Shown: piece after piece, positions 1 to 64,000 of the stretch
Position numbering within the stretch: position 1 is the first letter of the stretch
Layout of the letters: each line of letters starts with the position of its first letter
IMG/VR virus record: IMGVR_UViG_3300036987_000008
Span: 2,551-66,550 of that record
Length of the DNA: 64,000 nucleotides
Source: a virus
Lineage: Duplodnaviria; Caudoviricetes
Reading direction: 5' to 3' (one strand)
Notes under the pieces: generated by a model
Seen by the model: only the letters and a program-made list of their open reading frames with translations
Told to the model about the DNA's origin: nothing
Databases searched by the model: none
Program-made: the position numbers and the translations under genes

Positions 1-235
1 TCTTGAAGGACCGATGATGTTGATAGCGTTCGGTTGGGGTGCATCAATGATACTACCTTGGGATGATGGTGTTGCCTTCATGGCGACGCTCAAGGACGCG
101 CACTTCGTGAAGTCTGAGTACAAGGATGGTGCCACGCAGTGGTTCTTGAATTCTAAGGCGGATTTCAGCGCGACTATGTTCACACCGGCACAGCAAGCGC
201 AGGTGCTGATGAATGGGACAGGGGAGCCATCATGA
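1..235 (+). CDS. Hypothetical protein, probably 5'-truncated by the window edge
   Basis: The frame is open from position 2. The ORF track starts at ATG 14. The stop overlaps the next start (ATGA). Confidence 0.55.
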   Translation, partial: LEGPMMLIAFGWGASMILPWDDGVAFMATLKDAHFVKSEYKDGATQWFLNSKADFSATMFTPAQQAQVLMNGTGEPS

Positions 236-999
236 GCTCCATTACTAAAGACTTGGACTCCCTCTACCCCGATTACCAGTGGTGGGAAAGCGACATGGAT
301 TTCTTCGTGAGCGACCTCGAGGCCAAGGGTGTGAAGATCGGTACTGATAGTCGTACGGGTCGGTTAGGTAAAGAGATAGTTGAACCTGCGATATCCTTTT
401 CCGGTTTCTGCTCTCAAGGTGATGGGCTTGCGTTCGACTGCACTATCGATTGGACTGTGTTCTTCCACGCGCACCCCGAGTTCGCCGAGCAGATGCCGCA
501 TTGGTATCTACTGCTTGTAGCTAACCCGTTCATGGTGGAGGTGAACTCTATACGACACAGCCGAGGTAATTCTATGTCTGTGAACGTCGGGTACAACGCG
601 TACTACGAGGACGACCACGGTGCAGTGACCGACGGGTTCTTTGCGGGTGTGCAGACCGATGAGCTACCTATGACAGAATCATCGCTTGAGACCTATATGT
701 ATGAGTACTTGGATGGCGAGGCTAGCCGTATGTACCGCGAGTTGGAAAGCACGTACGACTCTGAATGTGAATACATGCGTGACCAACGCAAGGAGGAACT
801 GAAGGAACAGTACGCCGACAACATCAGCGCGGCGATGTCTGCGCTGCCTGATGTGTTCACAAGGACTCATGCCGAGGAGTGCCTTGATGCTGTCGAAGGT
901 GTTGTTGACTTCGCTGACCTTGATGAGCTTGGGTATGTCGTTCGCTGGCTTGGTACTTGGATGAAGAAGGAGGTGCGTTGTGATCCTAAACCACTCTAG
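232..999 (+). CDS. Acidic conserved hypothetical protein with ISFSGFCSQGDG motif
   Basis: 255-aa ORF. From memory, the motif resembles an MGE family loosely labelled 'antitoxin of TA stability system'; that function is unproven. Confidence 0.75.
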   Translation: MSSITKDLDSLYPDYQWWESDMDFFVSDLEAKGVKIGTDSRTGRLGKEIVEPAISFSGFCSQGDGLAFDCTIDWTVFFHAHPEFAEQMPHWYLLLVANPFMVEVNSIRHSRGNSMSVNVGYNAYYEDDHGAVTDGFFAGVQTDELPMTESSLETYMYEYLDGEASRMYRELESTYDSECEYMRDQRKEELKEQYADNISAAMSALPDVFTRTHAEECLDAVEGVVDFADLDELGYVVRWLGTWMKKEVRCDPKPL

Positions 1000-1222
1000 C
1001 TGGCGTGTGTACGCTGACAGTCGTTGGGTGTATCGAGTACGCCGCGTGGGCGTGCGTGCTGTGGACATACATGTGACGCGCACTGGTAATGGGTATCGCA
1101 TCTCGTACCCCAACAGCGCAAACCCCGCCATGTGGGAATACACCACACAGGAAATACCGTGGTGCAAGGTGGAGGAGATGCAGAAGGTAGTCGAGGCTAT
1201 GTTCGGGGGTGGGGTATGTTGA
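980..1222 (+). CDS. Small hypothetical early protein
   Basis: 80-aa ORF packed between neighbours in the same operon. Confidence 0.55.
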   Translation: MILNHSSWRVYADSRWVYRVRRVGVRAVDIHVTRTGNGYRISYPNSANPAMWEYTTQEIPWCKVEEMQKVVEAMFGGGVC

Positions 1223-1449
1223 ATAGTAAACACTACGAGCTATCACACGGCAAGTCCACATCAGGTAGAGAGCGTATGCAACGGTGTGTCATGGAACTGC
1301 TCTTGCTTGGGTCTGAGTTTAAGCAGTGGGACGCCGTACGTCTGATCGGTATGTCTAGGCTCGCGAACTTGATCGGTGCTAGGTATGTGCAGTTCGATGC
1401 TAGTGGCACAGGTCATGTCACCGAGGAAGGAAAGGAGTTCTTGTCATGA
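1216..1449 (+). CDS. Mini winged-helix-like protein, paralogue 1
   Basis: ATG at 1216. C-terminus RLANLIGARYVQFDASGTGHVTEEGKEFL. Confidence 0.6.
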   Translation: MLNSKHYELSHGKSTSGRERMQRCVMELLLLGSEFKQWDAVRLIGMSRLANLIGARYVQFDASGTGHVTEEGKEFLS

Positions 1450-1631
1450 CCCAACGTGAGGCGCTAATGAGGGTGCTGCTCGCCGGTAGCAACGCGGCGC
1501 AACTTCGCAACGATGTGGGGCTTGAGACACTATACGACCTGATAAGCGATGGGCTCATCACATCCGAGTTCATCAAAGGTGTGGGTTGGGTGATACGGTT
1601 CACCGATGCAGGAAAGGAGGCGTTGAAATGA
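1446..1631 (+). CDS. Mini winged-helix-like protein, paralogue 2
   Basis: ATGA-coupled. LYDLISDGLITSEFIKGVGWVIRFTDAGKEAL is a typical wHTH helix-wing-helix tail. Confidence 0.65.
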   Translation: MTQREALMRVLLAGSNAAQLRNDVGLETLYDLISDGLITSEFIKGVGWVIRFTDAGKEALK

Positions 1632-1834
1632 GATACAGCGATACTGAGTATCAACAGGCGCTAGCTGTGCTCGCGATGATGGGTGGTGACTTCGAGTCGG
1701 TGGCGGGTCGGAGGGCTCTTGCAGAGGCGGAGGCGAGAGTGCCGCTCGCCTGGTTACTTCGCAGGGGGTTCATCTACTACTACAGAGCTGACCGTGCGCA
1801 GATCACGTACAAGGGTTGGAGCGTGCTGAAATGA
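1628..1834 (+). CDS. Mini winged-helix-like protein, paralogue 3
   Basis: ATG 1628 overlaps the previous stop. LAWLLRRGFIYYYRADRAQITYKGWSVL. Confidence 0.6.
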   Translation: MRYSDTEYQQALAVLAMMGGDFESVAGRRALAEAEARVPLAWLLRRGFIYYYRADRAQITYKGWSVLK

Positions 1835-2106
1835 ACGCGCCACGTAGCTACGACCAACACGCGGATGAGATAAACGCGGCGATAGCCGCGCTCATCATGC
1901 TAGGTGATTCGTTTACAAACTTTGAAGGGAACAATGCACTACGAGAAGCGAACAACAGCACATCACTGGCGTGGTTGATGATGATGGGGTATGTGATTGG
2001 TGCAGGTGAAAGACGCACGCCGAAGACGTACCAAGGTATCAAGCAGGTAGTACAAGAGCCGTTGAGCAAAGTGTCCCCGATGGGGCTACGTTATTTATCT
2101 TTATAA
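1831..2106 (+). CDS. Mini winged-helix-like protein, paralogue 4
   Basis: ATG 1831 overlaps the previous stop. LAWLMMMGYVIGAGERRTPKTYQGIKQV; clearly similar to paralogue 3. Confidence 0.6.
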   Translation: MNAPRSYDQHADEINAAIAALIMLGDSFTNFEGNNALREANNSTSLAWLMMMGYVIGAGERRTPKTYQGIKQVVQEPLSKVSPMGLRYLSL

Positions 2107-2118
2107 GGAGAAGTGATC

Positions 2119-2967
2119 ATGAGTATTTCTAATTCTGCAGTACTGGTAGAACTTAACATCAGCGCATGGACAGGGCGTAAGCTTGACCGTAAGGTCACGG
2201 CTGAGGTGACTAGCGGCAAGGCGGCTAACCGCGATGCCGCACGCGTGAACAAGAACCTCTTCGCCGGTTCCGACCGTCTCGCTGAGATCAACAACTATGC
2301 GTCATCAGCGCGGCAAGAGTATTACGCAATGACTCTGCCGTGGTCTACATCAGGTACACGCCTGTTGCCCTTCAAACAGATATTCGACTTCAAGGACTGG
2401 GCTGGACAGAAGGAAACGGAGTACGGTACACTGGTCGATACGTTCTTGCAGGAGTACAGTACGTTGATCTCTGCACAGGCATTCCGTTTGGGTTCTATGT
2501 TCGATGCGAAGGAGTACCCTCCGGCGAATGAGCTCGTCCAGAAGTTTCGTTTCAATACGATTCTGTTGCCTATGCCAGAGGCAGGTGACTTCCGTATCGA
2601 TGCCGAGGCTGACTTGAAAGCTGAGTTGGAAGAGCAGTACAAAGCGGCGTTCGAGGAGCGCACTAAAGCGGCGATGGATGACCTGTGGGAACGTCTCTAT
2701 ACAACGGTCTCACATCTGCGCGACAAGTGTGCGATGGAGAAGACGATCTTCCGTGAGTCTACTATGGAGAACGCATTGGAACTGTGCGGTATCCTGACTC
2801 GCTTGAACGTGACCAACGACCCTGAGTTAGAGGCGCGCCGCCGTGAATTGGAGAAGGCGTTGGCGGGAACAAGTATCGAGGCGTTGCGTGGGCGACCCGA
2901 GGCGAGAGATGCTACGAAGGCTCGCATGGATGAGATCTTATCTAAACTGAAAGGAGTAGGACTATAA
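2119..2967 (+). CDS. DUF3150-like protein
   Basis: SD AAGGAG upstream. AVLVELNISAWTGRKLD...AMTLPW...F..EY pattern recalled for the DUF3150 family. Confidence 0.75.
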   Translation: MSISNSAVLVELNISAWTGRKLDRKVTAEVTSGKAANRDAARVNKNLFAGSDRLAEINNYASSARQEYYAMTLPWSTSGTRLLPFKQIFDFKDWAGQKETEYGTLVDTFLQEYSTLISAQAFRLGSMFDAKEYPPANELVQKFRFNTILLPMPEAGDFRIDAEADLKAELEEQYKAAFEERTKAAMDDLWERLYTTVSHLRDKCAMEKTIFRESTMENALELCGILTRLNVTNDPELEARRRELEKALAGTSIEALRGRPEARDATKARMDEILSKLKGVGL

Positions 2968-3248
2968 TGCTAGACGTACAAGACAAACAGACTCATTGGC
3001 GCGTGACTCACATCGACCAAGGCAAGGATGGTGGGAACTACCTAGAACAGTGGCGCAGGCAGTTCGCTACGTTCGGCGATATGCCAAAGCTAACCCAGAC
3101 AGCGGTTGCCGTGCTGACGATGCAGGATGACTTGGGTAGTGTGCCCGGTCTAGGTCGCCGCGTGTCCAAAGAAGTGTACTGGTTGGAGGACACAAAAGAA
3201 CTTCTACAGGAGTACGAAGATGGCGCACAAGCCGCTACCACTACGTAA
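2967..3248 (+). CDS. Conserved hypothetical phage protein
   Basis: TAATG coupling. Contains AVLTM...VPGLGRRVSKEVYWL. Confidence 0.7.
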   Translation: MLDVQDKQTHWRVTHIDQGKDGGNYLEQWRRQFATFGDMPKLTQTAVAVLTMQDDLGSVPGLGRRVSKEVYWLEDTKELLQEYEDGAQAATTT

Positions 3249-3408
3249 GCTCACCATGCAGGAACACCAGAAGTTATGGTGGGCGCGTAACGGACACATA
3301 GTGTGCGCGATGCGTAAAGAAGCGCGAGCTGAAGCTAAGGCGGCGAAAGCCGCTGAGGCGGATGCTCGCTTCAAAGTGAAACGGAAATTACCAAAGGAGA
3401 AATCATGA
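3220..3408 (+). CDS. Small basic hypothetical protein
   Basis: 62 aa, in operon, ATGA overlap with the next gene. Confidence 0.5.
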   Translation: MAHKPLPLRKLTMQEHQKLWWARNGHIVCAMRKEARAEAKAAKAAEADARFKVKRKLPKEKS

Positions 3409-3635
3409 GACAGATTAAATTAGCACGGGGCGTATTAGATGAAGTGATCGATGTACGCGACCTAACGGTTGGGTGCTGGTATTACGGCATTGGGAGATTC
3501 ATAGGGTGTATGGCTCTGTGGGATGGGAAAGTATTCCACGGTTTCCAAAACAAGTTCGGGCAATACCTTGAGACAACCGCGGTGTACGGGGCCGCAGGGT
3601 TCGATCCAATAACGAAACTAGACACGGAGGCTTAA
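3405..3635 (+). CDS. Hypothetical protein
   Basis: SD AAGGAG; 76 aa. Confidence 0.6.
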   Translation: MRQIKLARGVLDEVIDVRDLTVGCWYYGIGRFIGCMALWDGKVFHGFQNKFGQYLETTAVYGAAGFDPITKLDTEA

Positions 3636-3762
3636 CCATGACTTCAATGTTTAGACGTAAAAAGAAAATGATGCGAGAGCGCGGCGATCTTAACTGGAAA
3701 GAAGTCGGCGGCATCATCGCAATGATAATCATCGCGGGACTACTTATCTACACGAAGGGGGC

Positions 3763-4065
3763 ATGATGAATGGATATTTCATTGCAGTTACGAGCGCAGC
3801 ACTGGGTTTCCTTGCGGGCTTCTGGTTTTACTCGTGGTATGAGAGTCATATTCGGAAGCCGCAGTCGAAACTGGTTGAGCATATCTCATCTCACAAGGCC
3901 AAGCCTGTTAAGGCGTGGAGTCCAGTTGAGCGTAAGTGTAGCATTTGCCATGCTACTTTTTGGGTTAGCGCAGGCGACGAGTCAAACTACGAATGTGGTA
4001 GCGAGGAATGCTACCGAGCAGACCGTAATCGGCGCACCATGCACAACACTGACCGACATCCGTGA
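3763..4065 (+). CDS. Membrane-anchored protein with Zn-ribbon-like C-terminus
   Basis: N-terminal hydrophobic helix; CSICH...CGSEEC. Confidence 0.55.
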   Translation: MMNGYFIAVTSAALGFLAGFWFYSWYESHIRKPQSKLVEHISSHKAKPVKAWSPVERKCSICHATFWVSAGDESNYECGSEECYRADRNRRTMHNTDRHP

Positions 4066-4134
4066 AGGCACTTGCAACCTAAAGGTTGACCGCATCAAGC
4101 GGAACGCTGGACAACCTAAACCATTTACTGAGAG

Positions 4135-4326
4135 GTGGACGAAATGAAATACCTAGCCGCAGTATCCGCCTTCGTAGTGGTGCATCTGGTGTTCCTGTAT
4201 CTATTCTGGCTTAGTGGTGCCGAGTTTGAACGCGGTAGCGCAATTTTTCTAGCTGGCCTTTACGCACTTATTTTAAGCGGTTTAGCTACTGGAATTATTC
4301 TAGCTACTTGGGAGGATAAGAAATGA
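4135..4326 (+). CDS. Small two-TM membrane protein
   Basis: Two hydrophobic segments in 63 aa. Confidence 0.55.
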   Translation: MDEMKYLAAVSAFVVVHLVFLYLFWLSGAEFERGSAIFLAGLYALILSGLATGIILATWEDKK

Positions 4327-4580
4327 ACAACGAACGATACTTGCAGGTAGCGAAAGAGAATGGTGGTCATGTAACCGAAATAAACGACAGTGTGGTTGGA
4401 CTAAGTTTTTACACACAAGCATTCCTAGCCACCTGTGCCGCAATTGAGAAAGAAGTTAGAGAGGCATGTGCGAAACTGTGCGAACAAACATACGAAACTG
4501 GATTTGCCGCAGAACCACGACTGCCTTGTTTTGATACAGCAGAAGAGTGTGCAGAAGCTATCCGAGGAGGTGTGAAATGA
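4323..4580 (+). CDS. Hypothetical protein
   Basis: ATGA-coupled at both ends; EREACAKLCE-like motif common in phage accessory genes. Confidence 0.6.
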   Translation: MNNERYLQVAKENGGHVTEINDSVVGLSFYTQAFLATCAAIEKEVREACAKLCEQTYETGFAAEPRLPCFDTAEECAEAIRGGVK

Positions 4581-5107
4581 GCTTACGATCAGTAATAACA
4601 TGGCTTGAGAACGGTTGCGACCCTAAAGAAGCAGTCAAAGAACTTGAGTATCACGAAAAGAATATGACAGCATTGAAAGAGCAACTCGCCACAGTAACAA
4701 AAGAGTTGGCACTTTCTGATTCGATGTACAAACTGGTCTTGCTTGAGCGTAATGCGGCTGAAGCAGAACTCAACAAGCTACGCAGTAGTGAGCCTGTTAT
4801 TGGCGATTACATCTACTGCCCAGACTATGACGATACTACAGGCTCGATGATTGATACAGGTGGTGCGTACATCCCTGCAAATAAGCTAGAAGTGGAGCAA
4901 GGTCTGTCTTGCAAGCTGTACGCTCACCCACAAGTACCAGAGGGTAAGGTGCTAGTGCCGATTGAGCCGACTTGGGATATGACTAGATGTGGTTTGTTTT
5001 CTGTGAACGTTAAATGTGATTGTGGTGCAGAACATTCGACTAGTTTATCGCACAATAAAATGACAGAGCTTTACAAAGCCATGATTACTGCATCGAAGGA
5101 GAGATGA
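4577..5107 (+). CDS. Hypothetical coiled-coil accessory protein
   Basis: ATG 4577 with GGAGG SD; AT-richer codon usage. Confidence 0.65.
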   Translation: MSLRSVITWLENGCDPKEAVKELEYHEKNMTALKEQLATVTKELALSDSMYKLVLLERNAAEAELNKLRSSEPVIGDYIYCPDYDDTTGSMIDTGGAYIPANKLEVEQGLSCKLYAHPQVPEGKVLVPIEPTWDMTRCGLFSVNVKCDCGAEHSTSLSHNKMTELYKAMITASKER

Positions 5108-5108
5108 G

Positions 5109-5573
5109 ATGGGATATGACGCAAATGATACTGCTCAAATAACTGAAGGTGAGTTAGAAGAATTGAAACAGGATTACAGAAATGTAATTGAGAAATTACA
5201 AGCCGCAATCGCCACTCGCAACGAAGAGGTGAAAGAGCTTGAGGCGGAGATTGAACGCCGAATCAGAAGCGCAGACAAGATACTTGAAAGGTTTGAACAG
5301 CTACAAGCTCAAGTGGCTATGAAGGATGGGGCTTTGTCATACCTGATGCAGCAGTTCGATGGAGAAACGTGGCAATGCCCTACTTGTGGTCATGCTGAAG
5401 ATACTTCAACAATGGATAGCGCGACATGGCTTAGAGATTTTCTTGCCAATGCATCCCCATCCAACTGGCTAGAAAAGAAACTGTTGGAGGCTAGGATTGA
5501 TGAGGCAGATTCAGCAGTTAGGGTTTCAGAGTTGCATAGACAGTTAGCGGCATTGGAAGGAGAGAAGGAGTGA
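5109..5573 (+). CDS. Hypothetical coiled-coil protein with CxxC
   Basis: 154 aa; WQCPTCGH. Confidence 0.65.
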   Translation: MGYDANDTAQITEGELEELKQDYRNVIEKLQAAIATRNEEVKELEAEIERRIRSADKILERFEQLQAQVAMKDGALSYLMQQFDGETWQCPTCGHAEDTSTMDSATWLRDFLANASPSNWLEKKLLEARIDEADSAVRVSELHRQLAALEGEKE

Positions 5574-6163
5574 AGATAGCCACCACTGCACTTGTAGCTT
5601 TGCTACTGTCCGCAAGATCTTTTGCGGCCCCTATCGAGGTGGGTCTCGGCAAGACGGCCAACACCACCGCGGCTACATACTCTATCGGAATAATCACGAG
5701 CGCGTTTGATCAGCAAGTCCGGGTGGGGTATTTAAATCTGAGTACCCCGGTCGCGAACCAGAATGTGGAGCAGAAGGATCTGATCGATGATCAGCTGGCT
5801 GGATGGGGGGAGCCACCATGCCACTGGCTACCGCAAAAGATGGTACACGCGATATACGTCACCGCAGACCCAGTCGTATACATCGGTGAGGGTACGGTTG
5901 TACGGACGGAGTTTGGGGCGGTGTTCTACCGCCCACAGTGGCAACAGGATATATGCCAGAACGCCGCCAATGAACCGCCGCACGCATACTCCGCGCCGTG
6001 GAATGTTCACCCAACATTTGGACTGGTGTTCGAGCGGGGGGATGTTTCTTACGCACTCACGAGGACAACCATAACCCAGAGCGGGGACTGGGAGGGGCAA
6101 AACCCATCGAGCACGAGAATAAGTTTTGTGATTCGGATGCGCTTAACAGGAGAAACGAGATGA
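5570..6163 (+). CDS. Exported protein, probable outer-membrane beta-barrel
   Basis: Signal peptide MKIATTALVALLLSARSFA; alternating amphipathic strands; GTGA and ATGA coupling. Confidence 0.6.
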   Translation: MKIATTALVALLLSARSFAAPIEVGLGKTANTTAATYSIGIITSAFDQQVRVGYLNLSTPVANQNVEQKDLIDDQLAGWGEPPCHWLPQKMVHAIYVTADPVVYIGEGTVVRTEFGAVFYRPQWQQDICQNAANEPPHAYSAPWNVHPTFGLVFERGDVSYALTRTTITQSGDWEGQNPSSTRISFVIRMRLTGETR

Positions 6164-6966
6164 AAATAACTGAAGACCAAGTGTTTGAAGTGATCGAGTC
6201 GTTCGGTACGTCTGGTGCGACGAAGAAGCAGATCGCCAAGAGGTTGGGCACTGCGATCGAGACACCAACGTACAGAGCTGAGCAGCTGATCAAAGCTGGG
6301 CTGGTGATGAAGGGTAAGCATGGACTGGAAGTCGTGTACATCATGAAGCCGAAGGTGCCCCCCGCGATGCCGTCGTTCACACAACCAATAAAACCGGTCA
6401 ACACGATACCCGCGTTAGCCGATACGGAACTGTTCAAGCAGAACGCGGAGACATTGGAGCGCGAGTACAGAAGAGAAGTCGGCATGAGCCCCTCTCTAGG
6501 CACATCGTACGGCCCAGCGGTGACGCGAGTGGAAGGACTTGATGAGTTGGTAAACTCATTCGTTGAGTCACTGGCTTCTCAGATAACAGCAAGACTGCGC
6601 CCCATGCTCGTCGAGCGTCTGAAAGATTCTGTTGCTGCCATGACAGAGGAGATCGTCGCGAAGCCGATCGAGTTTCCTAAACCGAAACCATACCTACCAT
6701 CCGTCCTAATCGGCGGACTGAAGGGTGATCAGGTAGAGATGTTCACGAGAGAGTTCGAGGGTGTAGCAGACCTCCGCTTCGTAGGCGCAGATGAGGGCAC
6801 TTCAGTATGGAAGTCACGCGCGGCGCACGCGAAACACACAGTGCTGATGGTGGACTTCCTGAGTCATAAACACGTGGAGCAGTTAAAGGCGATGGGTGTG
6901 TGCCCGATCGAGATACGTGGCGGCATGACTAAGCTGCGTGATAAGTTGATGGAGCTGAGTGTATGA
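6160..6966 (+). CDS. Winged-helix DNA-binding protein with C-terminal DUF2325-like alpha/beta domain
   Basis: True start ATG 6160 (SD AGGAG). TKKQIAKRLG...LIKAGLV is a wHTH; VLIGG...VLMVDFLSH is DUF2325-like. Confidence 0.7.
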   Translation: MKITEDQVFEVIESFGTSGATKKQIAKRLGTAIETPTYRAEQLIKAGLVMKGKHGLEVVYIMKPKVPPAMPSFTQPIKPVNTIPALADTELFKQNAETLEREYRREVGMSPSLGTSYGPAVTRVEGLDELVNSFVESLASQITARLRPMLVERLKDSVAAMTEEIVAKPIEFPKPKPYLPSVLIGGLKGDQVEMFTREFEGVADLRFVGADEGTSVWKSRAAHAKHTVLMVDFLSHKHVEQLKAMGVCPIEIRGGMTKLRDKLMELSV

Positions 6967-7241
6967 CTCGTAACGAAAGACGCAGCGCGGCTTACGCAGC
7001 AAACAGAGAAGAGTGCGCGGCACGGCAACGTGCTTGGTACAATGACAACAAAGAGCATGTTTCATTCATGCGTAAACGAAAGCGGGAGATGACTATGTCA
7101 AAGAAAGAAATGGAAGACCATCTACGTTGGGCAGCGAAGAAGATATATGATGCGACGATGTCTAACACGGAATCAAACGACCGCGCGCTCGAGATACTGA
7201 GTGCTATTGGTTGGCCTAAAGATGAAGAGGAGGAAGAATGA
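6963..7241 (+). CDS. Hypothetical basic protein
   Basis: ATGA coupling; 92 aa. Confidence 0.55.
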   Translation: MTRNERRSAAYAANREECAARQRAWYNDNKEHVSFMRKRKREMTMSKKEMEDHLRWAAKKIYDATMSNTESNDRALEILSAIGWPKDEEEEE

Positions 7242-7507
7242 TGTACACACACAAAAAGAAACCCTATCGTGCAGCATGCACACAGTGGACCGCGAGTAAC
7301 ACCGAGGAGGTTATGGAGCTGATGAAGACCTCCGGCATCGAGGCTTCGCCTTATGGTGACGCTATGATGCTCAGGTGGGTCGACCCAGTACACCGCAACT
7401 CGCGCATCGATATGTTCTACCCCGGCATGTGGTTGCGCATAGGCGAGAACGGCATCATGAAGATCATGTCCGACCAAGAATTCAAACTTAAATACGAGGA
7501 GCTATAG
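7238..7507 (+). CDS. Conserved hypothetical phage protein
   Basis: KKKPYRAACTQW...PGMWLRIGENG...F..KYE resembles a widespread small phage family. Confidence 0.6.
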   Translation: MMYTHKKKPYRAACTQWTASNTEEVMELMKTSGIEASPYGDAMMLRWVDPVHRNSRIDMFYPGMWLRIGENGIMKIMSDQEFKLKYEEL

Positions 7508-7699
7508 ATGCGACATAAACTAACCGATGCGCAGTGCGACCAGTTGGCAAGGATGCACGCGGTAACACCTAGCCCTACCGTCCGCGCATTGGTCCGCTCA
7601 GCGTTCGGTCTCGGCGTCAACATCGATGTTCTACAAGCAAAACACCCGGAGGTGAAAGATGGCGACAACAAAAGAGGGAGCAGTAAAAGCCAAGGTTAA
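7508..7699 (+). CDS. Small hypothetical protein
   Basis: 63 aa, directly after the previous stop. Confidence 0.45.
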   Translation: MRHKLTDAQCDQLARMHAVTPSPTVRALVRSAFGLGVNIDVLQAKHPEVKDGDNKRGSSKSQG

Positions 7700-7958
7700 A
7701 AAGATGTTGGATGCGTATGAGTGTTATCACTTCAGCCCTATGACTGGCGGATACGGTAACTCGGGGATTCCTGATATCATAGCGTGTTGCAACGGTAAGT
7801 TCCTAGCGATCGAGTGCAAAGCAGGTAAGGGTAAGACGACCGCGCTACAGGAGAAGAACTTAGCGGCGATACGAGAGGCGGGTGGTGCCGCGCTAGTCAT
7901 CAACGAGAGCAATATGTCTGAACTACAAGGGTACTTGATACTACTGGGGGCGTCATGA
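7659..7958 (+). CDS. VRR-NUC domain nuclease (putative Holliday junction resolvase)
   Basis: E..VK...GIPDIIAC...FLAIECKAG..T..Q PD-(D/E)XK pattern. Confidence 0.85.
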   Translation: MATTKEGAVKAKVKKMLDAYECYHFSPMTGGYGNSGIPDIIACCNGKFLAIECKAGKGKTTALQEKNLAAIREAGGAALVINESNMSELQGYLILLGAS

Positions 7959-8179
7959 AACCGCTGGTCATGTTGAGCACGCGATACCCCGATCAACAGG
8001 TATTGCGTAGTGTAGCTATGCAGTTTGGTGGGCAGCATGTGCAGTATCAAGTCCCGTACCATAGCAGGGCGATGGCGGAGGAAGGTATAGTTATTCGCTT
8101 GAAAGACGGGGTGGTGACGGTCAAGTGTGGTGACCTTGCGGCAGAAGCCGCTGACTATTTATTCGGAGAACAAACATGA
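7955..8179 (+). CDS. Hypothetical protein
   Basis: ATGA-coupled on both sides. Confidence 0.55.
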   Translation: MKPLVMLSTRYPDQQVLRSVAMQFGGQHVQYQVPYHSRAMAEEGIVIRLKDGVVTVKCGDLAAEAADYLFGEQT

Positions 8180-8628
8180 TTGAAAAACTACTGAAGCGAT
8201 TCATGTCGGACACGGGCAAGATGGTTCTCGAAGCGACATATAAATGGGCGGATATGAAAGACGGTGAGCCGGTCGACGACGCGTATGAACCTATGACGAT
8301 GTACGAGAATGCGTTAGCCTGTGGTACTTGGATAGATAAGCGCGTGCTGACAAGCGTGGTGATGCGCTTGCGCGTGGAGCATGCTATATCTTTGAAGCGT
8401 CGTAAAGCCGAGGCGACCGCGGCTAAGATCCTGATGGGTGAGACGTTCAACGAGAAGGGTCAGGCTAATCAGGCGAAACAGGTTAACCCCAACTCGTTAG
8501 GCGGTTTGGCTGCGCAACATCCGTATGCGAACCAACAAGCGTATCAACAAGCGCAGTACGCCAAACAGATGTACGCGCAGCAGGGGCTAGGTAATCTAGG
8601 TAACACACTAACTGGTACACAACGATGA
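8176..8628 (+). CDS. Hypothetical protein with Gln-rich tail
   Basis: 150 aa, ATGA-coupled to the polymerase. Confidence 0.6.
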   Translation: MIEKLLKRFMSDTGKMVLEATYKWADMKDGEPVDDAYEPMTMYENALACGTWIDKRVLTSVVMRLRVEHAISLKRRKAEATAAKILMGETFNEKGQANQAKQVNPNSLGGLAAQHPYANQQAYQQAQYAKQMYAQQGLGNLGNTLTGTQR

Positions 8629-10514
8629 GTCTTATAGCTATAGACATGGAGACCTTCTACTCGAAGGACTTCAGCCTTTCCAAAATGACCACGGAGTCGT
8701 ACATCCGTGACCCGCAGTTTGAAGTAGTCGGCGTGTCTATCATGATAGATGACAAGGCGCCGAAGTGGTTCAGTGGTTCGCGTAAGGAGATACGCGCGTG
8801 GCTTTTAAAACAAGCTGATTGGTCTGAGTCGTTCGTACTATCACACAACGCGCACTTCGACATGGCGATCCTCAACTGGCACTTCGGCATCCGTCCGAAG
8901 GTGTATCTGGACACGCTGTCTATGGCCAATGCGTTGCATGGTATCAACGAGTCGGTCTCACTGAAGTCGCTCGCAGAGAGATACAGCCTACCGTCCAAGG
9001 GTACTGAAGTGCATAACGCTATCGGTATGCGTCGTGCAGATTTCTCTGCGGAGCAACTCGCGGCCTACGGCGAATACTGCGATATGGATGCGTGGCTGTG
9101 CCGTACACTGTTTGACATCATGTCGCCTAAGTTCTCAAAGTCGGAACTGAAGGCGATAAGCACTACGATCCGTATGTTTGTAGAGCCGGTACTCGAACTT
9201 GATTTACCTCTTTTAGAAAAGCACCTCATCGATGTACGTGTGAAGCAACGCGAGAGTCTGGTTAAGATAGCTACGCTGATGGGCGTCGAGTCCGAAGAAG
9301 ATGTGAAGACGATACTCATGTCCAATGCGAAGTTCGCTACGCTACTGCGCAAGCTAGGTGTTGAGCCACCAGTGAAGGTGAGTCCAACAACGCAGAAACT
9401 GGCTTTCGCATTTGCTAAGACCGATGAGGAGTTTACCAATCTGTTAGAGCACGAGGATGAGATGGTGCAAGCGGCGGTCGCCGCGCGCTTAGGCAACAAG
9501 AGCACCATCGAGGAGAGCAGAACGGAAGCGTTCATAGCAGTAGCTAAGCGCGGCGCTATGCCTTTCCCCCTGAAGTATAGCGGCGCGGCGGTGACGCATA
9601 GATGGTCAGGCTTCGACGGTATCAACGTGCAGAACATGGGACGCGGTAGCGTGTTGCGTCAGGCTATCAAAGCGCCTAAGGGGTATAAGATCGTATCCGC
9701 AGACTTGAGCAACATCGAGCTACGCCTCGGGTTGTATCTAGCTTGCCAAGATGACAAGATCAAACTCATTGAGGATGGTGTCGACCTCTACGTCGATATC
9801 GCTGTGCCTGTGTTTAAGAAGTCGTACGGTGAGATAGTCGACCTCGGTAAGAAGAGTCGTGAGAGAACTACTGGTAAGGTGATTCAGTTGAGCTCGATCT
9901 ACGGCACTGGCCATAAGAAGTTGAAGGAGACGTTGCGCATCCAAGGCAAGGTTCGATTCAGTGAAGATGAGACACAGGCGATGACCGATCTATATCGCGG
10001 CGAGTACACGATGGTGACGCAAGCGTGGAACGAAGGTAAGGATGTACTTGATGCGCTGTATGCGAAATCAAACTACGGTGAGTACCTGCGACCGGGCATC
10101 TTGAACGTGACCGCCGAAGGCATCATGAAGCCCTCAGGCCTGATGCTGACTTATCCAGATTTAAGATGGACGAAGGATAAGAAAGATGGAAAAATGGGTT
10201 ATACTTATGAACAGAAACGGAAGGCGAGAGATCGTACCTACGGGTCGAAAGTTTTCCAGAGATGTGTTCAAAGTCTAGCTCGGGACATCATCTGCGAGCA
10301 TATGCTGAAGATCGACAAGCGGTTCATGGTTGTTGGCACGGTGCATGATGAGATCATCTGTCTTGTAGCCGACGACGAGGTTGAAGAAGCTAAAGCGTTT
10401 ATGTTGTCTGTTATGCGCACGCCTCCGAGCTGGTGTGACGGATCTGACGGGGGTCTAGCTTTGCCGCTCGATGCGGAATGCGAGGCGAGTGATAATTATT
10501 CTGGAGCCCACTGA
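8625..10514 (+). CDS. polA: DNA polymerase family A with 3'-5' exonuclease
   Basis: Exo I DMET, Exo II HNAHFD, Exo III YCDMD; motif A DLSNIE, motif B RTTGKVIQLSSIYG, motif C VHDE. Confidence 0.95.
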   Translation: MSLIAIDMETFYSKDFSLSKMTTESYIRDPQFEVVGVSIMIDDKAPKWFSGSRKEIRAWLLKQADWSESFVLSHNAHFDMAILNWHFGIRPKVYLDTLSMANALHGINESVSLKSLAERYSLPSKGTEVHNAIGMRRADFSAEQLAAYGEYCDMDAWLCRTLFDIMSPKFSKSELKAISTTIRMFVEPVLELDLPLLEKHLIDVRVKQRESLVKIATLMGVESEEDVKTILMSNAKFATLLRKLGVEPPVKVSPTTQKLAFAFAKTDEEFTNLLEHEDEMVQAAVAARLGNKSTIEESRTEAFIAVAKRGAMPFPLKYSGAAVTHRWSGFDGINVQNMGRGSVLRQAIKAPKGYKIVSADLSNIELRLGLYLACQDDKIKLIEDGVDLYVDIAVPVFKKSYGEIVDLGKKSRERTTGKVIQLSSIYGTGHKKLKETLRIQGKVRFSEDETQAMTDLYRGEYTMVTQAWNEGKDVLDALYAKSNYGEYLRPGILNVTAEGIMKPSGLMLTYPDLRWTKDKKDGKMGYTYEQKRKARDRTYGSKVFQRCVQSLARDIICEHMLKIDKRFMVVGTVHDEIICLVADDEVEEAKAFMLSVMRTPPSWCDGSDGGLALPLDAECEASDNYSGAH

Positions 10515-10699
10515 TGCGGAGATACAAGCGAGGAATCCGAGAACTTACGATGGACGCGTATCGCTTGGCGATGCGCCGGTGGTTGCACAGAACACCACGA
10601 TGCGCGCATTGGGATCTACCTAAGCCTAGATTGAAGGGTCAAGTGATGCACGACTACAAACACCCGCATAGCAAGGTGTTGTGGGTGGAGGTCGTATGA
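10514..10699 (+). CDS. Small hypothetical protein
   Basis: 61 aa between polA and the TraR-like gene, overlapping both. Confidence 0.5.
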   Translation: MRRYKRGIRELTMDAYRLAMRRWLHRTPRCAHWDLPKPRLKGQVMHDYKHPHSKVLWVEVV

Positions 10700-10887
10700 G
10701 TGACGAGATCGATATTGCGCAGACTCGCGAGATGGAAGATACAGCTAGGGCACTAGAGGCCGCGAGGGAGACAGCAAGACGTATCCCTGTCGGGGCTCCT
10801 GGTGACTGCGATTTTTGTGGTGAGTGGTCGGGGCGGCTCGTCGATGGAGCATGCGCGCCCTGCAGAGATAGGAGGAAATTGAAATGA
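10696..10887 (+). CDS. TraR/DksA C4-type zinc finger protein
   Basis: MSDEIDIAQ (DxxDxA motif) plus CDFCG...CAPC; GGAGG SD before ATG 10696. Confidence 0.75.
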   Translation: MSDEIDIAQTREMEDTARALEAARETARRIPVGAPGDCDFCGEWSGRLVDGACAPCRDRRKLK

Positions 10888-11213
10888 GTGATGTGATAAC
10901 AGGCATGACCGGCAAACAATACGCACCACTGGACTTGAGCGCGCCGCAGTCGGTGCTCGAAGAGGCCACCGCATTGATACATGGTGACCGTGAGCAGACC
11001 TACGGTCACCCATCGAAGAACCTAACGAACATCGCACAGCAGTGGCGTCTGTATATGTTGCAGAAGTACGGCACTGACGTAGACCTGTCCGCAGAAGATG
11101 TTTGCTGGATGATGGCTGACTTGAAGAAAGCCCGTCAGATGAACGTGTACAAGCGTGACAACCTGGTCGATGCTATCGGTTATGTTGGTCTGGTCGAGCG
11201 GGTGCAGGGATGA
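10884..11213 (+). CDS. DUF6378-like protein
   Basis: LEEA..LIHGDREQTYG.P..N...IA..W...LKKAR...DNLVDAIGY. Confidence 0.75.
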   Translation: MSDVITGMTGKQYAPLDLSAPQSVLEEATALIHGDREQTYGHPSKNLTNIAQQWRLYMLQKYGTDVDLSAEDVCWMMADLKKARQMNVYKRDNLVDAIGYVGLVERVQG

Positions 11214-11869
11214 CCCTCTCTTACTCCGGTCTGAAGTCTTACGAGAACTGCCCGCGCCAGTTTCATGAAGTCCGTGTACTGAAGAAGCACCCGCCGCAGG
11301 ATACGGTGCAGACGATCTGGGGCAAGGAGGTTCACAGCGCGGCGGAGCTATACGTGCGTGATGGCACACCGTTCCCGATGCAGTTCCCTGGGTCGGATAT
11401 GGTGGAGGCCATCGCGAACATCCCCGGCGACAAATACTGTGAGCTTGAGATGGGGGTGAATGATAAACTTGAGGCTGTGACTTTCGACGACCCAACTGCT
11501 ATACTGCGCGGTATCGCCGACGTGGTCATCATCAACGGTGAGAAGGCTCGAGTCCTAGATTACAAGACTGGAAGTGCGAAGTACCCTGATGTCGCACAGC
11601 TTGAACTGATGGCGTTGATGGTGTTCGCCAAGTTCCCTGAGGTACAAGTGTCGAGGGGCGCACTGCTGTTCCTAGCGCACAACGTCATGGTGCAGAAGAT
11701 AACCAAGCGTGAGGATGCTGAGCGGCACTGGAGCACTTGGCTAGGTAAGCTACAGAGAGTGGAGACGGCTCATGAAACGAATGTGTGGAACGCAAAAAGC
11801 AGCGGGCTCTGTCCTTGGTGCCCAGTCACTACCTGCGAGCACTGGAAGCCCAAGCCGCCAGGTCGGTAA
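11210..11869 (+). CDS. Cas4/AddB-like PD-(D/E)XK exonuclease
   Basis: SYS.L..YENCP; GIAD...VLDYKTG; C-terminal CPWCPVTTC cysteine cluster. Confidence 0.88.
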   Translation: MTLSYSGLKSYENCPRQFHEVRVLKKHPPQDTVQTIWGKEVHSAAELYVRDGTPFPMQFPGSDMVEAIANIPGDKYCELEMGVNDKLEAVTFDDPTAILRGIADVVIINGEKARVLDYKTGSAKYPDVAQLELMALMVFAKFPEVQVSRGALLFLAHNVMVQKITKREDAERHWSTWLGKLQRVETAHETNVWNAKSSGLCPWCPVTTCEHWKPKPPGR

Positions 11870-11924
11870 GTCTGTTGCACTATGTGCAGTCTTCGGCATG
11901 GCGCCGGTTAAATGCGAAGGACGC

Positions 11925-12158
11925 GTGATGTACTACGATTACTACGATGAAGCAACGCTAGATTATCAGCATCCGAAACATGTAGTAGCTAAACACCTCG
12001 TTGGTAAGAAATACAAGGGGGTCAACCGGAAGTGGCGCGTGCAGTATGCAGAGGATGTCCGTAAAGCAGCACGCAACTATTTTGGGCAGGAACTTATGCG
12101 CGGTGCTAATATAGACGGACTTAGAGCTGACCCATACTGGAAGTACATGGAGGACTGA
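11925..12158 (+). CDS. Hypothetical protein
   Basis: The in-frame 3' part of track ORF 11772..12158 looks coding; the start is uncertain. Confidence 0.4.
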   Translation: MMYYDYYDEATLDYQHPKHVVAKHLVGKKYKGVNRKWRVQYAEDVRKAARNYFGQELMRGANIDGLRADPYWKYMED

Positions 12159-12160
12159 AC

Positions 12161-12451
12161 ATGCCGCGCCGTAAAGACATACCCAAAGGTGACCCCTATT
12201 TCCACGACCAGTGGTTGCAACAGAAGGCTCGTGGGGAAGATAAAAAGCAACTAGAGCGTCAGAAGGCACGACGCGCGTACGACAAGGCGGGTATTGATCG
12301 TAAAGGCAAGGACATCGACCACGTCAAGGCGTTGGCTGAGGGTGGTAAGAGTACGACTGGTAACCTGCGCTTGCGTAGCAAGACAGCGAATCGATCAGAC
12401 AACGGGCACAACCCCGGTGAGAAGGCTGGTAAGAAACGTAGCAAACTATAA
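12161..12451 (+). CDS. Small HNH endonuclease
   Basis: DIDHVKALAEGG...GNLRLRSKTANRSDN; GGAGG SD. Confidence 0.8.
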   Translation: MPRRKDIPKGDPYFHDQWLQQKARGEDKKQLERQKARRAYDKAGIDRKGKDIDHVKALAEGGKSTTGNLRLRSKTANRSDNGHNPGEKAGKKRSKL

Positions 12452-12557
12452 CCCGAAAGGGTTATAGGCCTGACCGTTGAATCTGCGCCGCTGTGGGCGC
12501 TACAAACAAGTACGCTGTATGATGAACGGGTACAGCGGTCAGACCTATAACAGGAGG
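12446..12557 (+). promoter_or_regulatory. Structured RNA leader upstream of the helicase with alternative pairings
   Basis: Hairpin CTATAACCC-GAAA-GGGTTATAG (12446-12467). Long-range stem GTTATAGG-C-CTGAC / GTCAG-A-CCTATAAC (12461-12474 / 12538-12551) abuts SD AGGAGG. Confidence 0.55.
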
Positions 12558-12561
12558 TAAG

Positions 12562-14133
12562 ATGGAAATTGTCGAAGGACGTGCCCTTCGGGTGCGAGTT
12601 CGTTCGCCCGATAGGTTTACAGCAGTGATTCCAAAGAGTCACTATGAAGGCGAAGTCGCACCCGGCGTTCACGAGATGCTGTTCCACTGGGGCTACGACG
12701 AGAGCCTAGTACTAAAGAACATGGGGGTTAAGGGTGTACCCTCTCCCATAAACAAAGCATACAACTGGCCCGGATTATTCAAGCCGATGGATCACCAACG
12801 CGACACGGCGTCGTTCTTGTCCATGCACAAGCGCGCGTTCTGTTTCGATGAGCAGGGTCTAGGCAAGACAGCGGCAGCGGCGTGGGCGGCGGACTACCTC
12901 ATGACTATCGGACAGGTGAAGCGCGTCCTGGTCATCTGTCCAGTATCCATCATGCAAGCCGCGTGGCAACAAGACCTGTTCAAGGTGCTGATGCACCGCA
13001 CGGTGGGTATCGCGCATGGCACTAAGCAGAAGCGCGTGGACGTCATCAACAGCGACTGTGAGTTCTGCATCATCAACTATGACGGCGTGCTTATCGTCGA
13101 GGACGAGTTGCTAGCGGGTGGTTTCGATCTCATCATCATGGACGAAGCTACCTATGTGAAGAACGCGCAAGCGAAGCGTAGCAAGAGCATCAAGCGGCTA
13201 TGCGGCCCCGACACTCGGGTGTGGCTAATGACTGGTACACCTGCGGCACAGTCGCCTGAGGATGCGTATGGCCTGGCCAAGCTAGTCTCGCCTGACCGCG
13301 TGCCTAAGTTCTTCGGGTCGTGGCGCGACATGGTGATGCAACAGCTAACGGCGTTCAAGTGGATACCTCGAGCCAAGGCTAAGGACATTGTGCATAACGC
13401 GTTGCAACCTGCGATACGGCACACCAAAGAAGAGTGCTTGGACTTGCCGGACATGATGTACATCGATCGCATGATCCCATTAACAGCGCAACAGGAGAAG
13501 TACTACAAGACGTTGAAGACTCAGATGTTGGCACTAGCGGCCGGTGAGGAGATAACCGCGGTAAACGCCGCCGCTATGCTGAATAAGCTACTGCAGTTGT
13601 CAACCGGCGCGGTATATGCTGATGGAGAGCACCAAGGGAAGAAGACGGTCGTAGAGTTCGACGTCAAGCCGCGCTTGGATGCGTTAGCAGACATCATCGA
13701 TGAGAGCTCACACAAGGTCATTGTGTTCGCTCCGTTCACGCACACCATCGAGATGCTAGAGAAGGACTTGACTAAGCGAGGCTACACACACGCTACGATC
13801 AACGGGTCGGTATCACAAGGTAAGCGCGGCGAGATATTCTCCGCCTTCCAATATCAGCCTGACCCGAAGGTCATCATCATCCAACCTCAGGCGGCGGCAC
13901 ACGGTGTGACCCTGACTGCGGCTAACACGGTGGTGTGGTTTGGGCCGACGACGAGCATGGAGACGTACCTGCAAGCTAACGCCCGTGCGCATCGCAATGG
14001 CCAGAAGAATAAGGTGACGGTGTATCACATGCAGGGTAGCCCTGCAGAAGCACAGCTATATAAGGCACTGCAGGTTCGTGGGGCCGCCCAAGTGTCACTC
14101 ATGGATCTGTATAAAGAAGTAATGGAGTTGTAA
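12562..14133 (+). CDS. SNF2-family (DEAD/H) helicase
   Basis: FDEQGLGKT, IMDEAT, MTGTP, Q...AAHGVTLT...RAHRNGQ. Confidence 0.93.
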   Translation: MEIVEGRALRVRVRSPDRFTAVIPKSHYEGEVAPGVHEMLFHWGYDESLVLKNMGVKGVPSPINKAYNWPGLFKPMDHQRDTASFLSMHKRAFCFDEQGLGKTAAAAWAADYLMTIGQVKRVLVICPVSIMQAAWQQDLFKVLMHRTVGIAHGTKQKRVDVINSDCEFCIINYDGVLIVEDELLAGGFDLIIMDEATYVKNAQAKRSKSIKRLCGPDTRVWLMTGTPAAQSPEDAYGLAKLVSPDRVPKFFGSWRDMVMQQLTAFKWIPRAKAKDIVHNALQPAIRHTKEECLDLPDMMYIDRMIPLTAQQEKYYKTLKTQMLALAAGEEITAVNAAAMLNKLLQLSTGAVYADGEHQGKKTVVEFDVKPRLDALADIIDESSHKVIVFAPFTHTIEMLEKDLTKRGYTHATINGSVSQGKRGEIFSAFQYQPDPKVIIIQPQAAAHGVTLTAANTVVWFGPTTSMETYLQANARAHRNGQKNKVTVYHMQGSPAEAQLYKALQVRGAAQVSLMDLYKEVMEL

Positions 14134-14139
14134 AGTGGC

Positions 14140-14168
14140 TTGACAAAGTAGTATCAGTATGAAACAAT
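14140..14168 (+). promoter_or_regulatory. Putative sigma70 promoter
   Basis: TTGACA (14140-14145), 17 bp, AACAAT (14163-14168) with an extended TG. Confidence 0.5.
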
Positions 14169-14196
14169 GGTCGCTCAATAAAAAGAAGGAGGTGCT

Positions 14197-14382
14197 ATGC
14201 CGTATCAATGCGCATTCGGGCATACGAGTTACGACCCCTGCTGTGACGCTTGTGATAGTGCAACATCAGTTGAACATACTGGTTGGGGCGGGGGTGAGAA
14301 GGAAAGCACAGAAACACACAAAGCCGCTCTGCGCGGGCTGACACGGGATGAGTGGTTGGAGCAGGAAGATCGGGACGATTAA
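14197..14382 (+). CDS. Small Cys-containing hypothetical protein
   Basis: SD AAGGAGGT; 61 aa. Confidence 0.6.
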   Translation: MPYQCAFGHTSYDPCCDACDSATSVEHTGWGGGEKESTETHKAALRGLTRDEWLEQEDRDD

Positions 14383-14402
14383 AAACAAGAAGGAGGTTCA
14401 TC

Positions 14403-14810
14403 ATGAAAGAAGCAAACGAGGTAACTGCAGGGAAGCTTGCGTCCGTCTATATCAAGATCCGTTCTAAACGCGCTGAGTTGTTGGCGGCGTATGAGCTTGA
14501 GGACAACAAGCTGAAGGAAGCCCTCGAGACTCTCGAAGAGGAGATGCTCGAGAAGTGCAAGGATGAGGATGCTGATAGCATCAAGACCCCGTTCGGCACC
14601 ATCGTCCGGTCTGTGAAGACTCGGTACTGGCCCGCTGATTGGGAGATTTTCAACCAGTTCGTTATCGACAACGAGGCGTTAGGTCTCTTGGAGAAACGCG
14701 TACACCAAACAAACATGGGGCAGTGGTTGGAGGAGCATACAGACAACCCTCCACCTGGTCTGAACATCGACCGCCGCTATGCTTGCACCGTTCGTAAAGC
14801 AGCAAAGTAA
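14403..14810 (+). CDS. Conserved phage protein of the replication module
   Basis: GGAGG SD before ATG 14403; coiled coil plus SIKTPFGT...DW..F..F...LLEKR pattern. Confidence 0.75.
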   Translation: MKEANEVTAGKLASVYIKIRSKRAELLAAYELEDNKLKEALETLEEEMLEKCKDEDADSIKTPFGTIVRSVKTRYWPADWEIFNQFVIDNEALGLLEKRVHQTNMGQWLEEHTDNPPPGLNIDRRYACTVRKAAK

Positions 14811-14834
14811 CTTTAACCAAAAGGAGTAGTGAAG

Positions 14835-15761
14835 ATGAGTACAGGAATGACATTGTTTGGCGGCAAACTCCCAACACGTTTGCAAAACCGTGAGATGGAT
14901 GCCGTAACTAAAGCGTTGGCCGGTGGATCCGCAGGTGGTGGTCGCCGTATCAGTATCAAGGGTTCTGTGTTCCGCATGATTGTGGACGGCAAGCAGGTCG
15001 CTGAGAACGAAGACCGCCAGATGAACATCGTGGTAGTCGCGGCGGCTCCGGCTGTGAATCGTCAGTACTACGAAGGTGCGTACAACGAAGATGTGGTGAC
15101 CGGCCCAACTTGCCAGTCGTCCGATGGTAAGACACCGGATAAGGGTGTGGAGAATGCGCAGGCGTCCTCTTGCGCGGACTGCCCACAGAACATCAGTGGC
15201 TCTGGTCAGGGTGACTCGCGCGCTTGCCGCTACCAGCAACGCTTGGCGGTGGTTCTCGAAGGCGAGATCGGTGGCCCTGTGTATCAGTTGGCGTTACCTG
15301 CAACATCGTTGTTCGGTAAGGGTGAAGCTAACAACACCAAGCTCCCTCTGCAAGCGTATGCTCGCTACTTGGCACAGAACGGCGTGCCTATCACTGAAGT
15401 CGTTACCGAGATGAAGTTCGACACCAAGTCGGCTACACCGAAGTTGACCTTCAAGGCGGTGCGTGCGTTGGAAGATGACGAAGCGGAGTTGTCTGCTGAG
15501 CAGGGTGCTAGCTCTGATGCGATGCAAGCCATCACGTTGTCCGTGTTCAAGCAAGACGGCGCTAAGGCAACTGCGAAACCTGCGGCGAAGGCTCTGCCTA
15601 AGGTTGAGGAAGAAGAGGAAGAAGCCCCGAAGCCAACCAAGAAAGCTAAACCTGCGGCTGAGGAAGGTAACGAGCCCGTGGTCGCATCCAAATCCAAACC
15701 GGCTGAAGCACCTGCAGGTAAGAAGCCAGTCAGCGCAGTTCTCGCTGAGTGGGATGACTAA
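14835..15761 (+). CDS. Putative single-stranded DNA-binding protein
   Basis: RRISIKGSVF...; Cys-containing core; long Ala/Lys/Glu linker; acidic-aromatic tail LAEWDD. Confidence 0.6.
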   Translation: MSTGMTLFGGKLPTRLQNREMDAVTKALAGGSAGGGRRISIKGSVFRMIVDGKQVAENEDRQMNIVVVAAAPAVNRQYYEGAYNEDVVTGPTCQSSDGKTPDKGVENAQASSCADCPQNISGSGQGDSRACRYQQRLAVVLEGEIGGPVYQLALPATSLFGKGEANNTKLPLQAYARYLAQNGVPITEVVTEMKFDTKSATPKLTFKAVRALEDDEAELSAEQGASSDAMQAITLSVFKQDGAKATAKPAAKALPKVEEEEEEAPKPTKKAKPAAEEGNEPVVASKSKPAEAPAGKKPVSAVLAEWDD

Positions 15762-15768
15762 GTAATGT

Positions 15769-15798
15769 ATAGGTGGCTGCTAGCAGCCACCTATTTTT
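15769..15798 (+). terminator. Intrinsic terminator
   Basis: Perfect 26-bp palindrome ATAGGTGGCTGCTAGCAGCCACCTAT followed by TTTT. Confidence 0.75.
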
Positions 15799-15811
15799 CA
15801 TAGGAGTCATC

Positions 15812-16111
15812 ATGGCAAAGTACCAACAGAAAACAATCGACGCAATCGCTAAGGCGGATCAAACCCGACCAGGCGTTTTCCTCGCGGCTATGTGCATCGA
15901 GGCGCAGATACCTGTGCAAGTCGTAGCTAAGTGGATGGGCATCACAAGACAAGGTGTGTACTACTGGTTCACAGGCGCGAACGAAGTCGCAGAACATCAT
16001 CTACCGAAGGTAGAACGAATCACTCAAGTGTTGGTAGCCGCGCTAGCTGCGCATGACCTACCGGCAAAGGATTTACCGACTGCGCTAGCAATCGTAAAAC
16101 AATACAAGTAA
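15812..16111 (+). CDS. XRE/Cro-like HTH protein
   Basis: IPVQVVAKWMGITRQGVYYWFTG; SD AGGAG. Confidence 0.75.
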   Translation: MAKYQQKTIDAIAKADQTRPGVFLAAMCIEAQIPVQVVAKWMGITRQGVYYWFTGANEVAEHHLPKVERITQVLVAALAAHDLPAKDLPTALAIVKQYK

Positions 16112-16123
16112 GGGGTAGGTAAA

Positions 16124-16306
16124 ATGAAGATATCCAGAACAAAATACTCAACTATGACGACACCAGAACTTCTGGCTATCGCCGACCAGCAAGGCTTGAA
16201 TCTAAACGAATTAGTTCGTGAGATGATGGATCGATTAGCCGAGATCCCGAACCGTAACCCGAACGGAGCTGACGCGCCGGTTGACGGACAGATGCGACTG
16301 TTCTAA
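16124..16306 (+). CDS. Small hypothetical protein
   Basis: 60 aa with a GGGG/AGGT SD-like site. Confidence 0.55.
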   Translation: MKISRTKYSTMTTPELLAIADQQGLNLNELVREMMDRLAEIPNRNPNGADAPVDGQMRLF

Positions 16307-16370
16307 AGTTATGTGACGCGGCGGATTCACGCCGCATTTCTCCGTGCCGTTCCAGTTGGTATAAACAAAC

Positions 16371-19235
16371 ATGAGACCATCCGAGTTCCTCAGGGCTGTG
16401 CTCCCGTCTGAAGGCTATGTAGCCATCGTAGGGATCAAGAATAAAAAGGTTCAGCAGGTATTGGTAGAAGATGTGGACGCGGCCAAGGGGGTTATTGGCG
16501 CCGCGCTAGCTAACGAAGAAGATGTGTACTTCGGATGCGCAACATATCTCACTCCAGACAATCGCAAGAAAGAAAACGTACAACACGCCAAGGCGTTCTG
16601 GGTAGACCTAGACTGCGGCGACGGTACGGCATACCCAACGCATCAGGATGGTTGGGATGCACTGTATAAGCTATGCGTAGACACGCACCTGCCGACTCCG
16701 TTCGTCGTCAACTCAGGCGGCGGACTCCATGTGTACTGGGTGTTGGAAGAGCCTATCCTGGTCGACGTGTGGTCGGTGTATGCGCAGAAGCTAGTTGAGC
16801 TGTGCGCCGCCGCAGGGCTGAGCATCAAAGACCCAGGGTGTAGCACTGACCCCGCCCGCATCCTGCGCGTGCCTAGCACGATGAACTACAAGCTACCTGA
16901 TGAGCCACGCGAGGTAGAACTCCTATGCGAGGGTGAAGTCACGTCGTGGGTACGTCTGAAGACTATCATCGAGACCTCCTGCGGTGGGTACGGCATCAAC
17001 GGCTTCGAGCACAAACCGAAACCCAAAGCGAAAAAGAAACCCACGGACGCAGTCACATCGGCCTTAGCCGGTAACCAGATAAGCATCTTCAAGAAGATCG
17101 CCAAGCTGAGCCTAGAAGGCAAGGGCTGCGCCCAAGTGCGCTACGCCATCGAACACCAAGAGGAGACCGCTGAGCCCCTATGGCGCGCGGTGCTTTCCAT
17201 TGCACAAGTATGTGAAGATCGTGACGTGGTGATACACAAGATATCCAAGGGGCACCCCGGATACAGCCACGACGAGACAGAACGCAAGGCGAACGAGACC
17301 AACGGCCCGCACACCTGCGCGGCTATCGAAGCTAAATGCGGCGCGGCACTCTGCGCTAAGTGCCCACACAAGGGTAAGATCGTCGGCCCCATCGCACTAG
17401 GTAAAGACATCGCCCGTGCTGAGCCCAAGACCGACAAGCTGTCGTTCATGAATGAGGACGGACAGGTAGAAGAGTCAGCACTAGACTCGAGCATCATCAA
17501 GATTCCCGATATGCCGTTCCCCTACTTCCGTGGTAAGCATGGTGGTATCTATATGCCGGGTGTGTCGCCCATTGAAGGTGAGGAGGGTGAGCCTGTACTC
17601 GTATATGAGCATGACCTGAATGTGGTCCGCCGCATCAAGGACCCAGAGAAGGGTGAAGTCCTCATCGTGTTGCACAACCGCCCCAAGGACGGAGTCGAGG
17701 AGATAGTCATCCCACTAGCTGATGCGCAATCGATCGAACGTATGAAGGACAAGCTAGGCTACCACGGTGTCGCCGCGCACAAAGAACAGATGAACAAGAT
17801 AGGCACTTACATGACCCGCGCGGTCAAGAATATGCAGCATGAATCCGCCGCTGAACCTGCGCGTGGGCAGATGGGTTGGACAGAAGACCGCAAGGGTATC
17901 GTCTGGGGTCGCACCATGTTCACACCTGATGGTCAGCAATACTGCCCACCGGCATCCAAGTCCACGACGGTCGCCAACATGATGAAGACGTCCGGTACGT
18001 TCGATGCGTGGCAGGAGATCGCTGAACGCTATGCGGCTCCTGGGTTCGAGCTGTACGCCGCCTGTATGCTAGCGGGGTTCGGTTCCATGCTGAATGCCTA
18101 TACCTATGAAGACCCTGTGTGGTTGCATATGGTAAGTTCTGAGTCAGGTACGGGTAAGACTACGTTGACCAACGTCATCAACAGCATCTGGGGTGACCCA
18201 CTCGCGATGAAGCTGACGAAACAGGATACGGTCAATGCACTGGAGAAACGCCGCGTCGTGTTCAACAGCATGGCTATTTGCCAAGATGAGATAACGAACC
18301 TAGCCGCAGACCGACTGAGCGACCTGGCCTACGCCCAGTCCCAAGGACGTGAGAAGCTCCGCTTGAGCTCAGGCTCACAAGAGATAGTCAACAACGACCG
18401 CCGCAACAACACCCTCATCACCAACGGCAACAAGCACATCAGTGACGTGCTAGGCGCACACAAGACCAACGCCGCCGGTGAGTACGCTCGTCTGGTAGAG
18501 GTGGTGTTCGCTCCTCTGGAGAACGTGGTTAGTGGTGAGGCTCACTTCGGTAAGATATCCAAGAACTACGGGCATGCGGGCCCTATCTATGCGAAGTGGT
18601 TGGTCGCACACGAGGGCGAGTTGGACAAGCGTGTCGCCGCTGAGCGTGCTAGGTTCGAGAAGGACTTCACTAGCGTCAGCAGTGAGCGTAACTGGGTGGC
18701 TCTAGCCGCGACTATGTTCGCCGCAGGTAAGATCCTACAGGAAGAGTTGGGCATGCTGAAGGCGTACGACTTGGAGCGCATCTATCAATCTTGGTTGGCT
18801 CGTATGCGTAGCGTACGCAAGTCTACGGCTGAGAACCTGATCTCGCATGACAACGTGTTGGGTGACTTCATCGCTGAGAATTGGTCGAACATCCTTATCC
18901 CTGACGCCAACGTAGCGGCAACCGCGGCGGCAAGTCCTCAGACTGCATCCCTGTATGGGGCGAAGGTAGAACGCGAGGCGCGCGGCAAGCTGATCATCCG
19001 GTACGAGAAGGACACCGACATGCTGTTCATCGCACAGAGCGCACTGAAGGACTACTGCGTGGCTCGCGCTCACTCGTACGTCGATATGATCTCCCACTAC
19101 ACCAAGAACGCTCAGTTCAAGGGTGTGGTCATCAAGCGCATGGGTGCAGGTACACCGGTGGTCACTAGCCCTACTAAGGCTCTGGCGTTCCATGCGGTGG
19201 GCGTCCTGGGTGACATCGTGAATGGGGGTGTGTGA
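16371..19235 (+). CDS. Primase-helicase fusion (AEP prim-pol + Zn-binding region + DUF927/SF3 helicase)
   Basis: WVDLD and NSGGGLHVYW (AEP motifs); TCAAIEAKC...CAKCPH; Walker A SESGTGKT; CQDEITN. Confidence 0.9.
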   Translation: MRPSEFLRAVLPSEGYVAIVGIKNKKVQQVLVEDVDAAKGVIGAALANEEDVYFGCATYLTPDNRKKENVQHAKAFWVDLDCGDGTAYPTHQDGWDALYKLCVDTHLPTPFVVNSGGGLHVYWVLEEPILVDVWSVYAQKLVELCAAAGLSIKDPGCSTDPARILRVPSTMNYKLPDEPREVELLCEGEVTSWVRLKTIIETSCGGYGINGFEHKPKPKAKKKPTDAVTSALAGNQISIFKKIAKLSLEGKGCAQVRYAIEHQEETAEPLWRAVLSIAQVCEDRDVVIHKISKGHPGYSHDETERKANETNGPHTCAAIEAKCGAALCAKCPHKGKIVGPIALGKDIARAEPKTDKLSFMNEDGQVEESALDSSIIKIPDMPFPYFRGKHGGIYMPGVSPIEGEEGEPVLVYEHDLNVVRRIKDPEKGEVLIVLHNRPKDGVEEIVIPLADAQSIERMKDKLGYHGVAAHKEQMNKIGTYMTRAVKNMQHESAAEPARGQMGWTEDRKGIVWGRTMFTPDGQQYCPPASKSTTVANMMKTSGTFDAWQEIAERYAAPGFELYAACMLAGFGSMLNAYTYEDPVWLHMVSSESGTGKTTLTNVINSIWGDPLAMKLTKQDTVNALEKRRVVFNSMAICQDEITNLAADRLSDLAYAQSQGREKLRLSSGSQEIVNNDRRNNTLITNGNKHISDVLGAHKTNAAGEYARLVEVVFAPLENVVSGEAHFGKISKNYGHAGPIYAKWLVAHEGELDKRVAAERARFEKDFTSVSSERNWVALAATMFAAGKILQEELGMLKAYDLERIYQSWLARMRSVRKSTAENLISHDNVLGDFIAENWSNILIPDANVAATAAASPQTASLYGAKVEREARGKLIIRYEKDTDMLFIAQSALKDYCVARAHSYVDMISHYTKNAQFKGVVIKRMGAGTPVVTSPTKALAFHAVGVLGDIVNGGV

Positions 19236-19528
19236 TGGCATCAATCAAGCTAGACCCAACTAATTTCCTGCAACACGTCTACGGCAAATCCGTTGTCGGG
19301 CTCGGTGATGAGGAGCTAGTTTGTGCTGATATCGCCGCGCTATTGATGGATGGTACGCCAGTGATCCGAGTGGATAGATTAGATTTCTTTGCTATAGATC
19401 CTACCCCTAGGAACATTCGCCGTCTTCATATGCTAGGGTTCGTCGACTATCAGGTCGACCATATGATGGACGAGATACTGTTCAAACTCAATCAGCGTGC
19501 TCTGGATTATCTACAACAATGCCGATAA
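19232..19528 (+). CDS. Hypothetical protein, wHTH-like C-terminus
   Basis: GTGA coupling; IRRLHMLGFVDY...FKLNQRALDYL. Confidence 0.55.
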   Translation: MMASIKLDPTNFLQHVYGKSVVGLGDEELVCADIAALLMDGTPVIRVDRLDFFAIDPTPRNIRRLHMLGFVDYQVDHMMDEILFKLNQRALDYLQQCR

Positions 19529-19725
19529 AACACCAACCCACCGTCCACTACCCCATCTCACTACTCGAGGTCGGGGATAGCTTCTTTGTGCCGTGTCTGT
19601 CTGCTGGCGCACATATTCATCAACTGCGGAAGATCGCCGCCGAGCTGGAGTTCACCATAGATTATCGTATGGGGATCGACACGGCTACCGGTCTGTACGG
19701 CATCCGTGTCTTGAGGACTGCTTAG
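19519..19725 (+). CDS. Small conserved DNA-binding-like phage protein
   Basis: YPISLLEVGDSFFVPC...GIRVLRTA. Confidence 0.7.
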   Translation: MPIKHQPTVHYPISLLEVGDSFFVPCLSAGAHIHQLRKIAAELEFTIDYRMGIDTATGLYGIRVLRTA

Positions 19726-22565
19726 AACCCTGCTTGCTTGCGTATGTCATGCACCTGCTGCAGGGCTTGTAGCTTCTGCTGGTATAGCGCAGCGCGGTTC
19801 TCACCGGTCTTCTCCATCATCTGCTCGCGCTTCTTGATAGCCGCAAGGCGTTGTTGTATCGGAGTGATGCGCGCTTGCAGGGCCAATATCTTCTGGTGCT
19901 CGCGGATGAACTCGGCGGCTTCCTTGCCTTTACCCGCGTCCTGCAGACGTTTCAGATCAGCTCTCGCGGCATTCACACGGTCGACCACTTCTTGGAAGTC
20001 ACCACGTAGAGCATTGCCTTGTGGGTTTGTCGTGAATGCGCCGACTAAGGCGACTTCACTACGCTTAGGCGCGGCGCGGTCACCGAACCCAGACTCGAGG
20101 TTGCGCATGATGTTCAGCGCTTCCTGCCCTGCGCGGCCGGTCCAACCGGTGATGAAGTTCTCCAATACGATAGGGCTGACGCCCGACTCGTGGATACCCA
20201 TAGCGTCAAGCGTATCTTGGATACCTGCGGCGATCGCCTTGGATGCGGCGGTGTTGCTTGCGGTGTATTGGTTCTTCGGTGAGGCATTAGCCATCCCCCG
20301 GCTGATCAGCTCGTGGCCAGTTGCGAAAGAGTGGTTGGTAGCGGCCTCAACAACAGGACGAACAAGTGACGGCACCATATCCGACGGACCTAGTAGGACG
20401 TTGCCCAACGCGCCCGCCATAGACCCACGACTCTTGCTCCAGTCCTCGCCCGGTGCATCCATCATCTGCCGCGCTGTGGTCTCTGCTAACACCTTGAACG
20501 GGAGCATCTCACCGGCGACCGGCACTTTGAAAGGGCCAAGCATGAAGTTGTTGTTGCGCACGATGGTGGTCTGATTCTCGTACTCGTCGTCATCTTTCTT
20601 ATACAGAGAGTACGCAAGGGTGAACGCCATCAACTTGCCAACCTGCATCAGAGCCATCTTCTGGGCTTCTTCTTTGTCCATGCCTGGGATCTTGCCGCGC
20701 AGGGCATCCACCATACGGTGCGTACCTTGGATACGGGCATTCACGAACGGGGTCAGTGTCATCAGCGCAGCGAGCGTTCTGGAGTTCCCTCGGTTATTAA
20801 AGTCGATCAACATACGGGCGGCATGCTGCGCGGCGAACTCATCGGCGCCTTCGGCGATACGCTTCTTGTAGGCCGCCTCGCGCGCAGCCAGGTCGGAGGA
20901 CGTCGCCATGCGCTCAGCTTTCTCCACGAAGTGCCACCACTTAGAGTCCTGTCTGTCTAGCATGTCCTTACGGAAGTTGTCGAACGAGTCGACGTAGTCA
21001 CGAGCACCGGCCACGCCGTATGCGCGTAGGATGTCTGCCTCCTTGGTCTCACCGTTGAAGTTCTTCCAGAACCCTTGGGTCACGTTGGCGTACGACTTAC
21101 CGTAGCCTTCGCCAGTCATGATAGCCACACGCTGTGCGTCCTGAGAGGTCTGACCCCACACGAAACCCGGCATCAGCGTCACACCCTTGCGGACGGCGTT
21201 CGAGAACATACGAGCCATGTTCCAGCCTAGTCCAGTCACCACCGGAGCCGCAGTGAACGCTGAGGCATCATTCAAGTCCTCTACGCGCAACCACTTGGGC
21301 TCACCCTTGACCATGATCTGCATGGTGTGTTTGTCGCCTGGAGTGCCTTGGGTCTTCTTCCACTTGGCTCCGCCGACGGCGACTAGAGACTCAGCTAAGA
21401 TGTTTGCTGTATTGTTCTTCACCGCGCGGGTGTTCAGCCAAGTCAGGTTGTTGAACGCGTTGACGATCGGGTCGCCGATGGACAGGTCTGAGCCGTAGCC
21501 CAGATGATGCTCCTTAGCGGTCGCCAGCAACGAGTTGATGTGGATGGGCTCGCCTAGGTTGTTCTTCAGCTGCTCGTCGATACGATATAGCGGTAGGTAC
21601 TCGGAGCGGTCCATGAACTCCTTGGCCTTCTCAGGCGTGAAGGTACCGGACTCGACCAGGGCGTCTAGTGCGTGGCCGCGCATCTTGTTGTACGTATTCT
21701 GGAACGCATCGATGTGTGGGCGTAGTGTTGGGTCGGCACGCAGTTTGTCGGACAGTGCCTTCTCCGCTGGGCCGTAGTAGTCCTTGTCGAACTGGTCGAT
21801 CTTCACCAACTCTTCCAAGCGTGGGCCGAACAGGGCATAGGCAACCGCATTGGTCACGGTGTTTGGATCCTTGGCATCGGCCTTCTCTTTGTACCCAAGC
21901 TTCGACAAGGCTGCGCGCAGTGCCTTGTAATGCGTATTCATCGTATGAATATTATTCTCTTTGTCCTCTACGGACTTCACACGACCCATCTTATCGATGA
22001 CCATGTGGCCGATCTCCATCGCACGGGAGACGATACCGATGCTGTTGTTGCCTTGAGCGTTGGCGGCTTCTGCGGACACACGTCCAGGATTAACTTTACT
22101 GTAGGCACCGTTCTCGCCAGCGCGGCTCATCTTACCTAGCAAGGAGTGCGATTTACCCAGCAGGGCGTTCGCCGCGAAGTCCAGTGGGTTGCGCTCACCA
22201 GACCCGAATATCTCGATAGCCTTCTCTTTCCATGTCTTGTTCTGGATGTCAGAGGCTAGTACTTTTGGAGCACCTGAAGGAGCAGCGGGTGTCGCCATGT
22301 TGTCCGGCGCATCTGGCGCTTTGACGCTCTTGGTCTTCGTCGAGCCAGCTAGACCTTCCTTCTCGATCTCACCCTTGATGTAGTCGTGGTTCGCTTGGGC
22401 TTCGCTGAGCAGTGTGGACACGGCATCGCGCTCAGCAGTGTCGCGGGACATACCGTTCTTTTGGTTCTCTGCAACGAGGCGGTGCAACTCCTGCCTATCC
22501 TCAAGCGCTACGGCTACGCCGTTCTTACCACCAGATAGTTTACCTAAACATTGGATCAAGCTCAT
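19722..22565 (-). CDS. Large virion/ejection protein with LPD38-like C-terminal domain
   Basis: 947 aa; DFNNRG...TPFVNARIQG and PSLVRPVVEAATNHSFATG patterns typical of large polyvalent virion proteins. Confidence 0.7.
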   Translation of the reverse strand: MSLIQCLGKLSGGKNGVAVALEDRQELHRLVAENQKNGMSRDTAERDAVSTLLSEAQANHDYIKGEIEKEGLAGSTKTKSVKAPDAPDNMATPAAPSGAPKVLASDIQNKTWKEKAIEIFGSGERNPLDFAANALLGKSHSLLGKMSRAGENGAYSKVNPGRVSAEAANAQGNNSIGIVSRAMEIGHMVIDKMGRVKSVEDKENNIHTMNTHYKALRAALSKLGYKEKADAKDPNTVTNAVAYALFGPRLEELVKIDQFDKDYYGPAEKALSDKLRADPTLRPHIDAFQNTYNKMRGHALDALVESGTFTPEKAKEFMDRSEYLPLYRIDEQLKNNLGEPIHINSLLATAKEHHLGYGSDLSIGDPIVNAFNNLTWLNTRAVKNNTANILAESLVAVGGAKWKKTQGTPGDKHTMQIMVKGEPKWLRVEDLNDASAFTAAPVVTGLGWNMARMFSNAVRKGVTLMPGFVWGQTSQDAQRVAIMTGEGYGKSYANVTQGFWKNFNGETKEADILRAYGVAGARDYVDSFDNFRKDMLDRQDSKWWHFVEKAERMATSSDLAAREAAYKKRIAEGADEFAAQHAARMLIDFNNRGNSRTLAALMTLTPFVNARIQGTHRMVDALRGKIPGMDKEEAQKMALMQVGKLMAFTLAYSLYKKDDDEYENQTTIVRNNNFMLGPFKVPVAGEMLPFKVLAETTARQMMDAPGEDWSKSRGSMAGALGNVLLGPSDMVPSLVRPVVEAATNHSFATGHELISRGMANASPKNQYTASNTAASKAIAAGIQDTLDAMGIHESGVSPIVLENFITGWTGRAGQEALNIMRNLESGFGDRAAPKRSEVALVGAFTTNPQGNALRGDFQEVVDRVNAARADLKRLQDAGKGKEAAEFIREHQKILALQARITPIQQRLAAIKKREQMMEKTGENRAALYQQKLQALQQVHDIRKQAGF

Positions 22566-22849
22566 AGTATGTCCCTCGTCACTGCGGCCACAACGGCCAT
22601 GATCACCGCATCGTCATCGGCTTGCATTATAGCTAACCGCTCGGCTCGCTGCTTATCTGTCTTGAACAGGTCGTTGATACTACGCCAGTCATACGTCTGT
22701 GGTTGTCCACCCGATCCGCCAGTGGCGGCACTAGGCGTATATGGCTTGTCTACGACTGGAACCGGCGGTGCATCCCCCAGGTAACCAAGAGAAGCAACGG
22801 CTAATACACCGAAGCCGAAGCCTAGCGATGTTCTGGATAAGAGGCTCAT
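22562..22849 (-). CDS. Small virion-associated hypothetical protein
   Basis: ATGA-coupled; SLGFG N-terminus; DDDAVIMAVVAA C-terminus. Confidence 0.6.
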   Translation of the reverse strand: MSLLSRTSLGFGFGVLAVASLGYLGDAPPVPVVDKPYTPSAATGGSGGQPQTYDWRSINDLFKTDKQRAERLAIMQADDDAVIMAVVAAVTRDIL

Positions 22850-23895
22850 AGCGGAGTCACCGTCGTTGTACCGGCGACAGTAACAACCGTTTGGTTAAGG
22901 GTTCCGTCGGAGCGCGAAGCATCCTGCTCGACCATAGGATCGATGAGCCCGTAGTAACGAGAGAGCTTGTCCAGCATAGCAACGTCCAGAACTGGGACAG
23001 TCGGCAGAGCCACGTTGGTCACTGTAAGGCTCGTCGTCCCCGAGATCGACTGCTGTACTACGCTGTCGCCGCGCGCTGTTGGGCTGAACGATGTTGCCTC
23101 GACAAGGCCGTGTAAGCGGCAGACAGCTTCTAGGCGAAGGGCCTGTGCTGTGGTGAGGCTTAGTGTGACACCGGCGTCGGCAGTTATGCTTGCCTGATAC
23201 GCGGTCACAGCCAGCGCATCGAACGCTGCCTCGACGTTCCTAGCCAGCCCAATGACCGTTCCATACCCTGCTATGGTCAGAGTTGCTGTCTGTGCTTGCA
23301 CATTCTTCGCAAATGATACAGATGCTGGGTATGAAGTTAGCGTGAGCGCGTCGGTGTTGGCTAGGACTTCTTTGACCGCACCGGCACTAGCCGCATAGGT
23401 AGTGATGGCCAGCGACTGCTTGCTTGCCTGTATGTTCTTCGATAGCCCGATAGTGGCAGTACGAGGTGTGACCGTCAGACTCTGCTTGGTCGCCGCTACG
23501 TTCTTGGCAAAAGATACAGTGGCCGATCTCGGCGTGAGCGTCAGCGATTGTTTGGTGGCAGGTACGTCGTGTACTACCGCCGTGCTGATGGTGGCCGCAT
23601 GCGTTGTTAGAGTCAGCGCATCGAGCGCGGTTGTGACGTTGTACGCCTTGCCGACAGTAGCCGTGCGCGGTGTGAGCGTGAGAGACTGCTTTGTCGCCGA
23701 TACGGTCTTCGATAGACCAACCGTGGCAGTGCGTGGCGTGATGGTCAGCGACTGTTTCGTTGCCGCCACGTTGGCAGCCTTGGATACTGTGCCGTTGGTA
23801 ATGATAGCCAGATAGAAGTTGTCGGTGCTCGCCCAATCCCCATCAATCATCTTGGCTTTCGCCTCGTTAAAAACTACTACGTCGCCTAGTGCCAT
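22846..23895 (-). CDS. Thr/Ala-rich repeat structural protein
   Basis: About nine 22-23-aa repeats (ATKQSLTxTPRTATV and degenerate variants). Confidence 0.75.
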   Translation of the reverse strand: MALGDVVVFNEAKAKMIDGDWASTDNFYLAIITNGTVSKAANVAATKQSLTITPRTATVGLSKTVSATKQSLTLTPRTATVGKAYNVTTALDALTLTTHAATISTAVVHDVPATKQSLTLTPRSATVSFAKNVAATKQSLTVTPRTATIGLSKNIQASKQSLAITTYAASAGAVKEVLANTDALTLTSYPASVSFAKNVQAQTATLTIAGYGTVIGLARNVEAAFDALAVTAYQASITADAGVTLSLTTAQALRLEAVCRLHGLVEATSFSPTARGDSVVQQSISGTTSLTVTNVALPTVPVLDVAMLDKLSRYYGLIDPMVEQDASRSDGTLNQTVVTVAGTTTVTPL

Positions 23896-23904
23896 GATCT
23901 ACTC

Positions 23905-24189
23905 CTATTTAGCTACTGCTGTTATCGTTACCGGGCGCTGGAACCCGTCTATCTCTTGATACCCTATGGTGAACTCCCAGCCGGATACTTTAGCTGGCAT
24001 CTGCACTTTGACTTGCGGCGCGGCAACCTGCACTTGCGGAGGCGTCATCATAATACCTTTGACGGCGTCTATCAATGCGCGGTTGCTCTCGTCGGTACGG
24101 CGACCCGCTTCAGCTATGGCCTGCGCCACACCCGCGTTTGGGTCGACTGGTTCGATCGCACTGTCAAATTTAACCCTGCCTTTGATCAT
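23905..24189 (-). CDS. Hypothetical protein
   Basis: ATG 24189 overlaps the stop of the 1294-aa gene; PQVQV repeats. Confidence 0.6.
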   Translation of the reverse strand: MIKGRVKFDSAIEPVDPNAGVAQAIAEAGRRTDESNRALIDAVKGIMMTPPQVQVAAPQVKVQMPAKVSGWEFTIGYQEIDGFQRPVTITAVAK

Positions 24190-27100
24190 CCTAAGCACCT
24201 CTTCAGAGCTTCTAGCATGTTGACGCGCTGTTCCGCTTCACGCATGACTTCCTTCGCTCTATATTCCTTGGTGGTCACCTTACCATCAGGCCCTTCATGC
24301 TCAAGTGTAACACGAGCCTTGGCTGGAATCTCATCGGAGTAGCGTGGGGTCTTAGCCGCCTTCTCGGTGCCGATCTCCTTCAGCTTCTTGCCTTCCAGCG
24401 CCATGCGCGCCGCGCCGTAGGCTACGTCTACCAGCTCTTGCGGAGTGATGTCCTTAGTCAGACCGAGCTTAGTGAGGAACTTGCGCACGCCATCCTTGAA
24501 CTGTTTGAGCCACTTACCTGCGGCGGTGAAGTCTTTGGGGGTGACACCCTCGCGCACTAGACCCTCGACCATGTAGGCGACAGCCTCGCGCTGTCTGTTG
24601 GCTGACTTAGACTTGAGGGAGCTCTTAACCGCCTCGTTAGCCACGCGAGATTCTAAAGACCCGTCATTGCGCCCTGCCCACTCAGCCACCTTCTCCTGCA
24701 GCTGCGTCATGACCTTCTCACCTAGTATCTTCTCCATACCCTCATGGACGCCCACCTCATGCAGGACCTTACCCAGCACGTCACCGCGCTCAATGTTCTC
24801 AGCGACCAGAACTACCTTACCTTCTGCTGTGCGGAACCCCGCAACGCGCTTGTCGGTCATGCTCGGGTGGTCGGCCTTAGCTTCGGCCTGGGTTTCGTAT
24901 ACCTTAACAAAGCTATCCATCGCTTTGGTATTGGTAAAGTCCTTCTCGATCTCCGCACGTACGCCCTCAGCTGTATGTGGGTTCTTAGGCTTAGCGGCGC
25001 TCGCATACATGAACGCATCGGGATCTGGCATATCCAGGTCGCGCAGGCTCACTACACCGGCTTCGTCGATATCGGTTGCCTCGAGCTCCGCAGGTTTTTC
25101 TTTCTTGCTGACCATGTGGCGTTCAGCGTCGCGGTCGGCCTGTTCTTCTTTGGCTTGACGCTCCACCTCTTTGCGCTCGAACTCAGCGATGGCTTTCTTA
25201 GCATCACGCAACTCTTTCTGACGAGACTTCTCGCCCGCCATTGCGGATGCTTGCTCTTCACGGACTTGAGCCATGCGCTCGAATATCGCTTTGCGTTTGT
25301 ACTTCTTCAGCAGCTCGATGTTCTTCTTGTCCTCGGCGACCGCGCGCTCCAGCTGCTCAGTCGTGATGGTCTTATTCTTCCGCCCTTGAGCGATAGCCTT
25401 GCGGGCTACGAGCTTCTCTTCCTTGGTTCCGGTCTTGATGTCCGAGGCCATCTGAGCCAGGTCGTTCCACCACAGGGCTTGCATGCCGTGGTTCGGCGTG
25501 CCGTCTTTACCCATATGCTCAGGGGAGTCGAGCTTGAAGTGCGCCGGAGCGAACTCTTCGACGGCTGTCGCTTTACCTGCACGGCCGATACCTGTGGTCG
25601 TAGCCTCAGGCAGGTACTGTTCAGCGTCTCGCGCCTCTGCGGCGGCCTTGGTGTCGGCTTTTTGTTTGTCGGTGGCTACGAGCTGATCAGCCAACGTGGT
25701 CTTCTTCGCAGCCTCGGCACGCGCAGGTGCTTCGCGCTTCACTTTGGTGGCTACGCTGGTGGTCTTTTCTTTCTTAGCACGTTGCGCTACCTGCGCTGGT
25801 TTCTCGCGGTTCGCTACATACTGCTCCATGTACTTCGTGGCGATATTGTTAGCTACCGCCTCTGGTTTACCTTCGAGTTGCTTGTGCAGGAACGCTCTCG
25901 CTTCTGCAGGGATGTCCACGTTGAAGTTCATCTCCATCGTGTCCATGATCTCCTCTGCTTGAGTGCGGTCACGCCCGCCAGCTAAGTCAGCCTTTAACTG
26001 AGCCACACCGCGTGCTTCACGACGCGCCGCTAGGTCATCTCTTACTGGAGCGTTGACAGGCTTTTTTCCCACAACAGGTCGTTCATCAGCCGGTACACCT
26101 GGTCGAGCTCCTCCGGCGTCAGCTTTAGTTCCGCTAGCTTCGACAGGGGCTTCTCTTGGTACAGATACAGCATCGCTAACTCGATCTTTTCCTTGCGGCG
26201 CGGCAGGTTCTGCTTTTGCATTTCTGGCTCCTGGGGTTGGTCGTCCGTTTTTGTCGAACAGAGCGCGAGTGCTTTGCTGGTTGAGGTGTTCATCGTAGGG
26301 CCCTAAGTCTTCTTTGGCGCGAGCGACAATCTCTGTGAGCGCCGCATCGTCACCAGTCTTTTGGTAGTGTTCGTAAGCCTTTTGGAATTCTTCATACGCT
26401 TCAGCCTTTCGATCAGCCAGTTCGCGGGGGGATGCCACGACTTCTGGCTCCGGCTTGCTCATGTCATCACGGGTCAGGGCATGATTAAACATGTCCTCTT
26501 GGCGTGTCTGCGTGCGCGCATTCAGTGCGGCGGTCTCAACCTGAGCTTGGTTAATCTGCTCAGCAGCCTTCTGATTACCGTAGTCGATACGTTCCTGATT
26601 GTTAGCCTGAGCCTCACGTACCTTAGCCGCGCGAGCGCGACCTGCCTTCATATTCTCTACGTACTGCTCGTCGATCCAGTTGCGTTGGTCTGGCTCTCTC
26701 TGCTCCGCAGCTTTGATAGCGGGTTCGATCGTGCCAGCTACTCTAGCGTACGCCGCCGCTTCCGGCACTTTTGAATTGGCCAGAGGCTCCAATTCAGCAT
26801 ACAGCGCGCTCAATGACTCAACGTCGTTCAGCGGCACACCTTCATAGCGCTTACGCAGTTCACGGCCTTTGCCCTTATCCGGGACACCATGCTGGTCGAA
26901 GAACTCAGGCGTGATGACATCGGTAGCACCTGGTGTGATGTTGCCTTGGAATCCACCCTTTGGTTGCTCTGGGGTTCCTAAGTCAAGCCCCATCTGAGTC
27001 GCTTGACCGTCTTTCCACGCGTTCTCTTTACGTGCATCAGCGAGCATAGCCGTGTTCGCAGCATCAGCTTGGTCGATCGCCTTCACATGACTACGACGCA

Positions 27101-28070
27101 CCCCGTGGAACCCAAGGGCTCCGAACACAGGAGCTCCGACGATAGCGGCTTTAGCTGCCTCACCGTAGCGATCCATAGCAGGTTCACCGGTCCAATCCTC
27201 ACCAGACTGCGCAGTGCGCATGGCTTCAGTACCAACCATCAGCGGTACACCGATAGCGCCCATCTCTGCGGTCTTGACCAGATAATTCCTACCGTGGCTG
27301 TTCAACTGGGCGATAGCCGCTTCTTTTGTTAGCTGACCGGTCTGCACCATCTTGGCAGTCGTAGCCAACTCAGGCCCCATAGCCTTTAAGAATGGAGTAG
27401 CCAGCTTACCGCCAGCCGCACCGAGTAACGGCATCAGGGAGGCTTGAGCCAGAGACCACGCTGTGGTTTCCAACGCGTCATACTGTTGTGGGGCTAACCC
27501 TTGCTCGACGCGTTGCGCCTGTACTTCCTCGAATCGTTGTTTATTCTCACCCTGCTCCATCGGGGTGTCCGCGGCCATGAACCCAGCACCGCCGAGAGCT
27601 AAAGCACCAAGAGAGCCAGCCGCCACAGGGGCACCGGCCAGAGCTGCCGCGGGTACCGCCGCCGCGCCGACGGCCATAGGGACACCGTAGCGTCCGAACA
27701 TACCGCCGATCGGCTCTGTTACGTGTTGATCGATGAATGAGCTAACGCCTGGGACGATACCCTCTTTGAACGCCGCGTCAGTGTCCTCGCCTGTGGTTGG
27801 TGTGTACGCACCAGGAGTCTGGTCGGGGGCCATCATGGCTTTACCAGCGTCGTCTAGACGGGTGCTACCAGTCCAATCGCCGACACCGCGCAACCCTGCG
27901 CCCATACCTTGGTTGAACCCAGCCTTCATGGCGGGCATGAAGCCGCGCTGCTTCTCTATACCGTACGACCCTGGAAATTGCTGTTGCGCCCAAGCGTCTG
28001 CATCCGCCCAAGACATATTGTCTGGGACCATAACCGCGTTGCCGTCAGGTAAAACGTGTCTCTTAGCCAT
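24186..28070 (-). CDS. Large internal virion (ejection) protein with zincin-like HExxxH metallopeptidase domain
   Basis: 1294 aa; Gly/Ala hydrophobic N-terminal segments; VLVAENI...VLHEVGVHEGME. Confidence 0.75.
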   Translation of the reverse strand: MAKRHVLPDGNAVMVPDNMSWADADAWAQQQFPGSYGIEKQRGFMPAMKAGFNQGMGAGLRGVGDWTGSTRLDDAGKAMMAPDQTPGAYTPTTGEDTDAAFKEGIVPGVSSFIDQHVTEPIGGMFGRYGVPMAVGAAAVPAAALAGAPVAAGSLGALALGGAGFMAADTPMEQGENKQRFEEVQAQRVEQGLAPQQYDALETTAWSLAQASLMPLLGAAGGKLATPFLKAMGPELATTAKMVQTGQLTKEAAIAQLNSHGRNYLVKTAEMGAIGVPLMVGTEAMRTAQSGEDWTGEPAMDRYGEAAKAAIVGAPVFGALGFHGVRRSHVKAIDQADAANTAMLADARKENAWKDGQATQMGLDLGTPEQPKGGFQGNITPGATDVITPEFFDQHGVPDKGKGRELRKRYEGVPLNDVESLSALYAELEPLANSKVPEAAAYARVAGTIEPAIKAAEQREPDQRNWIDEQYVENMKAGRARAAKVREAQANNQERIDYGNQKAAEQINQAQVETAALNARTQTRQEDMFNHALTRDDMSKPEPEVVASPRELADRKAEAYEEFQKAYEHYQKTGDDAALTEIVARAKEDLGPYDEHLNQQSTRALFDKNGRPTPGARNAKAEPAAPQGKDRVSDAVSVPREAPVEASGTKADAGGARPGVPADERPVVGKKPVNAPVRDDLAARREARGVAQLKADLAGGRDRTQAEEIMDTMEMNFNVDIPAEARAFLHKQLEGKPEAVANNIATKYMEQYVANREKPAQVAQRAKKEKTTSVATKVKREAPARAEAAKKTTLADQLVATDKQKADTKAAAEARDAEQYLPEATTTGIGRAGKATAVEEFAPAHFKLDSPEHMGKDGTPNHGMQALWWNDLAQMASDIKTGTKEEKLVARKAIAQGRKNKTITTEQLERAVAEDKKNIELLKKYKRKAIFERMAQVREEQASAMAGEKSRQKELRDAKKAIAEFERKEVERQAKEEQADRDAERHMVSKKEKPAELEATDIDEAGVVSLRDLDMPDPDAFMYASAAKPKNPHTAEGVRAEIEKDFTNTKAMDSFVKVYETQAEAKADHPSMTDKRVAGFRTAEGKVVLVAENIERGDVLGKVLHEVGVHEGMEKILGEKVMTQLQEKVAEWAGRNDGSLESRVANEAVKSSLKSKSANRQREAVAYMVEGLVREGVTPKDFTAAGKWLKQFKDGVRKFLTKLGLTKDITPQELVDVAYGAARMALEGKKLKEIGTEKAAKTPRYSDEIPAKARVTLEHEGPDGKVTTKEYRAKEVMREAEQRVNMLEALKRCLG
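26042..26221 (-). CDS. Nested out-of-frame 59-aa ORF inside the 1294-aa gene
   Basis: AGGAG six nt before ATG 26221; helical product MQKQNLPRRKEKIELAMLYLYQEKPLSKLAELKLTPEELDQVYRLMNDLLWEKSLSTLQ. Confidence 0.55.
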   Translation of the reverse strand: MQKQNLPRRKEKIELAMLYLYQEKPLSKLAELKLTPEELDQVYRLMNDLLWEKSLSTLQ

Positions 28071-28082
28071 ACAGCCCCGCTG

Positions 28083-29489
28083 TTATTTAGTGCCTGGATA
28101 GGTCCCTAACACTTGCCCGCCAGCGTCGCCGCCGTCAGTGATTGCGCCGGATGATACCATCTGTTGGTACCGCTCGAACGGCACTGGGCCATTTTGACTC
28201 TGATATTTATTCCACCCGACCTGGGTGGCGTTTTGGGTAGCTGTAGCTCCGCGCAACATCTGGGTCTGGATACCTTGGTTGTACTCGGTCCAAGCCTGCA
28301 GGTGGTAGTCCGACAACGGACGTTGTATGCCTTTAGCTCGGTCGGCGTTCGCCAGATCCAATGCACGTTTGCGTATGGCCTGCTCACGCATTGCTGGTTC
28401 TTTCAACATAGCCGCGCTGGATGCGTATTGCGCATCAGTCATACGAGCGGCACGAGCGTCGGCACCGTATTCACGGTCAGAGCTCTCGAGCAGTGCCTTG
28501 CGGTCTTGCTGATCCATCTTGGCCTGAGCCTTAGCTTCGGCGTCCGCGTCCGCGAGCTGCTTCTCATTGAATGCAGTGCTTGCGGCCGACCCCTCGATAC
28601 CGTGACCTAGGATACCCAGATGCGGATTCTTATTTGCGCTCTGACCCATAGCGTTCCACGCCTGCTCTTGGCGACGTAGGCGAAGCATGTTAGCTTCACG
28701 GGCTAGCTCTTCTTTGGTCTTTGGCTTCGGCTTCTCAGCGTCGTACAGTGCCTTGCGTTCGTTGTAATACTCGGTCAGGGTCTTGGGGCCTTTACCACCG
28801 CCGCTGCTGGATCGATAACCACCCGCACCGATAGAAGGTAGGCCTAGGTCTTGTTCAGACATAGGCGCAAGTGCCGGTAAGCCTTTAGGCGCTTCTTGGA
28901 CTGCTACAGGTTCCACCGATGGCTGCACTGGTACTCCGGCCGTGGGCTCAGCTGAGTCGAATGACTCGTTGTATGGTGTCGCTGTCACACCATAGCGTAG
29001 ACCACGCGCGAGCGGATCCACCGCATCCGCGACTCCACCAAGGCCTATATGTGTCAAGCCAGCAAGACCAACCACCGGCTTCAACAGGGGGCTCTTAGTT
29101 TTTTCTATCATCTCGGCCGCTTTTGCAGCCTCGCGTTTCGTATTGCCGAAATACTCACGTTCTCGGTCATACAGCCATTCATCATCAGCCTTACCACCAC
29201 TAGCAAACCCACGAACTGCACCGCCGTGACGGAACGCAACGATGCCGCCCTTCGCCATAGCCTGCTGTTCTGGTTGAACCTGACCCTGCATCGCTTGCTG
29301 TGCGACCGTAGGTGCCTCTGGCTGTGCGCCAGCTTCCGCTTGCTGCATGCGGTTGATCTCTGTCAGGCGGGCGATGATGACGCTGGTGAATCCTGCGTAC
29401 TGTGGGTTCTTCAGCATCTGCTGAAGCTGGTTGACGTCAGTGACCTGACCGATCAACTCCGCGGTATTACCGAAGTCCATGCGTCCCAT
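28083..29489 (-). CDS. Internal virion/ejection protein
   Basis: 468 aa, Gln/Ala-rich; triple motif MAKGG-FRHGG-FASGG. Confidence 0.75.
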   Translation of the reverse strand: MGRMDFGNTAELIGQVTDVNQLQQMLKNPQYAGFTSVIIARLTEINRMQQAEAGAQPEAPTVAQQAMQGQVQPEQQAMAKGGIVAFRHGGAVRGFASGGKADDEWLYDREREYFGNTKREAAKAAEMIEKTKSPLLKPVVGLAGLTHIGLGGVADAVDPLARGLRYGVTATPYNESFDSAEPTAGVPVQPSVEPVAVQEAPKGLPALAPMSEQDLGLPSIGAGGYRSSSGGGKGPKTLTEYYNERKALYDAEKPKPKTKEELAREANMLRLRRQEQAWNAMGQSANKNPHLGILGHGIEGSAASTAFNEKQLADADAEAKAQAKMDQQDRKALLESSDREYGADARAARMTDAQYASSAAMLKEPAMREQAIRKRALDLANADRAKGIQRPLSDYHLQAWTEYNQGIQTQMLRGATATQNATQVGWNKYQSQNGPVPFERYQQMVSSGAITDGGDAGGQVLGTYPGTK

Positions 29490-29490
29490 A

Positions 29491-30528
29491 TCAGCCTCTC
29501 GATTTCTTCATAGCGCGCGCCGCGCCGATACCTGCGATACCCGCGCTCTTCATCAGGCCGCCCTTTTTAGCTTGTGTTTGAGGTATACCCTGCCCCGCCG
29601 CGGCATCTTGCTGCCCTGCGTTGTATGTGCTGCCACCCAAGGAGACCAACTGGTCAACCGCGTTAGGTGCCGCCGCCTGACTTGTCTCGGAGTCCATGAA
29701 GCTCGTCGCTGTGGGGTTATTCTTGATGATGTCCTGCATCCAAGACGCTTGGTTCTTATCCCAGTCTCGCGCTTCCACGAAATTCTTCTGTTGCTGGTCG
29801 AGCTCCGTCTGTGTCTGGGCTTGCTGTGCATTGCCGACGGCATTCTGTGCGCCGTACAAGGACAAGTCTGTCGCCTGCTGGTTAGTACCGAGGCTCGCCA
29901 ACTGGTTAGCCGCGCTGAGCTGATTCTGGTTTTGGACGTTGTATTGACCCATGCCAGTGTTGTAGGCCTGATTGGCACCTTGCATCTGGGTGTCGTTCTG
30001 CAGCTGTGCGAGATTACGCTGACGCTCAGCATCCATGATGCCGTGGCGAGATCCGCCGAAGGCCCCTGCGGTTGCGAAATGGGTCTGGTCTGCCAAGCCT
30101 TGTATGGTTGACTGCCGTGCCGCCTCACGATTCGCGATGTCTGTGACGTTCTGTTGGTACGGGTTCATGAAGCTCGCTGCGACGCCTGGGTCGTTCCAGC
30201 TGCTCTGCATGGTGTTCTGGGTCTGGTTGATGGCGGGTGCGAACTGCTGCACTGGGCCCATACCGGTGACCCCGGCTTGCGCGTTCTGTTGAACCTGGTT
30301 GAATCCGGCTATCTGTGTACCGCCATATGGTGTGTACCCGCGCCCAGCGATCTCCTGTGAGTTGGCTAGGTTCTTGTCTTGGTATGGCTGTAGATACGAC
30401 GGGAGGCTCGAATCACGAGTCGTCATCTTCTGTTCTGGGGCGGAACTACCACCGCCTTCGAGGGTCATGCGGCCACCAACGCGTTGGAATGCAGCGTCAG
30501 GTAACATCGTATCTAGGTCGTATCTCAT
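29491..30528 (-). CDS. Internal virion/ejection protein (P22 gp7-like position)
   Basis: ATG 30528 overlaps the GNAT stop; N-terminal ...RMTLEGGGSS; FMNPYQQNV motif; Gln/Asn-rich. Confidence 0.75.
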   Translation of the reverse strand: MRYDLDTMLPDAAFQRVGGRMTLEGGGSSAPEQKMTTRDSSLPSYLQPYQDKNLANSQEIAGRGYTPYGGTQIAGFNQVQQNAQAGVTGMGPVQQFAPAINQTQNTMQSSWNDPGVAASFMNPYQQNVTDIANREAARQSTIQGLADQTHFATAGAFGGSRHGIMDAERQRNLAQLQNDTQMQGANQAYNTGMGQYNVQNQNQLSAANQLASLGTNQQATDLSLYGAQNAVGNAQQAQTQTELDQQQKNFVEARDWDKNQASWMQDIIKNNPTATSFMDSETSQAAAPNAVDQLVSLGGSTYNAGQQDAAAGQGIPQTQAKKGGLMKSAGIAGIGAARAMKKSRG

Positions 30529-30971
30529 TTCAACTCCTTGCGGTAGAGGCGTTCGGCCTCTGTGTACCCTAATCTTATCAGCAATGGGCTGAAGTCTTTC
30601 ACCAATCTCACGCCTATCGAGGTCCATTGAACCCCACGGCGGCGGAGCATATCTTCTGCGTACTGGATCATCTGCATACCTGTACGACCTGCGCGGTGAC
30701 TTGGAGCCATATACACCGTGTCTACATACCCTGCCAAAACTGCGTAGTGCAAGTGCGGCTTGATGATTGTTAGGTGGTACCCCACCAGTTTCCCGTCATC
30801 CCGCGCAGCTACCACCTGCAAACTTCCATTCTTATCCATCCACTCGAACTGCAAGTCATCGGCCTTGACCGGGATAGTCCCGCGATACACCTCAGCCTCA
30901 TGCTCCAACATCAATTCAGATGCTTCTTCGCGCACCTGCCCGTAGGTCTCGACCCCGAAGCGGACTGTCAT
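30525..30971 (-). CDS. GNAT family acetyltransferase
   Basis: VAARDDGKLVGY...VDTVYMAPSHRAGRTG.QMIQYAE...LGY. Confidence 0.8.
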   Translation of the reverse strand: MTVRFGVETYGQVREEASELMLEHEAEVYRGTIPVKADDLQFEWMDKNGSLQVVAARDDGKLVGYHLTIIKPHLHYAVLAGYVDTVYMAPSHRAGRTGMQMIQYAEDMLRRRGVQWTSIGVRLVKDFSPLLIRLGYTEAERLYRKELK

Positions 30972-32125
30972 GCTGGTAGATACTTGTTCGCGTTGATTGC
31001 TGGGGCTTGCTTCTTCTTACCTGTACGACCACTACGAACCTTCGCCATCATCTGGTCGAGCTTGCGAGCACCTGCTTCTGTGCTACCGTTGCCGAGACCT
31101 GACACCACGTCTGCGGATACGATGTACTCACCATCAGTCACCTTGATAGGCTCCTTGACGTGGGGCGCACCGCCTTGGATGTATGCTGGTATGCTGTCGC
31201 TCATGCCGTCGCCTGGGCCGCTGATCAGGCTAGTCACACCACCTTGAGCGAATCCACGCTGCGCACGGTAGTTATTGAACGCCGTAGGCGACGTTGACGC
31301 CGTCGCCGTCTGATACGTTGGGCGCGCTTGCTGCTGCAGTGGTTGTTGTTTCTTACCGTTCAGCATGCGGATACCTCCGAGCGCCAGAGGGATCATCTTA
31401 TCTGGATGGTTCGCCGTGAAGTCGCCGAGCTTGGACCAGAACCCTTTCTCTGGTTTAGCTGCTGCGGTAGGGCTGATTGGTGGTGTTGCTCCGGGGATAC
31501 CTACGGGTGCTGCTGCCTGTGTAGGGGCGAACGTCTGCCCCATCTGGAACGTAGGCTGCGCTCCGCCTTGAACGCCCATAGCCGGAGTGGCTGGACTCAG
31601 GGGCATAGCATACGTCTGTGGGTAAGCATTCGCTGTAGCGGCATCGGTCAGACTTCCTACACCTTGAGGAGCGACACCCGACATACCTTGGGTCGTAGCG
31701 TCAACTGCCGCCTGCGCGCCTTGGGTCAGAGGCATACCAGACTGCATACCCGCTTTAGAAGCCGCATCCGCTGCGCCGAACCCTGCCTTGCCCATACCGT
31801 AGCCGGTTAAACCGCCGCCGAGGGTAGCACCTAGCATCTGTGTGGGTGAACCACCTTCGATAGCAGAGCCTACAGCTCCAGCCATACCAGATAACGCCAT
31901 CGATGCCATCGGCCCAACACCGGGAATGAACGCCGCCGCTACAGGCAGCAGCGTACTCAAAAGGCCTGCTTCGGGTAAACCAGTATGTGGGTTAGTTGTC
32001 AGACTGCCTAGACCGTGAGATCGTGCGATCTTATCTAGAGCTTGGACTTCGGGGACGGACATGTGGACCAGCGTTGTATCTGGGCCTCTTCCTTTTGATG
32101 CGAGCGCGCGGGCTATGTGTTTCAT
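30968..32125 (-). CDS. Internal virion protein
   Basis: LASKGRGPDTTLVHM...TNPHTGLPEA N-terminus; FAQGG...GPGDGMSDSIPA...DGEYIVSADVVSGLGNGS C-terminal domain. Confidence 0.75.
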   Translation of the reverse strand: MKHIARALASKGRGPDTTLVHMSVPEVQALDKIARSHGLGSLTTNPHTGLPEAGLLSTLLPVAAAFIPGVGPMASMALSGMAGAVGSAIEGGSPTQMLGATLGGGLTGYGMGKAGFGAADAASKAGMQSGMPLTQGAQAAVDATTQGMSGVAPQGVGSLTDAATANAYPQTYAMPLSPATPAMGVQGGAQPTFQMGQTFAPTQAAAPVGIPGATPPISPTAAAKPEKGFWSKLGDFTANHPDKMIPLALGGIRMLNGKKQQPLQQQARPTYQTATASTSPTAFNNYRAQRGFAQGGVTSLISGPGDGMSDSIPAYIQGGAPHVKEPIKVTDGEYIVSADVVSGLGNGSTEAGARKLDQMMAKVRSGRTGKKKQAPAINANKYLPA

Positions 32126-32196
32126 ACTATACCTCGTCAGGTTTTCGCGATTATACCCAAACCGCGTATAGGTTCAATTCATTTCGCAGGGTATTA

Positions 32197-32862
32197 CTAC
32201 ACGATCCGCTTAACCGTAATACGGCCAGTCCATGCTGTGTTGAACTGCACAGTACCAAGGGACGTCCACGCGACTGAGTTTGATAGCTCATGCTCGATGA
32301 GCGAGCAGCCGTAACTTACCGCTGTAGTTGTCCCCGCTGAGCGTCCAATCATCCGCTGCCTATTCGTGTCGGTGAATATCTTGAAATCGCCAGAGAATAT
32401 CGGGGCTCCGCCAACACCTAGATACAGTATGCTGGCCCCCGCAACGGAGGTGCCATAGCAAGCGGCATTGCCAAAATACATTATTCGATACGTAATTCGC
32501 CCCGTGGGTGCTACATTGTTAGGTAGTAGCTGTGGTTCTGTTCCCGCTGTTGTCGCTGTGAACGACCCCGCTAACATCATCTCGTAGATTTCATTATCAC
32601 CCGTAGCGATATGCAAAGGCATTGACGTCTGCGCCACGAAGTCTGAATAGGCAACATCGCCTACCCGTAGAGACAGGTCAGTCGTCGCGCCTGTGTTGTC
32701 TATCACAGCAGGTAGTTGCCCAAAGTTCACCGCTTGCCCTGCAGTCGTTGCGTCAGTCACAACAAAGCTAGCGCCCGTATCGTCAACAGTTATGATCGGC
32801 GTGCCGCTCCAGTTAATAGAACCTGTAAGACCGTCTGTGGCTGTTTCAAATGATATCGACAT
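32197..32862 (-). CDS. Tail fibre/spike-associated protein
   Basis: 221 aa, beta-rich, in the tail cluster. Confidence 0.55.
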   Translation of the reverse strand: MSISFETATDGLTGSINWSGTPIITVDDTGASFVVTDATTAGQAVNFGQLPAVIDNTGATTDLSLRVGDVAYSDFVAQTSMPLHIATGDNEIYEMMLAGSFTATTAGTEPQLLPNNVAPTGRITYRIMYFGNAACYGTSVAGASILYLGVGGAPIFSGDFKIFTDTNRQRMIGRSAGTTTAVSYGCSLIEHELSNSVAWTSLGTVQFNTAWTGRITVKRIV

Positions 32863-32871
32863 CGTGCGTCC

Positions 32872-33354
32872 TTATTCAAGCAGGGTGTAGTACCCGTTAG
32901 TGAAGTTTGACCCTGATGTTGTTATCACGGCAGTCATTCCATCAGGTAGCGGGTATGAGAGGGTGGCGTAGGATGATCCTGTTGCTATATTCCCTCGACC
33001 AACTACAACACCTGAAATCGTTAGGCTGATTTGCGTTGCCGCCGCACTGCCATATATATGCACACTAATGAACTTAGGTCTGCCGCTCGAGTTAGCTACG
33101 TTAGTCGTTGCGGGCGTTACTGGTATCGCTGTGCTGGATATGGTCTGGTCAACACCAAGTCGCTGCTCGGTTGAGGAAGGGAATGTGACTTCACCTCCGG
33201 CATCCACCGTCATCACCACCCGGTTACCCGCGCCGCCGATAACACCCTGCTCGATCGTAGCGGCACCTGCACCATCAGTATTTATCACGAGGTTATGCAA
33301 CGCAGTTGCGTGGGTACCTACCTGAACGAACCCATCTTGATCTACTAGACTCAT
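32872..33354 (-). CDS. Tail fibre-associated protein
   Basis: ATG 33354 overlaps the upstream TAA; NSSGRPKFISV motif. Confidence 0.55.
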   Translation of the reverse strand: MSLVDQDGFVQVGTHATALHNLVINTDGAGAATIEQGVIGGAGNRVVMTVDAGGEVTFPSSTEQRLGVDQTISSTAIPVTPATTNVANSSGRPKFISVHIYGSAAATQISLTISGVVVGRGNIATGSSYATLSYPLPDGMTAVITTSGSNFTNGYYTLLE

Positions 33355-33815
33355 TACACGTACCTCACGCACTTCAAAACACGAACACCAGCGGCCAAGT
33401 TATCTGTCCCGCCCTCTGGGGAATTAGGGTTCGATGTCGCGTATGTCGCACCGTTGTATATGATAGGTGTCGCACCGCCAGCCGCGCCGACTCCGGGGCT
33501 TGCCCCGTATTGGTGGGTGTGGTTCTTCACTTTACCGGTCGTCTGTGTTCCAACATTCGCGTTCGATTGAACTGTCGCGTAGTCCGCAGGGAAGTAGGGC
33601 ATCCCGAATGTGGTTGAACCATCCCCAACACCCCAAGTCGTACCGATAACGGCGAATAGGTCGGCGTAGGTCGTGCGGCTAATGTTGGTTGCCACCAACG
33701 GGCAGGCCAAGTACCCATCGGGCGCAGTCGACCCAGCGAAGTCGATAAGGGTCCCTACGGGTAGTGCGTAGAATGGTGCTGAAATACCTAGTGTGCCGTC
33801 GATAGTTACGCTCAT
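33354..33815 (-). CDS. Tail collar domain protein
   Basis: PVGTLIDFAGSTAPDGYLAC...SRTTYADLFAVIGTTWGVGDGSTTF. Confidence 0.85.
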   Translation of the reverse strand: MSVTIDGTLGISAPFYALPVGTLIDFAGSTAPDGYLACPLVATNISRTTYADLFAVIGTTWGVGDGSTTFGMPYFPADYATVQSNANVGTQTTGKVKNHTHQYGASPGVGAAGGATPIIYNGATYATSNPNSPEGGTDNLAAGVRVLKCVRYV

Positions 33816-33824
33816 TACAACCCC

Positions 33825-34352
33825 TTAGACGACTGTTACTCGGCTACCTGCCGTCACTGTGAGGACTGCCCCAGCATCGATAGTCAGAGGTCCCGCAACC
33901 ACGGCATTCTTGTCTGTTGGTATAGTGTAGCTTGTGGTCATGTGGGTGTCACCAAGCATGAACACCTCGTCCCCGCCCGCTCCAGTAGCCCCTCCACCAC
34001 CGATACTAGTCCACGCAGTGCCGTCATACCCCTCCCACTGGTTCAGGGTGGAGTTGAGGCGTGTATACCCTGCCGCCGGAGTGCCATCACGTTGAGCGGT
34101 GGTGCCGACCGGGAGGACAGCTGAGCCAGTGATGGATGTGCGGGGGACTTTTGCCGCGTCCAAGGCGCCTACATCGGCATCCAAGGCAGCAACGTCGGCG
34201 CTTAGCGCCGTAATAGCGGCATCCACTGTGTATATCTGATCTCCATCGGCGGCGACCTGGGTCAAATATAATGTCAGGGCGCGGGCCAACTTGTCGATGT
34301 AAACCGCATCGTACTCTTTGGGCGCTGCCGGTAATGCTGGTGGTTTCTGCAT
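33825..34352 (-). CDS. Tail protein
   Basis: MQKPPALPAAPKEYD start coupled by TAATG; PVGTTAQR...RLNSTLNQWEGYDGTAW. Confidence 0.7.
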   Translation of the reverse strand: MQKPPALPAAPKEYDAVYIDKLARALTLYLTQVAADGDQIYTVDAAITALSADVAALDADVGALDAAKVPRTSITGSAVLPVGTTAQRDGTPAAGYTRLNSTLNQWEGYDGTAWTSIGGGGATGAGGDEVFMLGDTHMTTSYTIPTDKNAVVAGPLTIDAGAVLTVTAGSRVTVV

Positions 34353-36235
34353 TACTTCTGTCCATCCTGACGCACTGCGATACGGGGAGAGCCCAACTGC
34401 CAAGCAACACCTGCATCAGTAGACTCAATACGGAACGTAACCTGGCGGCCGCGCACGCGGACCCAGCTCATCTCAGTGAACGGAGTCACGTTGGCGATAG
34501 AGGTCTGAACCGTCCTAGAGTTAGAATCCGCCGCTCTGAACGAGCTTCCTGGGGTATCCCGCGCTGCGAGAGTGACAGTCACCGCCGGAACGGCCGCGGT
34601 AGACCCCTCGAAGTCGACGTCGTGGATGACCTGGTCTACAAACGAGAACGTCTGGCCATCTCCGATATCGAAGTCGGAAGACTCGAGGTACGCGTGGATG
34701 CCGCTAGGGATCGTCGTAGATGTGTCATCAACACCTGACTCGTGGTAATACAAACGATTATCTAATCCTGCAGCTACGGGGTAATCTCGCAGTGGGGTGT
34801 CTAACCACGCGCTGCGGTCTAGTGTACCGAACGTCCAGATGCGCTCTACGTAGTTGTAGGTCACATATCGATCTGGATACGTCGCAGTGGATGACACGTA
34901 GTGCCAAGTGACCTCGTTGAACCCTGAGTTCGTACCGGCGAACACCTGACCCATCTGAGCCCGGTTCATGTCGCCGAACACATACTTACGCACGTCACAA
35001 GGTAGAGTCTGCACCGTACCGTTGTACACGTAGAACTTATCCTTACCCATCCAGTACGCCGCATTATCAGCGATACCTACAGCATTGACAGACGCGATCG
35101 ATATGTTGGTAGCCAACGGGGTGAAGCTGAACACCACAGGTAAGCCTACGTACTGCATAGACGTGAGGGCAGTGTCCGTCCAGATCAGATTCTCCTGACG
35201 CATCTTAGCGACAGCGTAGATGTAGCTACCCGAGGTCAACCGCTGCTCACCGGATGTGGTAGTGGCGGACGGTACCCAGTTGATTATGTTCCCCTGGTCA
35301 CACCAACGGACAAGCAGCGGATCTTCCCCGCCACCGAGGTAGCTATTCGTACCAAAGAGGACTACGTGCTGATCCTCAGTCACGATCAGGTTGTCAGCAA
35401 CGGTGGGTACGCTTGCGGCGCCAACCTCCGCGGATAGCAGAGTTCCCCGAGTAGCTAGTGCGGTGGTTATCGATACACCGCCGGTCTGCGCTTTCCAGTA
35501 ATACAGGCCGCCGTCACGCACGGCAAACACGAGGTTCTCACCGTAGTTGTCCCCAACCCACTGACGCATACCTGAGGTAACTACCCCCGCGCCTGTAGCG
35601 GCCTCACCGTAGCCACCTGTGCCATAAGCACCGACACCATACCCAGTACCTACAACCGATACGGCAGGGCCAACGGATACCTGGAAATCTATAGTAGCGG
35701 TACCGCCACCAGGTCCAGCGGAGCTGGTAGCCGCCGTAGGTGCTGTGAAAGTGAACGTAGTCGTACTGGGTACCGAGGTGATCTGAAACTCGGCTTTGAG
35801 ACTCGCCGCAGTGATCCCACCGATGTCCGTCATACCTGCACCGGAGAACGTAACGAAGTCCCCCAGTATCGCCCCGTGGACCGCCGTAGTTGTGACTGTA
35901 ACGGTCGTAGACAGGTTCGTGGTCGTGAATGGGTTTGCCTGAGCCACGGTGTACCGTATCGGGGTTATGTCAGATAGTAAACCACCGCGCTCGAGATACA
36001 CCTTCAAGTTCGTACCGACAGCCAGTAGGTTCTCACTGCCTAACGTCACCCAGTTGTGCATAAACCGCGCAACACCTTGGAACACCCCGGTACTCAGGCG
36101 AGTCCACCCACCGATCTTCTCGGGGGTGCCAGAACGGAACCTCACCTTGTCCATGAGCCACCACGAACCCTCATTCGTATAGCGTGTGTTCTCGCGGTTG
36201 ACGCCTGGTTTAAAAATGAGTTTCTGTAGTGGCAT
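34352..36235 (-). CDS. Tail hub/nozzle protein (P22 gp10 or tail tubular B-like)
   Basis: 627 aa; KLIFKPG...W...DKVRFR.G.PEKIGGW; VRWCDQ; RVRGRQ; position in the virion arm. Confidence 0.7.
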   Translation of the reverse strand: MPLQKLIFKPGVNRENTRYTNEGSWWLMDKVRFRSGTPEKIGGWTRLSTGVFQGVARFMHNWVTLGSENLLAVGTNLKVYLERGGLLSDITPIRYTVAQANPFTTTNLSTTVTVTTTAVHGAILGDFVTFSGAGMTDIGGITAASLKAEFQITSVPSTTTFTFTAPTAATSSAGPGGGTATIDFQVSVGPAVSVVGTGYGVGAYGTGGYGEAATGAGVVTSGMRQWVGDNYGENLVFAVRDGGLYYWKAQTGGVSITTALATRGTLLSAEVGAASVPTVADNLIVTEDQHVVLFGTNSYLGGGEDPLLVRWCDQGNIINWVPSATTTSGEQRLTSGSYIYAVAKMRQENLIWTDTALTSMQYVGLPVVFSFTPLATNISIASVNAVGIADNAAYWMGKDKFYVYNGTVQTLPCDVRKYVFGDMNRAQMGQVFAGTNSGFNEVTWHYVSSTATYPDRYVTYNYVERIWTFGTLDRSAWLDTPLRDYPVAAGLDNRLYYHESGVDDTSTTIPSGIHAYLESSDFDIGDGQTFSFVDQVIHDVDFEGSTAAVPAVTVTLAARDTPGSSFRAADSNSRTVQTSIANVTPFTEMSWVRVRGRQVTFRIESTDAGVAWQLGSPRIAVRQDGQK

Positions 36236-36261
36236 AGTGTCCTCGCTAGGTTCGCGCGATT

Positions 36262-36732
36262 CTACTTGGTTTTGAGGCTCTGCAGGTACTTAGCGTTCAC
36301 TCGGCAGCTCTCGACTATTTTGTCGCACTGCCCGAGTAGCTCTCCAACGCTGCTGCTGTATCGCGTAAGAGGATCTGGTGAGATAGAGTAAAGTGACCCG
36401 CCTCCGGCAGCTGGCTGTACGCCGACGCCGGTATCTGCAGGTTTTGTACATGGGGTCTTTGGCACGCGCAGCCAGAGAGCATGGTTGTTAGCAAGCAAGC
36501 CATCAATACGGTTAAGGTTCGCATCTTTTATCGTCTCCAGTTCCAGTATCTTCAGCGCATCGGCTGCCGCCTTCTTCTGAAAGTCTTCCTGCATCTTTTG
36601 CTTTTCTGAGTCCCACTGACTTTGTACATGGGACGAGCCAGTGTTGTATCCAAAAGCAGCCGCTATAAGCAACAGGGCAGTAGACACAAGCAACTTCCAG
36701 TTCTCGAGTAGCCATACGAACGCTCCCATCAT
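36262..36732 (-). CDS. Rz: i-spanin (Rz-like)
   Basis: Single N-terminal TM followed by a coiled coil; last gene of the lysis cassette. Confidence 0.7.
   Translation of the reverse strand: MMGAFVWLLENWKLLVSTALLLIAAAFGYNTGSSHVQSQWDSEKQKMQEDFQKKAAADALKILELETIKDANLNRIDGLLANNHALWLRVPKTPCTKPADTGVGVQPAAGGGSLYSISPDPLTRYSSSVGELLGQCDKIVESCRVNAKYLQSLKTK
36315..36524 (-). CDS. Rz1: o-spanin (Rz1-like lipoprotein) embedded out of frame in Rz
   Basis: MRTLTVLMACLLTTMLSGC with lipobox LSGC; fully nested. Confidence 0.7.
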   Translation of the reverse strand: MRTLTVLMACLLTTMLSGCACQRPHVQNLQIPASAYSQLPEAGHFTLSHQILLRDTAAALESYSGSATK

Positions 36733-37070
36733 TCACCCCTTAGGGCGTGGACCACAGCTCGGAAGATGAAGTCCTTCGCCTGTTGTTCGCGGGGCAGGTC
36801 AGAGAACGCTACGATGCACGGATGCTCTTTCTTCTCTGGGTCTTTAGCTGGGCCGTACTTCCAGCCCTCGTCCAGCTTCTGCCGCATCCAGCTGACGTGC
36901 GAAGCCTCAGGGCCAAAGTCGCCCATCGTGTGCAAGTCAACACCCATTCGAGCTGAGGATCGCTGCCACTCCGGCGCATCTTCCCATGACGGTTGGCTAT
37001 TGTCACCCAGTGCTGCGCAGTATGCGCGATTGACTTCGTGGGCTACGCGTGCGATCTGGTCCATGTCCAT
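36729..37070 (-). CDS. RyR-domain protein
   Basis: IARVAHE...SHVSW...K..EGWKYG..KD..KKEHPCIVAFSDLP..QQAKD. Confidence 0.85.
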   Translation of the reverse strand: MDMDQIARVAHEVNRAYCAALGDNSQPSWEDAPEWQRSSARMGVDLHTMGDFGPEASHVSWMRQKLDEGWKYGPAKDPEKKEHPCIVAFSDLPREQQAKDFIFRAVVHALRGE

Positions 37071-37071
37071 T

Positions 37072-37275
37072 TTATTTGTCCTTCAGCGGCTGTGTGGTGA
37101 CGACGCGAAGAATGGCATTGCCAACTGTGAGAATCGCCATGCCGTAAGCGTATACGTTGCCGGGGACGTAGCCCTGCAGAAAACCGAACACCGCTTCACC
37201 GACACCCATGACGGCCATGACGATGTTGAATATCATCGTCTTGCTCTTTGCGATACGAGTGATCCAGACTTTCAT
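37072..37275 (-). CDS. Putative holin
   Basis: 67 aa, two TM segments; KSKT..FN...NAILR..TTQPL. Confidence 0.65.
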   Translation of the reverse strand: MKVWITRIAKSKTMIFNIVMAVMGVGEAVFGFLQGYVPGNVYAYGMAILTVGNAILRVVTTQPLKDK

Positions 37276-37284
37276 ACTGCCTCC

Positions 37285-37716
37285 TTATGGATAGAAGAAG
37301 AGCTTACCAGACGGTGGTGCTCGGTCTGTAATGTGGAGCCAGTGGCTGATAGCCCCCTTCGTCACAGACGGATGCTCGAAGTGTAACCCAAGTTCTTTGG
37401 CTTTGGCTTGTGCTTCCTTGTCCTCTAGGATGAACTTGCCTATCGCGCCGAACAGTCCGTCGTACAGATCGATCCCACGGCCTTCTTTGTGGGAACTCTT
37501 CGGGCTACCGCTAGGGCAGTCAGGCTTACGCCATCCGCCTACGTTGGTGCTTATCTGAGTCTTGGTGGCAGGCGACACTAGGAACAACTGCTGGCGGGTG
37601 ATGAGGTACGCGATGTATGTGTTGACCTTGCTGATGAATCGCTGCGCATTCGCCTGTACTACTGGGGTCAGCGCGGGGTGGGACTTCACACCGTAATAAT
37701 CACGGATACTTATCAT
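37285..37716 (-). CDS. Endolysin, peptidase M15 family
   Basis: GGWR...SSHKEGRGID...HWLH Zn ligands. Confidence 0.8.
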   Translation of the reverse strand: MISIRDYYGVKSHPALTPVVQANAQRFISKVNTYIAYLITRQQLFLVSPATKTQISTNVGGWRKPDCPSGSPKSSHKEGRGIDLYDGLFGAIGKFILEDKEAQAKAKELGLHFEHPSVTKGAISHWLHITDRAPPSGKLFFYP

Positions 37717-38264
37717 AGTTTGCCCCTACGCGCCCACGCCGCCTTCGCCGACGCAGACTTCCTCGCTCTGACCTCAAGGGAGTCTTTTTGTCCTGTACGG
37801 GCCGCTACATACTTCGCTATGTGTTCTAGAGAGTTCTTCCGCCCCAGTCTGTGGCCAACACACCCTGCTTGCGCCAGTGACACCGCAAGTTTGTGGGCGT
37901 CCGATAGCTTTCGCCCTCTGTTCGCATCTCCTATCTTCCGCTTATGACTCGCCGACAGCGGTCCCCGCTTCCACCCGCTCACACCATCTCCGCCGTCCGT
38001 CATATTTACGAGCGTACACCCCGCACTACGCAGCTGCTTTATCTGGTGAATCTCGTCAGCTATCGCCTGCTGCTCCGAGCCGCTCTCGAAGTAGAATACC
38101 CCGATATTGTGCTGCCCATATTTACGCACTACATTCTTGTGGAACTCGCTGCGGACAGAAAACAATCTAGCCCTACGCGGGGTCCCTTTACCGACGTAGA
38201 AAGGCGATCCATCTGGTCTGCAGTGTACGTACGTACCAAACACTTTTGTTTTACTGCTGATCAT
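37713..38264 (-). mobile_element. GIY-YIG homing endonuclease with NUMOD3-like repeats
   Basis: TYVH...FYVGKG...R; E...I...L.NMTDGGDG; SASHKRKIG. Confidence 0.85.
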
Positions 38265-38653
38265 TGCTTGTCTCTGATGCGATTGTTTTCTTCGGAGATG
38301 TGCTCGTGGACTAGGTTCATCATCTCCTTCATGTCCGCTCTAACCCCACGAAAACCATCTTGGATTGAGTTGTCCAGCTTGTCGAACTTACCATCCAACT
38401 CTTGCTTGCGGTAGTGCTCTCGGTCGACTTCGCGCTGCAGCTCCTCTAGCTTTGCCGCATCTTCCTTGTGCATGCGGTGTAGGATGTCGATGTCGTTCTT
38501 GCTTTGGAGCTTCAAGTCCAAGAGGGCGGCGTCGTGGTGCGATCTGTTGTCGGCGATCTCTTTGGCTTGCTGCTTGTCCTTATTGGACAGGAGCCAACCT
38601 ATCACGCCTATCACGAGGCCTGTCAGTGTCGGAAGTACCCAAGAAAAATCCAT
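38261..38653 (-). CDS. N-terminal TM coiled-coil protein (possible holin/antiholin)
   Basis: One TM helix then a coiled coil; first gene of the lysis cassette. Confidence 0.55.
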   Translation of the reverse strand: MDFSWVLPTLTGLVIGVIGWLLSNKDKQQAKEIADNRSHHDAALLDLKLQSKNDIDILHRMHKEDAAKLEELQREVDREHYRKQELDGKFDKLDNSIQDGFRGVRADMKEMMNLVHEHISEENNRIRDKQ

Positions 38654-38675
38654 CTGCCGCCCCTTAGTTTAAAAA

Positions 38676-39629
38676 TCACAATTTCATAACGTAAGCCAAC
38701 GCATAGTACGGAGGCCTATTCTCATGCGCATCGCCAGAACCCGCGTTCACGTTGGTGATTGTGATCCCAGTAGTGTTCGTTGACGTGTTAGCACCGGTCC
38801 AGAAGGCACCTTGCGATCCAGCCGACCCGCCAGACCCTTGAGTACTTGGTTGGATCGTGTGGAAGTGTCCGGGGTCTGTCAGTGTGTTGGCGTGGCTATG
38901 GACCGGCATCTCTGCGGTTGTCAGCGTGTGTGTTGCTTCACCGCCTGTAGCAGCCACAGCGTATGTCGAGCCTGCGCCGACGATGAACCGATCCCGCAAG
39001 TCAGGCGTGCCGCTAGTACCATCGCATAGGGCCCAACCAGCGGGGATAGCCGCAATAGCGCCCGACCACAGCGATATGAGACCTGCCGGGAAGAATGCAG
39101 AGAGCCGTGTGTTGTTCACAGCCTCGCCAGCGACAGACGACGTCGGTACCGCGGTAGTACCTGTGACCGACAGCGGGCCAGCGAGTGTGGCCCCCGGAGC
39201 AGTCAGCGCGTTGGTAGAGGCGCCCGCAGGATCAACAACGTCCGTACCAGTACATAACAAGAATAGGTATTTACCTGCTGGGATGGCGACCCCTGCCCCT
39301 GCTGCAGTCTTAAAGGTGATAGCGAGCCCACCGCTCGTGCCGTTGTAGACCCAGTACCCTTTGGACGCGTTCGGGCAGATGACGCTACACGCTCCACTCG
39401 GGGTACCCGTCAGAGCGATCGCCGCGTAGGTCGCCTCGTTGGTCAAGGCCCCGTCGACGTTCGTCAGGGTATATGTCGCCACACCAGCCAAGCTTACAGA
39501 TACACGACCGGCGATAGCATGTTCCAATATCGTACCGATGTTGTTGTTGTTGGTCGTACTCCAAGTACCGGCCTGGTCGCCCAGCGCAGGTAGCTCCGTT
39601 TTCAGAATCGGTGAGTATGCTGAGGTCAT
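38676..39629 (-). CDS. Tail fibre protein with collar-like domain
   Basis: GDQAGTW.TT.N.N N-terminus; PAG.ISLWSG....PAGWALCDGTSGTPDLRDRFIVGAG. Confidence 0.8.
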   Translation of the reverse strand: MTSAYSPILKTELPALGDQAGTWSTTNNNNIGTILEHAIAGRVSVSLAGVATYTLTNVDGALTNEATYAAIALTGTPSGACSVICPNASKGYWVYNGTSGGLAITFKTAAGAGVAIPAGKYLFLLCTGTDVVDPAGASTNALTAPGATLAGPLSVTGTTAVPTSSVAGEAVNNTRLSAFFPAGLISLWSGAIAAIPAGWALCDGTSGTPDLRDRFIVGAGSTYAVAATGGEATHTLTTAEMPVHSHANTLTDPGHFHTIQPSTQGSGGSAGSQGAFWTGANTSTNTTGITITNVNAGSGDAHENRPPYYALAYVMKL

Positions 39630-40228
39630 CGGTAATCTCCCATCTTGTTAACCGCGGTTACATCTTTCAGTTCTTTGAGGGCTAGGTCGTAAGCGGCCTT
39701 GTAGTAGGCCATGATGTCAGCTGAACCCTTCATATACACGTACGCATGCAGCAGTGAACCGTACAGCAAGACCTGCGGGAATTTTGTGTCCAGCCAAGTG
39801 TCACCGGCGGTCACGATCGACGTAGGCATAGCAAAGTAGTGGAAGTTGACGGCGTACGCCAGATCCGGCGTAGGCGCCACGATCAATGTCGTCTCGTCGT
39901 ATTGCGCATAGTATTTGGGCTGCGCCTGAGTCGCCGCCACTGGGTACATCTCGTTCAAGAACTCAGCAGCTTTAGGTAGCAAGTTCACTACACCGGCCGC
40001 GGTGGTGATCTCCACGGCTTTACCTACGATGTAGTCGGTCGGTAGCGTCAAGCTGCGCGAACCAATGGTCATAACCCCAGCCGTGTTCTTCCGGCTCGAG
40101 GGTAGGCTCGCCTCGTTGTGGATCATGCGCTCAGCGTCCTGGATGAACCGATCTATGTTCGCTAAGAACGTAGGCTCATTATTCTGGGTGTACTCCTGGA
40201 TACTGGCGCTGAGAGTGGCATAGCTCAT
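39626..40228 (-). CDS. Head-tail adaptor protein
   Basis: MSYATL...IQEY...FIQDAE.MI; PTPD..Y..NFHY; LLYGSL..AY. Confidence 0.7.
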   Translation of the reverse strand: MSYATLSASIQEYTQNNEPTFLANIDRFIQDAERMIHNEASLPSSRKNTAGVMTIGSRSLTLPTDYIVGKAVEITTAAGVVNLLPKAAEFLNEMYPVAATQAQPKYYAQYDETTLIVAPTPDLAYAVNFHYFAMPTSIVTAGDTWLDTKFPQVLLYGSLLHAYVYMKGSADIMAYYKAAYDLALKELKDVTAVNKMGDYR

Positions 40229-40584
40229 CTGAACTTACCTCTACCGTGGCCTTTGACCGCAACACCATTACCACGCGAGGACTTGATAACCCCGCCAGCC
40301 TTCTTCACTGGGGCGTCTTCATCGTCACCTGCCATGATACGATCTAGCAAGCTCTTGCGGGCTTTGATCTTACCGACGACGCTGTCGTCGGACTTAGTCA
40401 CTGTCTTGGTGGCCGCAGGGGCTGACGCTGGTGCATTGTAAGCATCGCGACGAGCTTGGTCATCACGGGCGATCTTCTTCCACTCAGGCTCATCTGATTC
40501 GACCTGACCACCCTCGAGATAGTGCTTCTTGCTGCGCGCTACCTTGGTCTTCTTCGTCGGTAAACCGTACTTGTTGCGAGACAT
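40225..40584 (-). CDS. Small basic virion-arm protein
   Basis: ATG 40584 with AAGGAG SD; YLEGG and KKAGG...RGNG.A.KG motifs. Confidence 0.65.
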   Translation of the reverse strand: MSRNKYGLPTKKTKVARSKKHYLEGGQVESDEPEWKKIARDDQARRDAYNAPASAPAATKTVTKSDDSVVGKIKARKSLLDRIMAGDDEDAPVKKAGGVIKSSRGNGVAVKGHGRGKFR

Positions 40585-40594
40585 GGTGCGCTCC

Positions 40595-40801
40595 TTATCC
40601 GTTACGACCGAACTTCTTGCCCTTAGTAGCACAGCCGGTTCCGCGCATGATACCACCACTTGCGAACTTGGTCTTGCCGCCAGACTTAGCGCCCTTCTTC
40701 TTTTGGATCATGTCCATGAACTCCTCGCGCTTGCTACCCTCTTTAGGGCCGCCCTTCTTCTCTTTGTCTTTGCTGCTCTTCTCAAATGGCTTGAATGGCA
40801 T
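40595..40801 (-). CDS. Small Lys-rich virion-arm protein
   Basis: KFASGGIMRGTGCATKG; SD AAGGAG. Confidence 0.65.
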   Translation of the reverse strand: MPFKPFEKSSKDKEKKGGPKEGSKREEFMDMIQKKKGAKSGGKTKFASGGIMRGTGCATKGKKFGRNG

Positions 40802-40812
40802 GGTGTTTCTCC

Positions 40813-41088
40813 TTAGTAAAGCAGGTCGCCCTGCGTGTTAGTCGGTGCTGGTGTCAGCGCTCTATCTGAATTATCCGCGGGTCTAGGATCTTGCAACGCC
40901 TGCGGGTCGATAACCTTAAATGTCCCGAGCTTATACTGAGGGTGGTCAGCCTCGAAGCACTCACGACACACGCGGATGTTCGTCTTCTTCATGCGGATCG
41001 TCAGGTACCTCAGCTCTTTCAACGGACGCGTGACACCACAACGGTCGCAGTCGCCAATCGCTTTGTTCTCTGAGGCGTACTTAGCCAC
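40813..41088 (-). CDS. Conserved Zn-binding phage protein
   Basis: CDRCG...VCRECFEADHPQ...DPQAL.DPRP. Confidence 0.75.
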   Translation of the reverse strand: MAKYASENKAIGDCDRCGVTRPLKELRYLTIRMKKTNIRVCRECFEADHPQYKLGTFKVIDPQALQDPRPADNSDRALTPAPTNTQGDLLY

Positions 41089-41090
41089 CG

Positions 41091-41759
41091 CTATCTCCTA
41101 GGCATGACCATAAACGAAGCCCTCTCGCGGTCCTCTTCAATCGCGAACGTGAACTGCTCGTCGTATATCGTCTTGCACTCCAACAGGCGCTCGGGCGCGC
41201 GCTTCTGCGCCAGGTAGTACGTCAGGCCTGATATGAGGGCTGGGATGAACCGAGCTGGAGCGTCGACAGTGATAGCACCGTCTGAGCCCATGTCTTGGAT
41301 CCTGCGCATGCGCCAGTAGACGAGCGTGTATGAAGAGTCAGGCGGCACCGGCCACAGAGATACCGTAGGAGCCGCCGCTTGGCGGCTCACGTAGAACTGA
41401 ACGGGGCGACCAGGAGAGTCCTTTGTGGGGATAGCCGCATACTCGCCGGTGGACAGACGCCCGATGGACAGGTCTGTGTTAACCCCTGCGTTCACGGTAC
41501 GAATGACGACGTCGAGCAAGTCGATGGTGTCCGCTGGGAGCGTGTAGGTCGCTGTAGCTGCGACGAGAGGTAGTGACACTTCCTCGATCGTCCACAGATT
41601 GACCTGACGATTACCCCACTCGAGGCCCAGTATGTTGAGGCTTCGCCGCGCTGTGCGCACGTCGTAACCCGACGCGCTCTCGATCCCGATGCGCTCGTAC
41701 GCCTCTTCAATGATCTCGGAGACGTCTGGGTTGAATACTGCTGTGCCGCTAGTTGCCAT
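41091..41759 (-). CDS. Head-tail connector/adaptor protein
   Basis: MATSGT..F...EIIEEAYER.G; ARRSLN.L..EW.N..VNLWT. Confidence 0.75.
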   Translation of the reverse strand: MATSGTAVFNPDVSEIIEEAYERIGIESASGYDVRTARRSLNILGLEWGNRQVNLWTIEEVSLPLVAATATYTLPADTIDLLDVVIRTVNAGVNTDLSIGRLSTGEYAAIPTKDSPGRPVQFYVSRQAAAPTVSLWPVPPDSSYTLVYWRMRRIQDMGSDGAITVDAPARFIPALISGLTYYLAQKRAPERLLECKTIYDEQFTFAIEEDRERASFMVMPRR

Positions 41760-41909
41760 ATTTACTCCCCCCAATAAACGCAGTCACACCCATCACTAGC
41801 GCACCCATAGCAAAGCCTACGAACCAACTAGCTAAGCCACATAGAGGGTCGTATAGCCAATAGGCTGTAGCCATTGTGAGTGTGCCACTGGTGAAGATTA
41901 GGATGGGTT

Positions 41910-42122
41910 TCATAGGGATACCTCATCAAGATACTTAGTCCACAGCGCAATCATGTTACGAGCGAGTGCGGCTTTATCTTCTTTCGAGGCTTGCTCCATC
42001 TCACCTTCTGGGTCGTACTCAGTGTCTGGAGTTACATACCACTCACGCTCAGGCATATCGTAGCCAGAGTAAACCCTTAGTTCTTCGTCAATGCCGATGA
42101 TGCCAGTTACTTTTCTTACCAT
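41910..42122 (-). CDS. Hypothetical protein
   Basis: 70 aa, overlapping the end of the 543-aa gene. Confidence 0.45.
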   Translation of the reverse strand: MVRKVTGIIGIDEELRVYSGYDMPEREWYVTPDTEYDPEGEMEQASKEDKAALARNMIALWTKYLDEVSL

Positions 42123-43747
42123 GACACACCTCCGAAGAGTCCTGCGAATCTGCGCAGCGTTAGCCAGTCTGCGTCTGAGACTGTGCCTTTAATCTTAATA
42201 TAACAATTACCTTTGCCCCCGTGGAGGGAAGATATTGAGGCAGCAGCACCTATCAAAGCAGATGCTACAGTCGTAGTACCTAGAGCCGCAGTGCTTCCAG
42301 TAGCAGGTGCTAGGTTATTCTTCACAGCATCTACGTTGTTGCCAACCTTCCTAGCCCCAAATACAAAAGTTTCATTTAGTGCGGGGGCTGTTGCGCTTAG
42401 TGTGGTTGTAACTGACGCATCATCTCGCCATGCTGCATTTATCGCACCTGTAGTTGGACTTGAGTATAGCCAAGGGCTTCTAGCTACAGCCGCACCAGCC
42501 GCACCAACGTAGGTCAGAACATTTAGAGCCGCAAAACTACTGATGCTCCCGCAGAATATCTCGCAGTAATCATCCGCATGAACCCAAGGCACAGCACTCA
42601 AGCTCATGTACTCGTCTATCCCGTTGAATGAGGCGTAGCTACTTCCAATTAGGTTGGATGCGGGGGCTGTTGTGGTGGCTACGTAGGTAGGGAATGTTTC
42701 TGCTGTATATGTGCCTACGAAAACGGCAGATTTTGCAAAGGTAACTAAACTTGTGTCTCCTGCATATCTTTTAATGGCTAATGAGGTATTAACTGCTGTG
42801 GACGGAATAACGGTTACATATAGAGTTGGTGTTGCGCTTAATGTTACTTTTATTAATCCGTGAAAACCATCAGTTGCGTTCCACCCAACCAGAGAGATAG
42901 TTCCAGCACCACTCAGCCAAACTCCCCATGTATGAGTATTAGCTGCAAGCGTTGTATTGTGCGCCACCTGTGCGGCATCAACAGGCAGAATTAAATCATT
43001 CCCTGACTTTGAAGCACCAGCTTGAGCGAGCCAAGAAGCATTACTAAAGTCCTCCGAGTAAGTCAGCAGATTCACCGCCCCCTTCCTCAACGTAGGCTGA
43101 TTAGCTGGAGTTGGCTGGGTGGCGTGGATGCCGATTACTTCGCGGACGGAGATGTCTCTGTACATCGTGTAATTGCCGATGGTATTTAGACCGGCAAAGT
43201 ACGTCAGGTATGTTGTTGTTGTGGTAGCTGTGAATACTCTATCTACGTTAGCCACTACACCGCTGAGAATCTGATTACCAGCCGCAGTCGTTCCTACGTT
43301 TATTGAGCCTGTAGTAACAGGGCTTCCCAATACATACGCCGCGCCAAGTTTATACGAAGCTCCGACTACAGTCGTTATCGCTTTGGATAAATACCCGTAT
43401 GACGCGCCACCGTTAGTTATGCGAATTCCACCACTATCTGAAGTAGCAACACCAGCGCCGCCAGTTGTCCATGATGCTAAGTTGTTTGCGTCAACCACCA
43501 ACTCCGCGCCCAACCCTTGAGCCGCATCATTCATCCTACCCAACAACCCATCGTAACTAGCCTCAGTCGTTCCTGCGCTGTCTAGGTAGTTACCCGCAGT
43601 CAGTCCGTTGAGTACTCCAACTCCTGGAATGTAGGCGTGTGCGTCCAAACCAAAACGGCGCATAACCTCTAAGCCCTGAGCGATAGTAGTCCGCATAGAG
43701 CCCGAGGGGTTCGCACCAACTGCCATAGCTACAGAGCTCAACCGCAT
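42116..43747 (-). CDS. Head/tail spike protein with probable carbohydrate-binding and LamG-like domains
   Basis: 543 aa, beta-rich; NLLTYSEDFSNASW motif; follows the spike base gene. Confidence 0.6.
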   Translation of the reverse strand: MRLSSVAMAVGANPSGSMRTTIAQGLEVMRRFGLDAHAYIPGVGVLNGLTAGNYLDSAGTTEASYDGLLGRMNDAAQGLGAELVVDANNLASWTTGGAGVATSDSGGIRITNGGASYGYLSKAITTVVGASYKLGAAYVLGSPVTTGSINVGTTAAGNQILSGVVANVDRVFTATTTTTYLTYFAGLNTIGNYTMYRDISVREVIGIHATQPTPANQPTLRKGAVNLLTYSEDFSNASWLAQAGASKSGNDLILPVDAAQVAHNTTLAANTHTWGVWLSGAGTISLVGWNATDGFHGLIKVTLSATPTLYVTVIPSTAVNTSLAIKRYAGDTSLVTFAKSAVFVGTYTAETFPTYVATTTAPASNLIGSSYASFNGIDEYMSLSAVPWVHADDYCEIFCGSISSFAALNVLTYVGAAGAAVARSPWLYSSPTTGAINAAWRDDASVTTTLSATAPALNETFVFGARKVGNNVDAVKNNLAPATGSTAALGTTTVASALIGAAASISSLHGGKGNCYIKIKGTVSDADWLTLRRFAGLFGGVSW

Positions 43748-43748
43748 A

Positions 43749-44024
43749 TCAGTACATCGCCAACATCAGAGTTGCGGTGGTGCCGGTGGCGGCAACCCGA
43801 AGTATCTGGATCGGCAAGATAGTACCCGCGGTGACGCCAGAGAACGTGACGGTCGTCGTAGGGGTAGCCGCCTCAGCCATAACGACTGTGACGTCCCCAG
43901 AACCGCCAACGTACAAGCCGCGGGTGATCTCGATAGTCGTGGTAGCTGTATCGGTCGGAGTAACCGCCACGGCTTTATAAGCCGCAACGGTCGCATCCGC
44001 GGTACGGTAGTGACCTTGTGCCAT
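43749..44024 (-). CDS. Spike base protein (RCAP_rcc01079-like)
   Basis: AVAVTPTD...TRGLYVGGSGDVTVVM...G.ILPIQ..RV.ATGTTAT. Confidence 0.7.
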   Translation of the reverse strand: MAQGHYRTADATVAAYKAVAVTPTDTATTTIEITRGLYVGGSGDVTVVMAEAATPTTTVTFSGVTAGTILPIQILRVAATGTTATLMLAMY

Positions 44025-44036
44025 AGGAACCTCCTA

Positions 44037-44546
44037 TTAAACTTGGGTGTACAGGAACGTCACGCTCAGAACACCCGCAGTTACTGCTGTAGCTGTAGGC
44101 GTTACCGTAACATACACTGATGTGTTTGTACCGACGTTAGCCATAGCGATCAGGTGAGCAGCTGTGAACGTAGGGCGCAAGCGAACTGTCGCCTTGACGT
44201 CGGTAGACGCGACGTACTCAACACCCGCAGCGGAGATACCCGAGGTCAGGTTGATCGCTGTACCGCCTGTAGTGACTACTGGTTGGTCGATGATGATATC
44301 AACGATGTTTGCGTTGGCTGGGATACCGAAAGAGGCTGTCGCTGCTGCGGCTGTAGCTGCCCAAGCAACTGCTGGGTAACCGTTGTATGTAGCCAGGGTG
44401 GTGCCGTCTTCGCCGATGCTAGATGTGATGCTAGCTGTCGGTACGAAATACACTTTCTGCATCAGAGTGGGGGTGCCTGCGTTCACGCCTGTACCAGATT
44501 TGATCGTGCCGACTTTGAGTGGACCGCTGAAAGTTGTCTTTGCCAT
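44037..44546 (-). CDS. Putative capsid decoration/minor head protein
   Basis: MAKTTFSGP N-terminus; IPANANIVDI; typical position after the MCP. Confidence 0.6.
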   Translation of the reverse strand: MAKTTFSGPLKVGTIKSGTGVNAGTPTLMQKVYFVPTASITSSIGEDGTTLATYNGYPAVAWAATAAAATASFGIPANANIVDIIIDQPVVTTGGTAINLTSGISAAGVEYVASTDVKATVRLRPTFTAAHLIAMANVGTNTSVYVTVTPTATAVTAGVLSVTFLYTQV

Positions 44547-44568
44547 GATAATGCTCCTGTAAGTTTAA

Positions 44569-44614
44569 GCAGAACCTAGTCTCTTACACGTCCGTCGAGC
44601 CGGTCTAGGTTCGC
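44569..44614 (-). ncRNA. Structured RNA, candidate Mu-gpT-DE motif
   Basis: Stem GAACCTAG/CTAGGTTC enclosing ACCGGCTCGACGGACGTGTAAGAGA, downstream of a gpT-type capsid gene. Confidence 0.5.
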
Positions 44615-44633
44615 ATGTGTCTCGAATGCGCCT

Positions 44634-44662
44634 GTTATACCCGCGTTTATATGTAGCGTCAA
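44634..44662 (-). promoter_or_regulatory. Putative sigma70 promoter
   Basis: TTGACG, 17 bp, TATAAC; the -35 starts right after the terminator U-tract. Confidence 0.5.
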
Positions 44663-44663
44663 C

Positions 44664-44690
44664 AAAAAAAGCCCCGAATCTAGTCGGGGC
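44664..44690 (-). terminator. Intrinsic terminator
   Basis: GCCCCGA-CTAGAT-TCGGGGC followed by T7. Confidence 0.8.
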
Positions 44691-44740
44691 GAGTTGGGGT
44701 TGGGGGACCCCGGGGAGGTTGAAGCAGGTGGTATACTACG

Positions 44741-45799
44741 CTAGAAGCCTTTCGACCGCAACCACTCGTCCACATCAGGGAGAACCCCCAGGTCCGCGGC
44801 GTTCAGCTTCTCGTTGCGCTGGGTTTGGTCTAGCTCACGCCCCCACGCGGGTGGGGTGTACCAGTGCTTCGAGAATATAGTTAGCATGTCTGCCGGGTGT
44901 ATATGCGCGACGTTACTGAGGGTGGCGCGCTTCGCCTCCTGACCAACCGTAATCTCCCGCCCTTTTACCTCTACGTACAGATCCCGCTCGGGGATATAGA
45001 AGTCTGGCATATAGCCACCGAGATGCGTCTTTATGTATAACTGGGTCTTAGTGTTTGGGTACCTCGTTGTCAGCCACCGATACACCAGCACCTCCCAAGA
45101 GGATCCTGCTTTTACTACCCCCTCGGGGGTGTTCACAGTCCACTTAGCCCCCGCCAGCGAGCGCATTCCCGCAGTCCCCCTCGCAGTGGCGCCCGCCGCG
45201 TTGCGCTCGTGCCCGCACTTAGGGCACCCGTGCCCTTGTGTCAGGTTCGCGTATGTCATCTCAAACCGATGCTGGTGCTTGCGACAGGTTACCCAACCCT
45301 TCTTCTGCGTGCCGGTGAATACAAACTCCGAGAAGTCATAGTCTCCGAGGGCCGCAGCCTCTAGGGTAGCTATCGCTTTCTCCTGAGAGTTTAGTCGCCC
45401 TGCGCTTCGCCGCGCGATTCCGCACTTTGGGCACGCTTGCCCCTGTGAGTGCTTGAGCATATTAGTCTGAAAGCTGCCGTGATCAGGGCAGACAAGCGTG
45501 AACTTCTCTCGGTTGTTTTTTACCTCGACCAGGTGGTCGTAGTTGTATCTTCCACCGTGTAATGCGGTAGCTTCCGCTTTGAACACCGCCATAGGTTTCC
45601 GTCGCTTCTCGTTACCGCATGCTCGACACACATGCCCCTGCAGTAGTTCGCTAGCCTCTGGGTACACATCCCCGTGCTTGGGGCATATCACATGCACCTT
45701 CTTCCTAGAGTGCAGGTACACCACCTGGCTCAGGTCATAAGTGGGGCCCACCTTGGCTCGCACCGCTTTCACGAAATCTTCAGGCATCTGGTCTTTCAT
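44741..45799 (-). mobile_element. Putative homing endonuclease: three Zn-ribbon (DUF723-like) repeats + PD-(D/E)XK nuclease
   Basis: Y.Y/F..V...K.V...C..H...G..C..C x3; C-terminal YMPDFYIPERDLYVEVKG. Confidence 0.75.
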
Positions 45800-45848
45800 A
45801 TCCGCCTCCTGTAAGTAGTCACAGGGTCACTGTACCCTAAACACTGAG

Positions 45849-45876
45849 AAAAAACAAGCCCTAGAGATAGGGCTTG
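45849..45876 (-). terminator. Intrinsic terminator after the capsid gene
   Basis: CAAGCCCTA-TCTC-TAGGGCTTG followed by T6. Confidence 0.8.
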
Positions 45877-45907
45877 TCTCTTGCTTCTGCTGCTTATCCG
45901 CTGAGGC

Positions 45908-46816
45908 TCACGCGGACCCGTAGATACCCAACGGATCAGACACACCAAACGAGTAGCGTTCGCGTGCCTTGTAGCGGGCATTTCCTGTCTCGAAGTCGCC
46001 CAACATTTCCGATTTCACGGAAGCACGAACGAAGTGCTTCAGTGCGTTTGGAACGTCAGTCAACAGGAACCACTGAGTGGTGTTAGTCAACCAATGGTTA
46101 ACGGCGTAGCCTTGCGGGATAGCGCCGTTAGTCAACAGTGCGTTGATGTCACGATCAGAGGTGCCAGGACGCTCAGCTTTGCTGCCGTCCAACAAGCGAG
46201 ATGCAACGAATTGCAGTGCTGGCGGAACGATCAACTTGCGTGGGCGAGCTGCGATCAACAGACCCTTCTCATCAGTCCAGCTCGCCATCGCGATGATAGC
46301 TGCTTCCAACGAAGTCTCGTTCAAGTCAGCGTGAGCTGCTGGACGATTCGCGTTAGTAGAGCCATTCACCAGAGGGTGAGCAGTAGACAACAGAGAAACG
46401 CCGTCGCCATACAGGAACGAACCAGAAGTAGCGTTGTTCAAGATGGATGCAGCCTTGACCTGTTTTGTGTACGCCATACCGCGAGCCAGTGCTTTGGTGT
46501 AGCGAGCAGACAAAGAGTCGTAGAGGTTGTCCTCAACTGCTTCTTCAGTGATCGCGAAGCCCATTGCGATGGTTTCGTGTGTGTAGCGTGCTACGTATGC
46601 TTCTTGAGCAGCGTCGTAAGTGATACCAGCGCCTTCGGCTTTCACCGGAGCTGCGCCGAAACCAGCCAACTTGACTTCCTCTTCAAAGGAACGCTCAGAG
46701 TTCTCAATTTCGTAGATCTCTTTGTGTTCTTCACCGTAGCGGTTGTACTCCAGACCGAACAACGCGTTCAAGCCGGGGAGCAGTTCTTTCAGTAGTTGCG
46801 AGCGTGAAATAGCCAT
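45908..46816 (-). CDS. Major capsid protein (Mu gpT-like family, HK97 fold)
   Basis: MAISRSQLLKELLPGLNALFGLEY; PRKLIVPPALQF..R; DFETGN.RYKARERYSFG.SD. Confidence 0.88.
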   Translation of the reverse strand: MAISRSQLLKELLPGLNALFGLEYNRYGEEHKEIYEIENSERSFEEEVKLAGFGAAPVKAEGAGITYDAAQEAYVARYTHETIAMGFAITEEAVEDNLYDSLSARYTKALARGMAYTKQVKAASILNNATSGSFLYGDGVSLLSTAHPLVNGSTNANRPAAHADLNETSLEAAIIAMASWTDEKGLLIAARPRKLIVPPALQFVASRLLDGSKAERPGTSDRDINALLTNGAIPQGYAVNHWLTNTTQWFLLTDVPNALKHFVRASVKSEMLGDFETGNARYKARERYSFGVSDPLGIYGSA

Positions 46817-46828
46817 GAGTTACTCTCC

Positions 46829-47422
46829 TTATTGACCGGTTGCCAAGTGGTATGCGTGTGTGTTCGCATTGTACTTGACGATGATGTCGGTTACAGCTGC
46901 GCCGTTCACGTCCGTAGAGCTGCCGACGATGTCGACGATACGGAAAGGCAGAGTTGCGGTTGTAGCCATACCTGTTGCGTAGGCCAACGAGTTGCCGGTA
47001 GTTGTGCTACCTGCTGCGTAGGTCACGGTACAGTTACGACCGATGTTTGCAGAAGTCAGCGTACCTTCGTAGCGAACTTGGAACAAGACATCAGGATCAT
47101 CCACCACTTTAGCGAAGATGTTCGTGTAGCCAGTAGATGTTGCTGGCAAGAACTGGCCGTGCAGTGGTTGCTTCATCACTGGGTCAGTGTAACGAACGCC
47201 TACACATACGCCGATTGGGGTGTTGGTGCTCAATGTGCCTGCAGCGGGAGCTGTAGCCACGGTCAAGACAACGCCAAGCGCCGCAGTGACTAAGTCACCA
47301 GTGCAGATGGGATTGGTAGCCGCTGCTGCGGTGACTGGGAATTCGCGGATGGTACCACCCGAGAAAGCTTTGCCGCCCAGCAACTGTACTGGTTTGAAGC
47401 CGTATCCAGTTGTGATTGCCAT
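46829..47422 (-). CDS. Conserved head protein upstream of the MCP
   Basis: GFKPVQLLGG; GVCVGVRY; VVDDPDVLF.V; LPFRIVD. Confidence 0.7.
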   Translation of the reverse strand: MAITTGYGFKPVQLLGGKAFSGGTIREFPVTAAAATNPICTGDLVTAALGVVLTVATAPAAGTLSTNTPIGVCVGVRYTDPVMKQPLHGQFLPATSTGYTNIFAKVVDDPDVLFQVRYEGTLTSANIGRNCTVTYAAGSTTTGNSLAYATGMATTATLPFRIVDIVGSSTDVNGAAVTDIIVKYNANTHAYHLATGQ

Positions 47423-47479
47423 CGTATTTCCTTTCAGTTAAAAATCAAAAACAAACAACGGTAGCAATCACACCTGCTC

Positions 47480-47932
47480 TTACTTACCGTTCCCAAACGT
47501 GACCTTAGTCTGACGCTCTTTGAAAAGAGGCATACGGGGGTCATTCTCTCGATCGACTTGCGCATCGACTGACTCCATCTGACCAGAAGCCTGGTCCATG
47601 TAGTACTGCTGACGCTGGTTGAACATCTCTTCCGGCATCTTGCACAAGATCAATCCGCCCACCTCAATCAAGCCAGAGTTCTTCGCGTCTCCGTCCACTG
47701 CGAGCATCATCTCGGGGTGGTCTTCCAATCGGCATGGTTCCCAACCTTCACGCAATGAACGTGACATATTGGTTGGATCTGATACACCGAGGATCGATTT
47801 ACGGATCCACTTGTACTCCCACCCTTCTTGTCTAGCTGGTTCCGGCAAAAGATCTGCGGGCTTCCATTGGCGTTGACGAGTGCTGTTGTCGCGAGCTTCT
47901 AGATTACGGGACAAACGCTTTGTGGTTTCCAT
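47480..47932 (-). CDS. Conserved head-module protein
   Basis: WKPADLLPEP...KWIR...REGWEP...IEVGGLILCK.P. Confidence 0.75.
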   Translation of the reverse strand: METTKRLSRNLEARDNSTRQRQWKPADLLPEPARQEGWEYKWIRKSILGVSDPTNMSRSLREGWEPCRLEDHPEMMLAVDGDAKNSGLIEVGGLILCKMPEEMFNQRQQYYMDQASGQMESVDAQVDRENDPRMPLFKERQTKVTFGNGK

Positions 47933-47933
47933 G

Positions 47934-48893
47934 TTATTTCTCCAGTTTAGCAAGTTCGATAGCGTACTGTAGAGGAGTGATCCCCATACGGCGCGCGACG
48001 GCGACTTGTGATTGTGTGAGTGTTACGCGTGTAGCTGTCTTGGAGGTCCTATTGACCGGTGCGACAACTGACGTGGTTTTTCGCTTTGGTGCATCGCCCC
48101 ACTCGTGGTTGGGAAATGCTTCACGCATGCGAGCGTTCAGTTCCTTGTAGTACGTCTTCGGATCAACTCCGGGATCGATACCTTCAGATACTAGCTCATC
48201 GTGAACTCCGTAAGCCGCGCCAGTCATAACTTTGTTTTGACCGAACCAGCGATTCTTGGAGGCCCATTCAGATGCGTCTGGATCCTGCTCTGGGGCAGCA
48301 ACCTGTGACGATTGGTCGCTTTGTAGCATGGAGTTTTGCTGTTGTCCAGCATTTTGTTTACGCTGTGCTGCACCTTTCGCCCAATCATCCGCGCGTTGGC
48401 GCTCCAGAGCTGCGGCAGAGATCTTCTCCTGCGCGTCAGCCATAGCGTCAGCATCACCGATCTCGTACGCATTCTTGTACGCGCGCTTGGCCTCCGCCAT
48501 CGTCATATCGACCTTCTCTTTGGTCTGCGCGATGAACGCCTCTTCGCCTACAGTGAAACGATCTTCGATGGCCTTCTTCTCCGCCATAGCCTGCTTGGCG
48601 TAGGCGATAGCTGCATCACGCTCACGAGCGGCCGCCTCTTTAGATCTACGCTCATCGTGCAGAGAATGCTTCATTTTGCTGATACGACGCTTAACGGCCT
48701 CCGAGTACTGCTCCATTTCCTCTTCAGTCGGTTCTGCCTCCTCAGGGGGGACTGGCTTTCTATTTCTGTCCTCGGGAGGCGTGTCGTCGATAACTTCTAG
48801 CTCGAGCCCTTCATCGACCACGACCTCAACTTCGTCATTAGACATAGCTGGATCGCGCTTTAGGGTATCTTGCTCACTTGGTAGGTTGTCCAT
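47934..48893 (-). CDS. Capsid scaffolding protein
   Basis: Acidic N-terminus, long coiled coil, W..KN.WFG, C-terminal L..SQVAVARRMGI...YA. Confidence 0.8.
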   Translation of the reverse strand: MDNLPSEQDTLKRDPAMSNDEVEVVVDEGLELEVIDDTPPEDRNRKPVPPEEAEPTEEEMEQYSEAVKRRISKMKHSLHDERRSKEAAARERDAAIAYAKQAMAEKKAIEDRFTVGEEAFIAQTKEKVDMTMAEAKRAYKNAYEIGDADAMADAQEKISAAALERQRADDWAKGAAQRKQNAGQQQNSMLQSDQSSQVAAPEQDPDASEWASKNRWFGQNKVMTGAAYGVHDELVSEGIDPGVDPKTYYKELNARMREAFPNHEWGDAPKRKTTSVVAPVNRTSKTATRVTLTQSQVAVARRMGITPLQYAIELAKLEK

Positions 48894-48902
48894 ATTAAAT
48901 CC

Positions 48903-49421
48903 TCACTCTAGTTCGACACGATTCTGTTTACGTCGGTTTAACACCGCCGGTATTACCTGCAGATTCCACGGGACGTGTAGACCGCGAACCTGTTTCCCTT
49001 GTAAGGGTATGATGTGATCCACATGCCACGCAAACCCCGTGGATGCCGTGCGGCGCGAAGCTAAATCATACATCTCTCCGATCATCCACAGATCGTCAGC
49101 AGATAGCCACCTAGGTGTAGCCTGCAGCCGGTTCGCTCGACGTCTAGCGGAGGAAGCAGCAACTTTTGCCATGTTAGCCTTCTGCCAAGCCAAACTGTTA
49201 GCCCTAGCAATAGATCTAGTGCGGTCACGGTACGCCGCGCGGGTGTCCTTGGCCTTCGCAGTTGCTCGGTACTCCTGATCATACGCCCGAGCCTCCGCCG
49301 CGCGCTCTCTACGATACCGCTGCATACGTAAGCGATTACGCTCGCGCACAAGGTCGGCGTTCTTTGCCTGATACCGATCGACGGCTTCGCGATTGGATTT
49401 CCGACGCGCTTCGTCACACAC
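48903..49421 (-). mobile_element. HNH homing endonuclease
   Basis: ATPRWL...WHVDHIIPLQG..V.GLHVPWNLQVIPA..N..K.N; likely GTG start overlapping the GroES stop. Confidence 0.8.
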
Positions 49422-49848
49422 GGGTAAACCCTCGGGGGTCCTGCACGACGGCTTCAATCGTGTCGTCCGAAACCAAACGGAACTCGACATCATGCAGCTT
49501 GAAGCGGGTGCCGGAATAGGCACGCATCAGCACGAAGTCACCCTTCTTACAATACGGGCCGTTGGGGAACTTGGCCTCATCCTTGTAGCAGTCTGGGCCC
49601 ATCTCGATGATGAAGCCGACCACAGTCGCGATCTCATCCTGGCGCACAATGGCGTCAGCCTTGAGGATACCGCTCTGGTACTTTTCTTCGATCTTGGGAA
49701 GTCCTACGAGGATCTTATAGCCGCAGGGGGCCGGGAGCTGGCTAGCCAGCTTATCGTCTTTCTCTTCTGTGGTGTCGCCTTGGATAGCTTCACGCGCAAC
49801 GTCTTTCGTCTTATCCACCAGATGGTCTGGCAAAATGAGCTCGCTCAT
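49414..49848 (-). CDS. groES: GroES-like co-chaperonin
   Basis: P.GYKILV...SGIL...G.IIEMGPDCY...PYCKKGDFVL...YSGTR...RLVSDD.IEAVV. Confidence 0.85.
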   Translation of the reverse strand: MSELILPDHLVDKTKDVAREAIQGDTTEEKDDKLASQLPAPCGYKILVGLPKIEEKYQSGILKADAIVRQDEIATVVGFIIEMGPDCYKDEAKFPNGPYCKKGDFVLMRAYSGTRFKLHDVEFRLVSDDTIEAVVQDPRGFTRV

Positions 49849-49896
49849 CTACATCTCCTTCTCAGCACCCGTAAGCCGCCGGGTGAGTGCGGTACC

Positions 49897-50088
49897 TCAA
49901 TCGTCTTGGTCGAACCGCTGGACTTGTGCGTCCAGTACAGCCAGGGCTTGCTGAAGCCCTTGCCGCTTACCGACGAGCATCCAGTACTCGTCCTTGTCCT
50001 TCACACCGGACAGGATGCCGCGCTCGACACCCTGCAGGTCTTGTTGCAACTCGTCACGAACGACACGCGCTAGGGCGACTACGCTCAT
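49897..50088 (-). CDS. Small conserved head-module protein
   Basis: 63 aa; L..G...EY..LVG..QGL. Confidence 0.7.
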   Translation of the reverse strand: MSVVALARVVRDELQQDLQGVERGILSGVKDKDEYWMLVGKRQGLQQALAVLDAQVQRFDQDD

Positions 50089-52676
50089 TTAGATTCCTTC
50101 TTATCATCTTTCATATGGGGCTTAGCTGCATTCACCGCCGCTGCCAACATGCGCTGCTCTTCCGCGTGCTTCATCTTCTGCTTGTGTGCCTCGTCCTGAT
50201 GGGATAGCTTCTGACCGTGCTGATCACCGGCGTGAGCCAGCTGTTGTTTCTGCTGCGCCAGGCTCAGCTGGTGAGCCTCATGCTTCTGCTGCAGCTCTAG
50301 CTGGTGCGCCTCAGGACTCTTACCCGCCGCCGCTTGGCTAGCATCGAACTCAGCCGCTTTGGCCAGCATGTCGTTAGCCTGCATCTGCAAGTCATGCTCC
50401 AACGTCTTGTCGAGCTTGCCTGCATCAGCCAAGATCTTCATCGCGCCGAGCTTATGGTCACCATCGATCTTCTTCTCACTGATGCGGTTCTTCTCCGCGT
50501 CGTTCTCCAACTGCTTGGCTTGCTGCTGGACGATAGGATCTTTAGCCGCCTCTGCCGCCGCTTGTTGCGCCGCTTCAGTCTGGTGCTGTTGCAAGAGCTG
50601 CTGCGCCGCTTGAGCCATGACCACGCTCAACTGCTTCTCGACCTCAGGAGATATCTTCTCGTCCCCTGCTGGCAACGGTGCGCCCAGGCGTTCTTCGATA
50701 CGTCTACGATACTCATGCGCAACGTGCTCGTTGATGTGCGCTGTCGCCGCCGCCACTATGATCTGTGCGTTCGGGCTCTGGCCTACCAGCTGTTGGATCT
50801 TCGGATCTTGCTGAGCCGCGATGTGCGCCTTCAAGTGCGCCTCATGGTCTTGATACGCGAACGCCTTCACAGGCTTGCCCATGATGATGTTCATGTTCTC
50901 CGTGATCGGGTCCTTCGGAGTCTGTTCGCCGGAAGCGGGGATGATCTTCTCGATGTTCTTGATACCCAGTACCTCGAGCATCTGGCGATCCAGCTCTACA
51001 CGGTCGTAGATACCTGGGTTCGCAGCGGCCATCTGGCTCACCGCTTGATACTGCACCACGCGCTGAGACATCGTAGCCGCATTGGGGTCTGACACTGGGA
51101 TGATATCAACGATAGCATAGTCGGACAGCTTGACCTGCCGGCCCTCGTCCACATCGTAGTCGTACTCATCAGGTAGTTGGTCCTTCACGATCTCTTTGAT
51201 CAGCGCAAGCTCTTCCTTCAACGCTGCGTGCAGGCGCGCTTGGATGGCGGACATCACCTTCATACTGCGCTCGAGGATAGCCAGTGTGGTGCCAACCGGC
51301 GCCTCTTGGTTCATATCCGCTGCGTTCACGTCGGACACCGCCGCCATGCGACGACCTTCTTCGACGATCTCATTGAATAACGCCAACAGTGTCTGGCTAG
51401 GCTCTTTGAACGGGAGTGGTATCAGGTTGTCTCGGAGGTTCCCGGACGGGACGTCGACGTCTCGGAACTCACCTGGCTGGAGGGGGTCGCTGTCTCGCTG
51501 AACACGGATGCCTTTAGTCTTGAAACCAGCCGGGAGGTTAGCCAACGTACCAGCATCAACAAGCTGACGAAGCAAAGAAGTTGCAGAATTAGCAAAGCCG
51601 CCGACAAGATGCACAAGCCCCATCCCATAAAAGCCAAAGCCTGGGATGTAGATGTAGTGAACGAAATGCTGCGCCCTCGTTTTAGTCTCATCATCGATCT
51701 TCCAGTTGCGATATATAGAGAGAACCTCCTTCGACTGCAGGTCGAACGTCACCACATACGGCAACATGATGCCTGTTTCGTTGCCGTCAGCGTCTATGTC
51801 CTCATAACCCTCGATATCGAGGTCCAAGTGCATCTCGATCAGCTCGTGACGGTCGTCATCGATCGCTGAAATGCCCGTAATCTTGTCTTTTGCGCTCTGG
51901 CGAGAGCTTTTTGTCGGTTCCGGCAGCTCAATGTCACGGTAAAAACCAGCGACTTGCAGCTTTTTCACGTCATTCGGTGATTTCCGCATGCGATGCGCGA
52001 TACGAGGCACCGTAGACATGTCTGTCGACCCATAAGGGGCCACTAAGTCCTCTGCGGACACGAAAACAGACGTTTGGCGACCCAAACTAGGGTCAAAATA
52101 CACCTTTTTGAAGGCCGAACCCATGATTGCGAGGTTCCACAGCATGCGTTCATGCTCTGGACGGTACTCTTTCATCTGTGTTGTGAGGCGCCAGTTGATG
52201 TCGTTTTCGACTCGTTTGGCTGATTTGATGCGGATATCATCGAGTTTTCCGATGATCTGGCTCTTACAGACGCCCTGCGCACTGAAAGTGGAGGTTATGG
52301 CTTCAGCCTGGAACTTGACCGCCGCTTCGGCCATCAACGGATGCACGACACCGCATGCTCCATCCCAAGGCTCTGTACGTTCTTCGATGCCGAGGCCCAG
52401 CAGTTTGATACCTTCCTCATACATCTTCTCCCAATCGCTACGGGAGTTCAGATCGTTCTGGTATAGCTCTTCGCATTCGTCAGCAATGGAAGCTAGGATC
52501 TTAGGATCGATGGCTTCTGCGAGGTTCGAGTAGAACTCACCCTCGATCGCTTCCGCGGACAAGTCCTCTGGGAGCTCCTCGTCGCCCTCTTCCGAAGGCA
52601 GGATCACTTCGATGTTCTCTTCGCCATCGACGGGGGTTTGCTTGCTTGAACCTGCACCTACGGATTTGAATATCAT
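50085..52676 (-). CDS. Portal protein (P22-like) with long C-terminal coiled coil
   Basis: 863 aa; SR.DWE..Y..G..LLG; HP..AEAAVKFQA; L.RQL.DAGTLANLP.GFK. Confidence 0.92.
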   Translation of the reverse strand: MIFKSVGAGSSKQTPVDGEENIEVILPSEEGDEELPEDLSAEAIEGEFYSNLAEAIDPKILASIADECEELYQNDLNSRSDWEKMYEEGIKLLGLGIEERTEPWDGACGVVHPLMAEAAVKFQAEAITSTFSAQGVCKSQIIGKLDDIRIKSAKRVENDINWRLTTQMKEYRPEHERMLWNLAIMGSAFKKVYFDPSLGRQTSVFVSAEDLVAPYGSTDMSTVPRIAHRMRKSPNDVKKLQVAGFYRDIELPEPTKSSRQSAKDKITGISAIDDDRHELIEMHLDLDIEGYEDIDADGNETGIMLPYVVTFDLQSKEVLSIYRNWKIDDETKTRAQHFVHYIYIPGFGFYGMGLVHLVGGFANSATSLLRQLVDAGTLANLPAGFKTKGIRVQRDSDPLQPGEFRDVDVPSGNLRDNLIPLPFKEPSQTLLALFNEIVEEGRRMAAVSDVNAADMNQEAPVGTTLAILERSMKVMSAIQARLHAALKEELALIKEIVKDQLPDEYDYDVDEGRQVKLSDYAIVDIIPVSDPNAATMSQRVVQYQAVSQMAAANPGIYDRVELDRQMLEVLGIKNIEKIIPASGEQTPKDPITENMNIIMGKPVKAFAYQDHEAHLKAHIAAQQDPKIQQLVGQSPNAQIIVAAATAHINEHVAHEYRRRIEERLGAPLPAGDEKISPEVEKQLSVVMAQAAQQLLQQHQTEAAQQAAAEAAKDPIVQQQAKQLENDAEKNRISEKKIDGDHKLGAMKILADAGKLDKTLEHDLQMQANDMLAKAAEFDASQAAAGKSPEAHQLELQQKHEAHQLSLAQQKQQLAHAGDQHGQKLSHQDEAHKQKMKHAEEQRMLAAAVNAAKPHMKDDKKESK

Positions 52677-52685
52677 GGGGTGTCC

Positions 52686-54254
52686 TTAGTAATACTTCCG
52701 TCTGATCTTGCCATATGACTCTTCGTCTGGCTCGTCCGTCGGCAGGCGGATGAAGCCGCCCGTTCTGAAGCGCCGGAGCGCTAGGGTCATGGCGTCGACC
52801 TGGTCGTCGTGGTCGCCTGCGGGGAAGTCAGAACACTCTTCGACAACCTCCTGCGCCCAACGCCGACCCATAGGAGCCCAGACGAGTCCTGACTCAAATA
52901 TATCAGAAACACTGTTGACGCGGGCGATTTTATCTTGACCCTTGCCTGGGGTGAACTCTGAGACTGGCAGCCCAGCGTTGCGGAACTCCTGGAACAGCAC
53001 TGAGCCGGAACTCTTCTTCTCGATCACGAACGCATCTGGCTCCCACTTCTCATACTCGGCCATCATGGTCTTCTTGAGCTCAGGGTACTCCATGCGCTTC
53101 TTCCAAGCGTCGAGCAGTATGATGTTGGCCACTGGGTCGCCTCTACCCGTCTCAGGGTCTCTGAAGAACACACCCCACACCTGGCAGGCGTTGAAGTCGG
53201 CTCTGTTGTGTGCTTCCTGTGCCGCGTCGATACTCATTATGACGTACTCGCAGTCGGGCGGGTCTTCCTGGTCCCAGTCCTTCCACCAGTCGCGTTTGAT
53301 CAGGGCACCAGCCTCGCCGGTGGGGTTCTGCATGTACTGGGCGTTCCACAGGAACGGTGCCATGACAGCCTTCTTCTGCTTGAGCAGGTCTAGGGGCCAG
53401 CGCTCTGGCCACAGTGATTTCTCCTCTGGCGTATCTTCGTTCAGTATGGCTGGGAACTCCACTACCTCCCACTGCTCGGAGTCCGGGTTCTTCGTCATCT
53501 GGTCGATGAGCTTGCCGATCAGGTCGCCTTTGTTCCACCTAGTGTGGATGATGACCACCGCGCCGGTAGGCGATAGCCGTTGCAGAGGACCCGACTGGAA
53601 CCAGGTCCACGCGTCTTCAAACACATCAGTATTCCCTGATATGACCGCCTGCTCGGAGAACGGGTCGTCGACCACGACCAGGTCCGCACCACGTCCAGCT
53701 AGCGCGCCACCAACACCGACCGCGTAGTACTCACCGCCGCCACTCGTCGCCCACTGACCCGCCGCTTTGCTGTCCGCTTTGAGGCTGACGGCTGGGAACA
53801 CCTCTTGGAATTCAGTCGTACTGATCAGATCTCGCACCTTACGGCCGAAGCCGGTCGCCATGTCCCCGGTGTGTGATGCCATGATGATGCGCCGGTTGGG
53901 GAACTGCCCGAGATACCACGCTGGGAACAGATAGGACGACATGAGCGACTTACCCATACGAGGAGCGACGCTGATCAGGATCCGCTTCTTCTCCCCGCGG
54001 GCTACCGCATCCATCAGACGTGCCAGCTGTCGGTGGTGCGGCCCGACCATGAATACCTTGGGTTCCGTTTCGATCTGCAGTACGGGGGCTACGTGATGGG
54101 CAAAGGCGAGAAGAGAAGTCTTAGCTTTATTGGCACTGTTGCGCTTCTGCAGTTCCTGTATCAACTCCAACGCCTCTGTCTGCTCCGCGAGCGGAAGCTT
54201 ATGCAGGTTAGCCATGATGGAAGCCAACTGCTCCGCCGAAAACGTACTAAGCAT
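52686..54254 (-). CDS. terL: Terminase large subunit
   Basis: Walker A APRMGKS; Walker B LVVVDDP; HTRW; SIDAA; IEKKSSG; HDDQVDA. Confidence 0.95.
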   Translation of the reverse strand: MLSTFSAEQLASIMANLHKLPLAEQTEALELIQELQKRNSANKAKTSLLAFAHHVAPVLQIETEPKVFMVGPHHRQLARLMDAVARGEKKRILISVAPRMGKSLMSSYLFPAWYLGQFPNRRIIMASHTGDMATGFGRKVRDLISTTEFQEVFPAVSLKADSKAAGQWATSGGGEYYAVGVGGALAGRGADLVVVDDPFSEQAVISGNTDVFEDAWTWFQSGPLQRLSPTGAVVIIHTRWNKGDLIGKLIDQMTKNPDSEQWEVVEFPAILNEDTPEEKSLWPERWPLDLLKQKKAVMAPFLWNAQYMQNPTGEAGALIKRDWWKDWDQEDPPDCEYVIMSIDAAQEAHNRADFNACQVWGVFFRDPETGRGDPVANIILLDAWKKRMEYPELKKTMMAEYEKWEPDAFVIEKKSSGSVLFQEFRNAGLPVSEFTPGKGQDKIARVNSVSDIFESGLVWAPMGRRWAQEVVEECSDFPAGDHDDQVDAMTLALRRFRTGGFIRLPTDEPDEESYGKIRRKYY

Positions 54255-54834
54255 CGGGCTGGCTCACTGGCGTCACGTCTTGCACTTCGACTTCCGTCGG
54301 AAGCAGGGTCTTGAGCTTGGCGTACAAAGCGGCTTCCAAGTTCTCCGTCGGCAACTGTTTCACCGTCACTTCACTGCGTTCAGTGAAGAGGCCTACCTCT
54401 GTTATGGTTCCCAGGAGCTTCAGCGCGGCCATCCGTTGACTGGCTGGCATCTTTGGGTCGGACTCCTCGAGCAGTCGGTTCGTCACGTACTGTCGCATCT
54501 GGACTGCGTCCCGCACCACCTCGTGGTCGTATTCGGATAAGAGTCCTGCAAGCTTAAGGACGACTGCGGGTCTGTGAAAGGATGCAGAGGAGATCGGTAG
54601 TTGTTGCACCTCCCGGTTGAACTGGACAAGCGCCTCCGTTTCCTCCTCTTCGTCGACATCGACTTCAAGTCCGTGAGACAGCATGGATGCAACAGATTCA
54701 GCACGAGCTTTGATCTCATCCCGGGCATTGGCCGGGGCCCTGATCAGGCGTTCCATAGGTGCGCGTTCGATCAACGGTTCGTATGCACCAAGATCTTCGG
54801 GTAGGTCTAAGAGGTGAGACAGTGGGGTTTGCAT
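54247..54834 (-). CDS. terS: Terminase small subunit (putative)
   Basis: Directly upstream of and overlapping terL; R.AALKLLG....VGLF.E..EV motif. Confidence 0.65.
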   Translation of the reverse strand: MQTPLSHLLDLPEDLGAYEPLIERAPMERLIRAPANARDEIKARAESVASMLSHGLEVDVDEEEETEALVQFNREVQQLPISSASFHRPAVVLKLAGLLSEYDHEVVRDAVQMRQYVTNRLLEESDPKMPASQRMAALKLLGTITEVGLFTERSEVTVKQLPTENLEAALYAKLKTLLPTEVEVQDVTPVSQPDA

Positions 54835-54937
54835 TCTGCGCAGCCTGGGTTGCGATACGGCATCGTACCCGATTTCCCAAATTTATAAAAATATTTTTGA
54901 TCGACCTCGGAATTCCGATGGCGGGGGTGTTTATGGG

Positions 54938-54959
54938 CGACATGTAAATTTACATGTCG
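54938..54959. repeat. Perfect 22-bp palindrome CGACATGTAAATTTACATGTCG
   Basis: Read directly; lies in the divergent intergenic region upstream of terS. Confidence 0.85.
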
Positions 54960-55079
54960 GGGTTTGTAAAGTGACTTGACATTAAGTAGGTTGGTTATGC
55001 AAAACTCAGGGTTAAAGGGAGCGCACACAAAGTCAGAAAAAGGGGTGATGCCCCTACGGTGGGTCGCGCCCATGACGAT

Positions 55080-55103
55080 GGACGGCAGGTCTAACTGCTG
55101 TCC
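55080..55103. repeat. 24-bp palindromic element, degenerate copy
   Basis: GGACGGCAGG-TCTA-ACTGCTGTCC. Confidence 0.65.
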
Positions 55104-55107
55104 AGAC

Positions 55108-55135
55108 TTGCATCATGCTACGCATTCTATACTAT
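55108..55135 (+). promoter_or_regulatory. Putative sigma70 promoter for the first rightward gene
   Basis: TTGCAT, 16 bp, TACTAT. Confidence 0.4.
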
Positions 55136-55212
55136 GGGAACTGTAGCAAGTAGGGGCAACACCATAGGGTTATGCCTTGTTACCTGCTACATATTACTGG
55201 AGATTATCAGCT

Positions 55213-55893
55213 ATGAAAAACGCAAACACAAAGAACGAAGTTATCCGCACTAAGAACATGGGCTCAGCCGTCCAGTCCTATATCAGTGCAATAGAACAGG
55301 CAAACGTAAGCAAGGACGCCGCATACGCCTCACTGCGTAAAGCTGTGCGTGATGGCATAGCATCAGGTATCAAGGGTAACAAGCTTGCCTATGCCGAGTA
55401 TCGCCGCCGTGTTACCTACTGCGCTGATAAAATCTTTGCTAGTGGGGTTAGTACAGCATCCACGGCAAAGACAATAGCGGATACCCTAATCCGCGGTATG
55501 AAAGCGGACGGATGGACTCCACCTGCTCAGGTACTGGACGATAGCGAAAAGGCTGAGAAGGCGCGCGCTATCGCCGCCAATGTTAAGGCAAAACAGCGCG
55601 CTTTGACTAAAATCAAAGCTGAGCTGAAAAAGGCTGAAGCCGGACGCAAGTGGAGAGAAGGCGAGCTAGCCGAACTCGCTGAAGTTCGGTACGCTGAACA
55701 GCGTGATGAAACGAAAGACCAGAAGGCACAGCAAAAGGCAGTAGCATCAAAGCTTGAAGGCACAACAGGCTTTAATGTCCTAGCCTTTCCGAAAGAAGTA
55801 AAGGACGGCAAGTATTCCGATGGCGCATTGCCTCGCAGTTTGGCGGCATTCGCGGCATTCATCCAGACCTTCAAAGAAGAAACGGCAGAATAA
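55213..55893 (+). CDS. Basic Ala/Lys-rich helical early protein
   Basis: GGAG SD before ATG 55213; followed by a terminator. Confidence 0.75.
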   Translation: MKNANTKNEVIRTKNMGSAVQSYISAIEQANVSKDAAYASLRKAVRDGIASGIKGNKLAYAEYRRRVTYCADKIFASGVSTASTAKTIADTLIRGMKADGWTPPAQVLDDSEKAEKARAIAANVKAKQRALTKIKAELKKAEAGRKWREGELAELAEVRYAEQRDETKDQKAQQKAVASKLEGTTGFNVLAFPKEVKDGKYSDGALPRSLAAFAAFIQTFKEETAE

Positions 55894-55903
55894 GTAACCC
55901 ACT

Positions 55904-55932
55904 AACCCCACCCGAAAGGGTGGGGTTTTTTT
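55904..55932 (+). terminator. Intrinsic terminator
   Basis: AACCCCACCC-GAAA-GGGTGGGGTT followed by T5. Confidence 0.88.
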
Positions 55933-55951
55933 GCGCCTGCGTTTTGGCATA

Positions 55952-55975
55952 GGACAGCAGTTTGAACTGCTGTCC
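55952..55975. repeat. 24-bp palindromic element (followed by T9, terminator-like)
   Basis: GGACAGCAGT-TTGA-ACTGCTGTCC. Confidence 0.92.
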
Positions 55976-56082
55976 TTTTTTTTTGCGCCCGCGTTTTGAG
56001 ATCGAAGGAACAAGTGTTGATGCCGCAGGTGTGCGTTCGCACGCGCGACAGCGCGCGCCGCGTGGCGTAGCCACGGGACGAA

Positions 56083-56106
56083 GGACAGCAGTTTGAACTG
56101 CTGTCC
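56083..56106. repeat. 24-bp palindromic element
   Basis: GGACAGCAGT-TTGA-ACTGCTGTCC. Confidence 0.92.
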
Positions 56107-56169
56107 GCAGGAACACTTGTTCCCGACCTGCCGAGGGCTTGCCGCGCGTGTGTAAAGATAGTAATGGAA

Positions 56170-56193
56170 GGACAGCAGTTTGAACTGCTGTCC
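56170..56193. repeat. 24-bp palindromic element
   Basis: GGACAGCAGT-TTGA-ACTGCTGTCC. Confidence 0.92.
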
Positions 56194-56632
56194 ATAGGTG
56201 AAACTGGGCGTTACGACGACGGTTACGTTTGGTGCCTCTGTAACCCAATAGGCACGGGGCGTGTAGACAATGTTACGCCCGAATTCGTGCAAGGTCGGGC
56301 ATGGGATGTAGTCAGGGCATGGGTGGTGTGGTGTTTAGTAGTAGTAGTATTAATATAAATATATAGTAAGAGGGTAAATATATATTTTTAGAGGGCGGAA
56401 AGCGAGGCGGGGATTGTAAAGTGCTAGCAGGAAGAAAAGATCGAAATGGAGGAGCCGAAAGACACCTCGTTCAAATATCCTACTTCGTTAACATGGCGAC
56501 ACGAACCCTTATTTTGTAAAGTAGGCTCATTGCCCAATGGGTTTGAGAGCGTAACTACCCCGAACCCGCCACGCCCCCAAAAACACCCCATTTCACCCCT
56601 TCCGCCTATATAGAATAAGGCGTAACCACAAA

Positions 56633-57181
56633 TCACCCTTTCGTAGATACGCCGCTATCGCTCTTATTTAGAGGCTCGGGACGCCTTCCTTCTTGTATAT
56701 CAATGAGTTGCTGCTGATACTGCAAGGTGATTGCGAGGATGTGGTCGTTACGAACAGCCCTAGCTTTTTCTAATCTTGCAGTATTTTGTAGTTTGCGATC
56801 TCTCGCATCCATGCGCTTCAGCTGCTGTTTGTCAACCGCGATAGCTTTTAGGTACTGCGACTTCGCAAATTTCAGCCTTGACAAACGCAACAACTCATCC
56901 GTTTTTGCCGCCGCCCGCACCTCCCGAACCACCTCTCGATGCTCTATACGCGCAAACGACCTAGCATTCTCCACCTTCAAAGCATACGCCTCCCGCTTTG
57001 CTCTCTTTGCGCGGCAAACCCGACACTCACTACTCCATGTATCGGGCTGATACTTAACCTTGCCGTCCGTGCCGATGTATCGGAAGTCCTTATGGTGTTT
57101 ATGACTGATGCGATACTCGCGGGCTTCTTTAACCTGACCGCAACAGGCACAGGTGGTAGGAACAAGCTTCGGTTCACTCAT
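56633..57181 (-). CDS. Basic protein with N-terminal Zn finger
   Basis: CACCG...ECRVC; ATGA-type coupling with the upstream gene. Confidence 0.65.
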   Translation of the reverse strand: MSEPKLVPTTCACCGQVKEAREYRISHKHHKDFRYIGTDGKVKYQPDTWSSECRVCRAKRAKREAYALKVENARSFARIEHREVVREVRAAAKTDELLRLSRLKFAKSQYLKAIAVDKQQLKRMDARDRKLQNTARLEKARAVRNDHILAITLQYQQQLIDIQEGRRPEPLNKSDSGVSTKG

Positions 57182-57956
57182 GGCTCGCCCCTTCGATCTC
57201 GGCTAACTTCCTCGCAATAGCCTTGCCCAGTGAGCTATGCTTACCCTGACCTTCGCCGTCCTGCGTCCCCGCTACGCGGCGGGCTTCGGATACCTTCTGT
57301 GCATACTCAGCGTCCCCTTCTTTCAACCACGTCCGCTCGCGGAAGTCCTCTAACTTCTGCTCGTACTGCGTGACGAGCTTGCTTATGGTGGTCAGGTTTA
57401 CCCCCTCTCGTAACATCCGTTCGCGAGGCATATCCAACTTTTTGCGGAGTTGGTTTATGTGGTCGAGCAGGTTGCGTTCTACCCGCAACGCTTCTCTTAT
57501 GGCGACCCCGTCCGCAGTAACCCGATTTATCTCATCCCGCATGGCACGCACCTTTGCGATTATTTCTTTCTTCGTACCTGCTCGGAACACAGTCGACATA
57601 CCACCCACCCCACGAGCGCGAGCTGTTTCCATATCGCGGCACAGATGGCAATGCCCGAACGCGCCCGCGCCCTTGAGGAACGCATCGGCGCTACGATACC
57701 CATGACAGTTCGGACAATGCCTAGCGCCCTTGCGGTTGCGTTTGGCGCGGGTGGTCAGTGCGTGGTCGCGGCGTTGGCAATCTGCTTTGAACGCTTGGGT
57801 GTAATACTTCCTCTTATACGCAACCGCTAGCTCGGAGTGCGTAGCACACAGAGTACACCGAGGCGCTGATCGCAAGTCATCCTGCCCCCACTTATCTTTC
57901 TTGTACACCGTAGCGCCACGCTTGCCGCAGTCCGCACACTTATCTACATCAGCCAT
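57174..57956 (-). CDS. Multi-CxxC Zn-finger/coiled-coil protein
   Basis: AAGGAG SD before ATG 57956; CADC, CTLC, CPNC, CHLC. Confidence 0.7.
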   Translation of the reverse strand: MADVDKCADCGKRGATVYKKDKWGQDDLRSAPRCTLCATHSELAVAYKRKYYTQAFKADCQRRDHALTTRAKRNRKGARHCPNCHGYRSADAFLKGAGAFGHCHLCRDMETARARGVGGMSTVFRAGTKKEIIAKVRAMRDEINRVTADGVAIREALRVERNLLDHINQLRKKLDMPRERMLREGVNLTTISKLVTQYEQKLEDFRERTWLKEGDAEYAQKVSEARRVAGTQDGEGQGKHSSLGKAIARKLAEIEGASHE

Positions 57957-57987
57957 GATAGTTCTCCTTTGGTTAACAGCTGACCGC

Positions 57988-58015
57988 ATAATACTCGGTA
58001 CTATAAAAATTGCAA
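57988..58015 (-). promoter_or_regulatory. Putative leftward sigma70 promoter
   Basis: TTGCAA, 16 bp, TATTAT on the minus strand. Confidence 0.55.
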
Positions 58016-58076
58016 GTGCGTATTTTAGTTTCGAGGTAGTTCGCCTCTGAACCCCAATAACGACGGTATCGTTTAC

Positions 58077-58105
58077 TTGACAGTGGTGTCATACTCCTGT
58101 ATAAT
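58077..58105 (+). promoter_or_regulatory. Consensus sigma70 early promoter
   Basis: TTGACA (58077-58082), 17 bp, TATAAT (58100-58105). Confidence 0.9.
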
Positions 58106-58147
58106 GGTTACATTGGATGGGAGAAGTAAGCCCTTCCGATACCCGAT

Positions 58148-58171
58148 GGACAGCAGTTCGGACTGCTGTCC
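58148..58171. repeat. 24-bp palindromic element
   Basis: GGACAGCAGT-TCGG-ACTGCTGTCC. Confidence 0.92.
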
Positions 58172-58218
58172 TTTGTTCGACTACCGATGTAGTCGGTTTA
58201 CAAACTGAGGAGTTAATC

Positions 58219-58374
58219 ATGACTGGAAACAAATGCGACAACTGTCAGGCGCAGTTCAACTGCGTAAGCGAGAGCGGCAACTGCGATGAGGCGAAGGAAC
58301 GGTATGTTCCTTTGGAAGACGAGGAGGTGGTGTGGCTTGTCATCGACCACGATGTCGAGGGCACTGCACCCTGA
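58219..58374 (+). CDS. Small Cys-rich early protein
   Basis: GAGGAG SD; CDNC...C...C. Confidence 0.55.
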   Translation: MTGNKCDNCQAQFNCVSESGNCDEAKERYVPLEDEEVVWLVIDHDVEGTAP

Positions 58375-58392
58375 CGTGCGAACAAGTTTCAC

Positions 58393-58416
58393 GGACAGCA
58401 GTTCGGACTGCTGTCC
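58393..58416. repeat. 24-bp palindromic element
   Basis: GGACAGCAGT-TCGG-ACTGCTGTCC. Confidence 0.92.
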
Positions 58417-58439
58417 TTAACTAATCTAAGGAGAGAATC

Positions 58440-58841
58440 ATGGCAACAGCACACGAGGTACGCTCGGCGTACATAGCATCACATCAGCAAGACCTGTTCA
58501 GTATGTTCTTTGTCGGCGACATTCGCCCACTCATCGAGGATAAACAGCACACCTCGAACGAACAGCTTTTCTCTGGCAACAGCGTCCGACTAGTCGGCGG
58601 CACGAACGCATACTGGAAGCACATGGACGGTTACTTCTTCGTGTGCGGCAACGCGGTCGAGATGAAGGACTTGTATGATGTGATGATTCACAGCTACGAG
58701 CTGATTAAGATCGATATCAACGGGGTCGAGGTGATAAGCATCCGAGCCTTGCCCCGCACGCAGAAACAAACAACCGTTGAAGTTGCGTTAACGGTATTCG
58801 ACTTCACAGAGCGTGCCGAGCAAGCATTCTTTGAACGCTAG
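58440..58841 (+). CDS. Hypothetical early protein
   Basis: AAGGAG SD; 133 aa. Confidence 0.7.
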   Translation: MATAHEVRSAYIASHQQDLFSMFFVGDIRPLIEDKQHTSNEQLFSGNSVRLVGGTNAYWKHMDGYFFVCGNAVEMKDLYDVMIHSYELIKIDINGVEVISIRALPRTQKQTTVEVALTVFDFTERAEQAFFER

Positions 58842-58849
58842 GAGGCATC

Positions 58850-59107
58850 ATGAAACTCATCAAGTACCGTGTCAATGGTAAGACACACATCGATCGATTG
58901 GTGCGTGCCGACACACCGCAGTTCGCTACCGAGCCGCACATCTTGGTGGAACGTAACATCTGGTTGCAGTACGCATGGCGCACATCCATGTGGTTTGCAT
59001 TGTCCGAAGTGCAGGTGGAATGGATACAGGAGTTCTGCGGCGACAGTACCGCTGACTGGGCGTTCCACCCGTGTGAGAACGAGGAGAGCGAGCATGAAAC
59101 GCACTAG
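58850..59107 (+). CDS. Hypothetical early protein
   Basis: GGAGG SD; 85 aa. Confidence 0.65.
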   Translation: MKLIKYRVNGKTHIDRLVRADTPQFATEPHILVERNIWLQYAWRTSMWFALSEVQVEWIQEFCGDSTADWAFHPCENEESEHETH

Positions 59108-59235
59108 CCAAGTGCAGGGTCGCGTGTACGTTGCATGGATACAAGCATTCAAGGAGGCACTCGATGCGGGGCGCGAGTGGTCTTATCTTTCACCAGTACG
59201 CCCCACACAACTGCGTTTATTTTAAGGAGATTATC

Positions 59236-59454
59236 ATGAAGACGTTGGACTATACCGTAGCACCGCTGTCGCTTGTCATCGCCCGTCATGAGGCGGAACA
59301 TCGCGCGGCACAGCATCAAGTAGGCATTCAAACTGCCAAGTTCTACCATATGCACGGAGACCTGTGTGCTATCGCACAGGAGGAACTGCGCTTGTACGAC
59401 ACATACAAGACAGCTAACGACAAAATCGATCGATTGGAGGTGCGTCATGACTGA
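59236..59454 (+). CDS. Hypothetical early protein
   Basis: AAGGAG SD before ATG 59236. Confidence 0.6.
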   Translation: MKTLDYTVAPLSLVIARHEAEHRAAQHQVGIQTAKFYHMHGDLCAIAQEELRLYDTYKTANDKIDRLEVRHD

Positions 59455-59725
59455 ACGGACAATCAAGTGCAACAGTAAGGAAGAATTCCACAACGAACTT
59501 AAGCGTAGCCTCGCCGAGTTCACCAACGATGTTGTCGATGCCGAGCCGTTGGGCATACTGGCTATCGTGGACTATGGCGAAACAACGCAGGTACTGCGCG
59601 TAGGTAGCGAGCGTGCTCTGTTGTCTATCGATCGTGAGCTGGAACGTCCGAACATCGTTCGTATAAATGTAGCATGGTACGTCTTGGTGTTCGCACTCGG
59701 ACTGCTGTTGGGCGTGTGGTTGTAG
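59447..59725 (+). CDS. Small protein with C-terminal TM helix
   Basis: GGAGG SD; ends VAWYVLVFALGLLLGVWL. Confidence 0.6.
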   Translation: MTERTIKCNSKEEFHNELKRSLAEFTNDVVDAEPLGILAIVDYGETTQVLRVGSERALLSIDRELERPNIVRINVAWYVLVFALGLLLGVWL

Positions 59726-59752
59726 GAACAAGCATCATTTTGTAGCACCCTC

Positions 59753-59776
59753 GGACAGCAGTTTGAACTGCTGTCC
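59753..59776. repeat. 24-bp palindromic element
   Basis: GGACAGCAGT-TTGA-ACTGCTGTCC. Confidence 0.92.
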
Positions 59777-59805
59777 TTAATCGTAATCAATTAGGAGATT
59801 TAATC

Positions 59806-60873
59806 ATGGCTAAAGCCAATACAGTAGCACAAGTAAAAGACCTTTCCCTTCGTCAAATCGTGCAGTTGATTACTGCGTGCGGTAACAACGTGGCGTTTCA
59901 CCTCGAAGGTGAGCCAGGGGTCGGCAAGTCCTCTATCCTCGAAATGCTCAAGAAGTTGTTGGGTGAGAGCAAGTATGACTTCGTGTATGTGGACTGCCCG
60001 TTGATTGACTTGCCTGACTTCGCCATGCCGTATGTGGCGGACGGGGTAACGCACTACGCACCAAGCGCGATGTGGAAACTCAAATCCAACAAGCCGAAGG
60101 TCGTGATGTTGGACGAGCTGTCCAAAGCACCGAACGTGGTCAAGCCTATGTTCACGCGCTTGGTGCTTGAGCGTTGCATCGGTGAGTTCGACTTGCCAGA
60201 GGGTAGCATCGTGTTCAGCACCGGCAACTACGCATCGGACGGTGTGGGCGACTCCATGCAAGGGCACGTTAACAATCGTGTCGGTAAGATAAGCGTGGCG
60301 AAGCCAACGCAAGAGGAGTGGATTGAGTGGGCTATCCTCAATGAAGTGAACGGGGGCATCATCTCTGTCGTTCACCAGATGCCTCAGCTGTTGCAGTCGT
60401 ACAAGGACGACCCGAAGGGCGAGAACGAATACATCTTCAACCCCAAACGTAATACGGGGGCGTTCGTATCGCCACGCTCGCTAGCGAAGGCGGGGTTCAT
60501 CCTCGACCATCGTGAACAGTTCGGCAACGACCTGACTCTTGAAGCACTCAAGGGCATCATCGGGGTCAGCGCGGCGGCTGAGTTCATCACTATCTTGGAC
60601 GTAGCCGACAGCTTGCCTACTTGGGAAGCGATCGAAAAGAATCCGACCAAGACCGAGATACCGAAGTCGAAGGCGGCGCAGTTGCTGTTGCTGTTCGGGT
60701 CTATCTCTCGCGTGAACAAGAAGAATGCCGAGGCATACACCTCGTACTTCTACCGCTACGAGGATGAACTGAAGATGTTGTGGGCGCGTCAGTTCAAGAA
60801 CAAACTCGAAGCGGTGATGGGCGTGAAGGAGTTCCGTGAGACGCTCGTTGCGTGCCATTGGATATTTTCGTAA
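59806..60873 (+). CDS. MoxR-like AAA+ ATPase
   Basis: Walker A GEPGVGKS; Walker B VVMLDE; STGN; SPRSL. Confidence 0.9.
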   Translation: MAKANTVAQVKDLSLRQIVQLITACGNNVAFHLEGEPGVGKSSILEMLKKLLGESKYDFVYVDCPLIDLPDFAMPYVADGVTHYAPSAMWKLKSNKPKVVMLDELSKAPNVVKPMFTRLVLERCIGEFDLPEGSIVFSTGNYASDGVGDSMQGHVNNRVGKISVAKPTQEEWIEWAILNEVNGGIISVVHQMPQLLQSYKDDPKGENEYIFNPKRNTGAFVSPRSLAKAGFILDHREQFGNDLTLEALKGIIGVSAAAEFITILDVADSLPTWEAIEKNPTKTEIPKSKAAQLLLLFGSISRVNKKNAEAYTSYFYRYEDELKMLWARQFKNKLEAVMGVKEFRETLVACHWIFS

Positions 60874-60883
60874 GCGTACCACA

Positions 60884-60907
60884 GGACAGCAGTTCAACCT
60901 GCTGTCC
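60884..60907. repeat. 24-bp palindromic element (reverse orientation, one mismatch)
   Basis: GGACAGCAGT-TCAA-CCTGCTGTCC. Confidence 0.88.
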
Positions 60908-60943
60908 ACACCCCTACGGGGTTAGTAATCAAAGGAGATAATC

Positions 60944-61342
60944 ATGGGGTATCGAAGTGAAGTCGCGTTGTATGCACGTCACCCTCGGGTGAAGGAGATG
61001 CTCGCGCAGTATGCCGAGCACAATGAGTTGTTCCAAGAGGCGCTGATGGGTCGGCAAGAGCACACCTGTCTACGCAACTTCAAGATGTCCGAGCCAGAGT
61101 ACCGCACGTCTTGGGTGCTGTTCGAGTGGGAGGATATCAAGTGGTACTCGGGCTCATCGTGGGTAGACAGCACGATGAAGTTCGTGGAGGAACTCGGTGC
61201 GATGTGTGATGCCGAGGGTGGCGACAACTGCGTATCGTTCTGTCGCATAGGTGAGGACAGCGATGACGTCGAGCGTCTGTTCTACGGTGATGAAGCATAC
61301 AACTACGTCGATGTTAGTCGTAGTATGGAAATCAATATTTAA
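60944..61342 (+). CDS. Conserved hypothetical phage protein
   Basis: MGYRSEV...WEDIKWY...FCRIGED.DD.E. Confidence 0.8.
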   Translation: MGYRSEVALYARHPRVKEMLAQYAEHNELFQEALMGRQEHTCLRNFKMSEPEYRTSWVLFEWEDIKWYSGSSWVDSTMKFVEELGAMCDAEGGDNCVSFCRIGEDSDDVERLFYGDEAYNYVDVSRSMEINI

Positions 61343-61352
61343 GGAGATGATC

Positions 61353-61865
61353 ATGGCTTTCAAAACTTTTTCTGTTAACCAATCGTGGAAGGACATACAG
61401 AAGAACGGGGTGCGTCAAGTGCCTCGCTTGTACAACGAACTGTTGGAGTGTTGGGACGCGGCGAGTGCTCGTCAGCTAGCATCAGGTGGACTCATGCTCA
61501 TCCGTGATGTGCGTATGTTCAAGATCGATGACCGCTTCGATTTCGAGTTCTCGGGCTACAAGTTCTACTCTATCAACGACAAGAACATAGCGACCGCATA
61601 CCCTGCGCCTATTGCGAGTGCGCAGTTGGACGGGCGGTACCAATTCCTTACTGGTCGGCATCTGTATCCTGACAGGCACGGTGTGCTGACGTTGTACCGC
61701 GCGTTCATTCGCGGTGAGTATGTGCAGGGGCAGGACTACAACGAGTGCAACACCCTGCGCGCAGTCGAGGAGTTCAACCCGACTGTAGTGTACGACAAGC
61801 CCATAACGTGGGACATGGGGTTGATTATGGCAACGATGAAGTTAATCAAACAAGAGGAGTATTGA
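61353..61865 (+). CDS. Hypothetical early protein
   Basis: AAGGAG SD before ATG 61353. Confidence 0.7.
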   Translation: MAFKTFSVNQSWKDIQKNGVRQVPRLYNELLECWDAASARQLASGGLMLIRDVRMFKIDDRFDFEFSGYKFYSINDKNIATAYPAPIASAQLDGRYQFLTGRHLYPDRHGVLTLYRAFIRGEYVQGQDYNECNTLRAVEEFNPTVVYDKPITWDMGLIMATMKLIKQEEY

Positions 61866-61896
61866 CGCGAACCCCGCAACTACCATACACGAGAAC

Positions 61897-61925
61897 TTGC
61901 CAAAGCCTTTACAATAACTTATAGT
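61897..61925 (+). promoter_or_regulatory. Putative sigma70 promoter in front of the HNH gene
   Basis: TTGCCA, 17 bp, TATAGT. Confidence 0.55.
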
Positions 61926-61953
61926 GTTGGCACGACATGACATTGGAGGTTCT

Positions 61954-62430
61954 ATGATTACACACGATAGGTTGGTAGAGGTGCTCGCATATGATGCAGA
62001 TACGGGCGTGTTCACTTGGCGCAAGGCTACGAACCTGCACATCGTGGTAGGAAGCGCGGCGGGGAGTATTGTGGGTAGAGGGTACTTGCAGGTACGCATA
62101 GACAAGCGCAACTATCAAGCGCATAGGCTTGCGTGGTTGTATGTGTACGGGTGTTGGCCTGCGGGGTCGATAGACCACATCAATGGGGTTAAGTTAGACA
62201 ACCGTGTATGTAACCTGCGGGATGTAACCCACGCCCACAACATGCAGAACCAACACCGAGCGCATAAGAACAGTAAGACCGGTGTGCTAGGTGTGTCCAT
62301 GAACGGTGCTGGGTTCACAGCAGCGATAAAGGTAGGTGGTAAGCGGTATGGTCTAGGTACTTATAAAACGGTAGCCGAGGCTGGCGAGGCGTATCAAGTA
62401 GCGAAACGTAAATTACATATAAGGAGATGA
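61954..62430 (+). mobile_element. HNH homing endonuclease with AP2-like C-terminus
   Basis: Y.AHRLAWLY..G.WP...IDHINGVKLDNR..NLR; SKTGVLGV...F.A.I...LG.Y.T..EA..AY. Confidence 0.88.
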
Positions 62431-62434
62431 TCAA

Positions 62435-63688
62435 ATGGCTACATACACAGTGCTGCAGAGATTGCAAAGAGGGCGTATGGCTCTCATGTCGCACCAGAGT
62501 TGGTGCCTCTACTCAGGGATACTGATGATGGGGGAGTTCGGTGTGCGGAAGGACATACCTACGGCGTGTACTAATGGGCGAGATGTGTGGTTTGGCGAGC
62601 AGTTCGTATCCACCCTCACCGATGCAGAGATACGGTTCTTGATACTGCACGAGTGTGAGCACAAGGCGTTGCGTCAGCTGACAACGTATGCCTTCTTGTC
62701 GAAGAAAGACCCAAAGCTGTGCAACATCGCGATGGACCACGTTGTGAATCTGCGCATCATGGATGGTGATGACGGTGAGGGTTTCATCAAGCTGATTGAC
62801 GGCGCGTGCTACGACACCAAGTATCGCGGGTGGTCAACGAAGCAAGTGTTCGATGACCTGATGCAGAATGGCGGAGGTAGCGGCAAGGGTAAAGGTAAGG
62901 GCAAGGGCGCGCCTGACCAAGGGCAGGGTGATGGCAACCCAACTGCGGGCGACGAACAAGGTTCAATGGACGAGCACGATATCGAAGGTGCTGAAGCGTT
63001 GACCCAAGAGGAGAAGGATGAGCTGAAGAAGGATATCGAACAGGCTATCCGTCAAGGTGGTTTGCTCGCAGGTAAGAACGGCGGCGGTTCAAAGAATCGT
63101 TTGGATGACGTACTGGAATCACAGATACGTTGGCAAGAGATTCTCGCCGAGTTTATCAAGTCTGTTACTAAAGGACGGGATAGCTCATCGTGGTCGCGTA
63201 TCAATCGCCGTTGGGTATCGTCAGGTATGTATCTGCCTAGCACCGTGTCTGAAACTATCGGTGGGTTGTTGCTAGCAGGTGATGCCTCTGGGTCTACTTG
63301 GTCAGGCAATCAGCTCGCAGGTTTCTTGGGCGAAGCGAAGGCTATCATCGAAGACGTAGTGCCTGACTTCGTGGACTTTATGTGGTGGGATACCAAGGTG
63401 CAAGTGGTGCATCACTTCGTGCCGGAGGACTACCCAACGATGATCGAAAAGATTAAGGAGATTGTCGGAGGTGGAGGTACTGCCCCATCGTGCATCACGG
63501 ATTGGATTAAAGAACAAAAGCCAAAACTGGACTACGTTGCCGCCGTTGTCTTAACTGACGGGCAGGTCGGCAACGACTGGGGCGACTGGACTGGTGCGGC
63601 GGAGATGCCGGTACTATTTTGTGTGAACACCAAGGGTATCACCGCACCCATCGGTCAGACTCTGTATATCGCAGAAGCAGACTTTTAA
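62435..63688 (+). CDS. HExxH metallopeptidase (DUF2201-like) fused to a vWA domain
   Basis: PTACTNG; LHECEH; MIDAS DASGS; GGGT; VVLTDG. Confidence 0.88.
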   Translation: MATYTVLQRLQRGRMALMSHQSWCLYSGILMMGEFGVRKDIPTACTNGRDVWFGEQFVSTLTDAEIRFLILHECEHKALRQLTTYAFLSKKDPKLCNIAMDHVVNLRIMDGDDGEGFIKLIDGACYDTKYRGWSTKQVFDDLMQNGGGSGKGKGKGKGAPDQGQGDGNPTAGDEQGSMDEHDIEGAEALTQEEKDELKKDIEQAIRQGGLLAGKNGGGSKNRLDDVLESQIRWQEILAEFIKSVTKGRDSSSWSRINRRWVSSGMYLPSTVSETIGGLLLAGDASGSTWSGNQLAGFLGEAKAIIEDVVPDFVDFMWWDTKVQVVHHFVPEDYPTMIEKIKEIVGGGGTAPSCITDWIKEQKPKLDYVAAVVLTDGQVGNDWGDWTGAAEMPVLFCVNTKGITAPIGQTLYIAEADF

Positions 63689-63700
63689 TGTAGTACCACA

Positions 63701-63724
63701 GGACAGCAGTTCAAACTGCTGTCC
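63701..63724. repeat. 24-bp palindromic element (exact reverse complement of the TTGA copies)
   Basis: GGACAGCAGT-TCAA-ACTGCTGTCC. Confidence 0.92.
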
Positions 63725-63743
63725 TCAATCAAAGGAGTGAATC

Positions 63744-64000
63744 ATGAAAGTAGAAATCGGACCAAAACGTATCGACGCAGTCCTCGACAATGCGAGAGAA
63801 CAGCTACATAAACGCTACCAACTGATGGTGCATAAACTAGACCCGTTCCAAGACGACGGTCTACAAGATGCGGCAGTAGTGGAAGCGGTCTTCCAAGACA
63901 GGGCTAATTACGCGTGGAGAGGGTACGAGGATGTGCGCGCTCGCATCCCAGGCGAGTGGTGCGAGAATGAGACTAGCATCCTAGTAGTGGTCGATGGGGT
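63744..64000 (+). CDS. Hypothetical protein, 3'-truncated by the window edge
   Basis: AAGGAG SD, ATG 63744, open to the end of the window. Confidence 0.6.
   Translation, partial: MKVEIGPKRIDAVLDNAREQLHKRYQLMVHKLDPFQDDGLQDAAVVEAVFQDRANYAWRGYEDVRARIPGEWCENETSILVVVDG

Follow-up and report, generated by a model that had tools for sequence, protein, structure and literature searches.

Can a stretch of DNA deep within a giant phage gene encode, in another frame of the same strand, a second protein that is started by its own signal and held by selection? The question arises from a locus in an uncultured virus, which we studied in a window of 64 kb (the whole stretch of DNA analysed) out of a 66.55-kb record with direct terminal repeats. 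A preliminary description of this DNA had proposed a hidden small gene with its own Shine-Dalgarno sequence and ATG inside the giant gene of a virion protein, overlying a low-complexity linker and selected in the second frame, and had named as checks a homologue search with the 59-aa peptide and tests for stop-codon avoidance and synonymous-site patterns in homologous loci. The AGGAG-CCAGAA-ATG start at 26221 and the 59-codon minus-strand ORF that it opens lie exactly at the coordinates given there, and the ORF is wholly contained in a longer ORF on the same strand at an offset of +1, which is the architecture of the Rz1 type. The elements of the locus are as follows:

24186..28070, minus strand: giant gene, 1294 codons, putative ejection-type internal virion protein
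26042..26221, minus strand: embedded gene, 59 codons plus TAA in the +1 frame of the giant gene, predicted three-helix protein
26228..26232, minus strand: Shine-Dalgarno AGGAG, with the spacer CCAGAA at 26227-26222 (6 nt) and the ATG at 26221-26219
26044-26042, minus strand: TAA stop codon of the embedded gene
26043..26222, minus strand: host-frame reading of the overlap, aa 617-676, a disordered linker rich in Pro, Ala, Gly and Glu
26222..26293, minus strand: open upstream extension in the same +1 frame, from an ATG at 26293, giving an 83-codon version

We consider it very probable that 26042-26221 is read in two frames, with the small protein under selection and the linker only kept open. 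The 180 bases would be read from the same, presumably late, mRNA: ribosomes on the giant ORF would pass through a disordered linker between conserved N- and C-terminal parts, and others would initiate at the internal AGGAG-6nt-ATG, in the frame one base over, yielding a free three-helix protein of 59 residues. Selection acts on the amino-acid sequence of the small protein and the linker needs only to stay open, the small gene's codons, which almost never end in T, leaving the host frame free of stops. Translation of the embedded gene and its late timing are presumed, 'late' being read only from the position in the structural arm of the genome. The nearest cultured phage is Pelagibacter phage HTVC027P, with whose large terminase that of the window shares 45% identity, and the recognizable genes upstream of the giant gene include:

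52686-54254, minus strand: terminase, structural arm
50085-52676, minus strand: portal, structural arm
45908-46816, minus strand: major head protein, structural arm
38676-39629, minus strand: tail fibre, structural arm
36262-36732: Rz-like spanin
34352-36235, minus strand: phrog_3287 virion protein, structural arm
29491-30627, minus strand: phrog_4287 DNA ejection protein, structural arm, with the giant gene two genes downstream

The gene of a 468-aa protein separates the phrog_4287 ejection gene from the giant gene. The place of the latter in the structural arm suggests that its product (P0001) is an ejection-type internal virion protein; read by eye, the N-terminal sequence has Gly/Ala-rich hydrophobic segments, and searches gave only a spurious CHIPS match in Pfam at E<=1 and no PHROG family. 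The term 'polyvalent', used for this protein in the preliminary description, is not supported for it, as it is without a Pfam domain at E<=1, and PF18857 (LPD38) is recorded only for the longer relatives P0005, P0010 and P0012. The database copy of the giant protein (P0003) has 1276 aa and starts at Met19 (window 28016-28070, minus strand); ATG 28070 is the better start because the first 18 codons are conserved in the relative L002 described below. Putative endonuclease genes were also seen in the window: on the plus strand, 62435-63688 encodes a 417-aa protein that matches phrog_1314 'HNH endonuclease' over its whole length (E=2e-72), and on the minus strand an HNH/other endonuclease gene (44741-45799; phrog_681, phrog_559) lies in the head-gene block, adjoining the major head protein gene.

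An open alternative frame is by itself unremarkable in the giant gene, which has 11 other same-strand alternative ORFs of at least 40 codons. A 413-codon antisense ORF within it (24744-25985, plus strand) is probably a by-product of composition. AGGAG-type start motifs occur 43 times in the 64-kb window, against 10.9 expected by chance. What sets the embedded ORF apart is conservation, codon usage and start-site evidence, which together go far beyond chance and bear out the proposal of a hidden small gene with its own Shine-Dalgarno sequence and ATG. Outside the overlap zone, the host frame scores 0.35-0.84 on a codon-usage measure trained on the other genes of the window; at aa 581-660 its score falls to ~0 and that of the +1 frame rises to 0.35-0.43, and over the exact ORF the embedded frame scores 0.47 and the host frame 0.07. 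Among the 43 long ORFs of the window, only here does codon usage flip to an open +1 frame. The weaker GC3 bias that had been noticed over the ORF is likewise real, since host-frame GC3 is 0.25-0.28 there and ~0.6 elsewhere, with 0.81 in the +1 frame. The low complexity of the linker was also correctly seen: 78% of aa 617-676 are P, A, G, E, V, S or D, and aromatic residues, Ile, Leu and Met are altogether missing.

This composition can be traced to the embedded frame, whose third position is the first base of the host codon. T stands at only 1/59, 3/56, 3/62 and 0/59 of the embedded third positions, compared with 20% in the window's genes (the window's frequency being the reference for the other contigs as well), which shows avoidance of stops in the host frame. 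With T avoided at embedded third positions, host codons cannot begin a stop; they mostly start instead with G or C, hence the richness of the linker in Ala, Gly, Glu, Pro and Val. The host frame is open in all five sequences compared (5/5). With random synonymous codons the chance of this would be 0.10-0.19 per lineage, and we therefore conclude that read-through was selected too.

The comparison set consists of five metagenomic sequences from three deep lineages. Giant-protein homologues (P0004-P0012) include a single full-length relative, P0004 on Logan contig L002, which is 66% identical and in whose gene the same +1 frame is open and ends at the same stop as the embedded ORF of the window; the others align over the N- and C-terminal parts only. 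A scan of metagenome contigs with the embedded peptide added L007, a near-twin of L002, and no further member. The DNA of the distant homologues, searched in six frames with an embedded-peptide profile, gave these matches:

L003: giant gene 10001-13381, embedded ORF 11820-12005, +1 frame, E=6e-15
L004: giant gene 7600-10791, embedded ORF 9680-9856, +1 frame, E=6e-9

Both ORFs end at the same C-terminal residues as that of the window. The homologue search thus places a homologous +1-frame ORF in the giant genes of four other contigs (L002, L007, L003 and L004). A two-sequence profile found 0 matches in 1.84 billion predicted proteins, which confirms the suspicion that standard annotation misses the gene, as homologues are present in the DNA of these four contigs. 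A scan of viral contigs and genome contigs for further members found none, and neither a free-standing homologue outside giant genes nor a split form of the giant gene turned up in the searches run. DNA and protein searches of phage records with the giant gene gave zero matches, and the only proteins or shorter fragments found to share the central region of the giant protein were itself and P0004. The giant gene exists in two forms, one of ~1050-1300 aa with the embedded gene and one of 1843-1987 aa, to which the LPD38-bearing P0005 belongs, without it; the long-form relatives (L005, L006, L008-L011 and their records) showed no copy of the embedded gene, whether embedded or free.

The start signal is conserved across this set and is not universal in it. 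In L003 the sequence is AAGGAG, 5 nt, ATG, and in L004 it is GAGGG, 6 nt, ATG, both aligning with the window's ATG 26221, so that a well-spaced Shine-Dalgarno sequence and ATG are found in 3/5 sequences (window, L003, L004) and all three deep lineages are covered. In L002 the ATG is displaced two codons downstream and preceded by a weak, poorly spaced Shine-Dalgarno sequence, and L007 has lost the start region through an in-frame deletion of 27 nt, which leaves only a far-upstream ATG. The start is therefore not universal, and the embedded gene may be weakening in the L002/L007 sub-lineage. Loss of the Shine-Dalgarno sequence or ATG in homologues, which the preliminary description had said would count against the gene, thus affects this one sub-lineage, and L003 and L004 keep both. 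Over about 3 kb, only 9 bases distinguish the giant gene of L002 from that of L007, and 5-6 of the 9 differences, together with the 27-nt deletion, fall within ~140 nt of the 5' part of the embedded gene (L002:4009-4146 vs L007:1044-1274); this cluster may reflect a local hot spot, a patch of recombination or a remodelling of the start region.

Does translation of the small protein begin at this start at all? In the window clade no stop interrupts the +1 frame over the 24 codons that precede ATG 26221, and we considered the 83-codon version beginning at ATG 26293 as the conserved unit. We rejected it because the +1 frame of L004 has a stop 3 codons ahead of the conserved ATG; upstream of 26221, the substitutions that separate the window from L002 are silent in the host frame and alter the embedded one, and AF2 predicts residues 1-3 and 9-26 of the 83-residue version at pLDDT <50. 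The extension 26222..26293 is thus probably outside the conserved protein. A lipoprotein, suggested by a lipobox-like LALC in the 83-codon version, was also discarded, as LALC is not conserved in L002.

The same open extension is what a programmed +1 frameshift upstream would need, which would give a truncated protein of ~680 aa with the three-helix domain at its C terminus and no free 59-aa protein. Elements resembling a Shine-Dalgarno sequence can promote +1 shifting, prfB being an example, and L007 has no internal ATG and an intact conserved part, as such a mechanism would allow; we nevertheless regard a frameshift as improbable, and prefer independent initiation because no conserved slippery site was found. 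The upstream stretch varies freely at host-synonymous positions, its sole A-run is broken in L007, L004 has a +1-frame stop just ahead of the ATG, and three lineages possess well-spaced start signals. A comparably small chance attaches to the view that the gene was captured or is a relic and has ceased to be expressed, in which case past selection or a residual constraint is what we see and only the linker matters today. The degraded signal of L002 and the deletion in L007 are what such decay would look like, but the embedded arrangement is already present in all three deep lineages with purifying selection between them, so selection acted while the gene was embedded. Even the L002/L007 pair, whose start has suffered most, differs in the conserved part by only three changes, two of them synonymous in the embedded frame and one Ala-to-Val.

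Evidence for selection on the small gene comes from the pattern of substitutions. In a codon alignment of the giant genes of the window and L002, host third positions differ in 12/58 codons of the overlap and in 671/1195 elsewhere (Fisher p=1e-7), and identical residues are encoded by identical codons in 33/36 cases in the overlap as against 380/796 elsewhere (p=6e-8). Along the entire giant gene, third-position changes are scarcest in windows that begin at aa 619-624, precisely where the ORF lies. Over the conserved 165 nt there are 30 differences, distributed 12/6/12 over embedded codon positions 1/2/3, embedded position 2 being the host third position; of the embedded codons that differ, 10 are synonymous and 11 non-synonymous. 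When 30 changes were placed at random with the host frame kept open (11,847 simulations), embedded identity was 34.7±2.1, compared with the 44/55 observed, a value that 0/11,847 simulations reached, and the host-frame identity to L002 of 34/54 equals the null value of 35.1 for randomly placed changes. A second null, in which codons were resampled so as to preserve both host proteins and match the synonymous divergence of the whole gene, predicts an embedded identity of 16.9±3.1, and 43/54 was observed.

Counts in the style of OLGenie give dNN/dNS 0.48 and dNN/dSN 1.48 for the window and L002, that is, purifying selection on the embedded frame and none on the host frame here. The same holds for all informative pairs, namely all pairs of the five sequences except the near-identical L002/L007: embedded identity exceeds host identity (e.g., 0.44 vs 0.26 and 0.36 vs 0.12), embedded position 2 is the least variable, and dNN/dNS is 0.44-0.93 and dNN/dSN 1.25-2.94. 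As a control, the 11 other alternative ORFs of the giant gene have identities of 0.22-0.51, and 9/11 have stops in L002. The synonymous-site test in homologous loci therefore came out as the early proposal of selection on the second frame would have it, with host synonymous sites frozen over the ORF, changes that follow the embedded frame and a purifying signal across the relatives.

Frozen synonymous sites alone do not reveal what kind of element freezes them, and an element acting at the nucleotide level (an RNA structure, or a regulatory or packaging signal) could also do so, the +1 frame being incidental. We think this very unlikely, because the changes show the periodicity of +1-frame codons and include two-base swaps that keep the residue (Arg CGC/AGG, Leu TTA/CTG), codon usage in the +1 frame is gene-like and no promoter-like site is present. 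It is also the protein that persists: at 57-65% nucleotide identity to the distant lineages, the window's embedded peptide alone still matches L003 and L004 (E=4e-11 and 1e-9), whereas the host-frame translation of the same DNA matches L002 and L007 only, neither L003 nor L004, whose linkers have no detectable similarity to that of the window. A chance open frame in GC-rich DNA, for which the long alternative ORFs common in the giant gene might be invoked, or a local patch of recent recombination, can be dismissed, since ORF and stop are kept in three deep lineages, the simulations exclude chance, and recombination would lower all codon positions alike, whereas host positions 1/2/3 change 12/15/12.

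What the protein looks like is predicted with some confidence. AF2 modelling from the five sequences yields a confident three-helix bundle (pLDDT 82.9; helices 5-21, 26-31 and 36-58), and the model of the 83-residue version, from two sequences only, reaches pLDDT 84-94 over the conserved part. Fifteen positions (15) are the same in every member; an E-x-A-M-x-Y-L-Y stretch and a C-terminal S-x-S belong to them. Searches with the small protein in Pfam, PHROGs, NCBIfam and PADLOC gave nothing above noise, and the PDB gave no match by sequence or profile, with Pfam, NCBIfam and PDB profiles silent even at E<=1 to 10. Structural comparison by Foldseek (PDB and viral structures) and VIA (best Z 6.1) returned generic three-helix bundles, with few HTH proteins among many, and the best value in the ESM Atlas (0.79) was noise. 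The functions put forward in the preliminary description (a chaperone or inhibitor of the giant protein, or a regulator) are thus not established, as matches of family and fold point to none of them. A sigma-70 region 4 or HTH identity finds no support in any profile, and the acidic pI speaks against it. The pI is 5.2-5.6 in four of the five members and 8.0 in the window, and because four of five are acidic a DNA-binding regulator looks unlikely. An o-spanin of the Rz1 family was likewise set aside: the 59-aa protein is without Cys or a hydrophobic N-terminus, and its gene lies in an ejection module. Because the small protein has travelled with the giant gene through ~50% protein divergence, one could guess that it works by protein binding, as a partner either of the giant ejection protein or of virion assembly, a suggestion that we would sooner doubt than defend. 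The small proteins form a new family that annotation has missed, and the setting, inside a host gene of this kind, is new as well.

Overprinted genes are familiar from small viruses, such as phiX174, where B lies within A and E within D. As there, one DNA stretch would here yield two proteins, in a 66.5-kb dsDNA phage with no obvious genome-size pressure, unlike those small viruses. The closest likeness in layout is to the spanins, in which the reading frame of lambda Rz1 lies within Rz at an offset of +1 (PMC6139136): as in lambda Rz/Rz1 and T7 18.5/18.7, a small gene with its own start lies wholly inside a larger one on the same strand, in the +1 frame (PMC6139136). A single late transcript supplies both products of a spanin pair, and the inner gene is frequently overlooked by gene callers (PMC6139136). 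Rz1 is a lipoprotein rich in proline, whereas the inner protein here is a predicted three-helix fold without a signal peptide or conserved lipobox; nor is the present pair a lysis gene, its host being a putative ejection-type virion protein, and, unlike in Rz/Rz1, the outer reading is disordered and the constraint falls on the inner gene. In overprinted pairs one reading is typically ordered and the other rich in disorder-promoting residues (rule cited in PMC6139136).

Which of the two readings is the older? Native codon usage and a folded product go with the small gene, and foreign codon usage and a disordered product with the linker of the giant gene. Out-of-frame derived readings tend to be disordered, by a rule cited in the same work (PMC6139136), and by this rule and its codon usage the linker looks derived, as if a long ORF had come to run across an existing small gene. 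In this respect the locus would differ from the usual case of a small new gene in an old one, since it is the reading of the long gene that looks derived. One may tentatively go further and imagine, although the odds are rather against it, that the small gene is the older and that the linker arose by out-of-frame read-through, e.g., through fusion of the flanking genes, the nested protein becoming an obligate partner.

For annotation, the embedded gene represents a real protein family that has escaped every gene caller, and its absence from 1.84 billion representative predicted proteins marks out-of-frame genes in the linkers of giant genes as an annotation blind spot. For dual coding, it provides a clean natural example of two frames sharing DNA, in which the small gene keeps its protein and its synonymous sites are spent on a stop-free other frame, dictating the composition of the linker. 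If the small protein is a true partner of the ejection protein, it would be an added component of the poorly understood podovirus-like ejection machinery.

Follow-up and report, generated by a model that had tools for sequence, protein, structure and literature searches.

The early region of this uncultured phage is punctuated by a 24-base palindrome, GGACAGCAGT-N4-ACTGCTGTCC, which is found nine times in the window (the 64,000-nt stretch of DNA that was analysed). None would be expected by chance, and 100 dinucleotide shuffles gave no match. All nine sites reported in an earlier note on this DNA were recovered; the arms are perfect in seven copies (55952, 56083, 56170, 58148, 58393, 59753, and 63701), with one mismatch in copy 60884 and two in copy 55080. 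The phage record is 66,550 bp long and its ends overlap by 103 bp, corresponding to a genome of 66.4 kb without visible lysogeny genes. A scan of this whole genome, as the earlier note had proposed, yielded a tenth, perfect copy 792 nt before the window start (G000:C1:1758-1781, equivalent to L162:1758-1781). The ten copies are confined to about 10.7 kb; the replication and virion arms contain none, and no solitary half-sites were found in the genome. The description of the element as intergenic, non-random, and restricted to the early region is thus borne out. The palindrome starts with GGAC and finishes with GTCC, and sequence conservation stops at the 24-mer boundary, the flanks not being conserved. 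Its centres (TTGA, TCAA, TCGG, and TCTA) are each one substitution away from the self-complementary TCGA. As RNA, it folds at about -17 to -19 kcal/mol into a stem of 10 bp and a loop of 4 nt; the flanks do not lengthen the stem.

The leftmost copy in the window, GGACGGCAGGTCTAACTGCTGTCC (55080-55103, + strand), is degenerate, with a G.T wobble at pair 5-20 and a G.A mismatch at the loop-closing pair. It adjoins a conserved promoter-like stretch (AGACTTGCAT...TATACT) upstream of a 226-aa gene (55213-55893), and its position is kept in three relatives (L168, L169, and L170). The 226-aa gene is ended by an ordinary intrinsic terminator (55904-55927, + strand) formed by a 10-bp stem, a GAAA loop, and a tail of seven T. 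A duplicate of this tail, TTTTTTTGCGCCYGCGTTTTG, follows the next palindrome (55952-55975, centre TTGA); with its T9 run, that palindrome makes up a second, terminator-like version of the terminator cassette (55952-55984, + strand). The 107-nt segment encompassing both (55894-56000) has a folding energy of -51.1 kcal/mol (z -6.6). Two further copies with TTGA centres, neither assigned to a strand, are located at 56083-56106 and 56170-56193 in a 740-bp non-coding block between convergent genes. The former is flanked by a 12-bp inverted repeat (GGAACAAGTGTT / AACACTTGTTCC), and as RNA the two copies are able to pair into a 24-bp duplex.

The + strand early operon is headed by a consensus sigma70 promoter (TTGACA-17-TATAAT, 58077-58105, + strand; 12/12 match), implying transcription by the host RNA polymerase. 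The first operon copy (58148-58171, + strand, centre TCGG) lies 42 nt downstream of the -10 hexamer, just past the promoter as described previously, and judging from the -10 position probably falls around +36 of the 5' leader. Behind it come TTTGTT and, ahead of the ribosome-binding site (RBS), a second hairpin of 8 bp. The first palindrome of relatives is preceded, at a distance of 42-48 nt, by a -10-like hexamer. Four intercistronic copies follow on the + strand, with the spacing between stop codon and ATG that the earlier note reported: 58393-58416 (TCGG centre; 18 nt from the preceding stop codon and 23 nt from the next ATG), 59753-59776 (TTGA; 27 and 29 nt), 60884-60907 (TCAA; 10 and 36 nt), and 63701-63724 (TCAA; 12 and 19 nt). 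The second and third of these flank the AAA ATPase gene (59806-60873), and the last follows a DUF2201/VWA gene (62435-63688); in copy 60884, an A15>C change results in a 9-bp stem and 6-nt loop. The operon has six gaps of at least 49 nt within its first 7.6 kb, and a palindrome lies in five of them, each 7-35 nt upstream of the Shine-Dalgarno sequence (SD). The U-run that directly follows the GC-rich hairpin of an intrinsic terminator is present in copy 55952 (T9) and, weakly, in copy 58148 (TTTGTT). The other eight copies lack a U-tract and are therefore not terminators. A promoter scan placed a promoter near copy 58148 only, with none adjoining other copies.

Relatives were collected via the neighboring AAA ATPase. 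A genome-specific palindrome family is present in 42 of 157 related loci, where the relatives' own palindromes occupy the same gene junctions. In a relative with a 97%-identical ATPase, all copies have switched together, with the arm CAGT/ACTG replaced by CAAT/ATTG; other relatives have AGAC/GTCT or ACGAC/GTCGT, and the outer GAC/GTC is invariant. Comparison with the closest relative, L005, shows G9:C16 replaced by A:T in all five orthologous copies, at flank identities of 81-93%. The arm covariation check suggested in the earlier note reveals compensatory changes: over 31 copies from eight genomes, 94% of cells pair and six of the ten pairs display two-sided change, and the observed covariation was attained in none of 500 shuffles. 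Internal mismatches on the sense strand of the close family comprise eight G.U and three A.C (a hand tally, not a tool statistic), while outer-position mismatches in distant families are mostly non-wobble (61 A.C, 37 G.T). Two distant relatives contain coexisting CTGACA..TGTCAG and CTAACA..TGTTAG versions, of which 26 copies are compensated and two are hybrid (both G.T). Since relatives carry versions of their own at the same place, the palindrome can be regarded as a genuine and evolving signal for the control of early genes.

The centre and length of the element also differ between families. Both copies in L090, a 76% relative, have a TCGA centre and are perfect palindromes throughout, and many relatives have an AATT centre. 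The earlier note had regarded TTGA and TCAA copies as a single element in both orientations, and had taken this as an argument for a double-stranded DNA site. Since a single change turns the TCGA observed in L090 into TTGA, TCAA, or TCGG, these centres are point variants; they do not establish two orientations, and the argument for DNA is weak. L005 loops are only TTGA or TCAA, the pattern expected if a single founder had converted the others in either orientation. Loop length is 3, 4, 6, or 7 nt depending on the family, and in some relatives the stem is lengthened by unrelated sequence. In several, the conserved block takes in the RBS and flanks, making up a cassette. No repeat family is present in L006 and L007 (68% ATPase identity); the same ATPase-flanking junctions there contain GC hairpins of unrelated sequence, capped by UUCG or GAAA loops and located directly before the RBS. 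Five distant relatives (L033, L038, L046, L052, and L064) retain a conserved core of only 13-14 bp, often not extendable to a stable hairpin, with 12-17 copies of such cores in distant relatives and many within ORFs at conserved positions. An in-ORF copy encoding DLTNVR differs between L033 and L038 by synonymous CTG>CTA and GTC>GTT changes, and in-frame copies in the DUF2201 linker of L012, L057, and L061 bear each genome's own motif. Among 253 copies, T-rich tails downstream (24) are no commoner than A-rich stretches upstream (32). In the three long relatives scanned, every copy is confined to one early block of roughly 10 kb.

As to the suggestion that gene content changes at repeat borders, two of the four indels that separate the window from L005 abut a copy. 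One insertion is a cassette of palindrome and 216-aa gene that starts exactly at a copy, and the other, a 68-aa gene, finishes exactly at one; there is no copy at the borders of the two other indels or of an HNH replacement.

An exact-pattern scan of 185,579 GTDB species genomes matched four contigs in unrelated MAGs, each with one copy, and IMG/VR had no match apart from the record to which the window belongs. Within the reach of these collections, a host REP or MITE, which the earlier note had named as a refuting identity, is therefore excluded, the many copies per bacterial chromosome expected of one being absent from GTDB. Nothing in Rfam exceeded the gathering threshold, the three sub-threshold matches being attributable to chance. 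The solitary repeat unit of RNA anti-CRISPRs measures 28-37 nt and matches the host CRISPR repeat, including its non-palindromic handles (PMC10651486); conservation ending at the 24-mer would argue against such a unit here. The earlier note had named the wHTH protein at 6160, the XRE protein at 15812, and an ejected virion protein as candidate binders. No adjacent gene yielded an HTH or RHH candidate. P0123, the product of a palindrome-flanked gene, has an all-helical predicted fold without a DNA-binding fold match, and P0121, a fast-evolving Zn-ribbon protein, is uninformative as to the binder. Searches of the large ORFs with PHROGs, Pfam, and PDB sequences detected no RNA polymerase, whatever its type. 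Nor is there an RNA polymerase signature in the two largest ORFs of the virion arm, which are possibly ejected proteins (947 aa with an LPD38 domain; 1294 aa, low-complexity, with an HExxH motif).

Our preferred explanation, held tentatively and at a little under an even chance, is that transcript-level stem-loops punctuate the sigma70-driven early operon, with one copy acting as a terminator and uniformity maintained by concerted evolution. The element would constitute a lineage-specific family of very stable stem-loop palindromes, with a hairpin in the 5' leader and another wherever a larger gap separates a stop codon from the following RBS. These hairpins may set processing or decay boundaries and insulate cistrons, in a role like that of T7 RNase III sites or intercistronic REP hairpins, while the hairpin and U-run at 55952 would terminate transcription. 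The repeat, its placement, its confinement to the early region, the conserved pairing with compensatory change, and the lack of a host counterpart are established, and action through the RNA form and the hairpin's effect on the message are inferred from them; the transcript is the most likely site of action. Identity within a genome and joint change between genomes could arise by gene conversion or whole-unit copying, possibly reinforced by a sequence-specific partner. RNA stems are favored by the substitution of copy 55952 for the stem-loop of the duplicated terminator cassette, by the UUCG/GAAA hairpins at the same junctions in relatives without the repeat, and by the lean of internal mismatches toward G.U. 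Further support comes from the placement of copies after the promoter and ahead of SD sequences, from the covariation and the scarcity of hybrid versions, from the variable loops and lengthened stems, and, for concerted evolution, from the joint arm change and the loop pattern of L005. Several observations count against them. A structural hairpin needs neither invariant arms nor a self-complementary ancestral centre (TCGA here, AATT in relatives); the cores of distant relatives often form no stable hairpin and many are in ORFs; outer mismatches there are mostly non-wobble; and T tails are not enriched. A generic stabilizing role also leaves the early-operon restriction unexplained, and a 10-bp stem is below the length of classical RNase III sites.

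RNA stems and recombination joints were secondary options in the earlier note, behind a double-stranded DNA site; the terminator cassette, junction hairpins, G.U lean, and two of four indels now favor them. A DNA operator array is nevertheless a serious rival, given the short 13-14-bp versions that lie within ORFs in distant relatives. Here, a phage-encoded dimeric protein would recognize the 24-bp palindrome and shut down or tune early transcription as a roadblock or promoter-proximal repressor, like mycobacteriophage stoperators or the multi-site KorB of RK2, with protein and sites co-evolving. We consider this a strong rival, though less likely than the transcript reading. It would account for arms that are invariant per genome and switch together, palindromes perfect through the centre, in-ORF copies that follow their own genome's motif through synonymous change or in frame, and confinement to a single early block. 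The positions of the first operon copy, just downstream of the sigma70 promoter, and of copy 55080, beside the promoter-like stretch of a gene that is palindrome-flanked in all its relatives, are likewise consistent with operators. However, no binder was found, P0123 having no DNA-binding fold match and P0121 being uninformative, and a dimer tolerating two variants per genome should yield many hybrids, yet 26 of 28 copies are symmetric. The distance between half-sites is not constant, with values of 13 and 14 bp in L033 alone and of 3-7 nt across families, and the ten fully conserved base pairs per half-site exceed those of typical dimer operators. Related genomes also carry generic RNA-type hairpins instead of the element, and one copy is built into a terminator. 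An "early-class tag", a cis-signal before (in relatives even inside) early genes that would be read by a phage-encoded factor whose specificity drifts in step with all its sites, is likewise conceivable, although we think it doubtful.

It is improbable that the copies serve chiefly as recombination joints, whereby identical short homology patches would promote gain, loss, and swap of early cassettes, with regulation secondary. Efficient homologous exchange is hampered by so short a length as 24 bp, and genome-specific sequences would impede exchange between different phages. Conserved pairing, the leader copy, and in-ORF copies would be left unexplained, as would the indels and HNH replacement without a copy at their borders. 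The two L005 insertions that start or end exactly at a copy, the L005 loop pattern, which fits unit-wise conversion, the RBS-containing cassettes of several relatives, and the precedent of T4-type promoter-early stem-loops (PMC4122927) do agree with such joints. Least probable are hairpin promoters or other single-stranded DNA signals of the N4 early type, read by an unrecognized ejected polymerase. A polymerase-promoter pair would show genome-specific sequence, the neighboring ATPase/VWA module is distantly N4-like, and stems of 7-8 bp with loops of 3 nt directly precede early genes in relatives; N4 itself documents the principle, its hairpin promoter having a 5-7-bp stem and 3-nt loop centred at -11 (PMC4496689). 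Against this stand the longer stem and loop here, the lack of a detected polymerase, the perfect sigma70 promoter at the operon head, and some copies in ORFs or so near the SD that the transcript would lack it.

Repeated phage-specific palindromes between early genes have already been noted in a few phage groups. The present case adds a clean comparative series, in which dozens of related genomes have compensated palindromes of differing sequence at the same junctions, copies switch together between close relatives, and synonymous codon changes keep in-gene copies matched to their genome's motif. RNA structure, a DNA-binding reader, and gene conversion can therefore be tested against one another, and a cultured distant relative, Planktothrix phage Pag-Yong1, is available for this. 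The palindromes could also mark the early region in uncultured phage contigs. If the early-class tag is true, the lineages of a large phage group, nearly all of it uncultured, would each have a private early-gene address for switch-off or processing, representing a natural, rapidly re-programmable pairing of reader and site array.

The nearest precedents for the palindrome are T4-type promoter-early stem-loops, the repeats of mycobacteriophage Clusters O and K, and T7 RNase III sites. In the T7 early operon, host polymerase makes a polycistronic transcript from strong sigma70 promoters, punctuated by mutually similar intercistronic hairpins. T7 RNase III sites are structures of about 50 nt with an internal loop and roughly two helical turns of duplex. 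As here, they lie between stop codon and next RBS; in contrast, the perfect 10-bp stem described above is below the usual RNase III length, is not extended by its flanks, and reaches a 24-bp duplex only by inter-copy pairing, which does not fit a T7-type processing site. Cluster A stoperators are asymmetric, oriented sites of 13-14 bp, spread genome-wide in temperate phages, and act as elongation roadblocks for the phage repressor. Both systems consist of many near-identical short sites with a phage-specific consensus in gaps of one transcription direction, but the palindromes are symmetric and early-only, confined to 10.7 kb in a genome without visible lysogeny genes, unlike the asymmetric, genome-wide stoperators. 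Stoperators are cited in the report on Cluster K mycobacteriophages, whose extended start-associated sequences (ESAS) are imperfect 17-bp inverted repeats tied to an asymmetric SAS at the RBS, with a lineage-specific consensus in the non-structural half only (PMC3203893). Cluster O phages carry the 17-bp palindrome TGTTCGG-N3-CCGAACA genome-wide (34 copies in Corndog), a third of copies being deep inside ORFs (PMC4351075). The Cluster O and K repeats belong to other phage groups and hosts and differ from the 10-bp arms and ten clustered copies described here. They share phage specificity, invariant arms around a variable A/T-rich centre, and many intergenic copies or copies near gene starts (PMC4351075, PMC3203893). 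REP elements are similarly intergenic or intercistronic hairpin palindromes homogenized within a genome, and are described as bearing a GTAG or CGTC tag at one end (PMC3733652); the phage palindrome differs in having no such tag, no RAYT-like gene seen, and no host counterpart in the GTDB genomes. An N4-type hairpin promoter does not fit the stem and loop size here, nor was the virion RNA polymerase that it would need detected among the large ORFs. T4-type promoter-early stem-loop cassettes (PeSLs) are composite terminator/promoter units (PMC2839356, PMC4122927), in which an early promoter is joined to each stem-loop. Here the promoter precedes the first copy only and most copies have neither promoter nor U-tract; the arms form a 24-bp near-perfect palindrome that changes in concert. 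As in T4-type phages, short repeated regulatory stem-loop motifs nevertheless occupy an early or plastic region, where they separate small genes without an assigned function and mark the start or end of some indels.

The 24-bp palindrome GGACAGCAGT-N4-ACTGCTGTCC was recovered at all nine positions claimed for it in the earlier note (55080, 55952, 56083, 56170, 58148, 58393, 59753, 60884, and 63701) by a pattern scan tolerating up to three mismatches, which returned no match in 100 dinucleotide-preserving shuffles of the window. Scanning the whole record (66,550 bp with a 103-bp terminal overlap, of which the window is bases 2551–66550) added a perfect tenth copy at record positions 1758–1781 and no others, and a half-site search found no solitary half-sites anywhere in the genome. 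The ten copies fall inside approximately 10.7 kb of 66.4 kb of unique sequence, in agreement with the proposed restriction to the early region. At the RNA level, every copy except 60884 (9 bp, 6-nt loop) forms a stem of 10 bp closed by a loop of 4 nt, and neighboring window copies have like loops (three TTGA, then two TCGG). The TTGA and TCAA centers had been taken as a sign that the element occurs in both orientations. However, a single substitution separates each center (TTGA, TCAA, TCGG, or TCTA) from TCGA, the center kept by the related locus L090, and a C>T change in TCGA yields TTGA or TCAA, depending on the strand. The element is thus a perfect or near-perfect 24-bp palindrome, whose TTGA and TCAA centers need not reflect inversion.

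The genome comprises a + strand arm that begins at 58219, crosses the record junction, and ends at window position 19235; a virion and packaging arm on the − strand (TerL, 52686–54254; portal, 50085–52676; and large, possibly ejected proteins, namely an LPD38-bearing ORF of 947 aa and an HExxH-bearing ORF of 1294 aa); and a third, small block at 54900–58100. A σ70 promoter matching the consensus at 12 of 12 positions lies at 58077–58105, and the 58148 copy, noted earlier as lying just downstream of it, occupies the leader 42 nt past its −10 hexamer. Because this promoter is consensus and no RNA polymerase gene of virion or other phage type was detected in the genome, we infer that the early operon is transcribed by the host enzyme. 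The copies at 58393, 59753, 60884, 63701, and record position 1758 fill five of the six gaps of at least 49 nt in the first 7.6 kb, each lying between a stop codon and the following Shine–Dalgarno sequence; the 225-nt stretch after the last copy is occupied by a gene and is not a gap. The sixth gap belongs to an HNH endonuclease gene (61866–62434) with its own promoter-like site (TTGCCA-17-TATAGT, 61897–61925). This junction, the sole large early gap lacking a palindrome, holds an unrelated 69-aa gene in L005, the closest relative, and the HNH gene looks like a homing-type insertion.

In the third block, copies 55952, 56083, and 56170 share a 740-bp non-coding stretch with convergent genes on either side. 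Copy 55952 follows an ordinary terminator whose T-run and GCGCCYGCGTTTTG tail it repeats; within this duplicated terminator cassette, the palindrome thus stands where the stem-loop would be. The degenerate 55080 copy adjoins the promoter-like stretch of an isolated gene for a 226-aa protein (55213–55893). This stretch, AGACTTGCAT-N14-TATACT (55105–55132), directly follows the copy, is kept in three relatives (L168, L169, and L170), and may be an activator-dependent promoter, since an acceptable −35 hexamer is lacking at 16–18 nt spacing.

Further motifs accompany the palindromes. Copy 56083 is surrounded by an exact 12-bp inverted repeat, GGAACAAGTGTT / AACACTTGTTCC (56006–56017 and 56111–56122), and GAACAAG recurs at 58380–58386 and 59726–59732, 7–21 nt upstream of copies 58393 and 59753. 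GAACAAG also stands beside palindromes in L005, L008, L098, L099, L096, and L168, and similar repeats (GTTCCAAC / GGAACAAG) occur in L016; it is thus a second motif, whose sequence the relatives share. Just ahead of copy 56083 is a small palindrome, GTGGCGTAGCCAC (56063–56076), kept at the same relative place in L099, L098, and L168. Copies 56083 and 56170 (56083–56193) are predicted to pair as RNA in a 24-bp duplex with two U·G pairs, in place of one local hairpin each. A TTGA loop is fully complementary to a TCAA loop, and in principle a duplex long enough for RNase III could arise between any pair of copies on the same transcript.

A host REP or MITE origin is ruled out: in IMG/VR the pattern occurs in no record but this one, and 185,579 GTDB species genomes gave only four unrelated single matches. 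Rfam contained no matching family, and literature searches by motif strings returned primer coincidences only. The region had no match among 50,697 phage records (megablast, blastn), and no close cultured relative of the phage was found; TerL is 45% identical to those of Pelagibacter phages HTVC027P and HTVC023P, and the AAA ATPase only approximately 25% identical to N4-like phage ATPases. Relatives were metagenome contigs reached through ATPase homologs; a single-protein ATPase query of IMG/VR yielded no relative, and an alignment was required as query.

The palindrome changes with the genome. In L005 (ATPase 97% identical) six copies read GGACAGCAAT-TYRA-ATTGCTGTCC, with A:T in place of G9:C16 in all copies orthologous to window copies, while flanking DNA is 81–93% identical. 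L090 (76%) has the window's arms, with the TCGA center in both copies. More distant ATPases accompany GGACATGGAC-ATTT-GTCCATGTCC (L091 and L104, 64–65%), GGACAGAGAC-AAAT-GTCTCTGTCC (L008 and L009, 59%), CTGACACGGA-N6-TCCGTGTCAG (L099, 58%), and GACAACGAC..GTCGTTGTC (L098 and L101, 56–58%). An alignment of 31 copies drawn from eight genomes has 94% of its cells paired and no variation at G2-A3-C4 or G21-T22-C23; 6 of the 10 pairs change on both sides, a covariation reached by no shuffle. Overall, 42 of 157 related loci carry their own palindrome in at least three copies, for example ACCTAAC-AATT-GTTAGGT, TGTAGTG-AAAT-CACTACA, CCTGACA-N3-TGTCAGG, TGTATCG-CATA-CGATACA, and TTCCCGT-N6-ACGGGAA. In three long records every copy lies in a single block of approximately 10 kb (8 copies in 58.9 kb, 11 in 54 kb, and 9 in 44 kb). 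Among 253 copies in relatives, 138 lie 0–30 nt ahead of a Shine–Dalgarno sequence, as against 2 for the opposite strand; as in the window, the first copy lies past a −10-like hexamer, here by 42–48 nt. The cultured Planktothrix phage Pag-Yong1 (OL906435.1), a distant relative by TerL and ATPase, has seven CGGTTCA-N3-TGAACCG copies at 27429–47581, mostly in intergenic gaps of its MoxR ATPase/VWA arm, and could serve as an experimental system for this element type. These palindromes are a real, conserved, and evolving family of cis-elements, undescribed for this phage group.

One subgroup (L033, L038, L046, L052, and L064) has 12–17 copies per locus of CTGACAAATGTCAG and/or CTAACA(A)ATGTTAG, many within coding sequence, and in L033 and L064 two classes of unlike center length occur side by side. 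Elsewhere a genome-specific palindrome lies in frame in the acidic/Gly-rich linker of the DUF2201 metallopeptidase–VWA protein, just ahead of a conserved LDEHDF motif (L012:5406, L050:11519, L057:11522, and L061:8810); the window's DUF2201 gene has no embedded palindrome. For the MYRAxDYP gene, whose copy is likewise inside the ORF, the homologous window stretch is at residue 129 of a 284-aa ORF and not near a start codon.

The gene for the 226-aa protein has palindromes on either side in all its relatives, one before the conserved promoter-like stretch and one at the terminator. The AlphaFold model of this candidate binder is all-helical (pLDDT 79), with no Foldseek match in the PDB at E < 0.5 and no resemblance to a DNA-binding fold. 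The gene for a Cys-rich zinc-ribbon/coiled-coil protein (57174–57989, − strand) is transcribed divergently with respect to the early promoter. With 65% identity to an L005 ortholog that is approximately 100 residues shorter (170 versus 271 aa), this protein is the second-fastest evolving in the comparison; the fastest is a 93-aa L005 protein matching window 59447–59695 (60%), and remaining orthologs are 83–98% identical. A protein-atlas search gave only weak zinc-ribbon look-alikes and no functional lead. No binder is identifiable from these two candidates.

Our tentative first choice is that the palindromes would act in the transcript as hairpins. Copies indeed lie in the leader and between cistrons, and 55952 is used in a terminator. 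Two relatives without any repeat family (L006 and L007) carry, at the same ATPase-flanking junctions and directly before the ribosome-binding site, GC hairpins of unrelated sequence closed by UUCG or GAAA loops; in some others the stems are lengthened by unrelated sequence, and loops range from 3 to 7 nt. A manual tally of internal mismatches on the sense strand leans weakly the same way (8 G·U versus 3 A·C). However, this lean is limited to the close family: across 41 families no wobble bias is seen (A·C 61, G·T 37, mostly at outer positions), and terminator tails are not in excess among 253 copies. Both points sit better with a DNA site, such as an operator array, or another sequence-specific reader, as do confinement to the early region, self-complementary centers (TCGA, AATT), and arms that are invariant within genomes and switch in concert between them. 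On the same side stands the subgroup's 13–14-bp core, present 12–17 times per 15–19 kb, which often cannot be lengthened into a stable stem and frequently lies in ORFs at conserved positions. Likewise, an in-ORF DLTNVR copy differs between L033 and L038 only by synonymous, compensating changes (CTG>CTA and GTC>GTT), and the in-frame linker copies of L012, L057, and L061 match each genome's own motif. Nevertheless, coexisting G:C and A:T versions in L033 and L064 comprise 26 symmetric copies against 2 hybrids, both G·T, a symmetry that favors pairing in RNA and would not be imposed by a dimer accepting either variant. Whole-unit gene conversion, in which one founder copy would have converted the others in either orientation, explains much of the operator evidence without a reader, and L005 loops are TTGA or TCAA only, as it would predict; the like loops of neighboring window copies agree with it too. 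For this reason the transcript hairpin is placed first and the operator array, a strong but less likely rival, second.

The palindromes might also be recombination joints, across which gene content would change. Compared with L005, the window has four indels or replacements, two of which abut a copy: an insertion of palindrome plus 216-aa gene starts exactly at one, and the inserted 68-aa gene stops precisely at the copy that follows the ATPase. Neither of the remaining changes, the 85-aa gene and the HNH-for-69-aa exchange, is bordered by a copy. The comparison is suggestive of such a role, in the manner of promoter-early stem-loop cassettes, though not decisive.

T7 RNase III sites and stoperators are among the nearest precedents for the element. 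So are the promoter-early stem-loop cassettes of T4-type phages (PMC2839356, PMC4122927), which would be the model for recombination joints, and the hairpin promoters of N4 (PMC4496689). Cluster O mycobacteriophages carry a 17-bp palindrome with invariant arms and an A/T center (34 copies in Corndog; PMC4351075), and in Cluster K, lineage-specific inverted repeats (start-associated sequences and their extended form) precede the start codons of non-structural genes (PMC3203893); the function of both is unknown. The element fits the full definition of none of these systems, but belongs with them in kind, as a regulatory palindrome that is repeated, specific to the phage, and located in its early or non-structural region.
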